The notes beneath the pieces are model-generated. The model worked only from the letters and a program-made list of their open reading frames with translations. It was not told the origin of the DNA and searched no databases. A program made the translations under genes and the position numbers. A stretch of DNA of 64,000 nt from a virus: positions 1,220 to 65,219 of the IMG/VR virus record IMGVR_UViG_3300037483_000286; one strand, given 5' to 3'. This document shows, piece after piece, positions 1 through 64,000 of the stretch (its first letter is position 1; every line of letters starts with the position of its first letter).

Positions 1-1
1 A

Positions 2-448
2 ATGATGCAAGAGCGCAGGCAAGACGGTGAGTCTGCGATCAAAGCCTATGCTATCACTACCAATTTTAGTGAGCTGATGGAAAGATGCTACATCTGGAGA
101 GACAACAAGCAACGAAAAGGATTTCTTACCAAAAGAAGTACGTACCAATTGATTCATTATGCATTGACGGATGACCAGCGTCAACTTTGTATCAATTGGA
201 TCGAAAGTGTTGTCCAAAGTCCTATCAGTGAAGAAGGATACAATGCGATCGCGCGGTGGACCGTTGCTAACGAGGTGTTTTTATCTGCGGACAGGGACCT
301 AGAGGAAGCAAAGGAAGAACTGCGTCTACATGCTTTCGGTGGGCTGACTGCAGGCATCGTCACGCTACACATAAACGATAATGAAGAACTAGAAGCAAGA
401 ATGCGTCAGCATAAAATGGTCTTTGTAGAGAAAAAGAGAATTGTATGA
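2..448 (+). CDS. hypothetical protein (may be 5'-truncated by the window edge)
   Basis: 148-aa ORF whose stop overlaps the ligase start (ATGA); no recognisable motif. Confidence 0.6.
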   Translation: MMQERRQDGESAIKAYAITTNFSELMERCYIWRDNKQRKGFLTKRSTYQLIHYALTDDQRQLCINWIESVVQSPISEEGYNAIARWTVANEVFLSADRDLEEAKEELRLHAFGGLTAGIVTLHINDNEELEARMRQHKMVFVEKKRIV

Positions 449-1341
449 AACCCATGCTCGCTGCTAGAGAAGCGAAGCCCGAACTCCTGTTCCCCCGTTG
501 GACTTCTGCGAAGATTGATGGTATTCGTGCAATGGTAGTGAACGGCGTCCTACTGTCCCGCACACTGAAGCCGATACCCAACATCTTCACGCAGAACGAA
601 TTTGGATGCGGAGATCTGGAAGGCCTGGACGGAGAGCTGGCAGTGGGCCCACCTAACGCGCCTGATCTCATGCAGCGGACGACCAGCGGGGTCATGTCTG
701 AACAGGGAGAACCTGACGTCACGTTCTGGGTTTTCGATTTCTGGACTCACCCTTCATACACTTACACCGATCGTTGGAAGATGCTTTTGAACGGAATGGA
801 CACCCGATTCAAAGAGCGCCACCTGCGCGTGAAACTCCTACCCCACGTCCTGCTCTACACTGAACAGCAGCTGGCAGAATTTGAAAGCACGCACGTCGCG
901 TCTGGATTTGAAGGAATCATGTCGCGCTCAAGCGACGGCAAGTATAAGTACGGCCGCAGCACTCCACGTGAACAAGGCCTTGTGAAACACAAGCGTTTCG
1001 CAGACGCCGAGGCTGTGGTTATCGGCTTCGAAGAACGCATGCACAATGCGAACGAAGCGACGCTGGATGAACGCGGGTATACGAAGCGCAGCTCGCACAA
1101 GGAGAACATGGTTCCGATGAACACACTTGGCGCGCTTGTCGTCAAGGATATCAAATCAGGTGTGACATTCAGCATCGGCACAGGATTTCCAGACGCGGAG
1201 CGTCAACACATCTGGGACAACAGGCAGTCTTACATCGATCAAATAGCTTGCTACAAACATTTTGAACTCGTAGGCGTGAAAGATGCTCCGCGCTTCCCCG
1301 TGTTCAAAGGCTTTCGTCACGCAGCGGACGTAGGGCGATAA
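445..1341 (+). CDS. ATP-dependent DNA ligase
   Basis: KxDG motif (SAKIDGIRA), LDGEL, FDF, EGIM, VKHK and C-terminal OB-fold (FSIGTGF...PRFPVF). Confidence 0.95.
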   Translation: MKPMLAAREAKPELLFPRWTSAKIDGIRAMVVNGVLLSRTLKPIPNIFTQNEFGCGDLEGLDGELAVGPPNAPDLMQRTTSGVMSEQGEPDVTFWVFDFWTHPSYTYTDRWKMLLNGMDTRFKERHLRVKLLPHVLLYTEQQLAEFESTHVASGFEGIMSRSSDGKYKYGRSTPREQGLVKHKRFADAEAVVIGFEERMHNANEATLDERGYTKRSSHKENMVPMNTLGALVVKDIKSGVTFSIGTGFPDAERQHIWDNRQSYIDQIACYKHFELVGVKDAPRFPVFKGFRHAADVGR

Positions 1342-1352
1342 TTGTAACAGGC

Positions 1353-1361
1353 TGTTATACT
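1353..1361 (+). promoter_or_regulatory. extended -10 promoter candidate (TGTTATACT)
   Basis: TGn+TATACT in the 45-nt gap before the AAA gene; no good -35. Confidence 0.4.
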
Positions 1362-1386
1362 TACGCGCATTCACACAAGGACCCTG

Positions 1387-2223
1387 ATGAGCATTCTTGC
1401 AAACGTAACCACAGGTATCTCGCGCACCGGGCTTCGCATCGTTATTGCGGGTCAGGAGAAAATGGGTAAGACCACACTCTGCGCAGGCGCTCCGGGTGCG
1501 TTGCTAATTCCACTCGAGGTTGGCTTCGGTGGAGTGAACGTGAGCAAGACTCCTATGCTTCAGACGTGGGAGGAAGTGACCGCACTGATGGCAGAAATCA
1601 TCACGCTTGCACAGCGAGGACAATTCAAGTACAAGACGATTGTGTTCGACAGCGGCACTGCACTTGAACGGCACATTCACGACGCAGTCATCCGACGCGA
1701 TCCTGGGTTCCGCGCCGGCGGCAAGAAAGTCATCACAATGGAGTCAGCACATGGCGGCTACGGCAAAGCGTACAACCTGGCTAACGAAGAGTTTGACCAG
1801 TTTCTTCAACAGTGTGATCTTCTGGCTGTGTACGCAGGCATCAATATTGTTATCACGTGCCACGTCTTCAGTAGTAAAATCATGGACCCGACCTCCGGAG
1901 AATACGATTCCTGGGATCTATTACTCCACTCCCCGAAGAATCAGAAAACGTACGGAAAGCGCGAGCGCATCACGCAATGGGCGGATATAGTAGGCTTCCT
2001 GTACGAGCCGATTTTCGTTAGCAAGAGCGAGAACATGACGAAAGCAGTCTCGCAGAACAAAGGACGCATGCTCGGCTTCAGTCGTACCCCATCCTACGTT
2101 GCAGGCAACCGTTTCGGCATCAATGTCGAAGTAGGTGTACCTGCTCCTCCTGCAAATGGATGGAACTACACCCTAGGACAAGCGTTGCATCATTTCGCAG
2201 GCATCGACGTTTTTACACGGTAA
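1387..2223 (+). CDS. AAA_24-type ATPase, Sak4-like single-strand annealing recombinase
   Basis: Walker A GQEKMGKTT, Walker B IVFDS, and position next to SSB and exonuclease as in Sak4 modules. Confidence 0.8.
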   Translation: MSILANVTTGISRTGLRIVIAGQEKMGKTTLCAGAPGALLIPLEVGFGGVNVSKTPMLQTWEEVTALMAEIITLAQRGQFKYKTIVFDSGTALERHIHDAVIRRDPGFRAGGKKVITMESAHGGYGKAYNLANEEFDQFLQQCDLLAVYAGINIVITCHVFSSKIMDPTSGEYDSWDLLLHSPKNQKTYGKRERITQWADIVGFLYEPIFVSKSENMTKAVSQNKGRMLGFSRTPSYVAGNRFGINVEVGVPAPPANGWNYTLGQALHHFAGIDVFTR

Positions 2224-2260
2224 CAAGGGCACCGTTTCAACGCCCGTTCGGAGACTTTCC

Positions 2261-3085
2261 ATGGCTCAGATCAATTTCGACGCAAGTCGAGTGGAGCCAG
2301 CAACAGGGTTCGATACTGTCCCTGCCGGCTGGTACAATGTAATGGTGGATCAGTCGGAACTGAAACCGACCAACGACGGCGCAGGCACTCGCCTGAACTT
2401 CCGCTACGTGATTCTGGACGGCCAATACCAGGGTCGCAAGATTTTCCACGGACTCAACCTGCAGAATGCGAACGCACAGACTGTGGAAATTGCCTTCAAA
2501 CAGTTGAGCGCACTGGCGCACGCTGTCGGTCATCTCCAAGTCGGCGATTCGTCCGAGCTGCACAACCGTCCGCTGAAGATCAAAGTCAAGGTGCGACCTG
2601 CCGACGGCAAGTACGACGAACAGAACGATATCACGCAGTGGAAGAACATCAACGAACAGGTCGGCGCCGCGCCTCCTGCTGCTGCTGGGTTCCAGCCTCC
2701 ACCTGCCGGATTTCAACCTCCTGCTGCAGCTCCTGGCTTTCAGCCTCCTGCACAACCTGCAGCGCCTGCACAGGGAACTCACGGATGGGGTGCGCCTCCT
2801 GCAGCTCCCGCAGCACCTTGGGGCGCGCCTCCTGCGCCACCTGCTTTCCCTCCGGGTGCGACGGCTCAGGGTGCGCCGGCTGCTCCGCCTGCTGGTCCTA
2901 GCGCTGCACCCGCAGGCTGGACAGCTCCGACGAACCCACAGCCTTGGGCGAATCAGCAACCCGTGCAAGCTCCTGCCCCTGCAGCTCCTGCGCAGCCTGC
3001 GGCCCCTGCAGCTCCGCATCCGGCGCAAGGTGCAGCTCCGCATCCGGCGCAAGGTGCAGCGCCGCCGTGGCATCGTCCGTCCTGA
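2261..3085 (+). CDS. single-stranded DNA-binding protein (DUF669-like) with a long Pro/Ala-rich tail
   Basis: N-terminal FDA...PAGWY...ILDGQYQGRKIF...N...AFKQL pattern; about 145-aa low-complexity C-terminus; GGAG RBS. Confidence 0.8.
   Translation: MAQINFDASRVEPATGFDTVPAGWYNVMVDQSELKPTNDGAGTRLNFRYVILDGQYQGRKIFHGLNLQNANAQTVEIAFKQLSALAHAVGHLQVGDSSELHNRPLKIKVKVRPADGKYDEQNDITQWKNINEQVGAAPPAAAGFQPPPAGFQPPAAAPGFQPPAQPAAPAQGTHGWGAPPAAPAAPWGAPPAPPAFPPGATAQGAPAAPPAGPSAAPAGWTAPTNPQPWANQQPVQAPAPAAPAQPAAPAAPHPAQGAAPHPAQGAAPPWHRPS
3007..3060 (+). repeat. 24-nt tandem repeat x2.25 (AAPHPAQG)
   Basis: TGCAGCTCCGCATCCGGCGCAAGG at 3007-3030 and 3031-3054, then a partial copy. Confidence 0.9.
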
Positions 3086-3122
3086 TGTACTAGCGCGTGC
3101 AATGCGCGCTATCTGAGTCCCG

Positions 3123-3174
3123 CCCCGCTGCTTCAGCTATACCGCACATTCGGGAAGCGTTAGAAGCAGCGGGG
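3123..3174 (+). other. 12-bp inverted repeat / stem-loop between SSB and nuclease genes
   Basis: CCCCGCTGCTTC (3123-3134) pairs with GAAGCAGCGGGG (3163-3174). Confidence 0.7.
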
Positions 3175-3208
3175 AGATGGGCAGGTTGATACTGCTCAGG
3201 GGAAATTC

Positions 3209-4177
3209 ATGCAGATCACTTTGGCTTATAGAACATTGCGTCTAATGCACGAATGCATTCACCGCGACCAGGGTAATGCGTACCGCGCGAATCTCAAGAA
3301 AGTCATACCCCACATCGATGATGCATATCGGCAGGACGAAGATCCTTTCCGCACGCATCTTGGCGCCAGCATCATAGGGCAGGAATGCGGACGTGCTATC
3401 TACTACTCACATCGTTGGGTGACAGCTCGCAACGTCAGCGGACAAATGTTGCGCCTATACAATCGCGGACACTTAGAAGAAGCGCGCTTCATTGCGTTAC
3501 TACTGACAATTGGATGCGAAATCTATCAGCAGGACGAAAATGGCAAACAATTTCGTATTAGTCACGCCGACGGGCATGTCGGCGGAAGCGGTGATGGCGT
3601 ACTCCTCCGAATTCCAGACCTTGCTCCAGGGCAACCTGCGCTCGGTGAGTTCAAGACACACAATCAGAAATCCTTTGACAAACTCGCAGGAGACAATTGG
3701 CGCAAGTTCATCGAAGGAGAGAAGGGGGAACAATTCACTGGTGACGGTGTCCGTGCATCTAAGTTCGAACATTACGTACAGATGCAAGTCTACATGCACC
3801 GAATGCAGCTCACTGTCACACTGTATGTGGCTGTCAACAAGAATACGGACGATATCTACTGCGAGCTGGTGCCGCTTGATAGCGCGTTTGCAGAACAGTT
3901 TCTAGAACGCGGACGCGTACTAGCACTGACGCAGACTGTACCCAAACGAATCAATAAATCCCCTGGCTTCTGGAAGTGCCGCTTCTGCGATCATAAAGAA
4001 GTGTGTCATCTAGGTGCCGCTCCGGCTCGTAACTGCAGAACATGCTCGTTCAGTCATCCTGTTGAAGGCGTCCCAGGCGGACAATGGCGCTGCAACCTGC
4101 TACAGTGTACATTGACTAAAGAGGCACAGCTCGCGGGCTGTGGTCAATACACGGCCAGGACGGACTTTAACGAATGA
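3209..4177 (+). CDS. Cas4-like PD-(D/E)XK exonuclease with Fe-S cysteines
   Basis: LGASIIGQEC, GH...E, GDG...EFKT, QxQxYM motifs and C-terminal CRFCDHKEVC. Confidence 0.85.
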   Translation: MQITLAYRTLRLMHECIHRDQGNAYRANLKKVIPHIDDAYRQDEDPFRTHLGASIIGQECGRAIYYSHRWVTARNVSGQMLRLYNRGHLEEARFIALLLTIGCEIYQQDENGKQFRISHADGHVGGSGDGVLLRIPDLAPGQPALGEFKTHNQKSFDKLAGDNWRKFIEGEKGEQFTGDGVRASKFEHYVQMQVYMHRMQLTVTLYVAVNKNTDDIYCELVPLDSAFAEQFLERGRVLALTQTVPKRINKSPGFWKCRFCDHKEVCHLGAAPARNCRTCSFSHPVEGVPGGQWRCNLLQCTLTKEAQLAGCGQYTARTDFNE

Positions 4178-5946
4178 CAACGATCGTACCGCATCCCTAT
4201 CAATGGGAAGCGGTCGGCAGTATCTATGACTATTTCGGCAAGCAAAATGGGAACCCGCTTGTCGCGATGCCGACTGGAACAGGTAAATCTGTTGTCATAG
4301 CTGCATTCCTTGAAAGCATATTTCGGCAGTGGCCCAGGCAGAAAGTCCTTTGCCTAACGCACGTCAAGGAACTAATTCAGCAGAACTACATGAAGCTCAT
4401 GGGCTACTGGCCTGGAGCGCCTGCAGGCATCAACAGTGCAGGACTCGGCAAGCGTGACATACATGACAAGATTATTTTTGCTGGCATTGGATCTGTAGCG
4501 AAGCACGCCGCCAGCTTCGGTCACGTTGACATCGTCCTCATTGACGAAGCGCATCTTGTAAGCGACGAAGATGAAACGATGTACCAGCTATTCATTGCTG
4601 GACTACGAGCCATGAATCCGTTGATCAAGGTAATAGGATTCACAGCGACACCGTACCGCAATGGGGTGGGCTATCTCACGGAAGGCAAGCTATTCACCGA
4701 CATCTGTTTTGATATCACAGGCATGGAGTCCTTCAATCGTTTGATTGCAGAAGGTTATCTATGCACACTGATTCCTAAAAAGACACAGACAGTTCTAAAT
4801 GTCGATGGCGTTCATGTGCGCGGCGGTGAGTTCATTGCGAAGGAACTGCAACAGGCAGTGGACCGCGATGAAATCACTGAAGCAGCTTGCCGCGAAGCGA
4901 TAAATCTCGCACAAGATCGAAATCATTGGCTAGTGTTCTGCGCAGGTGTGCAGCACTCCATAAACACTGCTAAGATCCTGAACATGCTTGGCATCAGCGC
5001 TGTGGCCATTCACAGCAAGCTCACCAAAGAAGAACGCAACAACGCGATTCGTGACTGGAAAGCAGGTAAGTATCGCGCGGCAGTGAACAACAACATACTA
5101 ACCACAGGCATCGACTTTCCTGCGATCGATTTGATCCTCATGCTTCGTCCTACCCAATCCACTATCTTGTGGGTTCAGATGCTTGGACGCGGCACCCGCT
5201 GTCTGTACGCTGCAGGCTTCAATATCAGCTTGTACGATGAACGCATGCGCTCCATCGAACTAGGAGGTAAGCGCAACTGCTTGGTTCTAGACTTTGCAGG
5301 CAACACAAGGCGTCTGGGTCCAATCAACGATCCTGTTATCCCTCGTAAGAAGGGAGAAAAAGGCGGCGACGCTCCTGTACGTATCTGCGACATGTGTGGA
5401 ACGTATAACCACGCCAGTGTGCGCGTTTGCATCTGCTGCGGGTTCGAATTCCCGATCGCTAACAAATTGAAGTTCAGCGCTAGCGAGGAGCCTATTATCA
5501 AGGGCGACATGCCTGTCTGCGAAGTGTTTAAGGTCGATCACATCACATACGCAGAACATCAGAAGCAGGGTGCGAAGCCTGGCATGCGCGTCACATACTA
5601 TTGCGGGCTCCGCCGCTTCAGCGACTTCGTCCTGTTAGAGCATGACAACGCTTATGCAGCTCGCAAAGGACGCACATGGTGGCGCGAGCGCAGTGACTTG
5701 GCTCCGCCGCTTGATACTGTACAAGCCTTGCAACGGGCAGGAGAACTGAAAACCCCAACACATCTGCGCGTTTGGGTCAATAAGCAATACCCGCAAATCA
5801 TGTCAAGCTGCTACGACGGCACGGCTTTTGGAACAGAAGCAGCTAAGGACAGCGATCCCGGGCCCTCCATTGACGTGCGTCCTACCCGTGAAGAAGCGGA
5901 CAAACGCCTAGATCAAGCACTGCAAGACGATGATATTCCATTTTAA
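4174..5946 (+). CDS. superfamily 2 DNA helicase (RadD/YejH-like) with Zn ribbon
   Basis: PTGTGKS, DEAH, TAT, TTGID, QMLGRGTR motifs; CDMC...CICC; ends DDDIPF. Confidence 0.92.
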   Translation: MTTIVPHPYQWEAVGSIYDYFGKQNGNPLVAMPTGTGKSVVIAAFLESIFRQWPRQKVLCLTHVKELIQQNYMKLMGYWPGAPAGINSAGLGKRDIHDKIIFAGIGSVAKHAASFGHVDIVLIDEAHLVSDEDETMYQLFIAGLRAMNPLIKVIGFTATPYRNGVGYLTEGKLFTDICFDITGMESFNRLIAEGYLCTLIPKKTQTVLNVDGVHVRGGEFIAKELQQAVDRDEITEAACREAINLAQDRNHWLVFCAGVQHSINTAKILNMLGISAVAIHSKLTKEERNNAIRDWKAGKYRAAVNNNILTTGIDFPAIDLILMLRPTQSTILWVQMLGRGTRCLYAAGFNISLYDERMRSIELGGKRNCLVLDFAGNTRRLGPINDPVIPRKKGEKGGDAPVRICDMCGTYNHASVRVCICCGFEFPIANKLKFSASEEPIIKGDMPVCEVFKVDHITYAEHQKQGAKPGMRVTYYCGLRRFSDFVLLEHDNAYAARKGRTWWRERSDLAPPLDTVQALQRAGELKTPTHLRVWVNKQYPQIMSSCYDGTAFGTEAAKDSDPGPSIDVRPTREEADKRLDQALQDDDIPF

Positions 5947-6001
5947 TTCGCTGTAAATTCAATCACTTACAAGAAAACAGCCATTTACAGCAAAATATCG
6001 C

Positions 6002-6030
6002 TTGATTGCTGTAGCAACCCGATCTATAGT
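6002..6030 (+). promoter_or_regulatory. sigma70 promoter TTGATT-17-TATAGT
   Basis: near-consensus hexamers with 17-nt spacer upstream of AGGAG and ATG 6077. Confidence 0.75.
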
Positions 6031-6076
6031 CTCTTCCATGGACGGAAACACTTCCGCCCGCCAACAGGAGACAGAC

Positions 6077-6613
6077 ATGAGCAAGTTCGAAAACATGGGT
6101 AAAGAAGAGCTGCGCGCCGCTTGCAAAGCTGCCGCGATCAAAGGCTGGGGCAAGATGAATAACACGCAGATGCGTGCTGCCCTGAACGCAGACTACGTGG
6201 AATACCCCACCGAGTCCGACGCCGAACTGGACGTCGCGCAGAACCCGGACGCACCCGAACACCAGGCAGATGCGCCAGTCGAAGTCGTGCCGCCCGCTGC
6301 GCTGGAAACCCCGGAAGTGAAGGCGCTCAGTGCGCTGACTCCTCCCGCTGCGCCTGTGGTTACTGCCGCTCCTGCCAACACTGGCAAGAAGATCCAAAAG
6401 GATCGTGCTGAACAGAACGGCGTGAAACGCCCGTCGGAAGGCACGATCTGCGCGCACATCTGGAACGAACTGGACGTACTGCGGGCCGCGACAAGCGCCA
6501 CCCCTTCGTTCAAGGACTTGAAGGCGCTGCAGGACAAGCACAGCTGGCAGCGCAACACGGCAGTGACGCAGTATCAGCGCTGGAAGGAATTCAACGACCT
6601 GATGGTTCGTTGA
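6077..6613 (+). CDS. paralog 1: Rho-N/SAP-like N-terminus plus conserved C-terminal helical domain
   Basis: start moved to ATG 6077 after AGGAG; KEELRAACKAAAIKGWGKMNNTQMRAAL; C-terminal EQNGVKRP...W..LD...W...TAVTQYQRWK. Confidence 0.75.
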   Translation: MSKFENMGKEELRAACKAAAIKGWGKMNNTQMRAALNADYVEYPTESDAELDVAQNPDAPEHQADAPVEVVPPAALETPEVKALSALTPPAAPVVTAAPANTGKKIQKDRAEQNGVKRPSEGTICAHIWNELDVLRAATSATPSFKDLKALQDKHSWQRNTAVTQYQRWKEFNDLMVR

Positions 6614-6638
6614 ATTCTAACGAAGCAGGCTGTATAGT
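6610..6638 (+). promoter_or_regulatory. sigma70 promoter TTGAAT-17-TATAGT with its -10 in the loop of a 12-bp palindrome
   Basis: hexamers at 6610-6615 and 6633-6638; CGAAGCAGGCTG (6621-6632) pairs with CAGCCTGCTTCG (6641-6652). Confidence 0.7.
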
Positions 6639-6748
6639 TGCAGCCTGCTTCGGGTCTAGCAGAGAGCGGCCCGGCATCGCAGATAGCGAACGCACGGAAG
6701 CATTCGGGCGCGTTGTCCTGCCGCTCTCTAGTAGATCATGGAGTCGCT

Positions 6749-7486
6749 ATGTATATCAGTATCAATCGGAAGCTCTGCAAGTTCCTGCACAAACATCCTG
6801 ACTTCAAGGTTGTCTGTAACTTGGACTTCATTGCCCAGGCGCATGACCACACGGATGTGCTGCCGCTTACGGACGGAAGCAACCTGATTGCAGGCTGGAC
6901 TGATATGGAACTGTCAATGCTTTACCGCAACGTGACAGGGTCGCAGCACGTACCGCACATTGGCACTTCTCTGCGTGCTATGATCGCTGAATATGCGGAG
7001 CGCTTTCCTGTCACTGATTGTTTTCCAGGCGAAGTGGAACTGCAGGCGCAGTATGTAGAAGAGCGCCTTGCTAAAGCCTCCGAAGACAACGAGCCTGATG
7101 ATTATATGTATGTCAAGGGTTCTAAAATACCCGCAATCAAGTCCTCCCTTTGGGGTAGGACAGTGTGCGCGCTACTACCCCCGGACGAAGCTGCCCGCAT
7201 AGTACAGGAGCGCATTACAGCGCAGGCAAAGCGCTCCGCAGCGCTAACCCATGCGCTAGCAGCGGCCCCGCTCCCAAGCGCTCCTACGCAGCCAAAACCC
7301 GTTCGTCAAGCTGGCGCGCCACGCTCCGGAGTCTGCAAGGCTATCTGGGACGCATTGGACTTGGATCTGAAAATGACAGGCGAGATCCCTCCGCGAACCC
7401 GCATGAAAGAACTGATGTTGAAAAACGGCTGGCACACGAGCACAGCCAGCACTCAATACAGCGCCTGGAAAAAGAGCAAAGTTTAA
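6749..7486 (+). CDS. paralog 2: hypothetical protein with the same C-terminal domain
   Basis: start moved to ATG 6749 (GGAG RBS); C-terminal PRSGVCKAIWDALD...GWHTSTASTQYSAWKK. Confidence 0.75.
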   Translation: MYISINRKLCKFLHKHPDFKVVCNLDFIAQAHDHTDVLPLTDGSNLIAGWTDMELSMLYRNVTGSQHVPHIGTSLRAMIAEYAERFPVTDCFPGEVELQAQYVEERLAKASEDNEPDDYMYVKGSKIPAIKSSLWGRTVCALLPPDEAARIVQERITAQAKRSAALTHALAAAPLPSAPTQPKPVRQAGAPRSGVCKAIWDALDLDLKMTGEIPPRTRMKELMLKNGWHTSTASTQYSAWKKSKV

Positions 7487-7497
7487 TGCCATAACGA

Positions 7498-7526
7498 TTG
7501 CACGAAGCTCAAACCTGCGTTACTAT
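7498..7526 (+). promoter_or_regulatory. sigma70 promoter TTGCAC-17-TACTAT
   Basis: hexamers with 17-nt spacer upstream of GAGGAG and ATG 7583. Confidence 0.7.
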
Positions 7527-7582
7527 GCTCTTGTCCCAGCAATGGACGTCACTGATTCATCACAAGTTTTGAGGAGTATGAC

Positions 7583-8089
7583 ATGAACGATATCGCGAAG
7601 ACCCCCGAACAGATCGCCGCTGAAGCTGCGGAGGCTACCAGAGTGGCTGAAGCTGCCAAGGCAGCAGAAAAGGCCGCCAAGGAAAAAGCCGCTGCTGACG
7701 CGAAGGCTGCGAAGGCTGCTGAGAAGGCTGCAAGCAAACAGGCAGCGAAAGACAAGCGCGCCGCCGACAAGGCTGCGAAGGCACAGGCCAAAGTCGACGC
7801 CAAGGCTGCGAAGGAGTCTGCCAAGACCCCCGAACAGAACGGCGTTCGTCGTCCGAAGACGGATACGATCTGCGGCCGTGCCTGGGCAGTGTTCGACACG
7901 CTGAGTGCCTCCACTGGCGCTCCTGCGACCATCAAGGCGTCGCTGGAGAATGCCGGCGGCATCGCCGAAGCCACTGTTCGAACGCAGTACGCCCGCTGGC
8001 GCAAGTATCACGGCATCACTGGCAAGGTGGAAGCGCCGAAGCCGGTTGAAGTGCCTCCTGCCCCGACTCCTCCGCCTGCAACTGCCTGA
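7583..8089 (+). CDS. paralog 3: Ala/Lys-rich (histone H1-like) N-terminus plus the same C-terminal domain
   Basis: AAKAAEKAAKEKAAADAKAAK tract; EQNGVRRPKTDTICGRAWAVFD...TVRTQYARWRK. Confidence 0.85.
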   Translation: MNDIAKTPEQIAAEAAEATRVAEAAKAAEKAAKEKAAADAKAAKAAEKAASKQAAKDKRAADKAAKAQAKVDAKAAKESAKTPEQNGVRRPKTDTICGRAWAVFDTLSASTGAPATIKASLENAGGIAEATVRTQYARWRKYHGITGKVEAPKPVEVPPAPTPPPATA

Positions 8090-8115
8090 TTATTCTCCTG
8101 GTCAAGCAGTAACAG

Positions 8116-8382
8116 AATCCGGGTGCCCTCGGCCCGGATTTCCTTCTCAGAATCGAGCAGTCGGCCTCAGGCATTGCGCCTGGCGTGCTCCCCTACGTAA
8201 CCGACATAGCGTAGGCTCAAGCTGACACGGGGAGAAGGTGAGGGCACGCCAGCAGTCAGCAGCCCAAGAGTTAGGGACCATGTGTCGGCCCGAGCATGGT
8301 CAAGCGAGACGAAGTCAGGCTTGGGCTAGCTACCCTTCAATACTTCGTCAGGCACCTAGGCGGCAGACGTTAGCCAGTCTGC
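8116..8382 (+). ncRNA. candidate structured leader RNA of the que/dpdA operon
   Basis: at least six 6-8 bp stems and two pseudoknot-type pairings in an ORF-free gap; no known family recognised. Confidence 0.5.
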
Positions 8383-8411
8383 AATCGGGCATTGTTTTAC
8401 TTGGAGACGCC

Positions 8412-9206
8412 ATGGACTATCCCTTCAACGAACAACCAATCGAGAAGCGGACAAATATGTTCGCTAACAAGCACGAAAATCTCGACGTGCAATCCATTTT
8501 CTACACGATACAAGGTGAGGGCCCATTCTGCGGAACTCCTGCTGTATTCATTCGGCTTGCAGGCTGTAACCTGCAATGCCCCGCATGCGATACGGATTAC
8601 ACATCGCAGCGGCGCTGGATATCAACAGACGATATTGTCACACAAGTCCAACATGGACATATGATGCGAAACCTTTCTCTCATCTCAGAGTTTCCATTTG
8701 AAGAATGTTTGGCGTATTACAAAGGACTTGTGGTCATTACAGGCGGCGAACCGTTCCGACAGGAGATCGATCTTCTTGTTCTAAAACTTCAGCAGCGCTT
8801 AGGATGCTATGTGCAAGTCGAAACGAACGGCACACTGCCACCCCCTAGCATCAGCACACTCAACACAAACGTGAACGAACGACGCGGACTATACATCGTT
8901 GTCAGTCCCAAAACAGGCAGAGTCGCGCGCCTCACTGCGGAGTCCGCCTGCGCCTACAAGTACGTTATGAATGCAGACAGCGTGGACTGGAAAGACGGAC
9001 TGCCTATGCACGTCCTTGATCACAAGTTGGGAACACTCAGCGTGGCACGTCCACCGGAAGGCTACAAAGGCCTGGTTTATCTGCAGCCGCAGGATGATCG
9101 TGATAAGGAAAAGAACCAGCGCAACCTCGATGCATGCGTGGAATCTTGCATGAGGCACGGGTACATACTACAGTTGCAAGTACACAAGCTACTTGGCATG
9201 GAGTGA
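8412..9206 (+). CDS. queE: 7-carboxy-7-deazaguanine synthase (radical SAM)
   Basis: SIFYTIQGEG, FIRLAGCNLQCPACDT (CxxxCxxC), ITGGEP, VETNGT, YLQP, LQLQVHK; start at ATG 8412 with GGAG RBS. Confidence 0.95.
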   Translation: MDYPFNEQPIEKRTNMFANKHENLDVQSIFYTIQGEGPFCGTPAVFIRLAGCNLQCPACDTDYTSQRRWISTDDIVTQVQHGHMMRNLSLISEFPFEECLAYYKGLVVITGGEPFRQEIDLLVLKLQQRLGCYVQVETNGTLPPPSISTLNTNVNERRGLYIVVSPKTGRVARLTAESACAYKYVMNADSVDWKDGLPMHVLDHKLGTLSVARPPEGYKGLVYLQPQDDRDKEKNQRNLDACVESCMRHGYILQLQVHKLLGME

Positions 9207-9211
9207 GACTA

Positions 9212-9976
9212 ATGAAAAAGATTCTCGTAGTTCTGTCTGGCGGGCAGGACTCCACGACGTGCTTATTCTGGGCTAAGGAACTGCTTGGAACAGACGGAGA
9301 ACTGCATGCTATCACGTTCAATTACGGACAGCGGCATGCACTGGAAATCAAAGCAGCATACCGCGTTGCTGAGATGGCAGGCTGCACAAGTCATGTCGTG
9401 AAAAAGATTTCACGTGACGTCATGGAGTCCACATCACCGCTTGTCAGCAGCAATGAGCTGGAGCGGTACGAGAATTATCAGCAGATGGACAAGATAATCG
9501 GCAATCGAACTGAACTCACGTTCGTGCCGATGCGCAATACCCTATTTCTCACGATCGCAGCGAACCGCGCCATCGCGCTGGGTTGCCATGATATCGTGAC
9601 AGGCGTCTGCCAGGAGGATAACGCCAACTACCCGGACTGCCGCCACAGCTACGTCCAAGCGATGCAGTTGGCAATCAACGAATCGCTTGGCATCCGTTCA
9701 TTTCGGATCCAAACGCCACTCATGTTCCTGTCCAAAGCAGAAACCGTCAAGCTGGCGACACGATTGCCAGGCTGCATGCCGGCGCTCGCGTATAGCCACA
9801 CGTCCTACGATGGCAAGTATCCGCCGACGGACATGAACCACGCTAACGTGCTACGAGCACAAGGATTTCTGGAGGCGAATGTACCTGATCCGCTTGTGCT
9901 TCGTGCTGTTCGAGAGGGCGTGATGGAGATGCCAAACACGCCCAACTATCAACTCGAAGGACGGAAGCACAGCTAA
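9212..9976 (+). CDS. queC: 7-cyano-7-deazaguanine synthase, atypical (no Zn-binding cysteines)
   Basis: SGGQDS PP-loop, TFNYGQRH, TFVPMRN, YPDCR, TPLMFLSKAE; start moved to ATG 9212. Confidence 0.93.
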   Translation: MKKILVVLSGGQDSTTCLFWAKELLGTDGELHAITFNYGQRHALEIKAAYRVAEMAGCTSHVVKKISRDVMESTSPLVSSNELERYENYQQMDKIIGNRTELTFVPMRNTLFLTIAANRAIALGCHDIVTGVCQEDNANYPDCRHSYVQAMQLAINESLGIRSFRIQTPLMFLSKAETVKLATRLPGCMPALAYSHTSYDGKYPPTDMNHANVLRAQGFLEANVPDPLVLRAVREGVMEMPNTPNYQLEGRKHS

Positions 9977-10419
9977 TGCATCGCTCCACAAAGACCTACG
10001 ATCACAATCTGGGTTTCAGCTGCGCATTCCGCCAGTGGAAGGCCGAATCTCACTGCAAGCTACTGCACGGTTACGCGCTCAGTTTCACGTTCGTATTCGA
10101 AGCGAACAAGCTAGACGAGCGCAACTGGGTAGTGGACTTCGGTGGACTGGATCCGTTGAAGGAGAAACTTCGATATTGGTTTGATCACACGACGTTCGTC
10201 GCAGCAGACGACCCTATGCATTCCACGTTCATGCAGATGGCGAATATAGGGCTGATACAAGTTCGTCGTCTGCCCAACGTAGGCTGTGAAGCGTTCGCAC
10301 AACACGGATTTGATCTTGCAGAAGAAGTCTGTAGCAAGCACTTTCCGCACGTCCGTGTCGTCTCTTGTGAAGTGAGGGAGCATGGCGCAAATTCAGCATC
10401 ATACGGAATCTCATTGTGA
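9976..10419 (+). CDS. queD: 6-carboxy-5,6,7,8-tetrahydropterin synthase
   Basis: C..LHGY motif, WVVDFG, FDH, final E; coupled to queC (TAATG). Confidence 0.92.
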   Translation: MHRSTKTYDHNLGFSCAFRQWKAESHCKLLHGYALSFTFVFEANKLDERNWVVDFGGLDPLKEKLRYWFDHTTFVAADDPMHSTFMQMANIGLIQVRRLPNVGCEAFAQHGFDLAEEVCSKHFPHVRVVSCEVREHGANSASYGISL

Positions 10420-10985
10420 CGACTTATAAAACAAAACAAATAGCTCAGAACATCGAAGCCATTCTTGAAGTTCTCGAGCCAGATAGCTATGAACGCGCAG
10501 GACTCAAGGAGACTCCTACGCGCGTCGCTAAGGCGTTCGCGCACTGGTTCGGTGGATATGACGTGAATGTTGCATCGCTACTGAAGACGTTCGAGGATGG
10601 AGCGGAGCGGCACGACCAGATGATCACCGTGAAAGATATCCCTATCTATTCACACTGCGAGCATCATCTCGCACCTATCTTCGGCACCGTGACAATCAGC
10701 TACGTTCCAACAGGCAAGATAGTAGGCCTGAGTAAATTATCACGACTTGCAGACGCGTTCGCCCGTCGATTACAAGTACAGGAGCGCATGACGGATCAGA
10801 TTGCGGATGCACTGTGGGAAAACCTGAAGCCGCTCGGAGTAGGTGTGGTTATCAAGGCGCGTCACCTGTGTATGGAATCACGTGGCGTATGCCAGCAGGG
10901 GCATCACACGATAACCACAGCCTTACGTGGAGTCATGCTCGAGCAGGCGGAGGCACGTTCTGAATTTTTGCGTCTTGCAGGTTGA
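10416..10985 (+). CDS. folE: GTP cyclohydrolase I
   Basis: GLKETPTRVAKA, SHCEHH, VGLSKLSR, RRLQVQERMT, HLCMESRGV. Confidence 0.97.
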   Translation: MTTYKTKQIAQNIEAILEVLEPDSYERAGLKETPTRVAKAFAHWFGGYDVNVASLLKTFEDGAERHDQMITVKDIPIYSHCEHHLAPIFGTVTISYVPTGKIVGLSKLSRLADAFARRLQVQERMTDQIADALWENLKPLGVGVVIKARHLCMESRGVCQQGHHTITTALRGVMLEQAEARSEFLRLAG

Positions 10986-11012
10986 AGCTAAACCGCAGTA
11001 AACTACGCATAA

Positions 11013-11957
11013 ATGCACCTCTATACTGCTGCTGTCTATACGAACCAGTTCATGAAGAGCCAAACAGGCTCGCATGACAAGCTAAGTGACAGCGAGAAGA
11101 CGCATTTCGAATCGATTCCTAACATTCTGGAGTCGTGGCATTACGTTGGAAAGCAGCGCTTCGTGGACGACATGCGCAAGGATGGCGCCCAGGTGTTCCT
11201 CGACTCCGGAGCGTTCTCTGCTCACACTCTAGGTGTGAAACTCAGTGTCTGGGAGTATTGCGAATATATCAAACGCAACATGGACATACTGCGCAGAGAG
11301 GATAATGTATTGATGGCGTCTGTGTTGGACGGCATCGGGGATCCACATCAAACGTATCGCAATCAACTTGAAATGGAAGCCCGTGGCGTGACTCCGCTGC
11401 CTTGCTTCCACTACGGTGAGGACGAACGATATCTTGAACATTACGTTCGTGAATATCCTTACATCACAATTGGCGGCATGGTCACTAAAGGATCTCAGAA
11501 TCCATTAGAAATGTCGAAGGATCTAGAAATCTGGCTGGACAGGATCTTCGACAAATTCATCTGCGATAAGTCCGGCAGACCACGCGTGAAAGTCCACGGG
11601 TTCGGATTGACGTCCATTAAGATGATGGAGATGTATCCTTGGTTCAGCTGCGACAGCTCCTCATGGATCCAGTATGCTGTCTATGGACACATCTTTCACC
11701 CGAAGCATGGCGTGATAACAGTGTCCGGCAAGTCTCCGCGTAAACACGATGCGAACATGCATATAAGCACGCTGGTGGATATTCATAAGGACTACGTTCA
11801 TGCTATGCTCAACAGCTTAGGATTTAACCTGGAACGTCTGCAAGACGTTTACGAATCCCGAGCTGCCTTCAACATGTGGTCATTCAAAGAGATCAATCAT
11901 ATTATCAATAAGCAAAGGGAATATAGCTTCCAAGCGTTGCGCCAGGAGTTATTTTGA
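11013..11957 (+). CDS. dpdA: DNA 7-deazaguanine transglycosylase (TGT-fold)
   Basis: FLDSGAFSA, PCFHYGE, IGGMV, VHGFG, CDSSSW motifs; placed directly after folE. Confidence 0.85.
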   Translation: MHLYTAAVYTNQFMKSQTGSHDKLSDSEKTHFESIPNILESWHYVGKQRFVDDMRKDGAQVFLDSGAFSAHTLGVKLSVWEYCEYIKRNMDILRREDNVLMASVLDGIGDPHQTYRNQLEMEARGVTPLPCFHYGEDERYLEHYVREYPYITIGGMVTKGSQNPLEMSKDLEIWLDRIFDKFICDKSGRPRVKVHGFGLTSIKMMEMYPWFSCDSSSWIQYAVYGHIFHPKHGVITVSGKSPRKHDANMHISTLVDIHKDYVHAMLNSLGFNLERLQDVYESRAAFNMWSFKEINHIINKQREYSFQALRQELF

Positions 11958-12166
11958 GCGTCTCCGTTCTTGTCAACGACAACATGAACCCGGAACAGGC
12001 GCTCGAGTCCATGAAGCAGCTGGAGCCCAAGGACGTTGTGATTCTTGCGTATGATGCACAAGGAAACCTCATGCTTCGCTCCTCCAAGATGAACAATGCA
12101 TCAACCCTTTGGATGCTGGAATGTGCTAAACTAGCCATTCTGAAAGAGGTAATTGGGCAATGCTAG
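11954..12166 (+). CDS. small hypothetical protein
   Basis: TTG start with AGGAG RBS, overlapping both neighbours. Confidence 0.65.
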   Translation: MSVSVLVNDNMNPEQALESMKQLEPKDVVILAYDAQGNLMLRSSKMNNASTLWMLECAKLAILKEVIGQC

Positions 12167-13185
12167 AAGAACTCAAGTTCGTGATGGGCGCTGTAGCGAA
12201 GAAAGACTTTCTTCCTGCTATGACTCATTTCGCCATCGAGAAAGGTACAGTGCGATCCTACAACGGCGCTGTGGCGCTGTCTTCTCCACTTGCATGCGAT
12301 CTCGACTTCAAGCCTAAAGCAGATAAAATGGTGCAGGCGATCGCTAACTGTCCTGATGATTCCACTCCAGTACTCAGCATGACCACAGCAGGTCGCCTTT
12401 GCATCAGAGCAGGCGTATTCAAGGCGTTTATTGAATGCGTTGCGGAAGAAACGCCGCACGTATTGCCAGAGGGTGAGATGGTGCGCCTGGATACGATAGC
12501 GCAGAAGCAGCTGGACAAGGATGGTAATGAAGCAGCTCCTCCACTGACCCTAGGCGACGTGCTGCTGAACGCGCTCAAAGTCATACATCCGTTCATTGGC
12601 GACGATGCTTCACGTCCGTGGAGCAACGGCGTCCTATTCCGAGATGAATTCGCATTTGCGACCAATAACGTGATGCTAGTACAATACTGGACAGGCGCTA
12701 AAATGCCCGTCACAGTGAACGTGCCACGCGTAGCGATCCGTGAAATGCTTCGTATCAACAAGCCTCCGATTTATGCGCAGGTCACAGACAGATCAATGAC
12801 GTTTCACTACGCCAACAAGAAGTGGATTCGAACCCAGCTTTTGGACGTGAAATGGCCAGACTTGGATCCGCTGCTGGACAAGCCTGTGAAGGTCGTGCCA
12901 ATAGATGAAAAACTATTCACGGGCTTAGAAGCCATCACACCGTTCGCAGACAAGATGGGACGCGTGTTTATCACGGATGGAGTATTGAGCACTGTTCCAG
13001 TAAACCATGGAGAAGAGGGTGCGTCGTTTGAGCTGCCTGGATTTCCGTTCAACGGCATCTATCAGATTGAAATGCTATCCTTACTAAAGGGCATCGCAAA
13101 AGAGATTGATATCAGCGCTTATCCTGCCCCTGGAGTATTCTACGGCGACCGCCTGCGTGGAGCCATTATAGGGATGCGCGCATAA
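12160..13185 (+). CDS. DNA polymerase III beta-clamp-like protein
   Basis: 341 aa; FATNNVML and repeated beta/alpha pattern; directly upstream of the polymerase as in related phages (recall). Confidence 0.75.
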   Translation: MLEELKFVMGAVAKKDFLPAMTHFAIEKGTVRSYNGAVALSSPLACDLDFKPKADKMVQAIANCPDDSTPVLSMTTAGRLCIRAGVFKAFIECVAEETPHVLPEGEMVRLDTIAQKQLDKDGNEAAPPLTLGDVLLNALKVIHPFIGDDASRPWSNGVLFRDEFAFATNNVMLVQYWTGAKMPVTVNVPRVAIREMLRINKPPIYAQVTDRSMTFHYANKKWIRTQLLDVKWPDLDPLLDKPVKVVPIDEKLFTGLEAITPFADKMGRVFITDGVLSTVPVNHGEEGASFELPGFPFNGIYQIEMLSLLKGIAKEIDISAYPAPGVFYGDRLRGAIIGMRA

Positions 13186-15198
13186 GTGCGCTCGGACGCA
13201 CTAGGACTGTGGTGGCGGGACGAACCCGTAGTTAAGGTACTCAAGGAGCCCAAGCCCAAGCGCGTCCCTCCGGAGCCCGTATGGCGGCTGGACACATACC
13301 TGCCGGGACTAGAACAAGCGCTTGAGTTCCCTGTCCATGTGATGTCCGAGCCCGAGCTGTGGCAAGCGTACCAGAGACGCGAGAAGCTGTTATTCGACGT
13401 GGAGTCGTACTGGAATTACTTCATGGTAGGATTCCGCTCCTACCATACAGGCTCAGTCGTTTACTTCGAAATGGGGCAAGGCGGATCCATGCAGCTGGAC
13501 AAGCTCGGCTGGATCATGCGCAATTTCACGCTCATAGGATTCAATAGTGATAACTATGACATACCTATGATCAACATGGCGTTCGCAGGTAAGTCCTGTG
13601 AGCAGATGAAGGAGGGGACGAACAAGATCATTCTAGAAGATTGGCGCCCTTACGACATGCTGAAGTCGTACAAAGTGCGCAATGCATTTCGAGACATTGA
13701 CCACATCGATTTAATCGAAGTAGCGCCGCTCCAGGCGAGCCTAAAAATCTACGGCGGACGCCTGCACGTTCCTAAGATGCAGGATCTGCCGTTTCATCAT
13801 GAAGCGCGCTTGACTCCACAGCAGATGGCGATCGTTCGTTGGTACAACATCAACGACTTGACCCAGACTGCATTCCTATACGAGGCGCTCAAGGAACAGA
13901 TTAGCCTGCGCGAGTCCATGAGCCATGAATACGGCATAGACTTACGTTCGCACAGCGACGCACAAGTCGCTGAAGCTGTTATCGGGCACGAGGTTGCGAA
14001 ACTCAACCGCTGCAGGCCCGCCAAACCGATAATCACACCAGGCACGACATACTATTACCGAGTTCCTGACTTCATAAGTTTCGAAACGCCCTTGATGAAC
14101 AGTGCGCTGGACATTGTACGTCGAGCGCGCTTCATTGTGGAGGAGCATGGTGGCGTAGGACTGCCCAAGGAGATCGCTAGACTCAAGATTCCTATTGCAG
14201 ACAACACCTACACAATGGGAATTGGCGGACTCCACTCTACTGAAACGCACGTCGCTGTGGTAGCAGGTGACGACACAATTATCATGGACAGGGATGTCAC
14301 GTCCTACTATCCGTTGATCATATTGAACCAAGCGCTGTACCCGGTTCACTTGGGCCCTAACTTCCTGCGCGTCTACAGGATGCTAGTGAACGAGCGCTTG
14401 ACTGCGAAAGAAGCAGGAAACAAGGTGAAAGCGGACAGCATGAAGATCACTGTGAATGGATCGTTCGGCAAGCTAGGCTCGAAGTACAGTATCCTGTATT
14501 CACCTGACTTGCTAATCCAAGTCACGATGACAGGCCAGCTGGCGTTGCTCATGCTCATTGAAATGCTCGAGCTGCGCGGCATACGCGTCATCAGCGCAAA
14601 CACAGACGGTGTGGTTATACTTTGCCCGAAGTGCCGCCATGCAGACCTACTGGCTTATATCAAAATGTGGGAGGAGCACACTCATTTCAAGACTGAGGAG
14701 ACACTATATAGTGCATACTATGGACGCGACGTGAACAATTACATTGCGATCAAGGTTCCAGACAAGAACGGCAAGATTGGAGTGAAAGCGAAGGGCGCCT
14801 ACAGCAACCCATGGAACGATCCTGCGCTCGCCAGCTTCCGCATGCACAAGAACCCTGTGAATACAGTGTGCATTGAAGCAGTGGAAACGCTATTGATGAA
14901 AGGTACACCTGTAGCGGAGTCCATCCGAACTTGTACAGACATTCGCAAGTTCATTAGCGTGCGCAAAGTGAAAAGAGGAGCAGTGAAAAACGGAGAATAC
15001 CTAGGCGAGTCCATACGCTGGTACTACGCGACTGAACAAACAGGCGAAATGATTTACGCCAGCTCAGGCAACAAAGTTCCACGCAGTGACGGAGCGAAGC
15101 CGCTGCTCGAGCTGCCGGACCGCATGCCAGAGGACATTGACTTCAACTGGTACGAACAAGAAGCGAACAAGATATTAACAGAGATCGCTTACCAGTAG
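13186..15198 (+). CDS. family B DNA polymerase with 3'-5' exonuclease
   Basis: exonuclease FDVESY and GFNSDNYD; polymerase DVTSYYP, KITVNGSFGK, NTDG. Confidence 0.93.
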   Translation: MRSDALGLWWRDEPVVKVLKEPKPKRVPPEPVWRLDTYLPGLEQALEFPVHVMSEPELWQAYQRREKLLFDVESYWNYFMVGFRSYHTGSVVYFEMGQGGSMQLDKLGWIMRNFTLIGFNSDNYDIPMINMAFAGKSCEQMKEGTNKIILEDWRPYDMLKSYKVRNAFRDIDHIDLIEVAPLQASLKIYGGRLHVPKMQDLPFHHEARLTPQQMAIVRWYNINDLTQTAFLYEALKEQISLRESMSHEYGIDLRSHSDAQVAEAVIGHEVAKLNRCRPAKPIITPGTTYYYRVPDFISFETPLMNSALDIVRRARFIVEEHGGVGLPKEIARLKIPIADNTYTMGIGGLHSTETHVAVVAGDDTIIMDRDVTSYYPLIILNQALYPVHLGPNFLRVYRMLVNERLTAKEAGNKVKADSMKITVNGSFGKLGSKYSILYSPDLLIQVTMTGQLALLMLIEMLELRGIRVISANTDGVVILCPKCRHADLLAYIKMWEEHTHFKTEETLYSAYYGRDVNNYIAIKVPDKNGKIGVKAKGAYSNPWNDPALASFRMHKNPVNTVCIEAVETLLMKGTPVAESIRTCTDIRKFISVRKVKRGAVKNGEYLGESIRWYYATEQTGEMIYASSGNKVPRSDGAKPLLELPDRMPEDIDFNWYEQEANKILTEIAYQ

Positions 15199-17231
15199 CC
15201 AAAGCCTGCGGGCACAGACCCGGAGAATGTCGGCCCTATATTCAACGTGATGTCTGTAAGGCTGAACGGAGACTCACCATATATCCTCCACAGGACGCCT
15301 GGTGTAAACGTAAAAGTCGGATCGTCTTCATCGAATGTTGAATTTCCTGCGCCTCCAGCAAGGCTACCCAGCAGCCAGACTCCTGTATTCCTGAACCATA
15401 TCTTGCCTGCATCAAAATCCACTGCCATACCTGACACGGAAAGTGCAGCGCCTTCAGGAGTATAGTTGACTTGCGTTGTATTCTGATTATATACACGTAT
15501 CGTCGTGACGCCTCCACCGCCTGACGGTAACATACGTATTAAATCTAGAGCCAGTGGATTGCCTTCCCCTGTGAGTGTTGTAAGAGTCAATGCAGCGGAC
15601 GCCCTACAGATGCCGAATATTCCGCTCCATTGTGATCCATCGCGATTCATAGTAGCTTCGACGTAGATTTTTCCGGTGCTGCGCGCTCGCCGACTCCTAG
15701 AAGCGTTCGCATAGTTTGGACTGTCATTGCTTCCGACATTACGTGAGATAGTTTTATTGCCGTTTGAAAAGGTTAATGTTGGACCAATGTCATCGGGATT
15801 AAACGTGTCATCGATGAATTCAGGAAAGGCTTCCGTTCTAGGAGTGAAGTTCGCAGTATAGCGAGCAGCTCCTACTGTCATGCGGAACTCATCGATATGC
15901 CCTGACCAATACTCTGCACTCGCTGTGCTACCTCGACCCACGAGCATAGCCGCTGCATTATTGTGAATTACAAGTGCAGCTATATTGTGAGTCGTGTTGA
16001 CCTGCGTTCCATTAACAAACAATCGAAGATTCGCTCCATCTCTGGATACCGCCACGTGATACCAAGTATTTATCGCAAGCGTGGTCCCTGTTCCTACAGT
16101 ACTTAGATTAGCTGTTCCATCTGTAGTATAAAAGAACTCCAATTCGCCTGTGGACGCACGTACACCTAAATCCCATGATCGTGAAGCTGCCGCTCCCCAT
16201 TTAGCGCAGATGCCGTTGAAGCTATTAGGAAAGGATGCAGCACGAACCCAACATTCGATAGTGAAATTGCCAGCGCCTAATTCAATGTTCGCAGCATCAA
16301 CAGTGCTGATATAGGAGGTCGTTCCGTTCAACAAAAGGGACGAGACACCGAATTGGAACTGGGCCGTATCTAGTTGAGCAGCTCCTAGTAACGTCCACAC
16401 TCGCCCCTTGCGGTCACGTATGTTAAGGCTCGCGTCACTACCTTCAAAATGAAGATGCGCCTGGACATTCCCATACAACGCGTCTACTTCCGTTGGACGA
16501 CGAGTGGGAAGCGGCAAGTTCGGTACTGTATAATTACCGAAATAACGGCACCATTGCGTGATGCGGATCGCCTTGAAACGTCCATCAAAATCATCGCGAT
16601 CCGCTGCACTAGTTGCGCGAGTGTTACGACCGCCGATTGTCACTGGAGACGTTCCGTTGAATATCACACCAGCATTAGTCAAAGTCGTGACCTGTACACC
16701 GTCAACGAAAATCCTATACACAGTGCCTTCACGAGTAACCGTTATATCATAAGGCGTGCCGAGCACAGGACTCCAGGCCGTCGTTGGATTAACATCTACA
16801 GATGTTCCAGCAGTACTGACGTTAAAGGAGATATTCGCAGCACTGACAAAAAACGCCCACTCACGCTGATTCGTCTGCGGAGAGAACGCGTCGTACTTCG
16901 TAACAAGCGGCTGGCCATTGCCGTTCGTATCTACAGCCGCTGTATCAAAAATAACATTGAACAGCTCAATCGTAAAATCAAGATTCACTCCGTTATTGAA
17001 ACGCCAATCTAAACTATCTGCCAGCAGGATCCAGTCTTCAGTTCCGTCGAGTTCGAATTGCTGATTAAGAATCGCAGCGTTACCAACAGGAGTCAGCGGG
17101 CGAACAAGCATACTCTCATCAACGATAGCAGATGCATCGGCTCTACCTGTTGCATCAAGCAATAGCAAAACATCTCCATAAAGGAAGTCTCCGTCGGACC
17201 GCCTTTTGCCTGCTACCGTTCCCAATATCAT
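15189..17231 (-). CDS. receptor-binding/tail fibre protein: two LamG (ConA-like) domains plus C-terminal SPRY-like domain
   Basis: FTIECW, WYHVAVSRDG...LFVNG, GHIDEFRMTVGAARYTANFTP; GKIYVEAT...GMAVDFDAGKIWF. Confidence 0.8.
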   Translation of the reverse strand: MILGTVAGKRRSDGDFLYGDVLLLLDATGRADASAIVDESMLVRPLTPVGNAAILNQQFELDGTEDWILLADSLDWRFNNGVNLDFTIELFNVIFDTAAVDTNGNGQPLVTKYDAFSPQTNQREWAFFVSAANISFNVSTAGTSVDVNPTTAWSPVLGTPYDITVTREGTVYRIFVDGVQVTTLTNAGVIFNGTSPVTIGGRNTRATSAADRDDFDGRFKAIRITQWCRYFGNYTVPNLPLPTRRPTEVDALYGNVQAHLHFEGSDASLNIRDRKGRVWTLLGAAQLDTAQFQFGVSSLLLNGTTSYISTVDAANIELGAGNFTIECWVRAASFPNSFNGICAKWGAAASRSWDLGVRASTGELEFFYTTDGTANLSTVGTGTTLAINTWYHVAVSRDGANLRLFVNGTQVNTTHNIAALVIHNNAAAMLVGRGSTASAEYWSGHIDEFRMTVGAARYTANFTPRTEAFPEFIDDTFNPDDIGPTLTFSNGNKTISRNVGSNDSPNYANASRSRRARSTGKIYVEATMNRDGSQWSGIFGICRASAALTLTTLTGEGNPLALDLIRMLPSGGGGVTTIRVYNQNTTQVNYTPEGAALSVSGMAVDFDAGKIWFRNTGVWLLGSLAGGAGNSTFDEDDPTFTFTPGVLWRIYGESPFSLTDITLNIGPTFSGSVPAGFGYW

Positions 17232-18091
17232 GGAGCCTCCGTCACACCGATCAAGTCCGCCACACTTGCTGATACGATCTTCACTGTGAACGTCCCTTGC
17301 GGAGGAATCACTAGAGACCCATCAGCAGGAGCATTGATCACCATAGTGCCTGCTGCTGTGATCGTCAGCGTTCCTGCTCCCACATATCTGCCATGGTACT
17401 CCGCTCCAGCGACAAACGGTTCAGCGTCGTCAAACGTGTAAGTAGGCAACGCGTGGCTGAAACGAGTGTAATTGCCTGCATTCGTTTCATCAGCATTGAG
17501 GTTGGCAGTGGCATCTGTAACGATAGGAGGATAACGAACGGGCGACGAGAGCAAGAACGCTCCGCCTGTCATATCCACCAGCACAAGCCCGTCACCTAAC
17601 AACAGAGTAGTGGCTTGCCCGTCCACTGCCAAGCCATCATCTACAAAAACACCTGCCACAATCACAGTCCATGCTTCACTCTGCCTCACATACTTCTGAG
17701 CATCGTTAGGAGCTTCAGTGATAGCGCCTGCGGCCGTGTCATCTACCCAAGCAGATCCTGTGTAGCGGTAGTAAACGTTCAACGGCACACCGTTGTTGTT
17801 CAACACTCGAGCGCGCGTTCCTATGGGAGGAACCAAGAATAACCACAGGGTGGGTGCAGTCGCAAGCACGATCTCGTCTGTATGCGTTGCCCATACTCCT
17901 GTGGCGCCCGCTGGCACAATCCAGCACTTTCCTACGTCTGCAAGTACAGTCGTAGGAGGTGTGGTTAGCATGAAGTCTTCCATCACAGGCACGAGTAGTG
18001 CTGCAACGACTTGCATGTCTTTGTTGAACGGTACCGAAGGCTGCAGAAGATTCTGCGGCATCAAATCAATCAGGTCTAGTGTCGTGCTCAT
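17228..18091 (-). CDS. DUF2793-like tail fibre-associated protein
   Basis: N-terminal TPPT....G.CWIVPAGATGVWA.H..EIV....W.F..P..G pattern; EAPND..YVRQ segment. Confidence 0.7.
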   Translation of the reverse strand: MSTTLDLIDLMPQNLLQPSVPFNKDMQVVAALLVPVMEDFMLTTPPTTVLADVGKCWIVPAGATGVWATHTDEIVLATAPTLWLFLVPPIGTRARVLNNNGVPLNVYYRYTGSAWVDDTAAGAITEAPNDAQKYVRQSEAWTVIVAGVFVDDGLAVDGQATTLLLGDGLVLVDMTGGAFLLSSPVRYPPIVTDATANLNADETNAGNYTRFSHALPTYTFDDAEPFVAGAEYHGRYVGAGTLTITAAGTMVINAPADGSLVIPPQGTFTVKIVSASVADLIGVTEAP

Positions 18092-18097
18092 AAATCC

Positions 18098-20326
18098 TCA
18101 AGTAGGCGCTTCAGGACTGGCTTCGCCAAGTCCTGTGATGCTGTTAATGCCTACGACATGGACTGTCAGTGCAGGCGGGCAAGCGTTCCGAACGTAAGTC
18201 GTGATATCAGGGCCTACGTCGAACTCCGCAGCGTCACTGAACACGACCCTGAATCCTGTGAAATACTGGCTGTTATGCGGAGCGATCTCAACACCTAAGC
18301 GTGGACGAGGAATCCAAGTGACAGTGACATTATCACTAATGTCACGAGCCGCATTCACATCGCCAGGAGGCCATTCGAGCTGACTGTACCCCACGTCGAA
18401 GTCGTAGGACGTTGGGGTCGCTTCGTCGTCGCTTACACCGAACGACACAGGCTTGAACCATATCTCCATTCCCAGCATCCACTGCTGGGCTTGCAAGAAT
18501 ATGATAGCAGAGTCAAGCACTATGAATCGAGTGCTTATAGGCCAGGCTGCAGGATCTGTGTTATAACGTCCACGAATCAAATTGCTCAAGCGATACTGAC
18601 CCACACCTATCGGAGTAGCGATTTGATATTGGAATATCTCATCACCTATCATCGCTCGATTTCCATTGTTCAGCAGCTCCGCTTCAGTGATGGACTCCAG
18701 AGCGAAGTTACTTGTAACGTCCAATGTCTGAACTGAAGGATATTCCGAGCTCACCTCTGCAAGCAATGCAGTCAGGCTGTCGCCCAACGTCGCAGGCACT
18801 TCACTGCGGAAGGCTTCAGTATACGTGACTCCGTCCGTGCTGAACTGCACTGCCGCTCCAAACCAGGCCTCTGTTCCACCTGCGATAGCGACGTACACTC
18901 CAAGCTCATCGTCCTGATCGCGCAGTACGGAGATATTCAGTATCTCTAGACGCGTATCGCCTACAAGTCCAGGGGACGAGGATTCAGGATACGGCAAGGA
19001 CAAGCCTGTAGCAGAGCTGTCGTAGACGTCAATACCGCCGTCCTGCTTACCTTCGAACTTCAGAACCCCTGTGTCCTCGTTCTTGTCCGTGATGCGTATG
19101 CGATGCGTGGATCCGTCCCTCGCAAAGAAATTGAACACGTCACCAGGCACTAGATGACTATAGCCGATCGGGAGGCTCCACACGTACTCAAGCAGTTCAT
19201 ACCACGCCATTTTCAGTGTGCGCAATGCAATCTCAGCAGCCTGGTCCGCTTCCAACACCAGTGTCGCTTCAAGGTTAAGGTTCGCCTTAGCCTTGATCAG
19301 ATTAGACTTACGTTCAGCGACCTGTTTATTCCGTGTATAGTTGCCTGCAGGATCCAAGTGCGACACGTTCACGATCTTCGGCAGCTTGGATGTGTCAACA
19401 ATCTTTTGCTTCATTGGGTCCGAAGCGTTATCTGTCCCCACTAACTCACTGTAGTGAATTCCGATAACCACATCCCGACCGCGCTTGTAGAAGTGCAGCT
19501 TGCGATCGAACTCCGTAGGATCGAAGAAATAAAACTGGCTCAATGGAGCGAGGAACGTGTCGACGCCGTTGTCCTTGTTGATCATGTATCCATGCACGAA
19601 GTCCTCATACAGCTCCGATACGTCAATCGCTGCAGGAGGCAACCCAGCACGAATGCATAAGTCATAGACGACGTCAGCAAGGAACGGGGAGGAAATCTCT
19701 AGGAACGCAGGACCAGAAGTGACAGCGGCATTATGAAGCTGCCACTGCAGCCGCCAGATATTGTTCATCACAAGGTAGACGACTTCTGCGTTAGGCCCTA
19801 CTGTCGCTATCGTGTATTCATCGTCAAACCTATCCCTTAATTGTCTCATGTACAGAGTAGAACCTCTGCAGTACATCAAAACAATGTCCGAACTTCCTGT
19901 CTGAGTCGGCCTGTGGTCATCAAGTGTGCAGCGAGGAGTCCGTGAGGTAGCAGGAAGATTCTCGGTCACGAATGCAGGTAACGTAGAATCGTACCATCGA
20001 AACTTCGCTTGTCCTGCTTGCATGTAAGTGACAAACGGCTGCATGTTTTGATCAAATGCTAAATCAATTTCAGTAATGTCTGTTCCAGTGATCAAAATCG
20101 TATCAGCTATTCCTGGCGCAGACACAATCACATTCTGATCATCCGTGTCTGGAATATTCTCCAGTCGCAAAGTCCACAATTTAACCTGCAAGCCTAGACT
20201 TGCATCGTTCAGCGCTGTTCCTCCCATCTCATAGGCTATTCCCTTGTCTATGATTCCGGGCCTCTTCACTGGAAAGGTCGGCGCAGCGAAGTGCGCTATC
20301 GTAGAGGCCACCAAGTCAGGCATCAT
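18098..20326 (-). CDS. tail tip hub / gpJ-like protein, C-terminal part fused to an extra N-terminal domain
   Basis: LADVVYDLCIRAG...IDVSEL..VHGY...L...YFFD.TE.D.KLHF.KRG, HLVPGDV, L.RGRYNT.P..W. Confidence 0.75.
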   Translation of the reverse strand: MMPDLVASTIAHFAAPTFPVKRPGIIDKGIAYEMGGTALNDASLGLQVKLWTLRLENIPDTDDQNVIVSAPGIADTILITGTDITEIDLAFDQNMQPFVTYMQAGQAKFRWYDSTLPAFVTENLPATSRTPRCTLDDHRPTQTGSSDIVLMYCRGSTLYMRQLRDRFDDEYTIATVGPNAEVVYLVMNNIWRLQWQLHNAAVTSGPAFLEISSPFLADVVYDLCIRAGLPPAAIDVSELYEDFVHGYMINKDNGVDTFLAPLSQFYFFDPTEFDRKLHFYKRGRDVVIGIHYSELVGTDNASDPMKQKIVDTSKLPKIVNVSHLDPAGNYTRNKQVAERKSNLIKAKANLNLEATLVLEADQAAEIALRTLKMAWYELLEYVWSLPIGYSHLVPGDVFNFFARDGSTHRIRITDKNEDTGVLKFEGKQDGGIDVYDSSATGLSLPYPESSSPGLVGDTRLEILNISVLRDQDDELGVYVAIAGGTEAWFGAAVQFSTDGVTYTEAFRSEVPATLGDSLTALLAEVSSEYPSVQTLDVTSNFALESITEAELLNNGNRAMIGDEIFQYQIATPIGVGQYRLSNLIRGRYNTDPAAWPISTRFIVLDSAIIFLQAQQWMLGMEIWFKPVSFGVSDDEATPTSYDFDVGYSQLEWPPGDVNAARDISDNVTVTWIPRPRLGVEIAPHNSQYFTGFRVVFSDAAEFDVGPDITTYVRNACPPALTVHVVGINSITGLGEASPEAPT

Positions 20327-20338
20327 AATAGATAGCCC

Positions 20339-21316
20339 TCAAGGAGGAGTGAAGCGTGCCCAGCTGGTTTCGACGTACAGGCTCAAAACTTGCACGTTGG
20401 TTTTCGTTATAACTGGATCCATGCTGAATTGAAACATATTAAGGCCAATGCCGAAAGCATGCGAAGTCGTTCTGAAAATAACAGACTGAACATTTCCGTT
20501 GGCTTGGGTAGTACCAAATGTAAGAGTCGCCCCTCGTGCAAAACTCCCCGTCACGTAGGATGCTAGGGATCTCGACGCGAACCCAAGCTGGCCGCTTGGA
20601 AATTCAGTGACTGCAGCAAGTGCGCCGCTGTATGCAGTCGCTGCGTTACTGCTGTCTCCCGCTGCAATATAACCTCCGTATATCGGACCTGTCTCGTTAC
20701 AATCCCATTGATCTACGTTAGCGGTTCTAAGAACCACGTCACGAGTAACCCCTGCTATTAAAACGCTGTCAGTCCAGTCTACGAGATTCGGGTACAACCT
20801 GAATGTGTATGTGGCATCTAGTATCTCGTCTGCATCCCAAACAAAAGTCGTGGGCGAACCTCCTCCGTCCACGATCAACGCTCGTGACCATAGTGTGGCG
20901 CCGTCGTAAGCTCCAATCTCCTGTAGGTTGTGCGAGACTCCTGGCGCAGGAAAACGTCGGGTAATTGAAGAGTGGCAGTAGCGTTCCGCACCAACATTCG
21001 ATCCACCAGAAGTGCTCTGCGTCGAAGTCGACGATGCGACTTGTGTCTGTAAGGCAGTATCTGAAACTAGAGGTGCTGCGTTCCCCGTTCCAACAACCAT
21101 GCCATCGACATTGCGAGTTCCAGTGGCGAACGCATCTAATATCGCATCCGTGATCAAGTTCGGAAATTCACCCGAATCGCGGATGACTCGCCCATATCTA
21201 TTCTTCGTCTGCAAACGAAAGAACCCTTGCACGCCCTGGCGCGCCTTGAACGGATCACGAGGCTCGATAATCTTGCAACGTGGGATCCACAGGTGCGGCG
21301 CTTGAATTTCACTCAT
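20339..21316 (-). CDS. putative virion tail protein
   Basis: Thr/Gly-rich beta-type sequence (PNLITD...VGTGNAAP...DTAL, NLQEIG) inside the tail-tip operon. Confidence 0.6.
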   Translation of the reverse strand: MSEIQAPHLWIPRCKIIEPRDPFKARQGVQGFFRLQTKNRYGRVIRDSGEFPNLITDAILDAFATGTRNVDGMVVGTGNAAPLVSDTALQTQVASSTSTQSTSGGSNVGAERYCHSSITRRFPAPGVSHNLQEIGAYDGATLWSRALIVDGGGSPTTFVWDADEILDATYTFRLYPNLVDWTDSVLIAGVTRDVVLRTANVDQWDCNETGPIYGGYIAAGDSSNAATAYSGALAAVTEFPSGQLGFASRSLASYVTGSFARGATLTFGTTQANGNVQSVIFRTTSHAFGIGLNMFQFSMDPVITKTNVQVLSLYVETSWARFTPP

Positions 21317-22224
21317 GTCAAATCTCCACCAGTAACAATTGCAGTGTGAGTTATAGATTCAAATGGCCAAATGTCATAAGTAACGCCGTCACCATACAAA
21401 TCACCGCCCAATACAGTTGAAGTCTGCGTGATGGACTCCGGAAGTGCGTCATCATAAACGACACCACTACCGTATATGTCTCCACCAAGAACAGTTCCGG
21501 TCTGCGTGATAGACTCGAATGGCCACAGGGTGTAGGTCACGCCTGCTCCATACAAATCACCACCTGAAACAGTCGCGTTCTGTACGATTGGCTCGAACGG
21601 AATGTTCGAGAAAAACTTCCCGCCCGTTACAGCTCCGAACTGAGTCAGCGCATCATCCATCTCGATCGGATACGGCCTCGACGTCATGTACACTGCTGGA
21701 GGCGACGCTATGATAATCGCTTGGTACGAAGGCACAGCTCCTGAGTTATCAGTTACGTCATCGTTCTCCAGCACAATATACGCAAGATCACGATGACCGG
21801 AAACCTGCCCCACTCCCTTCACAGCTTCGATCGTAGAATCAGGCATCTGATCGCGCGTGCCGAAGTACAGTGCTGCCTTCTGCACCCACTTCGCTGCGAA
21901 GGCTTGGTCCTCAACACTCGTCCTTGGGTCCGTAGTGTAAACCACTTTGCCGTTACGCGTTATTGTCAGGTAGCCGTAAATCATACCCTGACAAAAGGCT
22001 ACTCCATAGCTGCGAGTGTAGGTGTACGACTCCGTTTTGACTCCACCCTTACCCTGTTTCTTCTTAGTGACGTGCGTGACAACCTTGTCAACGAATATCA
22101 CATTGCCTTCGACAGTAATCACACCATAGCCAAAGGGAATCGGAATACCGACCGCGCCAGTTTGCTGCGCGAACTCAGTAAGCTGATTTCCTTTGATTGT
22201 GATGGAGCCAAATAGGCCGCTCAT
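21313..22224 (-). CDS. tail tip hub / gpJ-like protein, N-terminal part, with repeated C-terminus
   Basis: GIPIPFGYG, KGGVKTESYTYTRSYGVAFCQG, YFGT.DQMPD..IEA.KG...G.R.LAYIV; four or five 25-26-aa C-terminal repeats. Confidence 0.75.
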   Translation of the reverse strand: MSGLFGSITIKGNQLTEFAQQTGAVGIPIPFGYGVITVEGNVIFVDKVVTHVTKKKQGKGGVKTESYTYTRSYGVAFCQGMIYGYLTITRNGKVVYTTDPRTSVEDQAFAAKWVQKAALYFGTRDQMPDSTIEAVKGVGQVSGHRDLAYIVLENDDVTDNSGAVPSYQAIIIASPPAVYMTSRPYPIEMDDALTQFGAVTGGKFFSNIPFEPIVQNATVSGGDLYGAGVTYTLWPFESITQTGTVLGGDIYGSGVVYDDALPESITQTSTVLGGDLYGDGVTYDIWPFESITHTAIVTGGDLT

Positions 22225-22640
22225 GGTCTATACACCCTGCGAATACGACGCAGCCACTTTTGGTCTAGAATGTGTTCAGTGACTTTTCCAACATTCGAGT
22301 CCGTGTGAATGATACTAAGGTGTCCAGCGTATGCAGGATGATCCGCGATCAAAGCCACATGACGGACATGCTTGGCATAGGCCATGGCAACGATGTCACC
22401 CGCTAGCAAATCCGAACGCTGTACTCCAGCGGCGCACACTATAACAGGTAGTCCTACGATTCGATCTAGATTTTTCTCCAGTTCATTGTTGTACGGATCA
22501 CGTGGATAGAAAGGAAGTTTCTCCATGGGGTATGACTGCGAATAGGCAATCAAGCCTATGCAGTCCATGCCAAACTGGTTCCTTCCTAGATGAAGGAACG
22601 GGACCCCTAGCAGCTCGCGCGCTAAGTCTATAGAGCTCAT
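22221..22640 (-). CDS. NlpC/P60-family tail-associated peptidase
   Basis: GVPFLHLGR...GMDCIGLI, GDIV, HVALI, IIH (Cys-His dyad). Confidence 0.88.
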   Translation of the reverse strand: MSSIDLARELLGVPFLHLGRNQFGMDCIGLIAYSQSYPMEKLPFYPRDPYNNELEKNLDRIVGLPVIVCAAGVQRSDLLAGDIVAMAYAKHVRHVALIADHPAYAGHLSIIHTDSNVGKVTEHILDQKWLRRIRRVYRP

Positions 22641-23524
22641 TGCGCCCCCACAGACTTAACTTGAGCGCCAGGAACCATCAACGCCTTCTCCTGCACAGGC
22701 GCCAAGTGTTCAGCACGCATGTTGAGAATGTTGCCGTATGCCAAGCAAGCGGCTTCAGTCTTTAGGCAGTCCTGGCGTATACGTAGCGTATCACCTATTT
22801 CAACAGGATACGGAGTCAAGAAACTGAGCTTGATTGCACCTGTGGTTAACCATGTTTCTACCTCCAGAACAGCACCTGCGTTCTGCCCAGTGAGGAATTC
22901 AATCACACCAAGGTTGAAAAATCCATCCGCTTGTGCAACACCTGTGATCGTAAATACGAGATGCGGATTATCAGTAACCACACTCACAGTGCCGGTCTGC
23001 CAAACGAAAGGCATTCCGCAGCGCTCATCGCCGAACGCTGCACGACACGTCAGCGAATACAAAGGAACAGTCTTATTCTGCAGAGTCTGTGTAAGCCCAC
23101 GATATTCGACTTTGCGCTTACCGTCTCCGTCCTGTGAAAAACTGATTTCACCTACGGTTCCATACCCAACAACCTCTACGCCTAAATCCTTGCGCAGGTA
23201 CATGATGCGATAAATCGTCAGCTCCGCTGAATCCCAACGTCCAGCGAGCGCAATCTGCTCAGTGACGTCTTCCAGCCAGCCGTCCAGTTCAGTGTTGTCC
23301 GCTGCGTAGGACGCCTCCTGCTGGATGTTCTGCGGACTTAACTCCTGCCGACTGTCATACACAACATTGTGAATGCCGTCGTTGAATGTAACGTCTGTAT
23401 CAAGCGTAGTAAAACCATAGACCGCGTCGTCGCTGGCAACGATCTTAATGAGGAAACAAGTAGAAGTTCCCGGCTTTCTAAGCGCTTCCTGAAAATTGCC
23501 AGGAGTCTGCTTCATTCTTCCCAA
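22637..23524 (-). CDS. DUF2163/BR0599-type baseplate hub protein
   Basis: GFTTLDTDV, YSLTCRAAFGDERC, GDTLRIRQDCLKT..C..YGNILN. Confidence 0.85.
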   Translation of the reverse strand: MGRMKQTPGNFQEALRKPGTSTCFLIKIVASDDAVYGFTTLDTDVTFNDGIHNVVYDSRQELSPQNIQQEASYAADNTELDGWLEDVTEQIALAGRWDSAELTIYRIMYLRKDLGVEVVGYGTVGEISFSQDGDGKRKVEYRGLTQTLQNKTVPLYSLTCRAAFGDERCGMPFVWQTGTVSVVTDNPHLVFTITGVAQADGFFNLGVIEFLTGQNAGAVLEVETWLTTGAIKLSFLTPYPVEIGDTLRIRQDCLKTEAACLAYGNILNMRAEHLAPVQEKALMVPGAQVKSVGAQ

Positions 23525-24138
23525 CTATCCGGAACATTGGTCGCAGTGATACGGCGCTTGTCCTCTTGCAGCTCCACATTGGACGTCGACGCTCGCCAGC
23601 TGTTGATTGTGAACGCATTGTAGTCGTCCTGAAAGCGAACCCAGACATAGAACTCGCCTGTCCATGTGTAAGGAGTCGCTGCCCAGTTCGCAGCAGGCGT
23701 GAACATCCCTAGTTCAGTGTTCAACGTACCTGCAACAGTGGCTCCCACATTATCCTTAACCACAGTGTCTTCGCTGACAGCCTGGATCGGACGAATGGTA
23801 AACGCCTCGCCAAACGCGTATGTCTTGTACAGTTGAATTGGATTCATCGTTCCAGCTGCCACGAGCACAGGCTCGTCCACTACGACGTAATCATTCCAAT
23901 CCTTGAACTTGAACGCGTGTCTGCGTCCACGTACTGCGTGAAATATCTCGATGACTGCTTCTTTCGGAGCGTCGTCCATGTTATCAAACGAAGCGGAGTA
24001 CTTATGACGCGGGTAGATCCATTTACTGTCCCTCTGCTCCAGGCTATTGTCCAAGTCAACAATCGTAGTATTGTACTCAGGCCCACCCTCGAAGCCGTAC
24101 GCGACTTCTTCGTCCAATAGTTGGTTGATGTAGCCCAT
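23512..24138 (-). CDS. DUF2460 distal tail protein
   Basis: YGFEGGPEYNT.I, F..VRGR..AFKFKDW.DY, GEFYVWVRF.DD. Confidence 0.88.
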   Translation of the reverse strand: MGYINQLLDEEVAYGFEGGPEYNTTIVDLDNSLEQRDSKWIYPRHKYSASFDNMDDAPKEAVIEIFHAVRGRRHAFKFKDWNDYVVVDEPVLVAAGTMNPIQLYKTYAFGEAFTIRPIQAVSEDTVVKDNVGATVAGTLNTELGMFTPAANWAATPYTWTGEFYVWVRFQDDYNAFTINSWRASTSNVELQEDKRRITATNVPDSWEE

Positions 24139-26654
24139 TAGCTGACCCTCACGCTGCCGCTCTTATTGAACTCCCTTTGTGCGGCTTTCCGCTGCGCACG
24201 AGCCAACTGATCGTTAGTTCGGCGGTCAGGACGACCTTGTAGCACCATCGTCAAATTCTGCGTCACATTCCCGCGTGCGCGTTGCTGCGGATCTTCCATC
24301 AACTGGTCAGCACGGGCCAACGCGCGTGCCTGCTGCGGAGTATTGATCTGGACTTGCTCTCCTGGCGTCGCACGGAATGCAACATTCTGTGAGTCTATTC
24401 CTCCGTTTCCGCCCACTGTGAACGAACCACCTGTAGCGAAGCCCACAGGCTGCGAGCGGATGCGCGCGACGTTGTTTAAACCCACTGCTATAGCTGCTGC
24501 CGCAGCCGCAGCGCCCAGGAACGGGCCCACGAAGGGGATAGGGGCCATGGCAGCGAACGCGCCTGTAGCAGCCGTATACGTGTTTATAATAGCTTGCGCA
24601 ATTGCAGCCGCTTTTCCGATGGCCGCTGCTTTGCCGAACTCCTGTCCCTGCAATTGTGACAATTGACCGAAGAACGTCTGGGCTGTGGCCAGTTTCGCCT
24701 CCTGCTCCTGCCGCCAAATTTCCACTTTCATGGCCATGGCAGTCTGCTCACTAATGAGGTCCAGTTCCCTCATCATGGCGACTTGCTCATACATCAAACG
24801 GAAGCCTTCCATTCGAGCGTCTAACTGCTCCTGGGTATTCGCAAATAAGTCAGGATTCTGCTGCGCGAGTGCATTCGTCGCGTCTGCTTTCGTGAATCCA
24901 CTATTCGGGTCCGCCAGCAGCTTGCTGATCTCCTCCATTTGTAAGACCTGTGCCCTACGAGCATCAACAGAATTGGCCAGCAACTGATCTTGAATCTGCT
25001 GCTGTTCGTTGTTCGCTTGCAAGGCTCCCAGACGCTCGCGCAAGGCACGCGTTTCATCATCCGTGAGAGAAATGTTCTGCGTCAGTAAGTCCTTAGTGAT
25101 CGCAAGAAGCTGCGATTCAATCTCACGTTCCTTCGAACCCATACCTGCAAGTCGAATCTCTTCTTCCAGTTCCTTGTTCAGCTTACCTAGAGGATCAAGA
25201 ATATCTTGATATACTGCAGCTAAACGCTGCGTCTGGCTAATCAATTGCTCATCTGTGAGCAATCCCTTCGCATGGGCCTTCACCAGTACTTCCGCAGCCT
25301 TCGCGTACTCGAGCGTGGCACCCTGCAGAGGATCAATCTGGTTCAATACACCTATGAGCGCGTTGCGTACTTTGTCCAGCTCGCGTTGCTGCTTCTTTAG
25401 CTCCGCTTCGCTTGGGCCAGCGGCAGCTCTAGCTGGACCAGCTTGATCACTAACCTGCCCTACGACTCCACCGCTACGATCTTGAATGTCACGAGCACCC
25501 TTGTCCCAAATTTTTACCATCTTCTCGATAGTCTGGCTTGTACCATCTACGAGGTCGCGGTAGAGATCCTTCGTTCCATCCACGAGTCCGCTCATGTTAT
25601 CAACAAAACTCGTTTTCAGTATCCTGCCTGCCTCTACGAAATCTCCGCTCACAAATGCAGCAATGGCCGCAGCAATGGCGCCAATGCTCTGGCCAACAGT
25701 CTTGAACGATCCTACGACGACCGTGTAAATGATTTTCGCAACACCGGCCAGCACGCTGCCAACAGTCAAGAATATGGACGCGAATACCTTACCTGCGTCG
25801 CTCATCTCGTCCATTGGATCCAACGAACCCTTCAACGCACGAATGAAGTTCTGCAGCTCCGGTGTCAACTCTTTGAGCAGTTTCGTAACGGAACCCAACC
25901 CCTCACCTAAGAAGCTACTAGCGCCCGCAGTAGTGTCTAACACTCCTACAGTCTCGAGTAACTGATTCTTCAACAGGACGAAGCCTTCTGCTGCGGTCGG
26001 AGCAACCTTCGCGAACTTCTCATCGAGTTCGACGCGTGCTTCACGGAACGCTGTGAGGATAGTGTCCGCACTGATCTTGCCCTCTGCACCTAGCTGGCGC
26101 AGCTCCCCGCGAGTGATACCCAGCGACTTGGCAATCACGTCTGCAACTGCGGGCAGGTTCTCCAGTACCGAGTTGAGCTCGTCTCCGCGCAACGTACCGG
26201 ACGCCAAACCTTGTCCCAACTGCCGTAAGCCGCCTTCAGCTTCAGCGGCAGTCGCGCCAGAGATTTTAATCGCCTTATTCAACGACTCCGTGAACTGCAA
26301 GACTTCTTTCTGCGATATCCCTAATTCTTTTGTGGCAGTTGAAACCTTGGAATATAGTTCAGCATTGGCTTCGAGAGAACTCCTTGTCCTAGTACTGATT
26401 CGTTGCAGCTCATTGAAAACTGCATTCAGGTTGCTCTGATCCGTAGTGGTCAGGCGCAGCCTGTTTTGGATATTCGTGTAGGCGTCTGCAAGCTGGCGAA
26501 GCTGGTTGATAACCACACCCAATGCGATGCCCGCGAACGCTTTCTTGATTAAGCCAGCAGCGCTCTCACCCGTCTTGCCAATGCCTTCCATGTTGCGTTT
26601 GACAACGCGAGACCCGTCTTCACGGATGACGATATTTAGGGTTTCTGTGGCCAT
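24138..26654 (-). CDS. tape measure protein (838 aa)
   Basis: tape_meas N-terminal pattern (QLGQGLASGTLRGDELNSVLEN), Ala-rich helical body, GFATGGSFTVGG. Confidence 0.95.
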   Translation of the reverse strand: MATETLNIVIREDGSRVVKRNMEGIGKTGESAAGLIKKAFAGIALGVVINQLRQLADAYTNIQNRLRLTTTDQSNLNAVFNELQRISTRTRSSLEANAELYSKVSTATKELGISQKEVLQFTESLNKAIKISGATAAEAEGGLRQLGQGLASGTLRGDELNSVLENLPAVADVIAKSLGITRGELRQLGAEGKISADTILTAFREARVELDEKFAKVAPTAAEGFVLLKNQLLETVGVLDTTAGASSFLGEGLGSVTKLLKELTPELQNFIRALKGSLDPMDEMSDAGKVFASIFLTVGSVLAGVAKIIYTVVVGSFKTVGQSIGAIAAAIAAFVSGDFVEAGRILKTSFVDNMSGLVDGTKDLYRDLVDGTSQTIEKMVKIWDKGARDIQDRSGGVVGQVSDQAGPARAAAGPSEAELKKQQRELDKVRNALIGVLNQIDPLQGATLEYAKAAEVLVKAHAKGLLTDEQLISQTQRLAAVYQDILDPLGKLNKELEEEIRLAGMGSKEREIESQLLAITKDLLTQNISLTDDETRALRERLGALQANNEQQQIQDQLLANSVDARRAQVLQMEEISKLLADPNSGFTKADATNALAQQNPDLFANTQEQLDARMEGFRLMYEQVAMMRELDLISEQTAMAMKVEIWRQEQEAKLATAQTFFGQLSQLQGQEFGKAAAIGKAAAIAQAIINTYTAATGAFAAMAPIPFVGPFLGAAAAAAAIAVGLNNVARIRSQPVGFATGGSFTVGGNGGIDSQNVAFRATPGEQVQINTPQQARALARADQLMEDPQQRARGNVTQNLTMVLQGRPDRRTNDQLARAQRKAAQREFNKSGSVRVS

Positions 26655-27085
26655 CAGTCTTCTGTCTTTCCGGTCCTGCTCAGTAGCTTGGCACCTTTAA
26701 CCTGCGATATTCCTACCAGTACAGCTTCCTCTACGAACCCTGCAGGAGCCTGCGCACTGTGGCCCTCATTCAACCTGCCTATATAAGGCAGGTTGTTCGT
26801 GATATTGATACTTGCTCCTGGCGTTCCTCCTTCGTAACGTGAAATGACGTCTTTACCCTTGTTGATAGCAGCACCCGCCTCCATGGCCTCTACTGTCCCC
26901 ACTGCAGGCTTGTTCAATTCAACTTGCCAGTTACTGCGAGCTCTGCCAGTATCCACTGGCGTTGCAAGCACAACAGTCGCGTCAATCTTCAGTGCGACTT
27001 TACGGACTAGCTTGTCCGCGTTGTCTTCAACATTCTTGCCCCGCTGGGCCATGTTCCTGCTGAATTGACGCGGAGTAGCCATCAC
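26654..27085 (-). CDS. HK97 gp10-like tail completion protein
   Basis: TPVDTGRARSNW...NNLPYI.RLNEG.S.QAP.GFV. Confidence 0.85.
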   Translation of the reverse strand: MMATPRQFSRNMAQRGKNVEDNADKLVRKVALKIDATVVLATPVDTGRARSNWQVELNKPAVGTVEAMEAGAAINKGKDVISRYEGGTPGASINITNNLPYIGRLNEGHSAQAPAGFVEEAVLVGISQVKGAKLLSRTGKTED

Positions 27086-27432
27086 CTCTTCCTTGCCGCT
27101 TTCTTCGGCACCGACTTCGATAAAGATTCTTTGAGCTTCTTAGCCTTGAACTCCAAGTGTGTAGCGTCAAGGTGGCTTGTGAAATAAATCAAGTCCTCCC
27201 GCTGCTCACCATGAATTTCAACCTTGTCCGCATATTCAGAGATTGACAACCAGCTAATGGGTCCCTCTCCTCCTTGCCGACACGAGCTCAAATCTAAATA
27301 CGCCGAATAATACATCTCCAATCCTAGGAGAAGCTCTGGAGCGTTTTGAATCCTATCCGGCAGTGGTTGTCGGTCCCGATATGCCGTTTGGATGATCGCT
27401 TTTTCCGTAGGTCCCTGCTCCAGATAATACAA
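27082..27432 (-). CDS. tail assembly chaperone, -1 frameshift extension (gpT-like)
   Basis: in the -1 frame of the upstream chaperone after A AAA AAC; only a TTG start without RBS. Confidence 0.8.
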   Translation of the reverse strand: MYYLEQGPTEKAIIQTAYRDRQPLPDRIQNAPELLLGLEMYYSAYLDLSSCRQGGEGPISWLSISEYADKVEIHGEQREDLIYFTSHLDATHLEFKAKKLKESLSKSVPKKAARKR

Positions 27433-27443
27433 CAGGACCTCTG

Positions 27444-27890
27444 TCAGTTTTTTAGGTCGTCCTCCCGCACAGCGAAGCGGAACAAAGCAGCTTTCGCAGC
27501 CTGTTCCTGAATGTCCATGTACAAGTCGGGAAGATGGCTGAAGAGTTTCAGCGCATTATCACGAGAGAAGGGAAGCGGCTGCCGATCCTTGTCCGTGACA
27601 TTTTCCCACCCAAGGATAACAGTGTCAACGACTGCCTGTTTCGTGATGTCCCGAAGTGTCGCGGCATCCAATGCATCGTTCTGAATCGCGCGCCGATGCT
27701 TCTTGGAAAGGATTTCAATGCGCTTGTTGAAAGCGTCGTTAGATCCGCCAGCTCGCGCCACGCGAATCATAATGGACGGGCGCTGGCCTGTGGCAGGATC
27801 CGCAGGCAGATGCTTGTTCTGGCCGTAGTCGAGCAGGATTCCTTCCCTCTCGAGCTTCGGATCCGTTTCGAACTGGTCGAATAGACTCAT
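27444..27890 (-). CDS. tail assembly chaperone (gpG-like)
   Basis: start moved to ATG 27890 (AAGGTGG RBS); lies between the major tail and tape measure genes; ILGWENV. Confidence 0.85.
   Translation of the reverse strand: MSLFDQFETDPKLEREGILLDYGQNKHLPADPATGQRPSIMIRVARAGGSNDAFNKRIEILSKKHRRAIQNDALDAATLRDITKQAVVDTVILGWENVTDKDRQPLPFSRDNALKLFSHLPDLYMDIQEQAAKAALFRFAVREDDLKN
27447..27453 (-). promoter_or_regulatory. programmed -1 ribosomal frameshift site A AAA AAC
   Basis: CTA AAA AAC TGA at the chaperone end; -1 slip reads LKKLTEVLLYYLEQGP into 27082-27432. Confidence 0.85.
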
Positions 27891-27919
27891 GAGCCACCTT
27901 GAAAGTAGTGTTTGATAGA

Positions 27920-27943
27920 CGCAAGGGCACAAATGCCCTTGCG
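27920..27943 (-). terminator. 10-bp hairpin after the major tail gene
   Basis: CGCAAGGGCA / TGCCCTTGCG with 4-nt loop; weak U-tract. Confidence 0.55.
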
Positions 27944-27956
27944 CCACATACTACGT

Positions 27957-29474
27957 TCAGATGGCAGTAGTCGGCAAGTACGGAAAACTTTGAAACAGCA
28001 GAGTATGCCCGAAGCTGGACTCCGCTGCATTCGTTTCCAGTGGCAATTGAATTGCCTGGTCTTGCTCGACTGCGAGCCGTCCATCACCCAGCGACAGGAG
28101 CGGTATGTCGATGATGATCGCTTTCTGGTCCTTTGCCAGGATGATATCCAGCGTGATATCTGCATTGTTCCGAACAGACTGCACGGCGTCGATGCTGGCG
28201 AAGTACGCAGTGATATTCCCGCCAACTTCAAACGTGCCTGCGCTCGTATCGAATGCGCCCAGAACGCCGATCGCCTTGTTCGGCGTGACGTTGTTGTTGA
28301 CCGATAGCGTGAGCTGCGTGGCGAACGCGAACAACGGTAGCACATCCGTGTCATCCGTTACGACAGCCAGCTTGATTCGTGCAAAGTCCGAGCTGGTGTT
28401 GTACGCATCTTCGGACACGAGTGTCGGACGAGTGCCTGCTTTGACACCCGTCAGTCCATTGCGCTGCTCATTGTCGCAAGCAATAAACGTCAGGTCGATC
28501 GTAACCTTGTCCGCTTGCTCCACGTTCACAGTCAACTCGTTCGCGACTGCGCCAACGAGATACTCCGACATCGTACCGTTCACATCCACGCCAAGTGTGC
28601 GCTCCACGTTGTACGTACGGCGAATGATATCCGCAGGCAGCGGCTCATTCTTGATCACGCTTCCGTAGTAAATGCGGATCGTCTTACCGGTACCAGCTTC
28701 CGCTTGAGGAGTCCAAGTGGTCTTGTCGAACTCAATGAACGTAGCAGTGATACGCTTGATACGCGCATATCCCTGATTGTTCACGAACACATTTCCCGCT
28801 ACTTCGTCACCGATGTACACCCACTCACCTGGGATCAACGGCAGTGTGGTCATCGTCACTGCAGAACTCACAAGCTGAGGAAGCGTGCCGTTCATCGCGA
28901 TACTGACATCGGCTGAAGCAAACTGATGCCCCACAAGCTCCACCTTGGCAGCAGCAGGAGGCACAGCCTCATCCGCCAACGAGTCACTCACACTGATTGC
29001 GATCCCAGTGCTAATTGCATTCGAAGTTTTCAATCCATTGTTCGCAGTGACACCAAAACCAGAGGCGTAAACTAAGTCGCCTGGGATGATTGTCGTTGGA
29101 AGACCTGCAGCGGCAGTATAGTCATCGTTGGCAGCGAGAATGCCTGTGATAACCACAGCCGCTGTGTTCAATGCCTGCGTCGTCGCCTTCTCCCTCGCAT
29201 TCGCGAAGAAGAAACCTTGCAGTACACGAGTACTGTTATTGAACGTCAGGTCTTGGTTGAATCCGCCGCTCGCGTCCAAGTCCGTGATCACGCCTTTCTT
29301 GCGCTGACGCGACGGGTTGATCGGGTTGCGCGCGATAGTGGCAAGCTGCCCTCCGAAGTCCGAATACGAGTTCGGCTCCAGTGGATACCACACAGGAGAA
29401 CCAGGCAGGACTTTCAGTGAAGCCTCTTCGGCGAACCGGAGTCCTGTGATATTGCTATCGACTTTGTCAGCCAT
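27957..29474 (-). CDS. major tail (tube) protein
   Basis: 505 aa; W..LEPNSYSDFGG.L.T.ARNPIN.SRQRKKG..TDLDASGG; synteny. Confidence 0.88.
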   Translation of the reverse strand: MADKVDSNITGLRFAEEASLKVLPGSPVWYPLEPNSYSDFGGQLATIARNPINPSRQRKKGVITDLDASGGFNQDLTFNNSTRVLQGFFFANAREKATTQALNTAAVVITGILAANDDYTAAAGLPTTIIPGDLVYASGFGVTANNGLKTSNAISTGIAISVSDSLADEAVPPAAAKVELVGHQFASADVSIAMNGTLPQLVSSAVTMTTLPLIPGEWVYIGDEVAGNVFVNNQGYARIKRITATFIEFDKTTWTPQAEAGTGKTIRIYYGSVIKNEPLPADIIRRTYNVERTLGVDVNGTMSEYLVGAVANELTVNVEQADKVTIDLTFIACDNEQRNGLTGVKAGTRPTLVSEDAYNTSSDFARIKLAVVTDDTDVLPLFAFATQLTLSVNNNVTPNKAIGVLGAFDTSAGTFEVGGNITAYFASIDAVQSVRNNADITLDIILAKDQKAIIIDIPLLSLGDGRLAVEQDQAIQLPLETNAAESSFGHTLLFQSFPYLPTTAI

Positions 29475-29477
29475 AAA

Positions 29478-29882
29478 TCACCTCACATCTCGATATTCGA
29501 AATCCGCTTTAACATCGAAGCGTTCAAAAGCTCCATCGGGGCCCATTTCGCTCATGCGAACATTCCGATACCAGATGCTTCCACGTTCGGCTTGGTAAGC
29601 ATTCACCAGGCTTTGCGACGCTGCGTACCCTAGTTTCATTCCGTCACCGACAGGGGCGAAGACCTGAATCCACACAAACCCCAATCGATCATAAATCGTA
29701 GTTCCTAACCCGCCAGTGAGTGATCCTTGTCTGCCGTCAACATGTTTGATCTTGACCCGTGCCCAGACCACAGGGTCAGTAGGCGGAACGGAGCCAGTAA
29801 CGTCCACGTAGTGCGCAGGCTTCGGATCCCAGGCAGCTTTGAAGACCGCGAGCATCGCGTCGCGTGCTTCATCAAATGTCAC
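29478..29882 (-). CDS. tail terminator protein
   Basis: synteny; WARV.I.H.......L.G......R.G.V.IQVF.P.G.G. Confidence 0.75.
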   Translation of the reverse strand: MTFDEARDAMLAVFKAAWDPKPAHYVDVTGSVPPTDPVVWARVKIKHVDGRQGSLTGGLGTTIYDRLGFVWIQVFAPVGDGMKLGYAASQSLVNAYQAERGSIWYRNVRMSEMGPDGAFERFDVKADFEYRDVR

Positions 29883-30262
29883 CGTTTAACCCCTATGGCA
29901 TAAAGAATCGTAGTTGGTCCAGGCTTCAACTCACGTGTCCAATCAACCTTCCAAAACGATCCTACATCCGTGATTCGATGGAACGCCGTTAAATCATTCA
30001 CTCCGTCCGCTGCGATCAAAGCTACCTGCTCGACACGTTTCAGGAGTTCGTCATCCTTCGCGAACAAGCCAAGCTCACTAGCAGACGACACAGGAAGAAA
30101 TACAGCCTTCAGCGAAGCTGTAGCAGCCACGGTAGGCACTGCAGGCCCTTTCCAAGGCTTGTTCGCATCCACGGGCACACTGCTCAACTGATCGATCGTG
30201 ATTGTGCGACCGTTCTTATCGATCAGCCTTTGCGCCAGTGCCACTGCTCGAGCGTAATCCAT
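29879..30262 (-). CDS. head-closure protein
   Basis: synteny; A.RLI.KNGR, LKPGPT.ILY. Confidence 0.7.
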   Translation of the reverse strand: MDYARAVALAQRLIDKNGRTITIDQLSSVPVDANKPWKGPAVPTVAATASLKAVFLPVSSASELGLFAKDDELLKRVEQVALIAADGVNDLTAFHRITDVGSFWKVDWTRELKPGPTTILYAIGVKR

Positions 30263-30759
30263 CAGCGTATCACTCTACGTGAAGAGTCCACGAGCCCACG
30301 AAGCAAAACATCAGCCGCAGGATAGGGCTTGAAAAGAAAGAGGGAGAACGCTTCAGAATACTTTGTCCTTTCTTCCAGCGGACCTACCTTCTCCATCTTT
30401 TCGATAACCCTGCCACCTGTTGCATCCGTTGTCGGGTCAGGCGCGAGTACTGCTGTCAATGCACGCAATGCGTACTCCGCGACAGCCTGCTTCATTTTCA
30501 CAGGCATCTGCGGGTCCGTTTCGTCACAGTAAACAACAGGAAATGGAAGCGCTTGATCCTCATTATACGGACTGCCTAAGAACTTGAAGCGGTTCGCCAA
30601 GTAGTCAGTCGCTCGCACGATCGCGGGTTGCTTCACGGTAGCGGTATCACCCGTCCATGCAACAATCCCGCGATCTGCGAAGTAAGTGTCAGCAAACGCA
30701 ACGTCGATTAACGCGTTGGCATTTGCTAATCCTGTACCGTCTTCGACTACGAATGCCAT
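30262..30759 (-). CDS. head-tail adaptor (DnaT-like family)
   Basis: FVVEDGTGL.NANA.I....AD.YF..RG, ATDYL...F.G, QAL.FP. Confidence 0.85.
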   Translation of the reverse strand: MAFVVEDGTGLANANALIDVAFADTYFADRGIVAWTGDTATVKQPAIVRATDYLANRFKFLGSPYNEDQALPFPVVYCDETDPQMPVKMKQAVAEYALRALTAVLAPDPTTDATGGRVIEKMEKVGPLEERTKYSEAFSLFLFKPYPAADVLLRGLVDSSRRVIR

Positions 30760-32553
30760 CTACGTCAACTCCAAGAAATGCACTGAGGACGAGAAAGCCG
30801 TGTAATCGATATAGTTCGGTATTTCACTCCACCACAAAAATCCATGTCTCACCTGCGGACGCGCGATAATCTTAGAGCTGGTACGCATGACCGCATCTAC
30901 TGTCCATGTGTTTCCTCCGTCCGCTGTAATCATCCGCACAAGCTGCCATGATCCCGGACCAACACTGCCACCCAGGTTTCGAGCGCAGTAGACAATATCA
31001 GTATCCGCCTCATCGAAGCACGCACCACCAAAATAATCGGAGGTACCTGCGAAGAATGCAGGACCACTGCTCGCGATCGCTTGGCGCGTGAACAAGCCGG
31101 TTGCTGTATTGTAGACGTAACGGTAGTACGTACCTGCATTCTCATCCGCAAATTCGCTCGCAAGAATCTGTGGCACGCCAACACGTCCTAGTTCGTACAT
31201 GCGCGTGGTAGTCGGTGCTGTAACGTCCACAGCCTTGTGCTCTTCAGCCTCAGTAATAGGCAAGCCTGTGTCAGTGAGAACATTGCCGAAGACTGTACCT
31301 TCGGAGTCAATGACGTCACCTGTCGAAAGGTTGACACGGAAATAGTAGATATCATGGTTCGCTCCGACAAGCGGATGCGCGTAAGCGAAGCAGCGGATAT
31401 GAACGCCGTCAGGATCTATGACGCTAAAGACGTAGGTGTTCTGCGCGAGGATGCGTTCCGTAGACCATGTCACACCATCGTCATCGCTATAACGCATTAC
31501 CCAATCACCGGCGCTCGATGATCCAATGCGGTACATCATCCAGATACGCGCCGTCGCGGCAAGCCGATGCACCTGCATATAAGTGGCAGTGTTGCTCGTG
31601 ACTAACGTCCGCACTGAACCCCAGTTATCAAGATCGGCAGTTGCCGACAGACGCGAACGAACGTACAGATCCAGCGAGTGCGTGGCAAACGCAGGCATGA
31701 TCAAGCCCGTATTGGTTGCAACGAGCGCAGGGACATTGTGGTCATCTGATTCATCAGTCGCGAGCGTCGTCGTCACGCCGACCAATGTAGTGCGGCTCAT
31801 GCGCGTGATGTAGTACTGTCCACCTAATCCAGCAGTTCCGACGTAGAGCCAATTAGCTGTCGCGATGATGTTCGGCGCGACCCACTGACCCTGGATCGCA
31901 TTGCCGATCGCATTGACAAGCCCGTATGCACGAGGACGACGAAAACGTCGAGGAGTAACTGAATACGTCGTATACCAACGTGGAACAAGCGCCTGTGTCG
32001 TAGTAACTGGAAAGGTGAAGCGCACCGTCCAAGTCACTCCACCATCCTCGCTCGACTCAAACGTGACAACGCCTGCTACCCTACGAAGGCAGATCAACGA
32101 CAATATAGATTCAGGCAGTACATACGTTGGCACTGCAGTGAGCGAAGCTGTATTCACACCGTAAAACAGAGCGCCAGCTGTATTGACCTGTCCAATATAA
32201 TCACCGCCGCCATACGCTACGTCACCTGGAACAGCCGCATCAAAAGTCAGTACAATCGCGCCATCACCGCCAGCACCCTTACTGGCCTCGATCCAGCCAT
32301 CGGCACCTGATGGAAGTATGGTTGGAGCAGTATAGCCACGCGCACCTTGGCTCGTTCCAGCCGACGTCGCTGCATAGACCTCGTTGCCTTCGTTAGTCAG
32401 ATTGATTAACGTGCGAAACGTCACTGCCGTAGCAGTAGGAGGAGAAATAGCAGCGGCCGCAGCAGCGTCAATTCTCCGCTGCCGATTGCGCTTCCTTGAA
32501 TAGTAAAGCGCAACCTGCATACGATGACTTAACGGTGCGAACGTGCGCGCCAT
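30760..32553 (-). CDS. BNR-repeat (sialidase-like beta-propeller) protein, probably virion-associated
   Basis: Asp-boxes SEDGGVTW, SDDDGVTW, TADGGNTW and DDHNVP (BNR_4-like). Confidence 0.75.
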   Translation of the reverse strand: MARTFAPLSHRMQVALYYSRKRNRQRRIDAAAAAAISPPTATAVTFRTLINLTNEGNEVYAATSAGTSQGARGYTAPTILPSGADGWIEASKGAGGDGAIVLTFDAAVPGDVAYGGGDYIGQVNTAGALFYGVNTASLTAVPTYVLPESILSLICLRRVAGVVTFESSEDGGVTWTVRFTFPVTTTQALVPRWYTTYSVTPRRFRRPRAYGLVNAIGNAIQGQWVAPNIIATANWLYVGTAGLGGQYYITRMSRTTLVGVTTTLATDESDDHNVPALVATNTGLIMPAFATHSLDLYVRSRLSATADLDNWGSVRTLVTSNTATYMQVHRLAATARIWMMYRIGSSSAGDWVMRYSDDDGVTWSTERILAQNTYVFSVIDPDGVHIRCFAYAHPLVGANHDIYYFRVNLSTGDVIDSEGTVFGNVLTDTGLPITEAEEHKAVDVTAPTTTRMYELGRVGVPQILASEFADENAGTYYRYVYNTATGLFTRQAIASSGPAFFAGTSDYFGGACFDEADTDIVYCARNLGGSVGPGSWQLVRMITADGGNTWTVDAVMRTSSKIIARPQVRHGFLWWSEIPNYIDYTAFSSSVHFLELT

Positions 32554-32555
32554 GC

Positions 32556-33269
32556 TCAGGTGCCTGGGCGCTTGCGGCCGTAGCCTGTCTTGCGTGCCAT
32601 CACCGTGTCGATAGGGGAACGCTTCGGAACCAAGTCCGCTAGCTTGGCACCCATCTCGCCTTCGATCTTCTTCACGTTGGAAATCTGCTGCGCACGCCGC
32701 TCGAGCAGCTTGTTCTGGCTTGCGAGGTAAGCCATGATGTCTTGCTGGTTGGAATGCTTCGGCGTCTCCTTGTCCATCTTGATAATCAAGGCGTCAGCAA
32801 GTGTGGACAGCTCCTCCCGCTGCTTCTTCAGAACGTGCAACACCTTGTCGATTTCCAGTATCTCGTCTTGATGCAAAGCCAGCAGCTCCGCATCGGACAA
32901 GTCCGAAACGTCCGGCAAGTCCTTGATAAGCTCAAGCGCTTCAGTGAGCGCAGCAGGAGCGACAGCAGGGTCATAAGCAGGAGGAGCCTGCGGCGGAATC
33001 ACAGCAGCAGCTTGCACAGGAGGCGCTTGCAGCGTTGTTTCCGCAGTGGGCGCGGGAGCAGTAGCGGGCGGAGCGAGCGCCGCTTGCTGCGCGTTATACG
33101 CAGCCAATCGAGTGAATTCGGGAGCAGCCAACGTGATAGCTTCGCGCGTCAGCGACTGATCGCTGGCCAGCATCCGCACAGTCTCGACCCGTGGCAAGCC
33201 GTCGCCGGTCCAGTGATTGTCATTGTTGACGTCGAGCTTGCTCAGTGCGGCCTGGATCTGCGTGGTCAT
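32556..33269 (-). CDS. hypothetical head-module protein
   Basis: LD.NND.HWT.DGLP N-terminus, Ala/Pro linker, coiled coil; GGAG RBS. Confidence 0.7.
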   Translation of the reverse strand: MTTQIQAALSKLDVNNDNHWTGDGLPRVETVRMLASDQSLTREAITLAAPEFTRLAAYNAQQAALAPPATAPAPTAETTLQAPPVQAAAVIPPQAPPAYDPAVAPAALTEALELIKDLPDVSDLSDAELLALHQDEILEIDKVLHVLKKQREELSTLADALIIKMDKETPKHSNQQDIMAYLASQNKLLERRAQQISNVKKIEGEMGAKLADLVPKRSPIDTVMARKTGYGRKRPGT

Positions 33270-33282
33270 TATTTGCTCCGGG

Positions 33283-33316
33283 AAAAGTTAGAAAGCGCCA
33301 GTCAATGTCCTGGCGC
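33283..33316 (-). terminator. rho-independent terminator
   Basis: GCGCCAG-8-CTGGCGC followed by TTTCTAACTTTT on the minus strand. Confidence 0.7.
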
Positions 33317-33329
33317 CTGCCGTGGCTGC

Positions 33330-33848
33330 TCAGTCGTCGCCGAGAACGATGTAAGCCAGATGCAGAACTCCGTTCACCGTGAACGACGAATTGCCCGTAC
33401 TGGATGCATCCGGTACAGTCACGTTCAGGTTCAACTCCTTGTCACCCGCAGTGTTGTCGATGATCACTCCATTCTGCGTGGCTGTACTGGCCACACGTAC
33501 ACCCGACAGCGTGCCAGTGGTAGCAGCAGATTGGGCAGTTGCAGGAATGATATCGATTTCGCCAGCACTGAGCGTCGCATCAGCAGTTGGGTCCGAACCC
33601 AATGCTATCGTCGCGACAAACGCATCGATCAATGCGGCGCTACCTTTGACGAGAGATGCCTGTGATAGCAACGCTCCCAGGAGCAAGATATTGCCTTGCG
33701 GCAAACCTGAAACCACCGCAGTACCCCATGAACCCGCAGTCGTCGCGTCGGTCATGGTAACAGCGAGATTCCTGATCACAATGTCCTTTCGGACAATGTC
33801 TTGCCGCGCAGGTGCCCCGCGTGACGTTCCTCGTGCGTAACCTTTCAT
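33330..33848 (-). CDS. capsid decoration / virion structural protein
   Basis: 172-aa beta-rich ORF directly after the major capsid gene. Confidence 0.6.
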   Translation of the reverse strand: MKGYARGTSRGAPARQDIVRKDIVIRNLAVTMTDATTAGSWGTAVVSGLPQGNILLLGALLSQASLVKGSAALIDAFVATIALGSDPTADATLSAGEIDIIPATAQSAATTGTLSGVRVASTATQNGVIIDNTAGDKELNLNVTVPDASSTGNSSFTVNGVLHLAYIVLGDD

Positions 33849-33877
33849 GATAGCTCTCCCGGAATTGTGAGCGTGAA

Positions 33878-33903
33878 GTAACAGGGTCTCACGACCCTGT
33901 TAC
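33878..33903 (-). terminator. 11-bp hairpin after the major capsid gene
   Basis: GTAACAGGGTC-4-GACCCTGTTAC; short U-tract. Confidence 0.6.
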
Positions 33904-33912
33904 AGTGGCAGA

Positions 33913-34950
33913 CTAGAACTCGCGGCTGATGAGACGCGCCATCTTGATCTGCTTGCGCTCCGGGAACACACGAACCCAGCTGTCGACGTGTGCCAGGTTG
34001 CCTGCAGTCGCAGCATTGGACGGACCGCCTGCGGGAGGGGTAGCGACCGCGAAGGCTTCACCGACAGGGTGGATGATCCATTCCGTGCGGTTGTACAGGA
34101 CTTCTTGACCGGAACCGTTGCCCGCGTCCGGCTTGCGCTCCACTTCAGTCGGCACCTTGGGCGAACCCATGCCCAGACGAATGGAACCTGCGCCGAACAG
34201 CCACGTCTGAAATATGCCCGCTGCACGAGGGGTGCCGTCGTCCACGACGATCTGTCGACCCAAGAACGTGGGAATGCCAGTGGCAGACTGATTCGTGCTG
34301 TCCGGAATGAAATCGATCAGGTTGTTTTTCAGCGCTCGATTGTAAACGATCGAGTGCATGATAACGAGGCCCAGCTGGTCCATGCTGTCACCCATGGTCA
34401 CAGCAGCATCGAGGAATCCTTCCGCGCTGAAGTTCGTGACACCGTCCACGAAGCCGGCGCCAGAGATGTCGTGCGTCATGTCGTTCAGAGTGTGTTCCGT
34501 GCCGACTGGCGCTGCGGCGTTATCCGCGTATACTCCAGTAATGGTCGCGATGAACGCAGTCTGCAGACGACGAACCCAGTACGCTGCCACACGGTTGGCA
34601 ATGGCGGTCATGGGATCGGCGCCGGCCAAGTCTGCGGCCAAGTCACCCGAACTCCAGCTGTTGTTGCGGGACAGGCGAACCTGGATTTCAGTTGCCGTGC
34701 CGATCTTGTTTGGGGTCGACAGCGTGGCAAGGGTTGCAGATGCAACATTGTCCGCGTCGTTGTCCAGATCCTTGAAGCTCGGCTCATTGAACGTGAGACC
34801 GCCGCCTGCCAAGTCGGTATCCAGCACCGTATCGCGCACTGCGGCGCCAGACTGGATGATTCGCGACTTTTCTTCCGTCAGTTGCTGGACGTACGGAGAG
34901 AAAATCTCCGGAACAACGACGTCACTGACTGTACCTGCACCTGCTGCCAT
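33913..34950 (-). CDS. major capsid protein
   Basis: 345 aa; T.VSDVVVPEIF..YV, DPM.AIA.RVA.YW, FLGR.IVVDD; follows scaffold; GAGGAG RBS. Confidence 0.93.
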   Translation of the reverse strand: MAAGAGTVSDVVVPEIFSPYVQQLTEEKSRIIQSGAAVRDTVLDTDLAGGGLTFNEPSFKDLDNDADNVASATLATLSTPNKIGTATEIQVRLSRNNSWSSGDLAADLAGADPMTAIANRVAAYWVRRLQTAFIATITGVYADNAAAPVGTEHTLNDMTHDISGAGFVDGVTNFSAEGFLDAAVTMGDSMDQLGLVIMHSIVYNRALKNNLIDFIPDSTNQSATGIPTFLGRQIVVDDGTPRAAGIFQTWLFGAGSIRLGMGSPKVPTEVERKPDAGNGSGQEVLYNRTEWIIHPVGEAFAVATPPAGGPSNAATAGNLAHVDSWVRVFPERKQIKMARLISREF

Positions 34951-35085
34951 GATAGATACTCCTCTGGGGATGGAATGAGTTCTGTAACTCGAACCCGAGG
35001 CACCATGGCTGGTGTTCGATGGGAATGATTATGGCCCATGCCACATTAGTGGCGAATGTAACATGGGCCAAATGCCTATGGCAAT

Positions 35086-35925
35086 TTATTTGCGCGCAGG
35101 AGCGGGCATGCCTCCACCGATCTTCGTACCTGCAGACTTAGCCATCTGCTCTGCACGACTGCGATTGGTTTTGATCAAGCCTGCTTGCTCAGTCATGTTC
35201 CAGTGTTCACGCGTGAATGGGTTGTTGCCACTAGGAGTCTGGTTGCTGCCGTTGTTCCCACGCGATCCGCCGCCACTGGTCGTGCCCCACCAATGCGGAC
35301 GTTTGACCTGCATCTCTGTGAGCCACACAACCGCGTCGATGCCAGGAGTCACACCTAGATCCTGTTTCGTGATCACTTTGCCATCTTCCGTGATTTCAAA
35401 CATGCGCTCGGCTTGTATCAGCACGTCCTCGATCGCAGACGCTTGGAATCCCTGCTGCTTACCCACAGCCTCCCGAACTGCATCATGTATTGTTCGGGTT
35501 CGCTCCTTCGCTGTGAAGCCCTCAATCTGCTTGTCTCGTTCCGTGATCTGCCCCTTCAACTGGTCGCGTTCGCGTTCCACAGGAGCCAGCTTCGTCTTGA
35601 TACGTCCTTCGACAATACCATTGATTTTCGCTTCGTCCAGCTTACCTTCTGCAGCGGCTTCCAGCTCAGGATACCTGTCCAGCATCGCCTGTACATCTTC
35701 CAGCTTCCTGTCACCCAGGAAAGCAACGAACGGCGCCAGCGCTTCCTTAGCCTTGCGTTCGGAGATCCGGCGAGCACCGTTCTCTGTCTTGAGTGCCTTC
35801 ACAGAGCTCAAACCCGAAACGTCTTCAACTCCTGTGATTTCAAACTTATCCCCTACCTGAGTATACAGATCCTTGTACTTCTCATCGACGTCGTCTAAAC
35901 TGTCGACCACCGCTTTAATAGCCAT
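35086..35925 (-). CDS. capsid scaffolding protein
   Basis: coiled-coil, acidic; HWW.T.SGGGS.G, NPF..E.WNMTEQ; immediately upstream of MCP. Confidence 0.85.
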   Translation of the reverse strand: MAIKAVVDSLDDVDEKYKDLYTQVGDKFEITGVEDVSGLSSVKALKTENGARRISERKAKEALAPFVAFLGDRKLEDVQAMLDRYPELEAAAEGKLDEAKINGIVEGRIKTKLAPVERERDQLKGQITERDKQIEGFTAKERTRTIHDAVREAVGKQQGFQASAIEDVLIQAERMFEITEDGKVITKQDLGVTPGIDAVVWLTEMQVKRPHWWGTTSGGGSRGNNGSNQTPSGNNPFTREHWNMTEQAGLIKTNRSRAEQMAKSAGTKIGGGMPAPARK

Positions 35926-35981
35926 GCTTCACCCTTTGCCCGCCATGCGGGATTTTAATAGTCACAACACATTGCTATGAC

Positions 35982-37178
35982 TTAGAAATCATCTACTTTC
36001 AATCCTGCTGCCTTGAACGCGTCCTTCTGCGTCTTCGCAAGTTGGGAGAGCGTAAGCTCATCACCATTGCGGTTCACGAACTTATCCAGCGGCAGTCCGC
36101 CATCACGGAATAGCTTCGCCTTCGTGACACCTAGAACGTCATCTTGAAATGAAACACTCTGGCCCTTGAGCCATTCACTGTATGTAGTAGATGCAGGCAC
36201 AGGACCAACTATCCTCCGAATCTCAGAGCGCTTCCACTTGTCAAAGTCTGTCCGGCTTCCACGTGGTAGCGCGTCACGGCTATTGATATCACCCAATCCA
36301 TTCCTCTTTGCATACTGTCCAACGAGATCCTTTTCGATAAAAGGCTTCGCAGGACGACTGCCAAGCAGGATACCGTTCAGGGCAGCAATACGCAAGCTGC
36401 GACAGCTAAAATGCAGTATAGGTCTAGGACCCTTGCCCAGCGGAAACATTTTACCATCATTAGCTCTACAGATAGGAGTCGTGCGCGAGTCAAGTGTCGC
36501 AACAAAGCGCTCAAGGTCAACAATATCAGCGTTCTCTTGAAAGAATATATCACGAGCTCTATTGCTGATATCAATCACTGCTGAACGTGTGATAGTAGCA
36601 GCGGAGCGGCGAGTCATCTCTGTGACTCCATCCGTTCCCTGCAACGATCGAGTACCTACCACACGACGCGCGATAACTGCCATGTCTTCGCCTGCAACCA
36701 TACCGTTCTGGATGGCGCCGCGAATCCTACGCAGGTCGTCCGCTTCCATGTCCTCTGCCCATTCAGACAGTATGCGACCTTCGAACGGATCGTTGAGTGC
36801 AATCGCTTTCAAACGAGCTGCTGTGGGCATTACTGTTTCAATAACCACAGGCATCGTGACGCTAATCGCATCATTAACGAACACAGGTTCCATACGCGCC
36901 AGCTGGATAGCCTGCGCCTCCATCAACTCACCTGCTTCGCCCCAGGCATTGCCTCGAATCTTTTCTATGGACTCCATCAACGCTTCTAAGCGTCGGAATT
37001 CTACGCCTGTACTTAGTCCTTTATTGTTCGCTAGCCTAGAACGTATCTTATCTGCAAGATCCTCCTCTGTTCCGTCTAGTATCTTCCACACCTCATTACG
37101 AAGATGTCCCGCATAGCGAAGCAGGTAGATTTGATGCCTTAGCAAGGCATCAAACAGTTCTTCGTTCGCTGTTTTCAT
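35982..37178 (-). CDS. minor head protein (SPP1 gp7 / Mu F-like)
   Basis: ATLDSRTTPICRANDG, P.LHFSCRS, Y.EWLKGQ....QD.VLG..KAKLFR.G. Confidence 0.88.
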   Translation of the reverse strand: MKTANEELFDALLRHQIYLLRYAGHLRNEVWKILDGTEEDLADKIRSRLANNKGLSTGVEFRRLEALMESIEKIRGNAWGEAGELMEAQAIQLARMEPVFVNDAISVTMPVVIETVMPTAARLKAIALNDPFEGRILSEWAEDMEADDLRRIRGAIQNGMVAGEDMAVIARRVVGTRSLQGTDGVTEMTRRSAATITRSAVIDISNRARDIFFQENADIVDLERFVATLDSRTTPICRANDGKMFPLGKGPRPILHFSCRSLRIAALNGILLGSRPAKPFIEKDLVGQYAKRNGLGDINSRDALPRGSRTDFDKWKRSEIRRIVGPVPASTTYSEWLKGQSVSFQDDVLGVTKAKLFRDGGLPLDKFVNRNGDELTLSQLAKTQKDAFKAAGLKVDDF

Positions 37179-38749
37179 TCTTCTTCAGCGGGAGGCTTCT
37201 TCGCATTGCGGTTCGCTTCTTGCTCCAAAAGCTGCTCTTCAGCAGTCAATGTCGCCGCACCTTGGCCAGTGCGAGGCATCGCGGCGTCCTCCTCCTGAAT
37301 GAGCTGCATCTCCGCTTCGTATTCCATCTTAGTGAGGCGGCGCTCCACCATGAGCTGGTGAACACTCTGCTTGCTGATGGGTGCGCCCTTCGTGCGCGCA
37401 TCCATGAGACTGCCGATGTCTTCGACCTTGAGATTCGGATCGCCAAATTCCATATTAGGTTTGACAACGACTTCGTCGGGATTCGCACCAATCCATGTGG
37501 CGACCTTCTTCAGAATGCTTTCCAGTCCCTTGGCTCCTGTGATCGCGATCTGATTCAGACTGGCAGTCTGCGCAGTGAGGCGCGTGCTCAAAGCCTCGCC
37601 TGACTCCTGCTTGGACTTGCCTTCAATCAGCTGTCCAGACTTCAGCGTGGCATGTTTGCGATCGTTCTCTAACGAGGAACGCTGTTCAGATAGACCCACA
37701 GAAGCGACGCCGATATATTTCGCATCGCCTCCAATATCAACATCGATGCGACTACCTGCACCAGTTCGAATCGCATCATCTTGACCAGGGAGCCCGTCAG
37801 TATTCCGCACTCCTCCTATCACAACAAGCGTGTCCTGTCCAGTCATGAACAATGCTTGCCGATAGTCCGCTTCACCTCGATAGATTGCGAGAACAAGGCG
37901 GCCCAGGCCCAGCGTAGGGGATTCATCAGGACGCGACATCAAGTCACGCGTATTGATAAATACGAACGGGATCTCCTCCAGCTTCTTGCCACGGTACATA
38001 GGAGCGGCCATGTTCGCTTCACTGAACACTAGCTGATTGGCTCCATTTGCATCAGTGAAGGTTCCAATCTTGTATTCACCGGAATTCTCATTCAGTTCAG
38101 GATTGCCCAGCGTTAACACGCGGTACTTCTTAAACGTCTTCCACGTGAAGTCCGTTTCGCGCTTGAGTCCGCTCTCATCAAGCACAACGAGATTAAGCGA
38201 AATGAAGCCGTCTTCATCGTCTGCTTCATCCCAATTGCGAATCGCTTCTGCGACGTAAGTCGCGAGGAATGGCAGCGCAGGCGCCATATTGACCACAGCC
38301 TGATTTGTAGTCGGATCCACGGGCGCTGTTGGAAGGTCGGCAAGCAAGCCGATCCGTCCTGTGATCATTTGCTCGTAGTTGATACGGCGCAGCAAGTCCT
38401 GAAGAGATTCACCTTCAAGTGTCGCGCTTTCGAGCATGGGTTCCATCACAGCTGGCAGCGTGATGTCTGCAGGCTTGTGGTGAAGCATGCCAACAAGTAC
38501 TGAAACCGCTTCAGATACGTAGTCCGGGAAGACTGCCCGAAGTACATACCCTTCATAAATCTTCTCACCGACGTTCGTTTTCGTCGCCGCTGTGGCACAT
38601 CCGAACCCATCCAAAATCATGGATGGAGTAGGCGGCAGGTACTTGTCGCGCTTGCTCTTGACTACGCGTTCACCCGCGTGGAGATCACGTTGCGTTGTCC
38701 AATCTTCCTTAAACGCATCATAAAACGGGTGAACAGCATCAAGTGACAT
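37175..38749 (-). CDS. portal protein (DUF4055-like)
   Basis: 524 aa after terL; K.KYLP, Y..RA.F, EIPFVFIN. Confidence 0.88.
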   Translation of the reverse strand: MSLDAVHPFYDAFKEDWTTQRDLHAGERVVKSKRDKYLPPTPSMILDGFGCATAATKTNVGEKIYEGYVLRAVFPDYVSEAVSVLVGMLHHKPADITLPAVMEPMLESATLEGESLQDLLRRINYEQMITGRIGLLADLPTAPVDPTTNQAVVNMAPALPFLATYVAEAIRNWDEADDEDGFISLNLVVLDESGLKRETDFTWKTFKKYRVLTLGNPELNENSGEYKIGTFTDANGANQLVFSEANMAAPMYRGKKLEEIPFVFINTRDLMSRPDESPTLGLGRLVLAIYRGEADYRQALFMTGQDTLVVIGGVRNTDGLPGQDDAIRTGAGSRIDVDIGGDAKYIGVASVGLSEQRSSLENDRKHATLKSGQLIEGKSKQESGEALSTRLTAQTASLNQIAITGAKGLESILKKVATWIGANPDEVVVKPNMEFGDPNLKVEDIGSLMDARTKGAPISKQSVHQLMVERRLTKMEYEAEMQLIQEEDAAMPRTGQGAATLTAEEQLLEQEANRNAKKPPAEEE

Positions 38750-38761
38750 TTATCTTTACTC

Positions 38762-40387
38762 CTAACTCGTTCCCTTCGTACGGCCGCCGCGAGCGCCTAG
38801 GCCTAACGACAGAACATGGTAACGCGTTTCGTCACCGATGTGATCTTCTGATTCAGTGTCAACATCGTCTGGATCAATCTCATCACGCGGCAGCACAGGA
38901 ACCAAGTCAATGAAGTTTTTGCAATTGTCGAACACATACAAGCCAGGATTTTCACGTGGCAGAGGTATCAACATTCCATTCGGCGTCTTGAGGTAGTGGC
39001 GATGTGCCTGCTTGAAGTACTTGCGTAACTTCTCCCAGCCGTCCTTGCGACTGCCAGGAGACTTATCTGAACGCCTCCACTCCACTCCGCGATAATGGGA
39101 CCCATTGACCTTCACAGGCTTCAGCATGTCCGCAGCGATGCTGTTACCGTTCACAGAGTCCCAGATACTATTGTCAGCAGCTCCAGGCTGGATGCGCCCG
39201 TGAATGCCCATGACAAGCTCGCGCTCAACTATACCCGCTGCAACCTCCGTGGCAAGCATACGCAAGCCCACATTACTCTTTCCACTCCAACCGTACCACT
39301 CCGCAAAACGAAATTGATCACCCTTCACAGTGCTGCGCCAAGTTCCATCCGCAAGCTGTATGTCACAGCCGTCGCTCTCAGTCCACCAGCCAACGCTAAA
39401 AGGCTTGCTGCTACCCCAGTCGAACGTGCGAGTCAGACGCCAAGTATTAGGAACACGAAACGGACGTATGACATTCTGATGTGAATCCCAAACGTCATCA
39501 AACATGCCACCAGAGTTCACATCCCAGTCGCCGCCTAGCCAAGCGCGACGCTTGTTAGGGTCTGTGATTCCTTCTAGCTCTGCAATGTACTCCGGCGAGA
39601 GGTATTTGTTTTCACGATAGGTGCCGAACAGATGCACCTGTGTTTTCGTGATGTTCTCACGCTGCTGAGTGCGCGGATTAAACACGTTGATGACTTTCTT
39701 AAAGACGCGTCCAGGCGGAGCCACATTTATGAAGCGCTTCTTAACCCAATTGTGACCCGCTCCATAAGGATTGCAAGTGATGAAGACTTCCAGGGGAATC
39801 TCTGGCAGCAAGTACGGCGTGGCGCCTACATCCTCTTCGTCACAGAAACGAACTACACCTGTTTCCTTGTAATAGTCCCCGTCAATCGTAACAGGATAAT
39901 CTTCCGGTCTATAGGATGAGCGATTACAGCTCATCATCATTTCAAACAAGACGTCAGTCGGATACTTGGTAAGTTCGTTCCAGCCTATGAACGGGAACTC
40001 CTGCCCGTGGTAACTCCAATAGTCCGACTCGCGCTTGACAGCACGGAACATGAGCTCTTCGCCAGTAGGCCATACCCAGCGATAATCGCTCTTTGATGAC
40101 AGGAAGCGGGCACCGTCCCCGAACTCCGGGAACCAACGCATCGACTTGGACACAAGGTCATCCAAGTTTTTATATTCGCGATCGAATATGACTCCACGCC
40201 AGAAACGTCCATACCCCTGCCCAACACGACGCCTGAAGCGCATGAGCTGGCTGTCCGTCTTGCCAGGCCCACGCGTGCCATGCGCCAGTATGATATTCGC
40301 TGGACAGGACTGTGAAAGGGTCTGTGAGCCTGGGAGCGGAGTCCAGACTACACGATCAGGATTTTGCTCAAGCGATAACGCACGCAT
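38762..40387 (-). CDS. terminase large subunit
   Basis: Walker A GTRGPGKT, GWNELT, TCNPYG.GH.WVKKRF, FDWGSSKPF, EDH..DETRY. Confidence 0.95.
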   Translation of the reverse strand: MRALSLEQNPDRVVWTPLPGSQTLSQSCPANIILAHGTRGPGKTDSQLMRFRRRVGQGYGRFWRGVIFDREYKNLDDLVSKSMRWFPEFGDGARFLSSKSDYRWVWPTGEELMFRAVKRESDYWSYHGQEFPFIGWNELTKYPTDVLFEMMMSCNRSSYRPEDYPVTIDGDYYKETGVVRFCDEEDVGATPYLLPEIPLEVFITCNPYGAGHNWVKKRFINVAPPGRVFKKVINVFNPRTQQRENITKTQVHLFGTYRENKYLSPEYIAELEGITDPNKRRAWLGGDWDVNSGGMFDDVWDSHQNVIRPFRVPNTWRLTRTFDWGSSKPFSVGWWTESDGCDIQLADGTWRSTVKGDQFRFAEWYGWSGKSNVGLRMLATEVAAGIVERELVMGIHGRIQPGAADNSIWDSVNGNSIAADMLKPVKVNGSHYRGVEWRRSDKSPGSRKDGWEKLRKYFKQAHRHYLKTPNGMLIPLPRENPGLYVFDNCKNFIDLVPVLPRDEIDPDDVDTESEDHIGDETRYHVLSLGLGARGGRTKGTS

Positions 40388-40926
40388 CAGTGAACAGGAC
40401 GGACAACACGATCTTCATGCGAGTCTTCAATCAGCTTGTCCTGATGCTTAGATGCATGCGCTTCCCATTCGTCCACATTCGCGATAGCAGGAACCATCAT
40501 CACTCCACCCTTGTGCGTGACGTTGGCTTTGATTTTCGTAGCGCCGTCCATATCATAGATATTGCACAGCTTCGACAGCGCACTCACGCGCGCTGAATGT
40601 GAGCTGCCTTCACCTTTGAATTGGGCCGCCTGTAGCAAGTTCATCTCGACCCACTTTTTCTTATTCTTGAGCGCACCCTTCGGATCTGCGTCCTCTTGCA
40701 ACTGACGTCGCAGGATCTCACGCTGGACGTAAGGCTCCTGCATGAAGTCTGCGGCATAGGCCCCAGCAACTGACTTCAAGAATCCTACGCGCACGCATGC
40801 AGCCCAAGCATCGTAGTCGATCAGATATTCTGTGACAAAACGATCCCGAAGCGCCTTCTCCTGCGCAGATAATGCGGGCTCCATCAACAATGGATCCCAA
40901 TACCGGCCTGTTTGATTGTCAGCCAT
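40387..40926 (-). CDS. terminase small subunit
   Basis: FV.EYL.DYD...AC.RVG helix-turn-helix pattern; TGATG coupling to terL. Confidence 0.85.
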   Translation of the reverse strand: MADNQTGRYWDPLLMEPALSAQEKALRDRFVTEYLIDYDAWAACVRVGFLKSVAGAYAADFMQEPYVQREILRRQLQEDADPKGALKNKKKWVEMNLLQAAQFKGEGSSHSARVSALSKLCNIYDMDGATKIKANVTHKGGVMMVPAIANVDEWEAHASKHQDKLIEDSHEDRVVRPVH

Positions 40927-41017
40927 GCTGAACTCCTAAACGTCCTAGAGCGCATGCCCTAGATATCGCCTTTGAGCTTACATGGAAACTGTGGCAATTC
41001 GCAATGAGATTACAATG

Positions 41018-41377
41018 CTACTTTAGCAGCACAGCTAACAGAGCGCCGGTAGAGATAAGCAAGGGAAGTATCTGAAGGGTGAGCTGCCTAGCAGAATTAG
41101 AACCTCCCGTATGCCCCTGCAGCTCGTTCAGCGCCTTGTTGACGGAATCACGCCAGATTGTCATTTGCTTTTCGTATCCATCAAACTTCTCTGCACTAAC
41201 AGTCAAATTGCGTTCCTCCACTTGCTTGGCGTGCTCGTGGTTCAGCAGCTCCAATCTGCGATGATACTCCTTTGCCTGCATCTTCAGAGCGCGCCGGTTG
41301 GCCTTCCGGCGCACTCGTTCTACGCGGCGATCAGCTTTAGCGCGTTCCTCAAGTCGAACGATACGTAGCTCATTCAC
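41018..41377 (-). CDS. coiled-coil protein with a C-terminal transmembrane helix
   Basis: GTG start; hydrophobic end LQILPLLISTGALLAVLLK. Confidence 0.65.
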   Translation of the reverse strand: MNELRIVRLEERAKADRRVERVRRKANRRALKMQAKEYHRRLELLNHEHAKQVEERNLTVSAEKFDGYEKQMTIWRDSVNKALNELQGHTGGSNSARQLTLQILPLLISTGALLAVLLK

Positions 41378-41382
41378 TGCTG

Positions 41383-41541
41383 CTACAGCTTTCCTAGCAG
41401 TAGCAAGATAACGATGACTACCAGCACCAAGCCCAGAACACTGCTAGGGCCGTATCCCCAGTTCTGGCTGTGTGGCCAAGAAGGGATCGCACCTACCAGC
41501 AGTAAGATGAGCAGGATAATGAGGATGGTTCCAAGACTCAT
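41383..41541 (-). CDS. DUF3309-family small membrane protein
   Basis: MSLGTILIILLILLLVGAIPSWPHSQNWGYGPS matches the bacterial family pattern; ATGA overlap at start. Confidence 0.85.
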   Translation of the reverse strand: MSLGTILIILLILLLVGAIPSWPHSQNWGYGPSSVLGLVLVVIVILLLLGKL

Positions 41542-41840
41542 GGCTGCGTCTCCGGATGATCTGCAAGCCACTTGCGCGCGATGTCAGTAGAAACATCGTC
41601 ACGCTTCCTCCATTCCGCACGCTGCTCGGCAGTCAAGCCGCGTCCAGCTGCGACAGCTTCTTTGAGCTGGTCGTCCAACTGCTTCAAGTCCTTGTTGCCT
41701 ACAGTGAGGATACTGGCCAACGCCGTCGCAAGGCTCAAATAGCCCGCCCATTCCGTCACCTTGCCTGGATCCGAACGACCCTGTAACAGGCCAGCAGCAA
41801 CCGACTGAGCAATGCTCAGATAGATCATGAGCGGGTTCAT
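41538..41840 (-). CDS. membrane-associated lysis-cassette protein (possible spanin partner)
   Basis: hydrophobic N-terminal half, then charged helix; coupled to the lipoprotein stop. Confidence 0.55.
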   Translation of the reverse strand: MNPLMIYLSIAQSVAAGLLQGRSDPGKVTEWAGYLSLATALASILTVGNKDLKQLDDQLKEAVAAGRGLTAEQRAEWRKRDDVSTDIARKWLADHPETQP

Positions 41841-42232
41841 TTCCAAAGCCCTCCAACGATTTCAACCAGTTTGTCGATCAGCGGTCTCGCCTTGTCAATC
41901 CATCCGCCGACCTCGCGTTCAACAATGACCAGGCGCTCCTCCGGTGTAGTCCCAGCTGCGATCTGCGCCCTCACCTTCGAATATTCAATCAGCGAGTCCT
42001 GCAATGCGTCTGCAGGCTCCTTGCTCGCTACCATTGCCTCAGCAAGCGGGCGCTTCGCAGTATCCGGAATTGCAGCGTTCTGCAGAATCGTCGCACCCTG
42101 TTCCTTGGCAATGACGTAGGAGCCATAGAGCGCGTCCCCCTCCTGCTCCACGTTCTGCGCAGTCGTAAATGGGTTGCTCTGGCATGCTGCTAGTACGAGC
42201 AGCAACGGAATGATTGACAATTTTCGAATCAT
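41837..42232 (-). CDS. lipoprotein (possible o-spanin)
   Basis: signal peptide with lipobox LAA-C (MIRKLSIIPLLLVLAACQ); follows the holin. Confidence 0.7.
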   Translation of the reverse strand: MIRKLSIIPLLLVLAACQSNPFTTAQNVEQEGDALYGSYVIAKEQGATILQNAAIPDTAKRPLAEAMVASKEPADALQDSLIEYSKVRAQIAAGTTPEERLVIVEREVGGWIDKARPLIDKLVEIVGGLWK

Positions 42233-42486
42233 GATTTGATCTCCGGTGTTGGAGTGGTAACCGTCTCAAGCGTCTGTTTGGTAGTCGTAGTCGCTGGATC
42301 CAACGCCGGCTGTTGCGCTCGTGTCCGCTGGAACCAGAAGAACAACACGACAGCCGTCAACGTGTAAATGTCGTTCGGAACATTCTTTAGATAACCCATT
42401 CCCTGGAGAGTAACGACCGCGAAAAATCCGAACAACCACAGATAGGTGATGTTTCTTTGCGCTGTAGCTGTGAGCAGGTCGTTCAT
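42229..42486 (-). CDS. putative holin (two transmembrane helices)
   Basis: ITYLWLFGFFAVVTLQGMGYL and IYTLTAVVLFFWF; TAATG coupling to the endolysin. Confidence 0.65.
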   Translation of the reverse strand: MNDLLTATAQRNITYLWLFGFFAVVTLQGMGYLKNVPNDIYTLTAVVLFFWFQRTRAQQPALDPATTTTKQTLETVTTPTPEIKS

Positions 42487-42860
42487 TAGTATGACCACAC
42501 TGTGGGTCGAATTTGCCCAGGCGCGTTCGGCAGGTTATCCAAGTGGATGAACCTCGAGGGTCCTTTCTGTTGGATTCCGACTCCAGTGAATTTCATGATC
42601 AACGCCGTCTGCAGCACTTCATAGGCGCGCGTGCGGTCGACCCAGATATCCACTGCTCTCCCTGTAGTGTGCGGGCCTGCCAATCCAGTACTGGATACCT
42701 TTGCGTTATACGCAGGACAGCGGTACCCAGACGTTATTCGCAAACCGAACCCAAGTCGATGGCGCAGATCATCCAGCTCGTCCACGAACGCATGGTCCAT
42801 GAGGTTCGCTCCGCAATGGGAGCAGGCAAATTCTTCGAGCTTGAAATATCGCCAACCCAT
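42486..42860 (-). CDS. endolysin, peptidase M15 family
   Basis: EEFAC.HCG, ITSGYRC..YN, H..G.AVDI, FIHLD Zn ligands. Confidence 0.92.
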   Translation of the reverse strand: MGWRYFKLEEFACSHCGANLMDHAFVDELDDLRHRLGFGLRITSGYRCPAYNAKVSSTGLAGPHTTGRAVDIWVDRTRAYEVLQTALIMKFTGVGIQQKGPSRFIHLDNLPNAPGQIRPTVWSY

Positions 42861-42861
42861 T

Positions 42862-43065
42862 TCAATGACTCACTGGCTCAGGTCGCAGCAACCGGTAGAC
42901 GATGTACGCCACTCTCATGGACTCATCCAACGTACAGGCCACTGGTCCATTGTTACGTTGCTCGTCACGTTGCAGTTGATTCGCGATGCGGTTCAACTGC
43001 AACTGACGCTGGATCGGAACGCCATCAAATCTCGCTAGATGGCGTATGTAACTCAGATGATGCAA
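42862..43065 (-). CDS. hypothetical protein
   Basis: 67-aa ORF tiling the operon. Confidence 0.45.
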   Translation of the reverse strand: MHHLSYIRHLARFDGVPIQRQLQLNRIANQLQRDEQRNNGPVACTLDESMRVAYIVYRLLRPEPVSH

Positions 43066-43068
43066 GCA

Positions 43069-43257
43069 TCAGTCCTCTTCGCAATAAGCGCGAGTCTGCA
43101 TGCGTGACAGGTAGCGATAGTCATCATCGCACGGCTCGCCTGGCTGCGCGCAAATACGATCAACCTTCGCGAGCTGCGTTGTAGTCAGCTCCGAGCGAAC
43201 CTCGGGGTCTTGAAAGACCGCCTTGATCGCATTGATGATTACTGTACGATGTGACAT
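43069..43257 (-). CDS. hypothetical protein
   Basis: AGGAG RBS; 62 aa. Confidence 0.65.
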   Translation of the reverse strand: MSHRTVIINAIKAVFQDPEVRSELTTTQLAKVDRICAQPGEPCDDDYRYLSRMQTRAYCEED

Positions 43258-43272
43258 TTCTAATCTCCTGGG

Positions 43273-43551
43273 TTAGTGCCCGTCTAATGCGACGTTGATA
43301 CCTTTCTCCGCCAGCTTGGCTCGGAAGTCCTCGACCTTGTCCAGCGCGACGCGTGCATTCACATCCGCAGTGCGAGCACGCTCTTCAGCTGGCGCAATGC
43401 CAGCCGCTATTTTGGAGTCAGTGATCTGTGGCGACATCACTACTTGGACAGCCAATCCGATAATAGCACCACCTGCCAAAAACCATGAGAACGCTATCCA
43501 AGGCATGAGCTGCCTGATCAGCGTATCATTATCATTGGCGGGCACGTTCAC
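43273..43551 (-). CDS. single-pass membrane protein
   Basis: WIAFSWFLAGGAIIGLAVQVV helix, then coiled coil. Confidence 0.6.
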   Translation of the reverse strand: MNVPANDNDTLIRQLMPWIAFSWFLAGGAIIGLAVQVVMSPQITDSKIAAGIAPAEERARTADVNARVALDKVEDFRAKLAEKGINVALDGH

Positions 43552-43867
43552 GCTCTCGGATTATATCTCCTCTAATGTCGTCTATCTGCTTCTGCAAGTA
43601 TGCAACCTGCTCACGGCTAGCAGGTTCCGGACGACTGATCAGCACATTCATCATCGTACCTTGAGAAATCTGCTTGTCACGCATCTCAAACAGCATACTG
43701 AATGTACCGCCGACAGAAAGCGCCAACAGGACTGCAATGATTCCAAGGAACCAATTCAGCGCCCATGAAAACCTCGGGTCATGGGATGTCTTATAGATAT
43801 GCTCGCCGCTGGCAGCACGCCTCACAGCTTCTTCCTCGGACATCGCCGGTGGTCGTGTGAGGCCCAA
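43532..43867 (-). CDS. single-pass membrane protein
   Basis: WFLGIIAVLLALSVGGTFSML helix, then coiled coil; AGGAG RBS. Confidence 0.6.
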   Translation of the reverse strand: MGLTRPPAMSEEEAVRRAASGEHIYKTSHDPRFSWALNWFLGIIAVLLALSVGGTFSMLFEMRDKQISQGTMMNVLISRPEPASREQVAYLQKQIDDIRGDIIRERERARQ

Positions 43868-43880
43868 TTTAGAACTCCTT

Positions 43881-44075
43881 TTACCGTAAACTGAACCAGG
43901 CGGCTGCTACATCGTAGCGACTACGATAAAGACGTGGACGATGCTTGTAATGACGTGACTCAGCCATCACTCGTTTATCCTTTGCGGCCATCGGCACGAC
44001 ATGTTCAAGTGGCGAACTCATCAAGTCACGAATAGCCTTGCTTCCAGCGGAGAACCGAGCAGCGTCATAGCTCAC
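43881..44075 (-). CDS. hypothetical protein
   Basis: GTG start overlapping the upstream stop. Confidence 0.45.
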   Translation of the reverse strand: MSYDAARFSAGSKAIRDLMSSPLEHVVPMAAKDKRVMAESRHYKHRPRLYRSRYDVAAAWFSLR

Positions 44076-44962
44076 GACAGGGTCTTACTTGCGATGTTCG
44101 ACGGTACGCTCTCAGCTCCTGCGCTGTTGTAAGCTACGACCGCGAAGTACCACTTGCCCGACGTCAAGTTCTCTATCACGTATGTTGAAATCGCAGCATT
44201 ACTGACAGTGATCGTCTGTGTTAGTGCGGTCGCGCTTGCTCCGTAGATGATGCGGTAGCCTGCCAAGTTGGTGAGCGACGAGCCGTCCGTGTTCTGCGTT
44301 GGAGGTGTCCACGACAACGTCACCTTCGCTGTTTGGATCGCAGGATGGACTGTGAATATTCCAAAAGGTTGGCTGACAGTTACCTCACCATCGAAGACAG
44401 CGATGGATAACTGGGATCGCTGGCCTACATCCGTAGGGCCAGGAGTCCCTGCGAGCTTTCCAGTGGCCGTATCGAAAGTGGCCCAGGGCGGTCGGTTTCC
44501 CACTATGAACTGCAACGGATCGAGGTCAGCATCCATTACAGTAGGAGTGTACTGATACGGAACTCCGACCGTGGCATTGACAATCGGTACACTAGTAAAC
44601 ACAGGCGCACGATTCGCGACGACAGGAGGCGTGACTGTGATAGTGAACTTCTTCGTGCCAACTGCCGTGTTCGGTCCATCATCCACGAATATCTGAATGT
44701 CCTTATACACCTTAGCGTCCGCAGCTCCAGGCTTGCCGACGATCCTGCCAGTGGAGTACGAGAAGGACAGCCAGCGAGGTCTATTCTTTATGACGAACTT
44801 GAGCGTCGATGCTCCGTCGTCCACGACAGTTGGAGTGAAGCTATAAGTCTGCCCGACCGTGACCGTCGTGCTCGCTGGACCAGTGATCTTCGGCGGAGTG
44901 TTGGCAGCTAATGCGGGCAGCGCCAGCATTAGCAAAGCCAAAGTCAGATGTTGAGCTTTCAT
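44072..44962 (-). CDS. secreted protein: two putative Ig (He_PIG/cadherin-like) domains plus Fn3 domain
   Basis: signal peptide MKAQHLTLALLMLALPALA; repeats P.W..F...TG...G.P; VTLSWTPPTQNTDGS.L..LAGYRI.YG. Confidence 0.85.
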   Translation of the reverse strand: MKAQHLTLALLMLALPALAANTPPKITGPASTTVTVGQTYSFTPTVVDDGASTLKFVIKNRPRWLSFSYSTGRIVGKPGAADAKVYKDIQIFVDDGPNTAVGTKKFTITVTPPVVANRAPVFTSVPIVNATVGVPYQYTPTVMDADLDPLQFIVGNRPPWATFDTATGKLAGTPGPTDVGQRSQLSIAVFDGEVTVSQPFGIFTVHPAIQTAKVTLSWTPPTQNTDGSSLTNLAGYRIIYGASATALTQTITVSNAAISTYVIENLTSGKWYFAVVAYNSAGAESVPSNIASKTLS

Positions 44963-45012
44963 AACATGAAAGCATAACACACACGTACAATACTACAAGT
45001 ACAATCTACAAT

Positions 45013-45270
45013 CTAACAGCAAACTGACTTTCGAGCATTATCATGAGCAACATTCAGAAACAACGCATGCGCGAACTCATCGTCCCGCTTGCTGAAATCC
45101 ACCGTCTCCATGGAGTTCATCCAGTCCCTGCGCAACTGCAACGCGGACTCGGCAGTAGGTTGATAATCAACAGCCGGCAAGCTGGATCCATACTGGATCT
45201 GTCCCGCAGCGACAGCCCACTGTGATTCCGTCCATCCTAGGAATCTAAACGATTCTTGGTCCCGCAGCAT
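45013..45270 (-). CDS. hypothetical protein
   Basis: start moved to ATG 45270 (GGAG RBS). Confidence 0.55.
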   Translation of the reverse strand: MLRDQESFRFLGWTESQWAVAAGQIQYGSSLPAVDYQPTAESALQLRRDWMNSMETVDFSKRDDEFAHALFLNVAHDNARKSVCC

Positions 45271-45478
45271 AGATACTCCAATTGTCAGGTAAAGTGGCGT
45301 CAATCAAAGTAGCGAGGTTCTCCACCGCTTCCTCGACCGTGTTTCCAGTCTCGAACTGGCAATCCTGATCCCAATCGTTCAGGACTGCAGCAAACTTGTA
45401 GAGTATAGGATTATCCTGTTCCTCTACCAGTACGTTGATCTCCCCGCTTGACAGCGGGATTAGATAACGCTTGCGCAT
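45245..45478 (-). CDS. hypothetical acidic protein
   Basis: ATG directly after the upstream TGA; ORF-track extension discarded. Confidence 0.55.
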   Translation of the reverse strand: MRKRYLIPLSSGEINVLVEEQDNPILYKFAAVLNDWDQDCQFETGNTVEEAVENLATLIDATLPDNWSIYAAGPRIV

Positions 45479-45479
45479 A

Positions 45480-45650
45480 TCAACCAGCTTGCTTGCGAAG
45501 CAACATCGGCAAGCCGTTGGACAGGCCCTTACGGCCCAATGCGACCAGCGCCTTGTTGGCAGCGTACTCACTGCGCAGCTCATTGGCGCGGCGTCGCGAG
45601 TCAGCGCTGTTATAAGGATCGTGGCCTTCATAACTTTCAGTGAGTTTCAT
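45480..45650 (-). CDS. 56-aa hypothetical protein (missing from the ORF track)
   Basis: GGAG RBS; MKLTESYEGHDPYNSADSRRRANELRSEY...QAG. Confidence 0.6.
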   Translation of the reverse strand: MKLTESYEGHDPYNSADSRRRANELRSEYAANKALVALGRKGLSNGLPMLLRKQAG

Positions 45651-45719
45651 CGTCTTTCTCCGTGCTCTAAGTGTGATGCAAATGTACGTGAAATCAGCTT
45701 GACACGAGTAGGAACGGCT

Positions 45720-45920
45720 TCACAGTTTTACTCTAGGCATGTAGCCGAACTCTGATTTCACATCATACATCTTCCCATTGGGGAACGTAACAGGACGCGG
45801 GCATAGCGCGTTGGCGCCCAGCGCATATAGTGCCTGGCCCTGGCGTTCGCGCAGCTCCTGCGTAGCACCCGGAAGCGCTACAGGGAAGTTCGGACGTATG
45901 CTTACACTTACTGTGGCCAT
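45720..45920 (-). CDS. hypothetical protein
   Basis: ATG right after the UvrD stop, with AGAGGAG RBS. Confidence 0.6.
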   Translation of the reverse strand: MATVSVSIRPNFPVALPGATQELRERQGQALYALGANALCPRPVTFPNGKMYDVKSEFGYMPRVKL

Positions 45921-45921
45921 T

Positions 45922-47514
45922 TTAGCGCTCCTCTGGCTCTTCGATAAGTACCAAAGTCTGTTTCGCCCGAGTCGTCGCAACATAGCACAGGTTCTCCTCT
46001 TGCTTGCGCTGCCATTCTTGGCGAGCCCAGGTGGCAGGACACTTGCTCGAGTTCAACCAGAACACGCGGTCCGCTTCCAGTCCCTTAGCCTTGTGGATTG
46101 TGGACAGCACAACCTGATTCACACCCTCTGCGAACAAGCTGTCGATAGTCTGCATCAGTGCATTCACAGTGTAATTCGTTTCCGACAATCCTTCGATCAA
46201 GCACAGGATGCAAGCGACCTTATCTGTCAGCGCTTCCGCTTTCGCGTCTTCCATTTTGGCCTTAGCCTTTTCCACTTCGCGATCGCGCCAGGCCTCCAGC
46301 TTAACCTCCAAATGTTCGATGCTGCTCGCATTCATCTTCGTGATCAGATTCTTCAGGCCCTGGCCAATTTCCTTGCCCAGAATGCGAACGGGAACCCGCG
46401 CGCGAAGCAACCTGAACGCGAGTGTAATCAACGGAGCGGTTGTACGGCAGACAACGAGGTCGTTCGCTGCGAAATTCGAAGTCTTCCAGTTAAAACCCAT
46501 CTGAACGACTTCACCCTCAGGAGCAGTGCCAGCAGCTTCGATATGGCTAACCCAATTGCGAGCGTGATTAACCACAGCCTGGCTGCAACGGTAGCTTATC
46601 GACAGCGGGAAGCGCTGGCAGTTGAATTCAGCGGCGACCTTATTCATGGACTCGGAGTCAGCTCCGCGAAAGCCGTAGATCGCTTGTGCAGGATCGCCGA
46701 CTCCAATCATGCGTGAATTCTGATGCAACACTTTGCGGAGCACTGCAATCTGAATCGAGTTCGTGTCCTGTAACTCGTCTACGAAGACGAAGTCGAACTT
46801 GTTGAGCACAAGGCCGTCCTTGACAGCGATGTACAGAAGATCATCGAAGTCGACCATCTTGTGGTCCTGATATTCGTTGGAAGCCTTCAGCAGCATGTGG
46901 GCCCATTCAATGCCACGGCTCATGTCTGCGAATTCGGACTCCGGCTCCAGATCATGTTGAATGCAGATATCCATCCAGGTCTGTTCTGTGTCCTGAATAA
47001 GGCACCCGATGCCAACCTGACGAGCCAAACCGACTAAGCGCTTTGCGAACGCGCCGTAGAATTCGAAATCAGTCTTAGTAGGTTCCATCCATTGAACTTT
47101 CAGCGCATCCGAGAGCTGGGAATAGATCACAGGATTCATGATCGCCTGGCACAGCTTGTGCAGCTTGTTCGTATCGACGTCCTTAGCACCGACGTGGCGC
47201 ATCACAGCGCTGTAAGTCAGCGAATGGAACGTACGGGCGTTAACGCCGCGCTTCTGCAATTCAGTTGCGATGGACTTGTTGAAGGCCAGGAACAGGCTGG
47301 AACCGCGCACGCGCTTGTTCGCTTCTTCGATCGTTGTGGTTTTACCTGAACCTGCAACTGCCTCAACGATCGCATTGCCTTCGCCGAACTCCACGAAGTC
47401 GAAAATCAAAGTCTGATGAGTGCTCCACACGCGCGTTGTATCGCGGGGAACATCATTGATCTCAAGCACCGAATGAGGCTTGACGTTTGAAGCGTTGAAG
47501 TCGAGGCGGGCCAT
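45922..47514 (-). CDS. superfamily 1 (UvrD/Rep-like) helicase
   Basis: AVAGSGKTTT, VDELQD, GDPAQAIYGFRGA, STIHKAKGLE, YVATTRA; start moved to ATG 47514 (AGGAG). Confidence 0.93.
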   Translation of the reverse strand: MARLDFNASNVKPHSVLEINDVPRDTTRVWSTHQTLIFDFVEFGEGNAIVEAVAGSGKTTTIEEANKRVRGSSLFLAFNKSIATELQKRGVNARTFHSLTYSAVMRHVGAKDVDTNKLHKLCQAIMNPVIYSQLSDALKVQWMEPTKTDFEFYGAFAKRLVGLARQVGIGCLIQDTEQTWMDICIQHDLEPESEFADMSRGIEWAHMLLKASNEYQDHKMVDFDDLLYIAVKDGLVLNKFDFVFVDELQDTNSIQIAVLRKVLHQNSRMIGVGDPAQAIYGFRGADSESMNKVAAEFNCQRFPLSISYRCSQAVVNHARNWVSHIEAAGTAPEGEVVQMGFNWKTSNFAANDLVVCRTTAPLITLAFRLLRARVPVRILGKEIGQGLKNLITKMNASSIEHLEVKLEAWRDREVEKAKAKMEDAKAEALTDKVACILCLIEGLSETNYTVNALMQTIDSLFAEGVNQVVLSTIHKAKGLEADRVFWLNSSKCPATWARQEWQRKQEENLCYVATTRAKQTLVLIEEPEER

Positions 47515-47543
47515 CTGTCTCTCCTGCTGCGTTACCTGGGACA

Positions 47544-47595
47544 AGCATAGCAGAACTACATCTGAAAGCCAGACATAGTTCACACTTTTAGCAGC
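47544..47595 (-). promoter_or_regulatory. early promoter cassette B
   Basis: GCTGCTAAAAGTGTGAACTAT-GTC-TGGCTT-16-TATGCT. Confidence 0.65.
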
Positions 47596-47932
47596 TCCCT
47601 CCGATAAACATGCAATGCTGGCTGGTAGCGATCCGAACCAAGCACTTGCCCCGGGTATTGACAGAATAAGCATCTGTCAAATAAGCCACAGCCTGTCGTG
47701 TATTCACCTTAATGTGCGAATACACATTACGCCCGCGCGTGTGGTTAGCGTCCACTCCACCCTGGTCCTTGCTAGGGGCGAACTGACTGCAGGCCAGGAA
47801 CAACGTCCTACCGCGTCTGCGCTTGATTGCAAGCACAGCCTGTTCGAACTCCAGCTGCTGTTCCTTGATCGGGTCCGGTTCGGGCGTAGCAGCGCCTTCA
47901 ACGATCCCATCCCATTCTATAGCCTTATTCAT
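47588..47932 (-). CDS. hypothetical protein
   Basis: start at ATG 47932, overlapping the upstream stop. Confidence 0.55.
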   Translation of the reverse strand: MNKAIEWDGIVEGAATPEPDPIKEQQLEFEQAVLAIKRRRGRTLFLACSQFAPSKDQGGVDANHTRGRNVYSHIKVNTRQAVAYLTDAYSVNTRGKCLVRIATSQHCMFIGGSC

Positions 47933-48120
47933 GACACTCCCCAATGTTTGATCTTTTCCGCTGCACTCAAACCAGGCAAGAAATCCCAGCGCTTCTGATC
48001 CCGGTAGGCGATAGCGCCCAGCGGACCGTTGAACGAGCGCACCATGAACTTCGCCTGCACAGCGGCGTTGACAGTGTTGTACGGATCGAATCCGTAGATA
48101 GTTTGAACGAACTTGTTCAT
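47929..48120 (-). CDS. hypothetical protein
   Basis: start at ATG 48120, ATGA-coupled. Confidence 0.55.
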   Translation of the reverse strand: MNKFVQTIYGFDPYNTVNAAVQAKFMVRSFNGPLGAIAYRDQKRWDFLPGLSAAEKIKHWGVS

Positions 48121-48200
48121 GATGCAATCCCCAGGGCACGCGTAACGACACGGCCCAAAAGTGTACCCGTGAGAACGATTGCGATGCAAAGAATGATCAT
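48117..48200 (-). CDS. 27-aa hydrophobic peptide
   Basis: TAAGGAG RBS after cassette C; MIILCIAIVLTGTLLGRVVTRALGIAS; stop overlaps the next start. Confidence 0.55.
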   Translation of the reverse strand: MIILCIAIVLTGTLLGRVVTRALGIAS

Positions 48201-48225
48201 GTGCGTCTCCTTAACCAGTGAGCCT

Positions 48226-48273
48226 AGTATCTACGCTTCCCTGCGCAGATACCAGACTTAGTTCACACTTTTA
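48226..48273 (-). promoter_or_regulatory. early promoter cassette C
   Basis: TAAAAGTGTGAACTAA-GTC-TGGTAT-17-GATACT. Confidence 0.65.
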
Positions 48274-48585
48274 CTCGATTTCTCCGTCAGTAACCACAGT
48301 GCATTCGGACACGCGTTGCGCTAGTAGCAGCTCCAGGCGTTCAATCTGCTTGGCATAGTCCCGCGTCTTGAGTCCTGTCAAGGACTTCGCAGTCTTGAGC
48401 GCGCTTAGGCCGCGCGACATACGCATACCCTTGGACTCGAGCTTGAGTCCAGAGATAATGACCCTGATTCGGAATGCGTCCACTGCCTTGTCACCGCTGA
48501 CACTTTGCAGCTGGCCGTCCTTGTTCGTGATCACAGCCTGGGTAAGCTGCGGAAGAAGGGGTTTTTTCAGATCGATGGGGTTCAT
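48271..48585 (-). CDS. hypothetical protein
   Basis: AGGAG RBS after cassette E. Confidence 0.7.
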   Translation of the reverse strand: MNPIDLKKPLLPQLTQAVITNKDGQLQSVSGDKAVDAFRIRVIISGLKLESKGMRMSRGLSALKTAKSLTGLKTRDYAKQIERLELLLAQRVSECTVVTDGEIE

Positions 48586-48610
48586 CTGCGTCTCCTGTTA
48601 ACCTAGGAGT

Positions 48611-48658
48611 AGCTTATCCCACGCAGACACTAAAATCCAGAACTATCTCACACTTCTA
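48611..48658 (-). promoter_or_regulatory. early promoter cassette E
   Basis: TAGAAGTGTGAGATAG-TTC-TGGATT-17-TAAGCT. Confidence 0.6.
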
Positions 48659-48989
48659 TCGGCCGAATATTATGACGTTCTGTTAACTGGTTCGATTCAC
48701 GATAGAAGTAGCCGCTATCCCGCTGCTGGAACCCGTGCCGCTGATACCAGGCAGCGAGCTGCAGGCTTGTCAAGCCTCCGCTTTCTAAAGGTACCAGGCG
48801 AAGCGTAACATGATTTTTATCTGCCTCCATGCAGATCATATTCAGCAGCTGGCGTCCGAATCCGTTCTCCCTGTACTTGCCAGGAACATTGATTCGATTC
48901 ACTTCGTACAGGCGTCCGCGCACCTTGGACAAGTCCGCGATCGCGATATGAAATCCGTTCTCCATCCGAATGTAGAAACAAGTACGCAT
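48648..48989 (-). CDS. GNAT-family acetyltransferase
   Basis: RINVPGKYRENGFGRQLL (acetyl-CoA motif A) and L.AWYQRHGF. Confidence 0.85.
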   Translation of the reverse strand: MRTCFYIRMENGFHIAIADLSKVRGRLYEVNRINVPGKYRENGFGRQLLNMICMEADKNHVTLRLVPLESGGLTSLQLAAWYQRHGFQQRDSGYFYRESNQLTERHNIRPIEV

Positions 48990-48990
48990 A

Positions 48991-49224
48991 TCATTTTGTA
49001 GTGTAGATGATACTACGCGTGATCTGCATCAAGCCGGATGCCGTATCCAGTTGCAAGTCCAGCAAGTCGTGCATCTGTTGCCGGTAGCTGTCCACCAGCG
49101 GAGTGTTGTTCATCATTGCTGCTGAATCATACAGCTTACGGATAGCATCACGCTGGTGCTCCATCGCGACAGTGCGGATCTGCAGCTCGCGCAACATATC
49201 CATCAACTGTTCACGACTTTGCAC
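48991..49224 (-). CDS. hypothetical helical protein
   Basis: 77-aa ORF tiling the early region. Confidence 0.55.
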   Translation of the reverse strand: MQSREQLMDMLRELQIRTVAMEHQRDAIRKLYDSAAMMNNTPLVDSYRQQMHDLLDLQLDTASGLMQITRSIIYTTK

Positions 49225-49645
49225 GACTCACCTTCACTAGCTTCCGAACAATATGCACCCGTCCGAACTTGATCTCTGTGTTCATGTGCCCATGCCTATC
49301 TGGGCAAGGCCGGTTGCCTACGCCGTGGATATAGCGTCGAACGAACCCCTTATCGACGTCTGCGATCAAGCACAGACTCTGACGCCTGCCGTTCAAGTAC
49401 ACATCGTATGCGGAGCAGACGTCTTGCGGAGTGACACCTACTTCCATACGGCGCGGAGCCACTGGCAACTGAGCAATGACCTGTTGGATCTCCGCATGAG
49501 CAACGATCACAGCCGCTGCAGTAGCCAGCGTCGGCAAAGGAATCGATTTCAACGCGTCAATTTTCTCCTGCGCACTCTTCGGGATGTAAGACACGTTCGT
49601 CCTCCTGTTTCGCTGAACTGAATTGCTTACGATGGTTCTTGCCAC
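49211..49645 (-). CDS. hypothetical protein (true start uncertain)
   Basis: tiles the early region; an internal GTG with AGGAGG is a likely start. Confidence 0.55.
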   Translation of the reverse strand: MARTIVSNSVQRNRRTNVSYIPKSAQEKIDALKSIPLPTLATAAAVIVAHAEIQQVIAQLPVAPRRMEVGVTPQDVCSAYDVYLNGRRQSLCLIADVDKGFVRRYIHGVGNRPCPDRHGHMNTEIKFGRVHIVRKLVKVSRAKS

Positions 49646-49760
49646 ACTCCGTACAACGTCTGCAGCATGCCATCACATGCATAACATTCTCACCCTTATG
49701 GCAGTGGCATTCACACTTCCTGCAGTACTTGCAATCATTCAACGGGTGGCAATGTAGCAC
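49557..49760 (-). CDS. small Cys/His-rich protein
   Basis: CHPLNDCKYCRKCECHCH and CCRRCTECG; overlaps neighbours. Confidence 0.35.
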   Translation of the reverse strand: MLHCHPLNDCKYCRKCECHCHKGENVMHVMACCRRCTECGKNHRKQFSSAKQEDERVLHPEECAGEN

Positions 49761-49992
49761 TAGGCCTCTCCACTTCCAAGAGTTGAGGTTGCAGTTGATG
49801 ATTGAATGTCAGGATCGTATGCCACAGCTCACCCGTTACAAGCACGCGTAGGCGTTCGCGCCAGGACAGCTTCCAGCAGCACACCAGACGTCCATGCGGA
49901 TCGTTAGGAACGCGATACGCAGGCAGCGGAATGTATTCGGGCTGGTCCTTAGCGATTACGACATTATGGCCTGGAAATTCAAATAGCTTCAT
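49735..49992 (-). CDS. hypothetical protein
   Basis: AKDQPEYIPLPA...CCWKLSWRER..VL..G pattern seen in phage genes (recall). Confidence 0.65.
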   Translation of the reverse strand: MKLFEFPGHNVVIAKDQPEYIPLPAYRVPNDPHGRLVCCWKLSWRERLRVLVTGELWHTILTFNHQLQPQLLEVERPSATLPPVE

Positions 49993-50518
49993 TCAAGTAC
50001 CACTCCAAGGTCTTCGCTGCCATCTCCCAACCGAACGCCACACATCCATAATAGCCTTGCCCCTGCACAAACTCAAGAAACTCGTCCTGTTCAGGCTTCA
50101 CGTCTTTCATTGTCCCATTCTTGCGCTTCATCTCAATGTAGATGCCGCAGTAATGAATCTTCGATGGATTCGCTTTGCCTTTCCACATCGGAACAGGTAA
50201 GCAGACATCACTGATGCCCTTCTTGACACCTTCAGCCTTGAAACGCGATCCCTCAGCTCGGCTCCTACCTCCTCCATTCGGGATGGCGTACAGCCAGCGC
50301 AGTACAGGGAAGCGTTTTGTATTCAGTGCAGCCCAACAGAATAGTGCAGTCTGCTCACCGTGCTCAGTGCCTGATTGCGCAAGCTGGTCAGGAGTCATTA
50401 CCGTCTTCGTTGTCCTCCGGGTCGCCGATGGACCCAAGGAAACGCTTGGCTTCAGCTCCACGGCTCCTCTCCTTGACGACGTTCCCCATGTTCGGCGGCG
50501 CACAGATAGCATCTCCAA
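49979..50518 (-). CDS. VRR-NUC domain nuclease (start probably internal, MTPDQL)
   Basis: EHGEQ..LF.W, YAIPNGG.R, KAEGVKKG.SD, IEMKR, QG.YGCV..GW. Confidence 0.88.
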   Translation of the reverse strand: MEMLSVRRRTWGTSSRRGAVELKPSVSLGPSATRRTTKTVMTPDQLAQSGTEHGEQTALFCWAALNTKRFPVLRWLYAIPNGGGRSRAEGSRFKAEGVKKGISDVCLPVPMWKGKANPSKIHYCGIYIEMKRKNGTMKDVKPEQDEFLEFVQGQGYYGCVAFGWEMAAKTLEWYLNEAI

Positions 50519-50541
50519 ACATCCACCAGCCAGGATAGTGA

Positions 50542-50868
50542 CTATCGATCTTCTCGCTGTCCCGCTGACGATGTCCCCACTGCCAGCGACCTGTGTGGTG
50601 ATTGTCCTGCGTCTCGAATATCTTGTGCCACATCATAGTCCCCCCACTTCCAGCGTTTCCACCATTCTGCGTTCCACAAGCGGCGAACGAAATAACCGCG
50701 AACTACAGATAGTATAGTCATACACCCTGTGAGCTTCAGGTTCTGACTATGGGTCATTGGAATATCGTAGAGCTTGCAGAATGTCCAAGTCGCTACAAGG
50801 GCGATCACAAGGCCGATTATGGTACTGACCACAGCCTCAACGATAGATGCGAGCCTACTTTGTCGCAC
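50542..50868 (-). CDS. DUF7220-like small membrane protein
   Basis: QSRL.S.VEA.....IG, N......T..S..RGY.VRR.WN. Confidence 0.7.
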   Translation of the reverse strand: MRQSRLASIVEAVVSTIIGLVIALVATWTFCKLYDIPMTHSQNLKLTGCMTILSVVRGYFVRRLWNAEWWKRWKWGDYDVAQDIRDAGQSPHRSLAVGTSSAGQREDR

Positions 50869-50871
50869 GAA

Positions 50872-51150
50872 TCACCCTGTTTTCAGCTGTAGGCAGAAAA
50901 CCTCGCCGATTGCTACAAGCAGAGGTCCTCCTCTCTGATGACTAAGCGAAAGAGTCATTGTCGAACCGTCGGGCACACCACCGACTTCGTCACACACCAT
51001 GCTGACATCCGTCCTTTTCGTGACTCCGAATGAGTCAGTGGTCTTTCGGTCTTCAACAGAAACGACTCTGAATTTCATCTGTATGTCTTCCATTTGCACG
51101 AATGTGAATGCTTCCCTGCAAGTGTAAACGCCTGTTCCATATCTTTGCAA
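50872..51150 (-). CDS. hypothetical protein
   Basis: tiles the early region; start uncertain. Confidence 0.45.
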   Translation of the reverse strand: MQRYGTGVYTCREAFTFVQMEDIQMKFRVVSVEDRKTTDSFGVTKRTDVSMVCDEVGGVPDGSTMTLSLSHQRGGPLLVAIGEVFCLQLKTG

Positions 51151-51476
51151 GACGTAACAAGCGGATGATTCTTGAAGCTGAAATTTCCATCCAGCAGATT
51201 GGATCCGTCAAAGCCTACAAGAAACACTCGCCTGTTTCTGCCTAGCGCCACTCCGATCTCAACAAGGCCGCCCTTCAGTATCTCACCTGCCTCGCGATAT
51301 GCAATCAACACGTCTGCGCGCGTAGCTTCCAGAACGCAGCGGAGCCAGAGATCCTCCAAGGATTTAGATTCTCCCTGTCCTGCTTCGTAGATCCATGTGC
51401 TGATGATAGGGCAACCACTGTCCTTCAGTGCGCGCCACTTAGGAGCATGCACAGTCTTTGATGCAATATAAATCAC
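51075..51476 (-). CDS. nucleoside 2-deoxyribosyltransferase-like protein
   Basis: IYIAS, ADVLIAY, G.LVEIG.ALG...VFLV. Confidence 0.75.
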   Translation of the reverse strand: MIYIASKTVHAPKWRALKDSGCPIISTWIYEAGQGESKSLEDLWLRCVLEATRADVLIAYREAGEILKGGLVEIGVALGRNRRVFLVGFDGSNLLDGNFSFKNHPLVTSCKDMEQAFTLAGKHSHSCKWKTYR

Positions 51477-51556
51477 AAACTACCTCATCGCTGCGAACAG
51501 TATGGACAGCGCACAAGCCACTAGAATCAGAAGCACGCCAATGAATCGGCTCGTCG

Positions 51557-51931
51557 TCATTTGTTGGCCCTAGCCAGCGACTCCGCGAGCAGAGCGCCAT
51601 ACGAGACGTTATCCTCAGCACTGTCCGCATGGTAGCCCGGAGCACTGAATAAGCGTACCTGTTTCAGCACCTGCAGGAACAACCAGGCTTCGGATTCGCT
51701 GATTGCACGCTCACCCTCACGTCGAGTGATAGCGTTGAACGCCGCTGCAATCGCACCAGCACTGCGCTCACCTGTGGGTTGGTCGTATGCGACGGCTCGC
51801 TCACGTTGATGAGCCGCAGCAGCTTCCAGCACTCCTATAGAACTAACCACAGGTTGCAGGACTGCAGGCTGGCGGTTAGGAAAGGAATCATCCGAGAGGT
51901 CAATGTGCTTTCCGCCTTTGCCGTCACTCAT
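51557..51931 (-). CDS. DUF6378-like protein
   Basis: L..A.....ER...YD...GERS, W.F...LK..R, DS..D...Y.AL..E. Confidence 0.7.
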   Translation of the reverse strand: MSDGKGGKHIDLSDDSFPNRQPAVLQPVVSSIGVLEAAAAHQRERAVAYDQPTGERSAGAIAAAFNAITRREGERAISESEAWLFLQVLKQVRLFSAPGYHADSAEDNVSYGALLAESLARANK

Positions 51932-52188
51932 TTTGACTTACCTTCAGTGAATGTTATAGTGTCGTCTGCTTTCTGAGGCAACTGTTTATAGTCCCACAGC
52001 CGCTTGCGTGAGTTCCATTCTTCGACTCCGATGAAGCCTGCAATCACAAGAACGAGAGCAGAAGCAATCCATCCAACGATATGCCACCCACCTGACATCG
52101 TGATGATGACACAAAAGGCTGTAATGAACACAGAGACAATCAAGCCAATTAAGATGTACTCAACCAGCCTATATGGATTGACTTTCAT
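51928..52188 (-). CDS. two-TM membrane protein
   Basis: two hydrophobic helices. Confidence 0.6.
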   Translation of the reverse strand: MKVNPYRLVEYILIGLIVSVFITAFCVIITMSGGWHIVGWIASALVLVIAGFIGVEEWNSRKRLWDYKQLPQKADDTITFTEGKSK

Positions 52189-52613
52189 GTCAGATGCATC
52201 TCCAGTTTCTTAATCCACTCACGCAAGCCTTGCATCGCCAGGGTTCGCGCCTCACTGTCCCTCGCGTGCCCTACTGCCATCAAGTCGGACTCCGCTATTC
52301 GCTGCGCCTCCTCCAGCAACCTGCGCGCGTTGACGTTCCACTCGCGCAACTGCTTCAATTCAGTGTACAGCGGCTTCGTGAGTGTATCGTTCTCCCGTGC
52401 AGCCTCTGTGAGCTCGTCCTCCGGCAAGAAGCGTGCGCGGCCTTCGTCCAGAATGATCAAATGGGACAGGCCGCAATCGCAGCAGGTTTGATAAATCATT
52501 CCCTCGTGGTAGATCCACGTCATGTAGTGCGCGGGAATGATGCTTCGCGCAGCTTCGATAGCAGCCTCGCGGTTCATTCCGCTACACCAAGCAAGCGGAC
52601 ATCGAAATCGCAA
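52185..52613 (-). CDS. hypothetical protein
   Basis: QTCCDCGLSH and coiled coil; start uncertain. Confidence 0.55.
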   Translation of the reverse strand: MRFRCPLAWCSGMNREAAIEAARSIIPAHYMTWIYHEGMIYQTCCDCGLSHLIILDEGRARFLPEDELTEAARENDTLTKPLYTELKQLREWNVNARRLLEEAQRIAESDLMAVGHARDSEARTLAMQGLREWIKKLEMHLT

Positions 52614-53158
52614 CGTGGGATGATGTAGCCGTGGTTCGCTGCCACCTCGACAGCCAAGTTCAGTGCTGCATCCATAGTGGCAGCACGAACGTGAATAGCG
52701 CCCGCGAGCTCAATCGTCGTTGTGATGCCATTGGCTGTGTGAACGATAGGCTTGGCAGGCGTTCCGATGTAAGTACAGAGGTACTCGTTCACCTGGGCAG
52801 CGGCTTTGCCGAACATCAAGGTGTGTCCGTTGTCAGCATGCGGAGTGACGCGCCTCGGCGTTTCGAATCCACGTCTGTCGCATTCTGCAGTCAGCTGACC
52901 ATCGCTTGCCAGAACTAGCGCCATTGAGATGGATTGATCAGGAAAATCCCTCTTCGACTCCAGCTCACTGATGTACTTGGCAATACGCCCACGCGCAGTA
53001 GACAGTCCATTCCAATGATTCAGTTCGGTCGCGCCGGTCTTCCGCATCTTCGCGACGTAGTCCTGTATCTCGTCACGCAAGGTCTGCAGCAAGTGCCTGC
53101 CTGTGAACGACAACGGGATAGGGCCCATTGTGGAAGACTTATAGACTTCGCGTGACAT
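52574..53158 (-). CDS. hypothetical protein
   Basis: 194-aa ORF with GGGGA RBS. Confidence 0.65.
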   Translation of the reverse strand: MSREVYKSSTMGPIPLSFTGRHLLQTLRDEIQDYVAKMRKTGATELNHWNGLSTARGRIAKYISELESKRDFPDQSISMALVLASDGQLTAECDRRGFETPRRVTPHADNGHTLMFGKAAAQVNEYLCTYIGTPAKPIVHTANGITTTIELAGAIHVRAATMDAALNLAVEVAANHGYIIPRCDFDVRLLGVAE

Positions 53159-53205
53159 CGTTATTCCCCAGTGAAAGCTAATGCTCGCACTTCAACGAAA
53201 TGATT

Positions 53206-53427
53206 TCAACTACCTTGTTTGAGACGTTGCGCAACCTGCTCCAGCAGGCGGACCCGCTGCGAGCCGACGTCCATGTTACTGACGACAGTAGCGTCACCAC
53301 TATCCTCAACCAAAATCATCAGGAACGGCCTGGACTTGCCTCGGAAGTTCTTAACGACACGATTCACAGCCTTAGCCAGGTCGCCAGGACCCTGGGAGAC
53401 TTTAGGCAGGAGGAGTATGTTGCTCAT
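53206..53427 (-). CDS. hypothetical protein
   Basis: 73 aa, tiles the operon. Confidence 0.55.
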   Translation of the reverse strand: MSNILLLPKVSQGPGDLAKAVNRVVKNFRGKSRPFLMILVEDSGDATVVSNMDVGSQRVRLLEQVAQRLKQGS

Positions 53428-53611
53428 TCACTTGATCCTTAGGCTTGACAGCGTTCCACAGCATCATCGATTTACAGCGAGGGCACATGTTCACGATCTT
53501 GCGCTCCACTTGCGACCCTTCATAAGGCACATTGTGAGTGCAGCCGCAAGGCAGATTATTCAATGCCTTGAACATTGCTGTCGCTGCGCGCAATTCAGGT
53601 GGGTCGATCAA
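53402..53611 (-). CDS. small Cys-containing protein
   Basis: PCGC...MCPRC; ATGA-coupled. Confidence 0.5.
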   Translation of the reverse strand: MIDPPELRAATAMFKALNNLPCGCTHNVPYEGSQVERKIVNMCPRCKSMMLWNAVKPKDQVNEQHTPPA

Positions 53612-54012
53612 ATGACTTTCTCCTGCGCAGGCAAGTACGCTCGCGCTAACCCCATGACAACGTACCCTTCGCGAACTCCTTGGTGCTCGCCCAGAATATA
53701 CGTTACCCGGTGCGAGCTTTCCAGTCCTGTATAGCGCCCACCACTAGCCTTGCTTGCACGCATAGCGCTTTCATAATCTCCATCTAATGAAAGCGGGCAA
53801 TCAGGACAAGGATCCATCTCGTCAGGCGCTGTACGAATTCTACCGTGGCCTTTACAAGTGCCACAAGGGTCAAATTCTTTTAATACAAGGATATCGTCCA
53901 CTTTGAAGTCACGATCATTCAGCCGCACTTCAAATGTCTTCTCCCTGTTGCGGACAGCACGGAAGTATTCGGGCCAGGTTTTAAGGTTGTGCTTTTTCAT
54001 CATACGCTCCAA
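53608..54012 (-). CDS. DUF3850 (ASCH/PUA-like) protein with a CxxC insertion
   Basis: H.LKTWPEYF.AV....KTFEVRLNDRDF.V.D.L.L.EFD...VTYIL...GYVVMGL. Confidence 0.85.
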   Translation of the reverse strand: MERMMKKHNLKTWPEYFRAVRNREKTFEVRLNDRDFKVDDILVLKEFDPCGTCKGHGRIRTAPDEMDPCPDCPLSLDGDYESAMRASKASGGRYTGLESSHRVTYILGEHQGVREGYVVMGLARAYLPAQEKVI

Positions 54013-55013
54013 GGAGCAACTCCAGCTGGCACATTTTTAATCTTTTTCTTTCGTCGGCAACCACAACTGATAGTTGGATCAGTTTTCCTTCGTAAGGATG
54101 TGCCAGCAACGTCCCACACAGTGCCACAATCGCATCGGCACTCCCAATAGGTACATCTTTTATTAGTGTGGTTAACAGACTCGCGAAGCACAACTAAGTG
54201 ACCAAATCTCTGCCCTTTAATATCCTTCTTAACAGCTAAAACGCGCATTTCAGCCCCTAAACATCCACAGCTCTTTGTGTGCCCGCTCATATATTGATCT
54301 GCCGGAATAGTCGTCTGATTCCCGCACGCACATGAGCAATTTATCATTCTGCCCCTAGTTTTCTTATTGATGCCAGCTTCACTAAGGTAAGTAAGATAAC
54401 CAGCTGAAGATCCTTTTAAATCATGCTTCCTACTATCAATCGCTTCCTTACGCAAGCAACCACATGAAAGTGTATGTTTATAACGCAGGTTACCTGACGT
54501 ACATAAAGATTCATTACCACAGTCGCATTTACAGATCCACAGCGGATAGTTTGTTGGATCGCGCTTATCAGATAAACCAATGACCAACAAACGACCGAAC
54601 TTTTGTCCTGTCAAGTCAGTGCGTGGACCGGGGCGCTTACCCTTTTGCGCCTCTGCCATATTACGTCGCTTCTGGCATCCACAGTGTGTACTCACGCCTA
54701 GTTTAAGTCGCCATCCCTTGACGATTTTTATTCGAGAACAACTACATCGGCATTCATAAGTCTGTTCGTTATAACCACCCGGTTGAAACAAACGAAGAAC
54801 TCTCCACTCTCCAATCTGTTGTCCTGTAATATCCATTGCTGCCTTCTTAGCAGCTCTCGGAGCATACCACTGCTTAGACTCTTCAAGGTCATACAGATCA
54901 AAATGACCATTTCTTCCCTTTGGTTTTGGACCATCTTTTTTAAGCAGGTTCCACAACGCACTGGGTTTTAATCCGAGTGCTGCTGCAAGTTGCTTACGAG
55001 TTACAAGATTCAT
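54000..55013 (-). CDS. HTH protein with four tandem Cys-rich (CxCxCG...SCGC) domains
   Basis: N-terminal TRKQLAAALGL wHTH; four D(I/L).G..FG.L.V...W.C.C.CG...SCGC repeats; AT-richer DNA. Confidence 0.8.
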   Translation of the reverse strand: MNLVTRKQLAAALGLKPSALWNLLKKDGPKPKGRNGHFDLYDLEESKQWYAPRAAKKAAMDITGQQIGEWRVLRLFQPGGYNEQTYECRCSCSRIKIVKGWRLKLGVSTHCGCQKRRNMAEAQKGKRPGPRTDLTGQKFGRLLVIGLSDKRDPTNYPLWICKCDCGNESLCTSGNLRYKHTLSCGCLRKEAIDSRKHDLKGSSAGYLTYLSEAGINKKTRGRMINCSCACGNQTTIPADQYMSGHTKSCGCLGAEMRVLAVKKDIKGQRFGHLVVLRESVNHTNKRCTYWECRCDCGTVWDVAGTSLRRKTDPTISCGCRRKKKIKNVPAGVAPWSV

Positions 55014-55285
55014 ACGTCCTTCAGGATCGTGACACCCACCTCCGCACGGGACACACGATGCAGTGTAGGTTCTGCCTTCGTAGTGATATGGGGCTTCAGC
55101 AGCTCACGCGCTTCCTGCTCATCATTCGCAACAATGAGCGCGACGTCATGCGCCTCAGCGCAAAAGTCTTTCGAATAGTAGACCTTTTTCATATCAGTAC
55201 CTGTACTCCAGCACGCCATCAGGGGCAGTCGTAAACGCTTCCTTTGGAAAGTGGATACCGTCGCCGTTATCCAGTCTGATTTCAA
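55010..55285 (-). CDS. hypothetical protein (start probably internal, MKKVYY)
   Basis: tiles the operon. Confidence 0.45.
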   Translation of the reverse strand: MKSDWITATVSTFQRKRLRLPLMACWSTGTDMKKVYYSKDFCAEAHDVALIVANDEQEARELLKPHITTKAEPTLHRVSRAEVGVTILKDV

Positions 55286-55634
55286 GATACACCCTGTCCT
55301 TGTAATCAGTGTCGCCCTTAGGCTTCACATACTCGCGCAGGACAACACCTTCGTCAACCTTATGATCCTCTGCCATACACCCATGCGTCTCAATCCAACG
55401 GATCTTCTGCCTCTTGCGTTCCCAAAACTTCTTCACGTTCGCGAAGTGTCCAGGCGGCATGTCCCTGCATGCAGCGCCTGAAGCGATCACAGAGATCCCT
55501 TGGTCGTCCCAGCAGTCCAGAGCACACTCACCGCGCCACATGCCTTCCTTGACAAGGTATGCCCAGCGGTCCATGCGTGCGCAGATGACTGGCAGGGACA
55601 ATCCGATTCGCATGCGTCGGATGAACTGTTTCAT
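55194..55634 (-). CDS. hypothetical protein
   Basis: 146 aa, ATGA-coupled. Confidence 0.6.
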   Translation of the reverse strand: MKQFIRRMRIGLSLPVICARMDRWAYLVKEGMWRGECALDCWDDQGISVIASGAACRDMPPGHFANVKKFWERKRQKIRWIETHGCMAEDHKVDEGVVLREYVKPKGDTDYKDRVYLEIRLDNGDGIHFPKEAFTTAPDGVLEYRY

Positions 55635-55819
55635 AGCTTCACATACCTTCCGTCACAGACTAAGCGTAACCACAGGTGCGGAACCGCGTTCGGGTGCTCG
55701 TAGTATACGCGTCCGCAGTGCCTACACAAGACGTCGCCGTTTGCCCGATACCATTCAGGGATAGGCACTAGACGAGCAGCACGTTCGCACATTTCACGTT
55801 CGAATTCTCGGAGGAACAT
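55631..55819 (-). CDS. small Zn-ribbon protein
   Basis: LCRHCG...H...LVCDG. Confidence 0.6.
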   Translation of the reverse strand: MFLREFEREMCERAARLVPIPEWYRANGDVLCRHCGRVYYEHPNAVPHLWLRLVCDGRYVKL

Positions 55820-56022
55820 TAGACAGTGTAGAGCAGCTTTTTAGAAGCTCCCTCCATGCCAGGCTGTTTCAGTTCCAATGCAACCTCCTCGGCGTCCAAC
55901 TGCATCGCGTCGCTTTCATCCGGGCTAAACTCAGCTACTCCATTGATCAGTTCGCCAGTCATGAAGTGTCCCTGAGCATTTACGATCGCCCACACTTCAA
56001 GTGGCTTACGTTGACGGCTCAT
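55819..56022 (-). CDS. hypothetical protein
   Basis: 67 aa, coupled at both ends. Confidence 0.55.
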   Translation of the reverse strand: MSRQRKPLEVWAIVNAQGHFMTGELINGVAEFSPDESDAMQLDAEEVALELKQPGMEGASKKLLYTV

Positions 56023-56810
56023 TTCACCTGCCTATGCAACGACACCTTAGAACCGTACTCCGCACCTGCACGATGCGCGTGAGCCTTGCGCAAGTCAATC
56101 TTCTGTGTATGTCCGTCACTCAACTTGACGTTAAGGGCCTCCAAGTAACCCTTGTTCGCTTCCTCTTCCTTCTTGTAGAGGTTCGCAACGACGAGCGCAG
56201 TGCTGGCACCCTGCAGAAGTGCAGGCGACTCCACGTCCGCAGCCTCAGGCTGAATACCTTTCTGTTCGGACTCCTGCTGGATGGCGTGACAGCGCATGCG
56301 TATCTTCGCAGCCGCACCCTGAGCGAAGGCGCGATAATCACCGTAGCGGCCTCCAATATCACGCTGGTACTTTTGAGCCTCCTTGTTCACAGCCTCCACA
56401 ACGAAACGCGCCATCTCGTGCGCTGTCACAACATTGGAATGACGTCCAATGAAGTTATGCATCGCTTTCTGGGTAGGGCCCGCATTTCCGCCCATCGTCT
56501 GATAGTAGTAATGGCAGAAATACATCCGACCGATAGCTGCAGCAATCTGGATGGCCCAAGGCTTACCCAGGAAAGGCTGCGCCAGGCGTTCCCGTGCTTC
56601 TTCTGCAGCTTCGCCTTCACCCACCTGAGAAAGGCTAAGATTGTACTTCGCTAGCGTGGAGTGGACCATGCGAAGCGCATTATCACGTTCGCCCTCTGTC
56701 GCACCTGCATCCTGGGCAAGGCGCATCATCTTGCGAACGCGGCGAAGGATCTTGGCTTGAATCTCGTCTTTGCTCATCTCTACTTGCTCCTGTAGTCGAT
56801 GAGGCAACAT
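56019..56810 (-). CDS. DUF2786 domain protein
   Basis: KIL.RVRKMMRLA....ATEGER.NA.......L.KYNL. Confidence 0.85.
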   Translation of the reverse strand: MLPHRLQEQVEMSKDEIQAKILRRVRKMMRLAQDAGATEGERDNALRMVHSTLAKYNLSLSQVGEGEAAEEARERLAQPFLGKPWAIQIAAAIGRMYFCHYYYQTMGGNAGPTQKAMHNFIGRHSNVVTAHEMARFVVEAVNKEAQKYQRDIGGRYGDYRAFAQGAAAKIRMRCHAIQQESEQKGIQPEAADVESPALLQGASTALVVANLYKKEEEANKGYLEALNVKLSDGHTQKIDLRKAHAHRAGAEYGSKVSLHRQVK

Positions 56811-56986
56811 TACCCGCGACGTTTGAACAAGTCAACACGAATCAGGAAAATAAGCAGGACGAGCCAGAAGACAGCTAGCCAGGGTCCATATTCTGTTCCA
56901 AGCCAATAGAATGCAGTGAAAGGGCCGAGGTAGGCCCAGATCACAATGATCAGGAGTTGAAGGCCTGATGCTAATTTATTATTCAT
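56810..56986 (-). CDS. small two-TM membrane protein
   Basis: start moved to ATG 56986; two hydrophobic helices. Confidence 0.6.
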   Translation of the reverse strand: MNNKLASGLQLLIIVIWAYLGPFTAFYWLGTEYGPWLAVFWLVLLIFLIRVDLFKRRG

Positions 56987-56990
56987 GTGA

Positions 56991-57646
56991 TAAAACGGCC
57001 CGGTGCGTGATGCGCAGGTACGTGGCGGAGGGAGCGCCTGCGGACAAAACGACACCGGGCCATAGTGAAGCGGCCTGCAGCACGTCGGGGACTAACCGCC
57101 GACATGGTTCATAACGCCAGGCCGAGATGTGCGCAAGCCGCTTCACTATAGCAAGCCCATTGAGAGGGGTGATTCTCTAGCACAGTGCGAACCACCGAAC
57201 GTATGTGCATACGTCCTATACTGTATATGTCTTGGATCGTTCCGAAGAACGACGTTAAGCTCAGTCAGTCGACCCCTCTCAATGGACTCGAAAAATCAAG
57301 GAACTCTCGACAGGCGCCGACTCATTGCAGGCGCTTTAATCGGATTCTTACCGAACCTGTCCACGGCCTTTGTCCGTGGTTCCTGCGCGTCGCTAGGACC
57401 AGCCCAGCTTCGCATCCTGATGCAGTCCACTTCGGCGCAAGCGCCTATCGCTTCCTACATCGCATCAATCAACCTCCGACTAGCAGCGAAGGTGCGACTC
57501 CGCTTGCCTAAACCCTCGCTGGTCGCACCCAACGTCGTCTAGGGCTTCCGCTCATTAAAGCGGTTTGGACCCGAGGCGGTCAGCTGGGCGTTTCCGACCG
57601 ACCGGGTCCTCTGTGATGCGGCGATATTAACCCCTCGCCGCAGGAT
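56991..57646 (-). ncRNA. candidate large structured ncRNA (about 650 nt)
   Basis: promoter upstream; at least 11 stems up to 14 bp; UUCG and CUUG tetraloops on the minus strand; no credible same-strand ORF. Confidence 0.6.
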
Positions 57647-57652
57647 GGACAA

Positions 57653-57681
57653 AGCATAGCGCGTGGAGCTGCATATCACAA
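57653..57681 (-). promoter_or_regulatory. sigma70 promoter TTGTGA-17-TATGCT
   Basis: hexamers at 57676-57681 and 57653-57658; points into the structured region. Confidence 0.6.
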
Positions 57682-57891
57682 GGGGCCGTAACACAAATCC
57701 ACCCACTCACGATCCTCTTCTGCAGTCATCAGCATTTCCCCTTCGGGAACTGCATTAACGATGCCCATGAACTTCGCACCGTCCCCACGTTGCTTACAGA
57801 ACTCAACATGGACTTGGATTTCTGCCTCAGTTGCAAAAGGGCCAACATATCCGTCAGCGAGATCCTGGAAATGTGCATAAATCATTTGCAT
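57676..57891 (-). CDS. hypothetical protein
   Basis: GGAG RBS; 71 aa. Confidence 0.65.
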   Translation of the reverse strand: MQMIYAHFQDLADGYVGPFATEAEIQVHVEFCKQRGDGAKFMGIVNAVPEGEMLMTAEEDREWVDLCYGPL

Positions 57892-58079
57892 GCTCCATTC
57901 AAGTAGCCAACAACGTCGAACGCGTGCTTGTGCGTTACGCCAGTCTTACCCTGCTTCGCATCGCGGTTCCAGAAAGCCAGGATCTCGCGGTCGCTGTAAC
58001 CCTTATCACTAAGGTAGCTGTAATCCGAGACAGTGAAGTTCGGGTGGCGGATCACTCGGCTATGCATCTGGGGCGACAT
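57882..58079 (-). CDS. hypothetical protein, first gene after cassette D
   Basis: start moved to ATG 58079 (TAAGGAG). Confidence 0.7.
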   Translation of the reverse strand: MSPQMHSRVIRHPNFTVSDYSYLSDKGYSDREILAFWNRDAKQGKTGVTHKHAFDVVGYLNGACK

Positions 58080-58104
58080 CTGTATCTCCTTACTTAGTGA
58101 AGCT

Positions 58105-58157
58105 AGTATCACTGAACCCGCTGCACAAGGCAAGTATTAGTTCACAGTTTTAGCAGC
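58105..58157 (-). promoter_or_regulatory. early promoter cassette D
   Basis: GCTGCTAAAACTGTGAACTAA-TAC-TTGCCT-17-GATACT. Confidence 0.7.
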
Positions 58158-58545
58158 GCCCGATATAACAGAATAACCACAGGCTGCGACTGGGCATACT
58201 CCCGGAAGAACGTCCAGCTGCAGGGATACCCTTACTCCCTACAAATGCTGTTCTACTGGGGATACTACGTAATTTATTGCTATTATTAGTAGTACGTCAA
58301 CTAATTCGTAAAATGACTAGAACTGTTGCTCCATATAGGGTCTATATACATAAATTAGTAAATTAGTACATTATTACAGTAGTTACCCTGGAGCTTGGGG
58401 GTAGTAGTAGTCCCAACAAAATATTTCGTAGAGACTACTCGGGGAGGGCTAGGGGCTGTTAAGCGTTAAAGCGCTAATTTGCTAACTGCAAAGTATCCCT
58501 GGCAAAAATATTTTAATTGTTGTAATACTACCCCTCCCACAATAA
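58158..58545. other. AT-rich divergent intergenic region, candidate replication origin
   Basis: ORF-free; short direct and inverted repeats (GGGATAC, GGGGTAGTA, AAAATATTT, AAATTAGT); two genes upstream of the primase. Confidence 0.45.
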
Positions 58546-59106
58546 ATGAGTATCATGCTAATGGAAATCCCACCCGAACCTCCTATCCTACCTGAAGGTG
58601 AATCGCATTCACTTCCTGCTTCATTCTTTGCAGATACTGCCACTCCTCCACCCATCAACTACGAAACGCCTCATCCCGCTTACATGCAGCTCATCGACAC
58701 TGTGTATAAAAAGGACAAAGGTCTGATCTTACATTGGTGGCCCCTGATATACGGTAAGCCAAGTGAGTTCGTAACGGACAAGCCGATCGCCTGCCATCCT
58801 TCCCACGTCCTTGCGCACGCTAAGGGAATGAAAGCGCAAGGCTACATGGCTCCTGTTCCACTTAACCCTGTGGTTAATCTGGATCCGTTCGCGGAAGCGC
58901 ATTCGGTTTGGATGCGCGAGTGCAATCTGCGTAAGAAATGGGTTGAAGAAAAGAAAGAAGTCTGGAAACGACGCAGGCAGGAGCGGGCTGATTGGCTGGA
59001 GAGCATGCGACTGATAGAGAAGCAGTGGGACATTTACGTGGAGGAGGCGCGTAAAGAATTTAAGGATGCTGAGGCTTACCCTGTTCCAATACGTCCTGTG
59101 AAATAA
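58546..59106 (+). CDS. hypothetical protein
   Basis: 186 aa; Pro-rich N-terminus, charged Trp-rich helix. Confidence 0.6.
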   Translation: MSIMLMEIPPEPPILPEGESHSLPASFFADTATPPPINYETPHPAYMQLIDTVYKKDKGLILHWWPLIYGKPSEFVTDKPIACHPSHVLAHAKGMKAQGYMAPVPLNPVVNLDPFAEAHSVWMRECNLRKKWVEEKKEVWKRRRQERADWLESMRLIEKQWDIYVEEARKEFKDAEAYPVPIRPVK

Positions 59107-59181
59107 TGCTGTTAAGTGATCACTTGCGATTGTAAAGCGGGCGCATATAAAATGCTTGCTCGTCCTAAGCAGTCGCATACA

Positions 59182-59418
59182 ATGACAAAATCAGACGCAC
59201 AAGCCAAGTTCGACGCTGAGTACATATCCGGGTCGGAGATAAGACGACGATTGAAGGTCGCGTCCTGTACGCTTACGTTAGCGCGCCAGCGAGGCGTATT
59301 GCCGGAACCCATACAAGTGGGCGAAGCAATGTATGTGTGGGTTAGGAGTGAGGTGGAGCCGTTACTTATCGCATGGAGCGCCGCTTTGAAATTACGTCGC
59401 CGCGAGTTGCACGCATGA
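59182..59418 (+). CDS. AlpA/excisionase-like HTH protein
   Basis: YIS..EI.RRL.V...TL...R..G.LP.PI......VW.R.EV; start uncertain. Confidence 0.65.
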   Translation: MTKSDAQAKFDAEYISGSEIRRRLKVASCTLTLARQRGVLPEPIQVGEAMYVWVRSEVEPLLIAWSAALKLRRRELHA

Positions 59419-61826
59419 CCTCGGCGGCATGGAGCCGCTTGCCAGCTGAACTTCGGGGACGGGCACAATGGGTCATCGCTGGACCTGATAAAAAGCCTCT
59501 CTCGGTTAATCAAGCTGGGCAGTTCTACGGCGCAAGTAGCGTCGATCCTTCACACTGGCTGTCCTTCGACGCCGCTGCCTACTATGCGGAGCGGGCAGGA
59601 CTTGGCATCGGCTTCATGCTCAGTGCGGACGATCCCTTCGCCTGCATCGACTTCGACATCTGCGACGAGGCCTCGCAGAAGCGTAAAGGCCAACCGATAG
59701 ACGAATCCAAGTGGACGACACAAGCACAGTGGGAATGGTTCTGGTTTGTTGCACAGAACTTCGACAGTTATACCGAAGTGTCTATGTGGGGCAAGGGCCT
59801 ACATATATGGGTGCGCGGCAAGCTGCCTGGAGTGGGCAAGGGCGTTCACAGTGGATCCATCGAACTGTATTGCCAGGAACGATATATCATATGCACAGGG
59901 AATGTGTTAATCGACAAGGAAATACGTGATCGCCAGGATTGGCTACAGGACATGGCGAAGCGTTTGGATGGTGATTCAGGCAAGGACAGTACATTCCAAT
60001 TAGTTGAACGCAATGCGGTGATGGAGGATCGCGCGATCTATGACATGGCATCGCGTGCGGACAACCGATTCAACTTCAACGAGCTGTGGGCAGGACGTTG
60101 GCATCAGTTCGGGCATCCTAGCCAGTCTGAAGCAGACATGGCGCTCATGTCGATGCTGACATTCTATACGAAGTCTAACGAGCAATGCCGACGCCTGTTC
60201 CGAATGAGCGCGCTAGGACAGCGGGAAAAAGCACAGAAGAATGATCGCTATTTGAATTTCACACTGTCCGCGATACGTGCAAGGGAACAACGCGAACAGA
60301 TCATCGATGTGTCGGGTATAGAGAAGGCTGCTAGACAGCTCGAGCAGTTGCAGCGGGAAAAGGCGAACGCTGTAGGGACTCCTATGCACGTTCCCGAGCT
60401 CGCCGTGGGGCAAGCCCAGCTAGCCAGTGTGTCCGTTGCGCTCTCCGTAGCAGCTCCTGTAGCGCCCAGCGTTGCGAAAGCTGCTGAGGACGGACTGCCT
60501 TGGCCCCCAGGCTTCGCGGGCGCCATTGCGCAATTTATCTTTAGCAGTGCGCCTAGGCCTGTTAAGGAGGTCGCGATCGTTGGAGCCTTAGGACTGCTCG
60601 CAGGGATATGCGGAAAGACTTGGTATATTCCAGGGAGCGGACTCAACCTGTATGTGATATTGGTTGCAAGGTCTGCAATCGGCAAGGAGGCTATGCATTC
60701 CGGCATCAGTGCGCTGGTAAACGCTGCTACTATGTGTGAACCCTCTACACATCAATTCGTGAACTTTACAGACTTCGCCTCAGGTCCTGCGCTGGTAAAG
60801 GCTTGTGCGACGCAAAGTAGCTTCGTACAGGTCGCAGGCGAATGGGGCCAGAAGCTGCGACGATTATCTAACGACACTGGGAATGACACTGCAATGGCCA
60901 CACTCCGGGCCAAAATGACTGACCTCTATCAAAAGTCGGGCCCACAGTCCATCGTAGGAGGCATCAACTATTCGCAAGCGGAAGGAAACATCGCAAGCAT
61001 TAGTGGAGTCGCTTATTCAATGATAGGCGAGACAACGCCGAAGACATTCTACAGCTCGTTGACAGAGACAATGATGGAGGATGGGTTCCTATCACGTTTC
61101 ACTATTGTGGAATACACAGGAACACGACCTCCGCTTAATCCCGATCCGCAGCCTGTACCTAATAAGTGGCTCGCAGACGCGGTGGGCGCGTTAGCCAAAC
61201 AGGCGCTGGGAATCAACCGCATCCCTGTAGCTTGTGCTCCTGAAGCATCTGTCCATGTGCAAGCATTCGAGAAGGAATGTGACGCGGAGATCAATAGCAC
61301 GACAGACGAATCCTGGCGTCAAATGTGGAATCGTGCTTCGTTGAAGGTAATGCGCGTCGCTGCGCTCCTAGCAGTAGCGGACCACGCGACCCATCCTTGT
61401 GTGCTCGAACAGCATGTAGTGTGGGCATTAGACCTTATACGCCGCGACATAGCGATCATGAAGGCACGCTTGGAAGCAGGTGAAATCGGAAGCGACGACA
61501 CTTCGCGTGAACGCAAGGCGCTGGCTGTCATTAAGGACTACTTTCAACGCGACGTTGCAGACGGATATGAAGTGCCTAAAGAGATGCGAGCTCGAGGAAT
61601 CATTCCGCACAAGATTATTCAAATACGTTGCCAGCGAACGCCTGCATTCGTAGCGCATAGAGCAGGCAGCTCCGAAGCAGTTAAGCAAGTCATGAAAACA
61701 CTGGTGGAGAACGGGCATCTTATGGACGTGGCAAAGGACCAGATGGTGAAAGAATTTGATTTCCATGGCAAGTGCTATCGCCTGCTGAACTTGCCGGACT
61801 TCGATAAGGAACGCAAGCGCGCATAA
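59415..61826 (+). CDS. primase-polymerase (NrS-1-like) with DUF3987-type ATPase/helicase region
   Basis: QWV, GIGF.L...DPF.CID.D, YTE.S..GKGLH, IE.Y...RYI..TG, SQSEADMAL; ARSAIGKE; start at ATG 59415. Confidence 0.85.
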   Translation: MTSAAWSRLPAELRGRAQWVIAGPDKKPLSVNQAGQFYGASSVDPSHWLSFDAAAYYAERAGLGIGFMLSADDPFACIDFDICDEASQKRKGQPIDESKWTTQAQWEWFWFVAQNFDSYTEVSMWGKGLHIWVRGKLPGVGKGVHSGSIELYCQERYIICTGNVLIDKEIRDRQDWLQDMAKRLDGDSGKDSTFQLVERNAVMEDRAIYDMASRADNRFNFNELWAGRWHQFGHPSQSEADMALMSMLTFYTKSNEQCRRLFRMSALGQREKAQKNDRYLNFTLSAIRAREQREQIIDVSGIEKAARQLEQLQREKANAVGTPMHVPELAVGQAQLASVSVALSVAAPVAPSVAKAAEDGLPWPPGFAGAIAQFIFSSAPRPVKEVAIVGALGLLAGICGKTWYIPGSGLNLYVILVARSAIGKEAMHSGISALVNAATMCEPSTHQFVNFTDFASGPALVKACATQSSFVQVAGEWGQKLRRLSNDTGNDTAMATLRAKMTDLYQKSGPQSIVGGINYSQAEGNIASISGVAYSMIGETTPKTFYSSLTETMMEDGFLSRFTIVEYTGTRPPLNPDPQPVPNKWLADAVGALAKQALGINRIPVACAPEASVHVQAFEKECDAEINSTTDESWRQMWNRASLKVMRVAALLAVADHATHPCVLEQHVVWALDLIRRDIAIMKARLEAGEIGSDDTSRERKALAVIKDYFQRDVADGYEVPKEMRARGIIPHKIIQIRCQRTPAFVAHRAGSSEAVKQVMKTLVENGHLMDVAKDQMVKEFDFHGKCYRLLNLPDFDKERKRA

Positions 61827-61831
61827 ATCAT

Positions 61832-61860
61832 TTGCATTCGTAATTGGCTTAATACATAGT
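61832..61860 (+). promoter_or_regulatory. sigma70 promoter candidate TTGCAT-17-CATAGT
   Basis: hexamers upstream of TAAGGAG and the MazG ATG. Confidence 0.55.
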
Positions 61861-61883
61861 TAGTCCACAGTTAAGGAGCAGGC

Positions 61884-62456
61884 ATGGCAAACTTCAAAGT
61901 AACACTCCCGGAAGACTACCGCAAGAGCCTGGTGCAAGACATCATTGAGATCAAGGAGCGGCAAGCTCAAGTCGGTGGACTCCCGGAGTACGAACAGTTC
62001 GTGTGGAACCTTGCCAAAGGTATGGCCACACCTGCAGAGGAACTGCATCACGCCACGACAGGCATGACCGGAGAGGCAGCAGAAGCGCTCGACATCTCCA
62101 AGAAGGTTTGGATCTATAACAAGCCGCTGGACGTCGTGCATCTGATGGAAGAACTCGGCGACCTCCGCTTCTACTACCAAGCCTGTTTGAATCTTCTACA
62201 GATCACAGACGAAACTGTGGTCGCACAGAACATGAAGAAACTGTCTGTTCGCTACGCTGACGGCAAGTATAGCGACACGCAGGCGCAGGCTCGCGCTGAC
62301 AAAGTTCCGCCCCTGTCTGGACATGGGCACAAGGGAGCGGGTAGCGTGGAGCCACGCAAGTTCATGGGACAACCTCCACCCACCACTGTCGATCAACAAT
62401 TCGAAACAGTACGCGACGAGTCGTTGCGTCAGCTTCGTAAGGATGAACAGTCATGA
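61884..62456 (+). CDS. MazG-like nucleotide pyrophosphohydrolase
   Basis: LHHA..G..GEAAE.LD..KK, EELGDL.FY, N..KL..RY. Confidence 0.88.
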   Translation: MANFKVTLPEDYRKSLVQDIIEIKERQAQVGGLPEYEQFVWNLAKGMATPAEELHHATTGMTGEAAEALDISKKVWIYNKPLDVVHLMEELGDLRFYYQACLNLLQITDETVVAQNMKKLSVRYADGKYSDTQAQARADKVPPLSGHGHKGAGSVEPRKFMGQPPPTTVDQQFETVRDESLRQLRKDEQS

Positions 62457-62968
62457 GCCAAGCAGAAAATGCACTCAGCAAGCTCGAGCGTCTGCCTGTT
62501 TTGATTGTAGCAGGCACTCGAGCGATAGCCAAGGAACTGGCGGACGGGCATGGATTGGAGGCGAACCAATGGCTGTACGTTGACAGCGCCTCCAAGGTGA
62601 ACGCGTTCAAAGCCGTTGAGATCATGTTCGGCAGATACGCGGAGAAGCTGCCTGACATAGTTGCTATCGTAGCAGCCTCCAAGAAGCATCAACACGAGGT
62701 CATGTTCGGTGACTATCCGAAATTGGCAGAAGCGCCTCCCTCCGACCCACCTGTCCCACCAGCGCCACCACCTGCGCCACCTGCAGAACGAAAGGATATG
62801 CGCAGGAAAGAAAACAAGGCGCCGCGCAAGGGAGACGAGATCAAGGAGATCCTCGGCGAAATCGCTTCAATCGAAGGCAAGTACGAAGCGCTCCTGAGGA
62901 AATTGATCATCGTCGCAGAACGCAAGCTGGCTGTCTTGGGTGAACTGAAGGACGCCGAAGAAGAGTAA
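62453..62968 (+). CDS. hypothetical protein with a Pro-rich linker and coiled coil
   Basis: ATGA-coupled to MazG. Confidence 0.65.
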   Translation: MSQAENALSKLERLPVLIVAGTRAIAKELADGHGLEANQWLYVDSASKVNAFKAVEIMFGRYAEKLPDIVAIVAASKKHQHEVMFGDYPKLAEAPPSDPPVPPAPPPAPPAERKDMRRKENKAPRKGDEIKEILGEIASIEGKYEALLRKLIIVAERKLAVLGELKDAEEE

Positions 62969-62974
62969 TTCAAA

Positions 62975-63493
62975 ATGGACGGACGTGTCGTTCACTTCGC
63001 CACCTCCACTTTCGGCCGTTACCGCCGTGAGCTGCATCGTTATCTGATGCGACGGCTAAGACAGCCGCAGGACGTTGACGACTTGGCACAGGAAGTCTAT
63101 TTGAGGTTGCTAACACTGGATGATGAAAAGGTCGTGCATAAGCCTCTAGCCTACTTATACGGTGTGGCTTCGCACGTACTGGCGGATTTTCGAATTGAGC
63201 TTGAGCAAGAGCGTGAACATATCACGGTGGATAGTGACACTGTAGATGAGTGGAGCGACAGCCCTAGCTGTGTATTGCCAGATAATTTAGCAGAGCGTTT
63301 GAGCCTGCAACAACAGATTGATACGGCGTTGGCACAGCTACCGCCGACGCATGCGGCCGTACTACTAGCGCACAAGCGCGACGGTATGAGTTATGACCAA
63401 GTCGCGGAACTGCTTGGCCTTAGTATTCACACTGTGGAGAAGTATGTGACGCAGGCTAAAGCCAGAATCAGAAGTATGCCATGGGAGCGTTGA
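62975..63493 (+). CDS. ECF sigma-70 factor (FecI-like)
   Basis: region 2 DVDDLAQEVYLRLL...LAYLYGVA; region 4 LAQLP.....VLL.H...GMSY..VAE.LG.S..TVEKY. Confidence 0.92.
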   Translation: MDGRVVHFATSTFGRYRRELHRYLMRRLRQPQDVDDLAQEVYLRLLTLDDEKVVHKPLAYLYGVASHVLADFRIELEQEREHITVDSDTVDEWSDSPSCVLPDNLAERLSLQQQIDTALAQLPPTHAAVLLAHKRDGMSYDQVAELLGLSIHTVEKYVTQAKARIRSMPWER

Positions 63494-63494
63494 G

Positions 63495-63908
63495 ATGAGT
63501 CTTATACCGCCGAACGAAGTTACTGTCGAAAACTTAATGGAGTGGTACAAGCTGCAGGAAGACATTGCGCGGTTGAAAAGCGCTGAAGCTCTCCTTCGAA
63601 TGAAGATTTTCAAAAACTTCTTTCCGGCGCCTGTGGAGGGAACGAATACCCACATCCTGCCGGACGGGTACGCGCTCAAGGGAGTGCATAAGATCAACCG
63701 AAAGATACTACGACCGAATCTCGTCGTGTTGGAGCCTACGTTCCGTGAAAAGAATCTGCCTTTGGATTCTTTAATCAAATACGAGCCGGAGCTTGTGTTG
63801 AAGGAGTATCGAACACTCACTAAGGAACAGCTCAACCTGTTTGATCAGTGTATGGAGATTAAGGACGGCATGCCCGACTTGAAGATCACGTTGCCGGCCA
63901 AGAGGTAG
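63495..63908 (+). CDS. conserved phage protein (Gam/DUF7173-like, uncertain)
   Basis: L.EW..L...L...K..E..LR..I, EGTNT..L.DGY.LK, ..KPE...EYR.L. Confidence 0.6.
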   Translation: MSLIPPNEVTVENLMEWYKLQEDIARLKSAEALLRMKIFKNFFPAPVEGTNTHILPDGYALKGVHKINRKILRPNLVVLEPTFREKNLPLDSLIKYEPELVLKEYRTLTKEQLNLFDQCMEIKDGMPDLKITLPAKR

Positions 63909-64000
63909 CGCTCGAGCGCTTTAGCGAGTAAACTGCCCCGGCTAAAAGTCAGGAACCGACTAATAGTAAGCATCAAATCCTAAATCAGGAGACATTCCTC

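Follow-up and report, generated by a model that had tools for sequence, protein, structure and literature searches.

Does the stretch of about 690 nt without a credible ORF in the leftward operon of an uncultured phage encode a structured RNA and, if so, of what kind? The region was examined in a window of 64,000 nt (positions 1,220 to 65,219 of IMG/VR record IMGVR_UViG_3300037483_000286), which is nearly all of a 65,731-bp virus record with direct terminal repeats, estimated to be 100% complete and assembled from a sediment metagenome. A sequence-only reading had proposed an early phage non-coding RNA of about 650 nt with its own promoter, belonging to an unrecognised family. Our analysis indicates that this is almost certainly a real RNA-level element, conserved in a small group of uncultured Queuovirinae-like phages and matching no known RNA family, although its expression rests on inference and its function can only be proposed tentatively.

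An ORF-free, strongly folded gap in the leftward operon

The primase-helicase of the phage is about 52% identical to those of Pseudomonas phages JG054, NP1 and PaMx25 (Queuovirinae, Nipunavirus). A divergent control region at 58134-58545 separates rightward replication genes from a long leftward (minus-strand) operon of small genes, in which an 83-aa ORF and a 71-aa ORF are followed by the ORF-free gap (57675-56987), then by a 58-aa membrane ORF and a DUF2786/DUF7168 gene. No minus-strand ORF over 55 aa lies between the 71-aa ORF (stop at 57676) and the AUG at 56986, and all six frames are broken or implausible. A 137-aa ORF on the plus strand has no Pfam family, no homologue among 5.8 billion proteins and no counterpart in a relative (L022, described below).

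The 662-nt stretch folds at -298.6 kcal/mol on the minus strand, against -251 +/- 8 for dinucleotide shuffles (z -6.1), and at -270.6 kcal/mol on the plus strand (z -6.5). In a GC-corrected scan of all 300-nt windows over the 64 kb, 57001-57300 on the minus strand is the joint top outlier (z -3.7), and 56901 and 57401 are also in the top 12. Further outliers (z -2.9 to -3.7) lie at 6401-6800 and 27701-28200 on both strands, and at 30601-30900 and 44901-45600 on the minus strand; the one at 6501 ties with the element studied here.

Homologues of the element in uncultured phages

Searches of GenBank phages (blastn, word size 11) with the window element found no match, and neither did later searches with the elements of two relatives (L028 and L026). 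Eleven distant IMG/VR relatives found through the primase showed no similarity, and in JG054 the 380-nt gap at the analogous place is neither similar nor unusually structured (z -1.3). Exact-word scans returned only chance hits, for a 20-mer in the JGI metagenomes (L014) and for an 18-mer of the 3' loop in IMG/VR (L033-L036, a coding region of unrelated AT-rich phages), and two further scans found nothing. The first lead came from aligning contigs of two other metagenomes to the region, where patches were 89-98% identical and the flanks became unrelated just upstream of the proposed -35.

We then used the neighbouring DUF2786 protein, whose homologues at 60-72% identity led to further contigs. 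Searching these with nhmmer found the element in the contigs L018, L022 (with L023-25), L028 (with L029), L020 and later L041, in every case on the same strand as the operon. A 25-nt pattern from the most conserved block found two further IMG/VR phages, L026 and L027, and nothing in two scans of 185,579 bacterial and archaeal species genomes. In total, homologues exist in seven distinct uncultured phage sequences besides the window. In a DUF2786 tree all carriers fall in one of the two major clades, whereas DUF2786-bearing relatives with a different early-region architecture lack the element. One relative without the core, L038, has two ORF-free gaps of 780 and 455 nt in its leftward early operon (1543-2324 and 2903-3357), which could hold a different RNA. 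Interestingly, the order of the RNA and the DUF2786 gene is inverted in the window (56019-57681), where the RNA precedes the gene, relative to L018, L020, L022, L028 and L041, where it follows it. This points to a local rearrangement of the early operon.

Covariation supports a conserved RNA structure

The region divides into the following parts, all on the minus strand:

57653..57681 (-): predicted sigma-70-type promoter, with -35 TTGTGA (57681-57676, overlapping the TGA stop of the upstream 71-aa ORF), a 17-nt spacer and -10 TATGCT (57658-57653); predicted start at about 57646-57648.
57387..57646 (-): proximal part of the 5' domain, with helix P1 (57646-42 with 57418-14), hairpin P2 (57641-35/57624-18), a long hairpin (57609-594/57583-567), variable hairpins (57566-57462), P7 (57461-50/57430-19, capped by GGCGCUUGCGCC) and P8 (57413-08/57392-87, with the conserved loop GGCUGGUCCU).
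57300..57383 (-): invariant core, with outer helix 57383-79/57304-00, hairpin H1 57378-74/57366-62 (loop ACAAAGG), closing helix 57361-57/57313-09, H2 57354-51/57343-40 (loop UAAGAAU), junction UUAAA 57339-35 and H3 57334-30/57318-14 (loop UGCAAUGAGUC).
57157..57285 (-): middle domain, in which a 13-bp helix, CCAUUGAGAGGGG with CCCCUCUCAAUGG (57285-73/57169-57), encloses window-specific hairpins, including c(UUCG)g at 57243-46.
57064..57146 (-): Y-shaped 3' domain, with outer stem 57146-26/57083-64, arm A 57125-17/57107-099 (loop CGUUAUGAA, 57116-08) and arm B 57098-96/57088-86 (loop UUAGUCC, 57095-89).
56990..57061 (-): compound stem GGCCCGGUG/CACCGGGCC (57061-53/57005-56997) followed by GUUUUAU, a possible weak terminator or simply the end of the structured region.
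56810..56986 (-): 58-aa two-helix membrane ORF immediately after the RNA.

The best conserved part is the 86-nt core (57383-57300), in which the outer helix encloses hairpin H1 and a three-way junction made of the closing helix, H2 (UCGG/CCGA, 7-nt loop UARRANU), a 5-nt junction UNAAA and H3 (5-6 bp, with a 10-11-nt loop ending GARY). Over seven distinct sequences, 94.7% of cells form standard pairs, against 34-48% when the partner is slid by 1-3 columns; 9 of 19 pairs change on both sides, and no shuffle out of 500 reaches any observed measure. H1, the closing helix and the outer helix differ in almost every sequence yet stay paired, whereas about 28 loop, junction and H2/H3 positions are invariant, including the string GGUUCGGUA..A.UCCGAU.AAAGC. 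A covariance model of the core (R1) scores 77-100 bits on exactly 8 loci and on nothing else in about 420 kb of related phage DNA, and the eleven distant primase relatives also give no hit. The window scores 89.6 bits (E about 1e-18), and there is one copy per genome.

The whole 5' domain, including the core, was folded with RNAalifold on 5 sequences, giving 96 consensus pairs. Of the cells, 96.4% are paired, against 34-42% when slid, and 34 pairs carry compensatory changes, against 15.2 +/- 2.7 in shuffles; 0 of 500 shuffles reached the observed counts. P1 ties the predicted 5' end to a site 230 nt downstream, and the predicted 5' end is therefore base-paired. The middle helix keeps pairing in L018 and L022, as AUCAAGAGGGG/CCCCUCUUGAU, through two compensatory pairs and one G-U. 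The 3' domain is shared with L018 and L022 only; it has 43 consensus pairs, 7 of them compensatory, and both arms change sequence but keep pairing, while both loops are identical. While only eight distinct sequences are known, with three for the middle and 3' domains, and the shuffle controls do not correct for phylogeny, these data indicate that the sequence is under selection for RNA secondary structure.

Most of the stems proposed by the sequence-only reading recur in the consensus structure of homologues. These are 57618-24/57635-41 (invariant), 57567-83/57594-609 (7 compensatory pairs), the 57435-45 hairpin g(CUUG)c, 57362-66/57374-78 (3 compensatory pairs), 57309-13/57357-61 (3 compensatory pairs), the middle helix 57157-69/57273-85 and the 3' domain stem 57064-83/57126-46. 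Two proposed items are not conserved: the helix 57491-98/57522-29 lies in a variable part and is only loosely matched, and the 9-bp stem 56997-57005/57053-61 followed by GUUUUAU is in the sequence but is window-specific.

The sense strand and coding potential

To determine which strand carries the structure, we examined the consensus pairs of a four-sequence alignment. Thirty-five cells are G-U on the minus strand, and only 5 would be G-U on the plus strand. Consensus folding gives 97 pairs and -96 kcal/mol for the minus strand, against 73 pairs and -70 kcal/mol for its complement. Substitutions between homologues are spread evenly over the three phases (10/14/11 and 36/32/38), whereas in the adjacent DUF2786 gene they fall 52/41/112 at codon positions 1/2/3, with the excess at third positions. 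The element is therefore an RNA-level feature of the operon's sense strand.

These results bear on a DNA-level element (protein-binding palindromes, a recombination site or a remnant of a mobile element) or a decayed gene with no RNA function. Both strands fold well, and the position of the element relative to the DUF2786 gene differs between the window and its relatives. However, the 35:5 excess of G-U over A-C in paired cells is not expected for DNA hairpins, loops and junctions as well as stems are invariant, there are no terminal repeats and no second copy, and no frame is open or conserved. We consider this explanation very unlikely.

A predicted promoter and the ends of the RNA

The window has TTGTGA, 17 nt and TATGCT; L018 and L022 have TTGCAT, 17 nt and TACTGT, and L028 has TTGCAT, 17 nt and TACGCT. 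The spacers are unrelated, and in the three relatives an A-rich tract lies upstream. Conserved hexamers with fixed spacing and free spacer sequence are what a functional promoter looks like, and a leaf-litter metagenome relative is conserved up to 57686 and unlike beyond it. The window's hexamers match only 8/12 and fall below the threshold of the consensus scan, but comparison with relatives supports the site. The -10 places the start at about 57646, the first base of P1.

The 3' boundary is uncertain, since the compound stem followed by GUUUUAU is not conserved in L018/L022 and a terminator scan finds no intrinsic terminator (a short GC-rich hairpin followed by at least 5 U in 8 nt) in 55500-59500. 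The AUG of the 58-aa membrane ORF lies 3 nt after the U-tract and has no Shine-Dalgarno. No Pfam, PHROG or PADLOC match was found for this ORF, which may be a passenger or a regulated gene, and may be translationally coupled to, or controlled by, the 3' structure of the RNA. That the RNA is transcribed early by host RNA polymerase, both from its own promoter and by read-through of the early operon, is inferred; no RNA run contains the stretch apart from one ambiguous wastewater library, and the only run labelled RNA contains two 151-nt contigs and is probably DNA.

The core is portable between genomic contexts

Intriguingly, the element is modular rather than one indivisible RNA of 650 nt. In L018 (4990-5136) and L022 (7796-7945) a 48-codon ORF for a hydrophobic peptide (MKRILSFVIW...) is inserted between the core and the middle helix. 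It has an AAGGAGG site, its substitutions fall 11/4/14 by codon position, and its last codons form the 5' strand of the middle helix. The layout resembles a type I toxin or a dual-function RNA: as in hok-like mRNAs, a hydrophobic peptide gene sits inside a long, heavily folded transcript whose 5' end is paired far downstream. However, the ORF is absent from the window, L028, L020, L026 and L027, no antisense RNA gene is evident, and the core is conserved independently of the ORF.

Two unrelated phages carry the core alone. In L026 it sits in a roughly 310-nt leader between an SSB gene and a Zn-ribbon ORF followed by RNase H; the ORF (123 aa, with a CxxC ... C motif; 8420-8791, minus strand), which no PHROG family matches, begins 120 nt after the stand-alone core. 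In L027 the core starts right after the stop codon of a 107-aa ORF downstream of a UvrD-type helicase, and is followed after 13 nt by a canonical-looking intrinsic terminator and then by convergent genes. Neither partial genome has a DUF2786 gene.

A cis-acting mRNA element is the main rival to a trans-acting RNA. In this view the core and 5' domain would form a leader or intercistronic operator (riboswitch-like, or a protein-binding site) controlling translation, termination, processing or stability of the downstream early genes, notably the small membrane proteins. In L018/L022 (and the identical core of L041) the AAGGAGG site and start codon of the 48-aa membrane ORF follow the core by about 25 nt, in the window a 58-aa membrane ORF follows the RNA, and in L026 and L028 an ORF starts 120-130 nt after the core. 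About 28 invariant bases in a junction is also typical of an aptamer. On the other hand, the downstream genes are unrelated (membrane peptide, Cys-rich 352-aa protein, DUF3850, Zn-ribbon protein), and in L027 nothing follows except a terminator and convergent genes. In the window, 330 nt of further conserved structure separate the core from the next AUG. A dedicated promoter inside an operon is unusual for a mere leader, and no alternative expression-platform pairing was identified. We regard the cis-acting role as possible but less likely. A homologue of a window protein directly follows the RNA in L028; this is a 337-aa protein (54000-55013, minus strand) made of three to four Cys-rich repeats (G.(K/Q)FG.L.V ... 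C.C.CG ... SCGC), which matches PHROG 374 'HNH endonuclease' at E 8.5e-56 and has no Pfam hit.

A replication-related transcript, forming an R-loop or primer at or near a phage origin as in the ColE1 RNA II or T4 oriF/oriG logic, was also considered. The element always lies in the replication or early module: it is 1.7 kb from the primase-helicase in the window, between SSB and RNase H in L026, and after a UvrD-type helicase in L027. The cumulative GC skew minimum is at 58-59 kb, but it coincides with the switch in gene orientation and is not independent evidence. The distance to the divergent control region varies from 0.5 to 3.5 kb among relatives, there are no iterons or AT-rich unwinding element, and the NrS-1-type primase-polymerase of the phage would not be expected to need an RNA primer. 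This role appears improbable.

Comparison with known RNAs and search for partners

No Rfam 15 family matches the element, including GOLLD, ROOL, OLE, HEARO, raiA, group I/II introns, RNase P, tmRNA, 6S, riboswitches, ribozymes and ribosomal leaders. There are 0 matches at gathering thresholds over the whole window, and at E <= 10 on 56700-57900, on the 96-nt core and on the L028 homologue only chance-level hits appear (MIR6032, snoU82P, mtPerm-5S, Sphinx_1, Giardia MRP), all far below gathering. ARAGORN detects no tRNA or tmRNA genes in the window. The complete genome has no reverse transcriptase (RVT_1), as would accompany a retron msr-msd, DGR template or group II intron, and no repeat of the region occurs elsewhere in the window. 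It likewise has no TnpB-type nuclease (Cas12f1-like_TNB), as for an OMEGA guide RNA, and no Ro (TROVE) protein, as for a Y RNA or YrlA.

The large ornate RNAs GOLLD (RF01998) and ROOL (RF03087) are, like this RNA, several hundred nucleotides long, multi-domain, often phage-borne, non-coding, of unknown function and supported by covariation. There is no sequence or structure similarity to them by cmscan even at E = 10, and the RNA studied here is not next to tRNA genes, is far rarer, and has a portable 86-nt core that occurs alone. The prohead RNA (pRNA) of phi29 would be another phage-encoded structured RNA with its own early promoter, built around a three-way junction and acting as part of a protein machine, but at 174 nt it appears confined to phi29-like protein-primed phages, where it docks on the portal. 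The phages described here are terminase-packaging relatives of Queuovirinae (Terminase_2 and Terminase_6N hits were found in the related RNA-negative loci L030, L031 and L037), and no similarity to pRNA was detected. The RNase III processing sites of the T7 early operon are also long, near-perfect intercistronic helices in an early polycistronic transcript, comparable to the 13-bp middle helix and the roughly 19-bp 3' stem in the window, but they are single 60-100-nt hairpins without invariant multi-helix junctions.

By eye, the H2 loop (UAGAAGU in four of seven sequences, UAAGAAU in the window) and the UUAAA-G junction recall helices 43/44 of the 23S rRNA GTPase-associated centre (H42-H44, the L11/L10 site). 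Both have a closing helix, a hairpin with a UAGAAG-type loop, a 5-nt UUAAA junction followed by G, a second hairpin and then the return strand. However, R1 does not find the site in E. coli 23S rRNA, a model of the E. coli site (R2) does not find the core in any of eight element-bearing loci with filters off, and H2 has 4 bp, not 8. This is a resemblance only.

A new ribozyme, self-cleaving or otherwise catalytic, was also considered, in which the invariant junction would be an active site, as with the hammerhead, twister and HDV-like ribozymes scattered through phage intergenic regions. The core is a compact junction with many invariant unpaired bases, sits in variable genomic contexts including UTRs, and is restricted to phages. 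No Rfam ribozyme model matches even at E = 10 and there is no recognisable cleavage-site motif, and we think this improbable.

No binding partner was identified. The adjacent DUF2786/DUF7168 protein (56019-56810, minus strand) has no PDB sequence relative. Its AlphaFold model is confident (pLDDT 85, pTM 0.71), with a predicted beta-alpha-beta-beta unit and long helices, but it has no Foldseek match at E <= 0.001, only weak KH-like and aIF2-alpha-like rows, and VIA-align finds only helical hairpins at Z <= 6.9. The gene also occurs in relatives that lack the RNA. The neighbours have no PADLOC or informative PHROG matches.

A proposed trans-acting binding module

Taken together, the sequence-only reading was supported in proposing an unrecognised family, a minus-strand sense, an own promoter and an RNA-structural element, but its proposed functions (scaffold, sponge or leader) remain hypotheses. 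The element consists of a 5' domain ending in the invariant core, a middle domain and a Y-shaped 3' domain. We infer that the paired 5' end and long terminal helices make the transcript stable, and perhaps allow it to be excised by RNase III, and that the invariant loop and junction bases of the core (GGUUCGGUA..A.UCCGAU.AAAGC plus the H3 loop) form a specific binding surface. The core keeps its sequence in a stand-alone RNA, in a 5' leader and in a 3' UTR, next to unrelated genes. We therefore tentatively favour a module that acts in trans early in infection as a scaffold or decoy for a host or phage factor, with the other domains as accessories, although the evidence leaves this short of an even chance and the Shine-Dalgarno site 25 nt after the core in three phages favours the cis-acting rival. 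A possible but less likely reading is that the core is an RNA ligand for a host translation, RNA-decay or defence protein, so that the phage would use RNA rather than protein for an early takeover or counter-defence step, with the 5', middle and 3' domains adding stability, processing or multimerisation.

The novelty is at the level of the RNA family, which is rare, is known only from metagenomes, and has no counterpart in Rfam, in GenBank phages or in the cellular genomes scanned, a comparison that does not extend to the roughly 10,000 unnamed candidates of the IMG/VR structured-RNA catalogue (PMC10690425). Large structured non-coding RNAs with strong covariation support are rare, and the known ones (RNase P, group I/II introns, OLE, GOLLD, ROOL, HEARO) have each opened new biology. 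This case gives a well-delimited new class with a small, highly conserved junction core, which travels between phage genomes and between UTR contexts, and this argues for a self-contained function.
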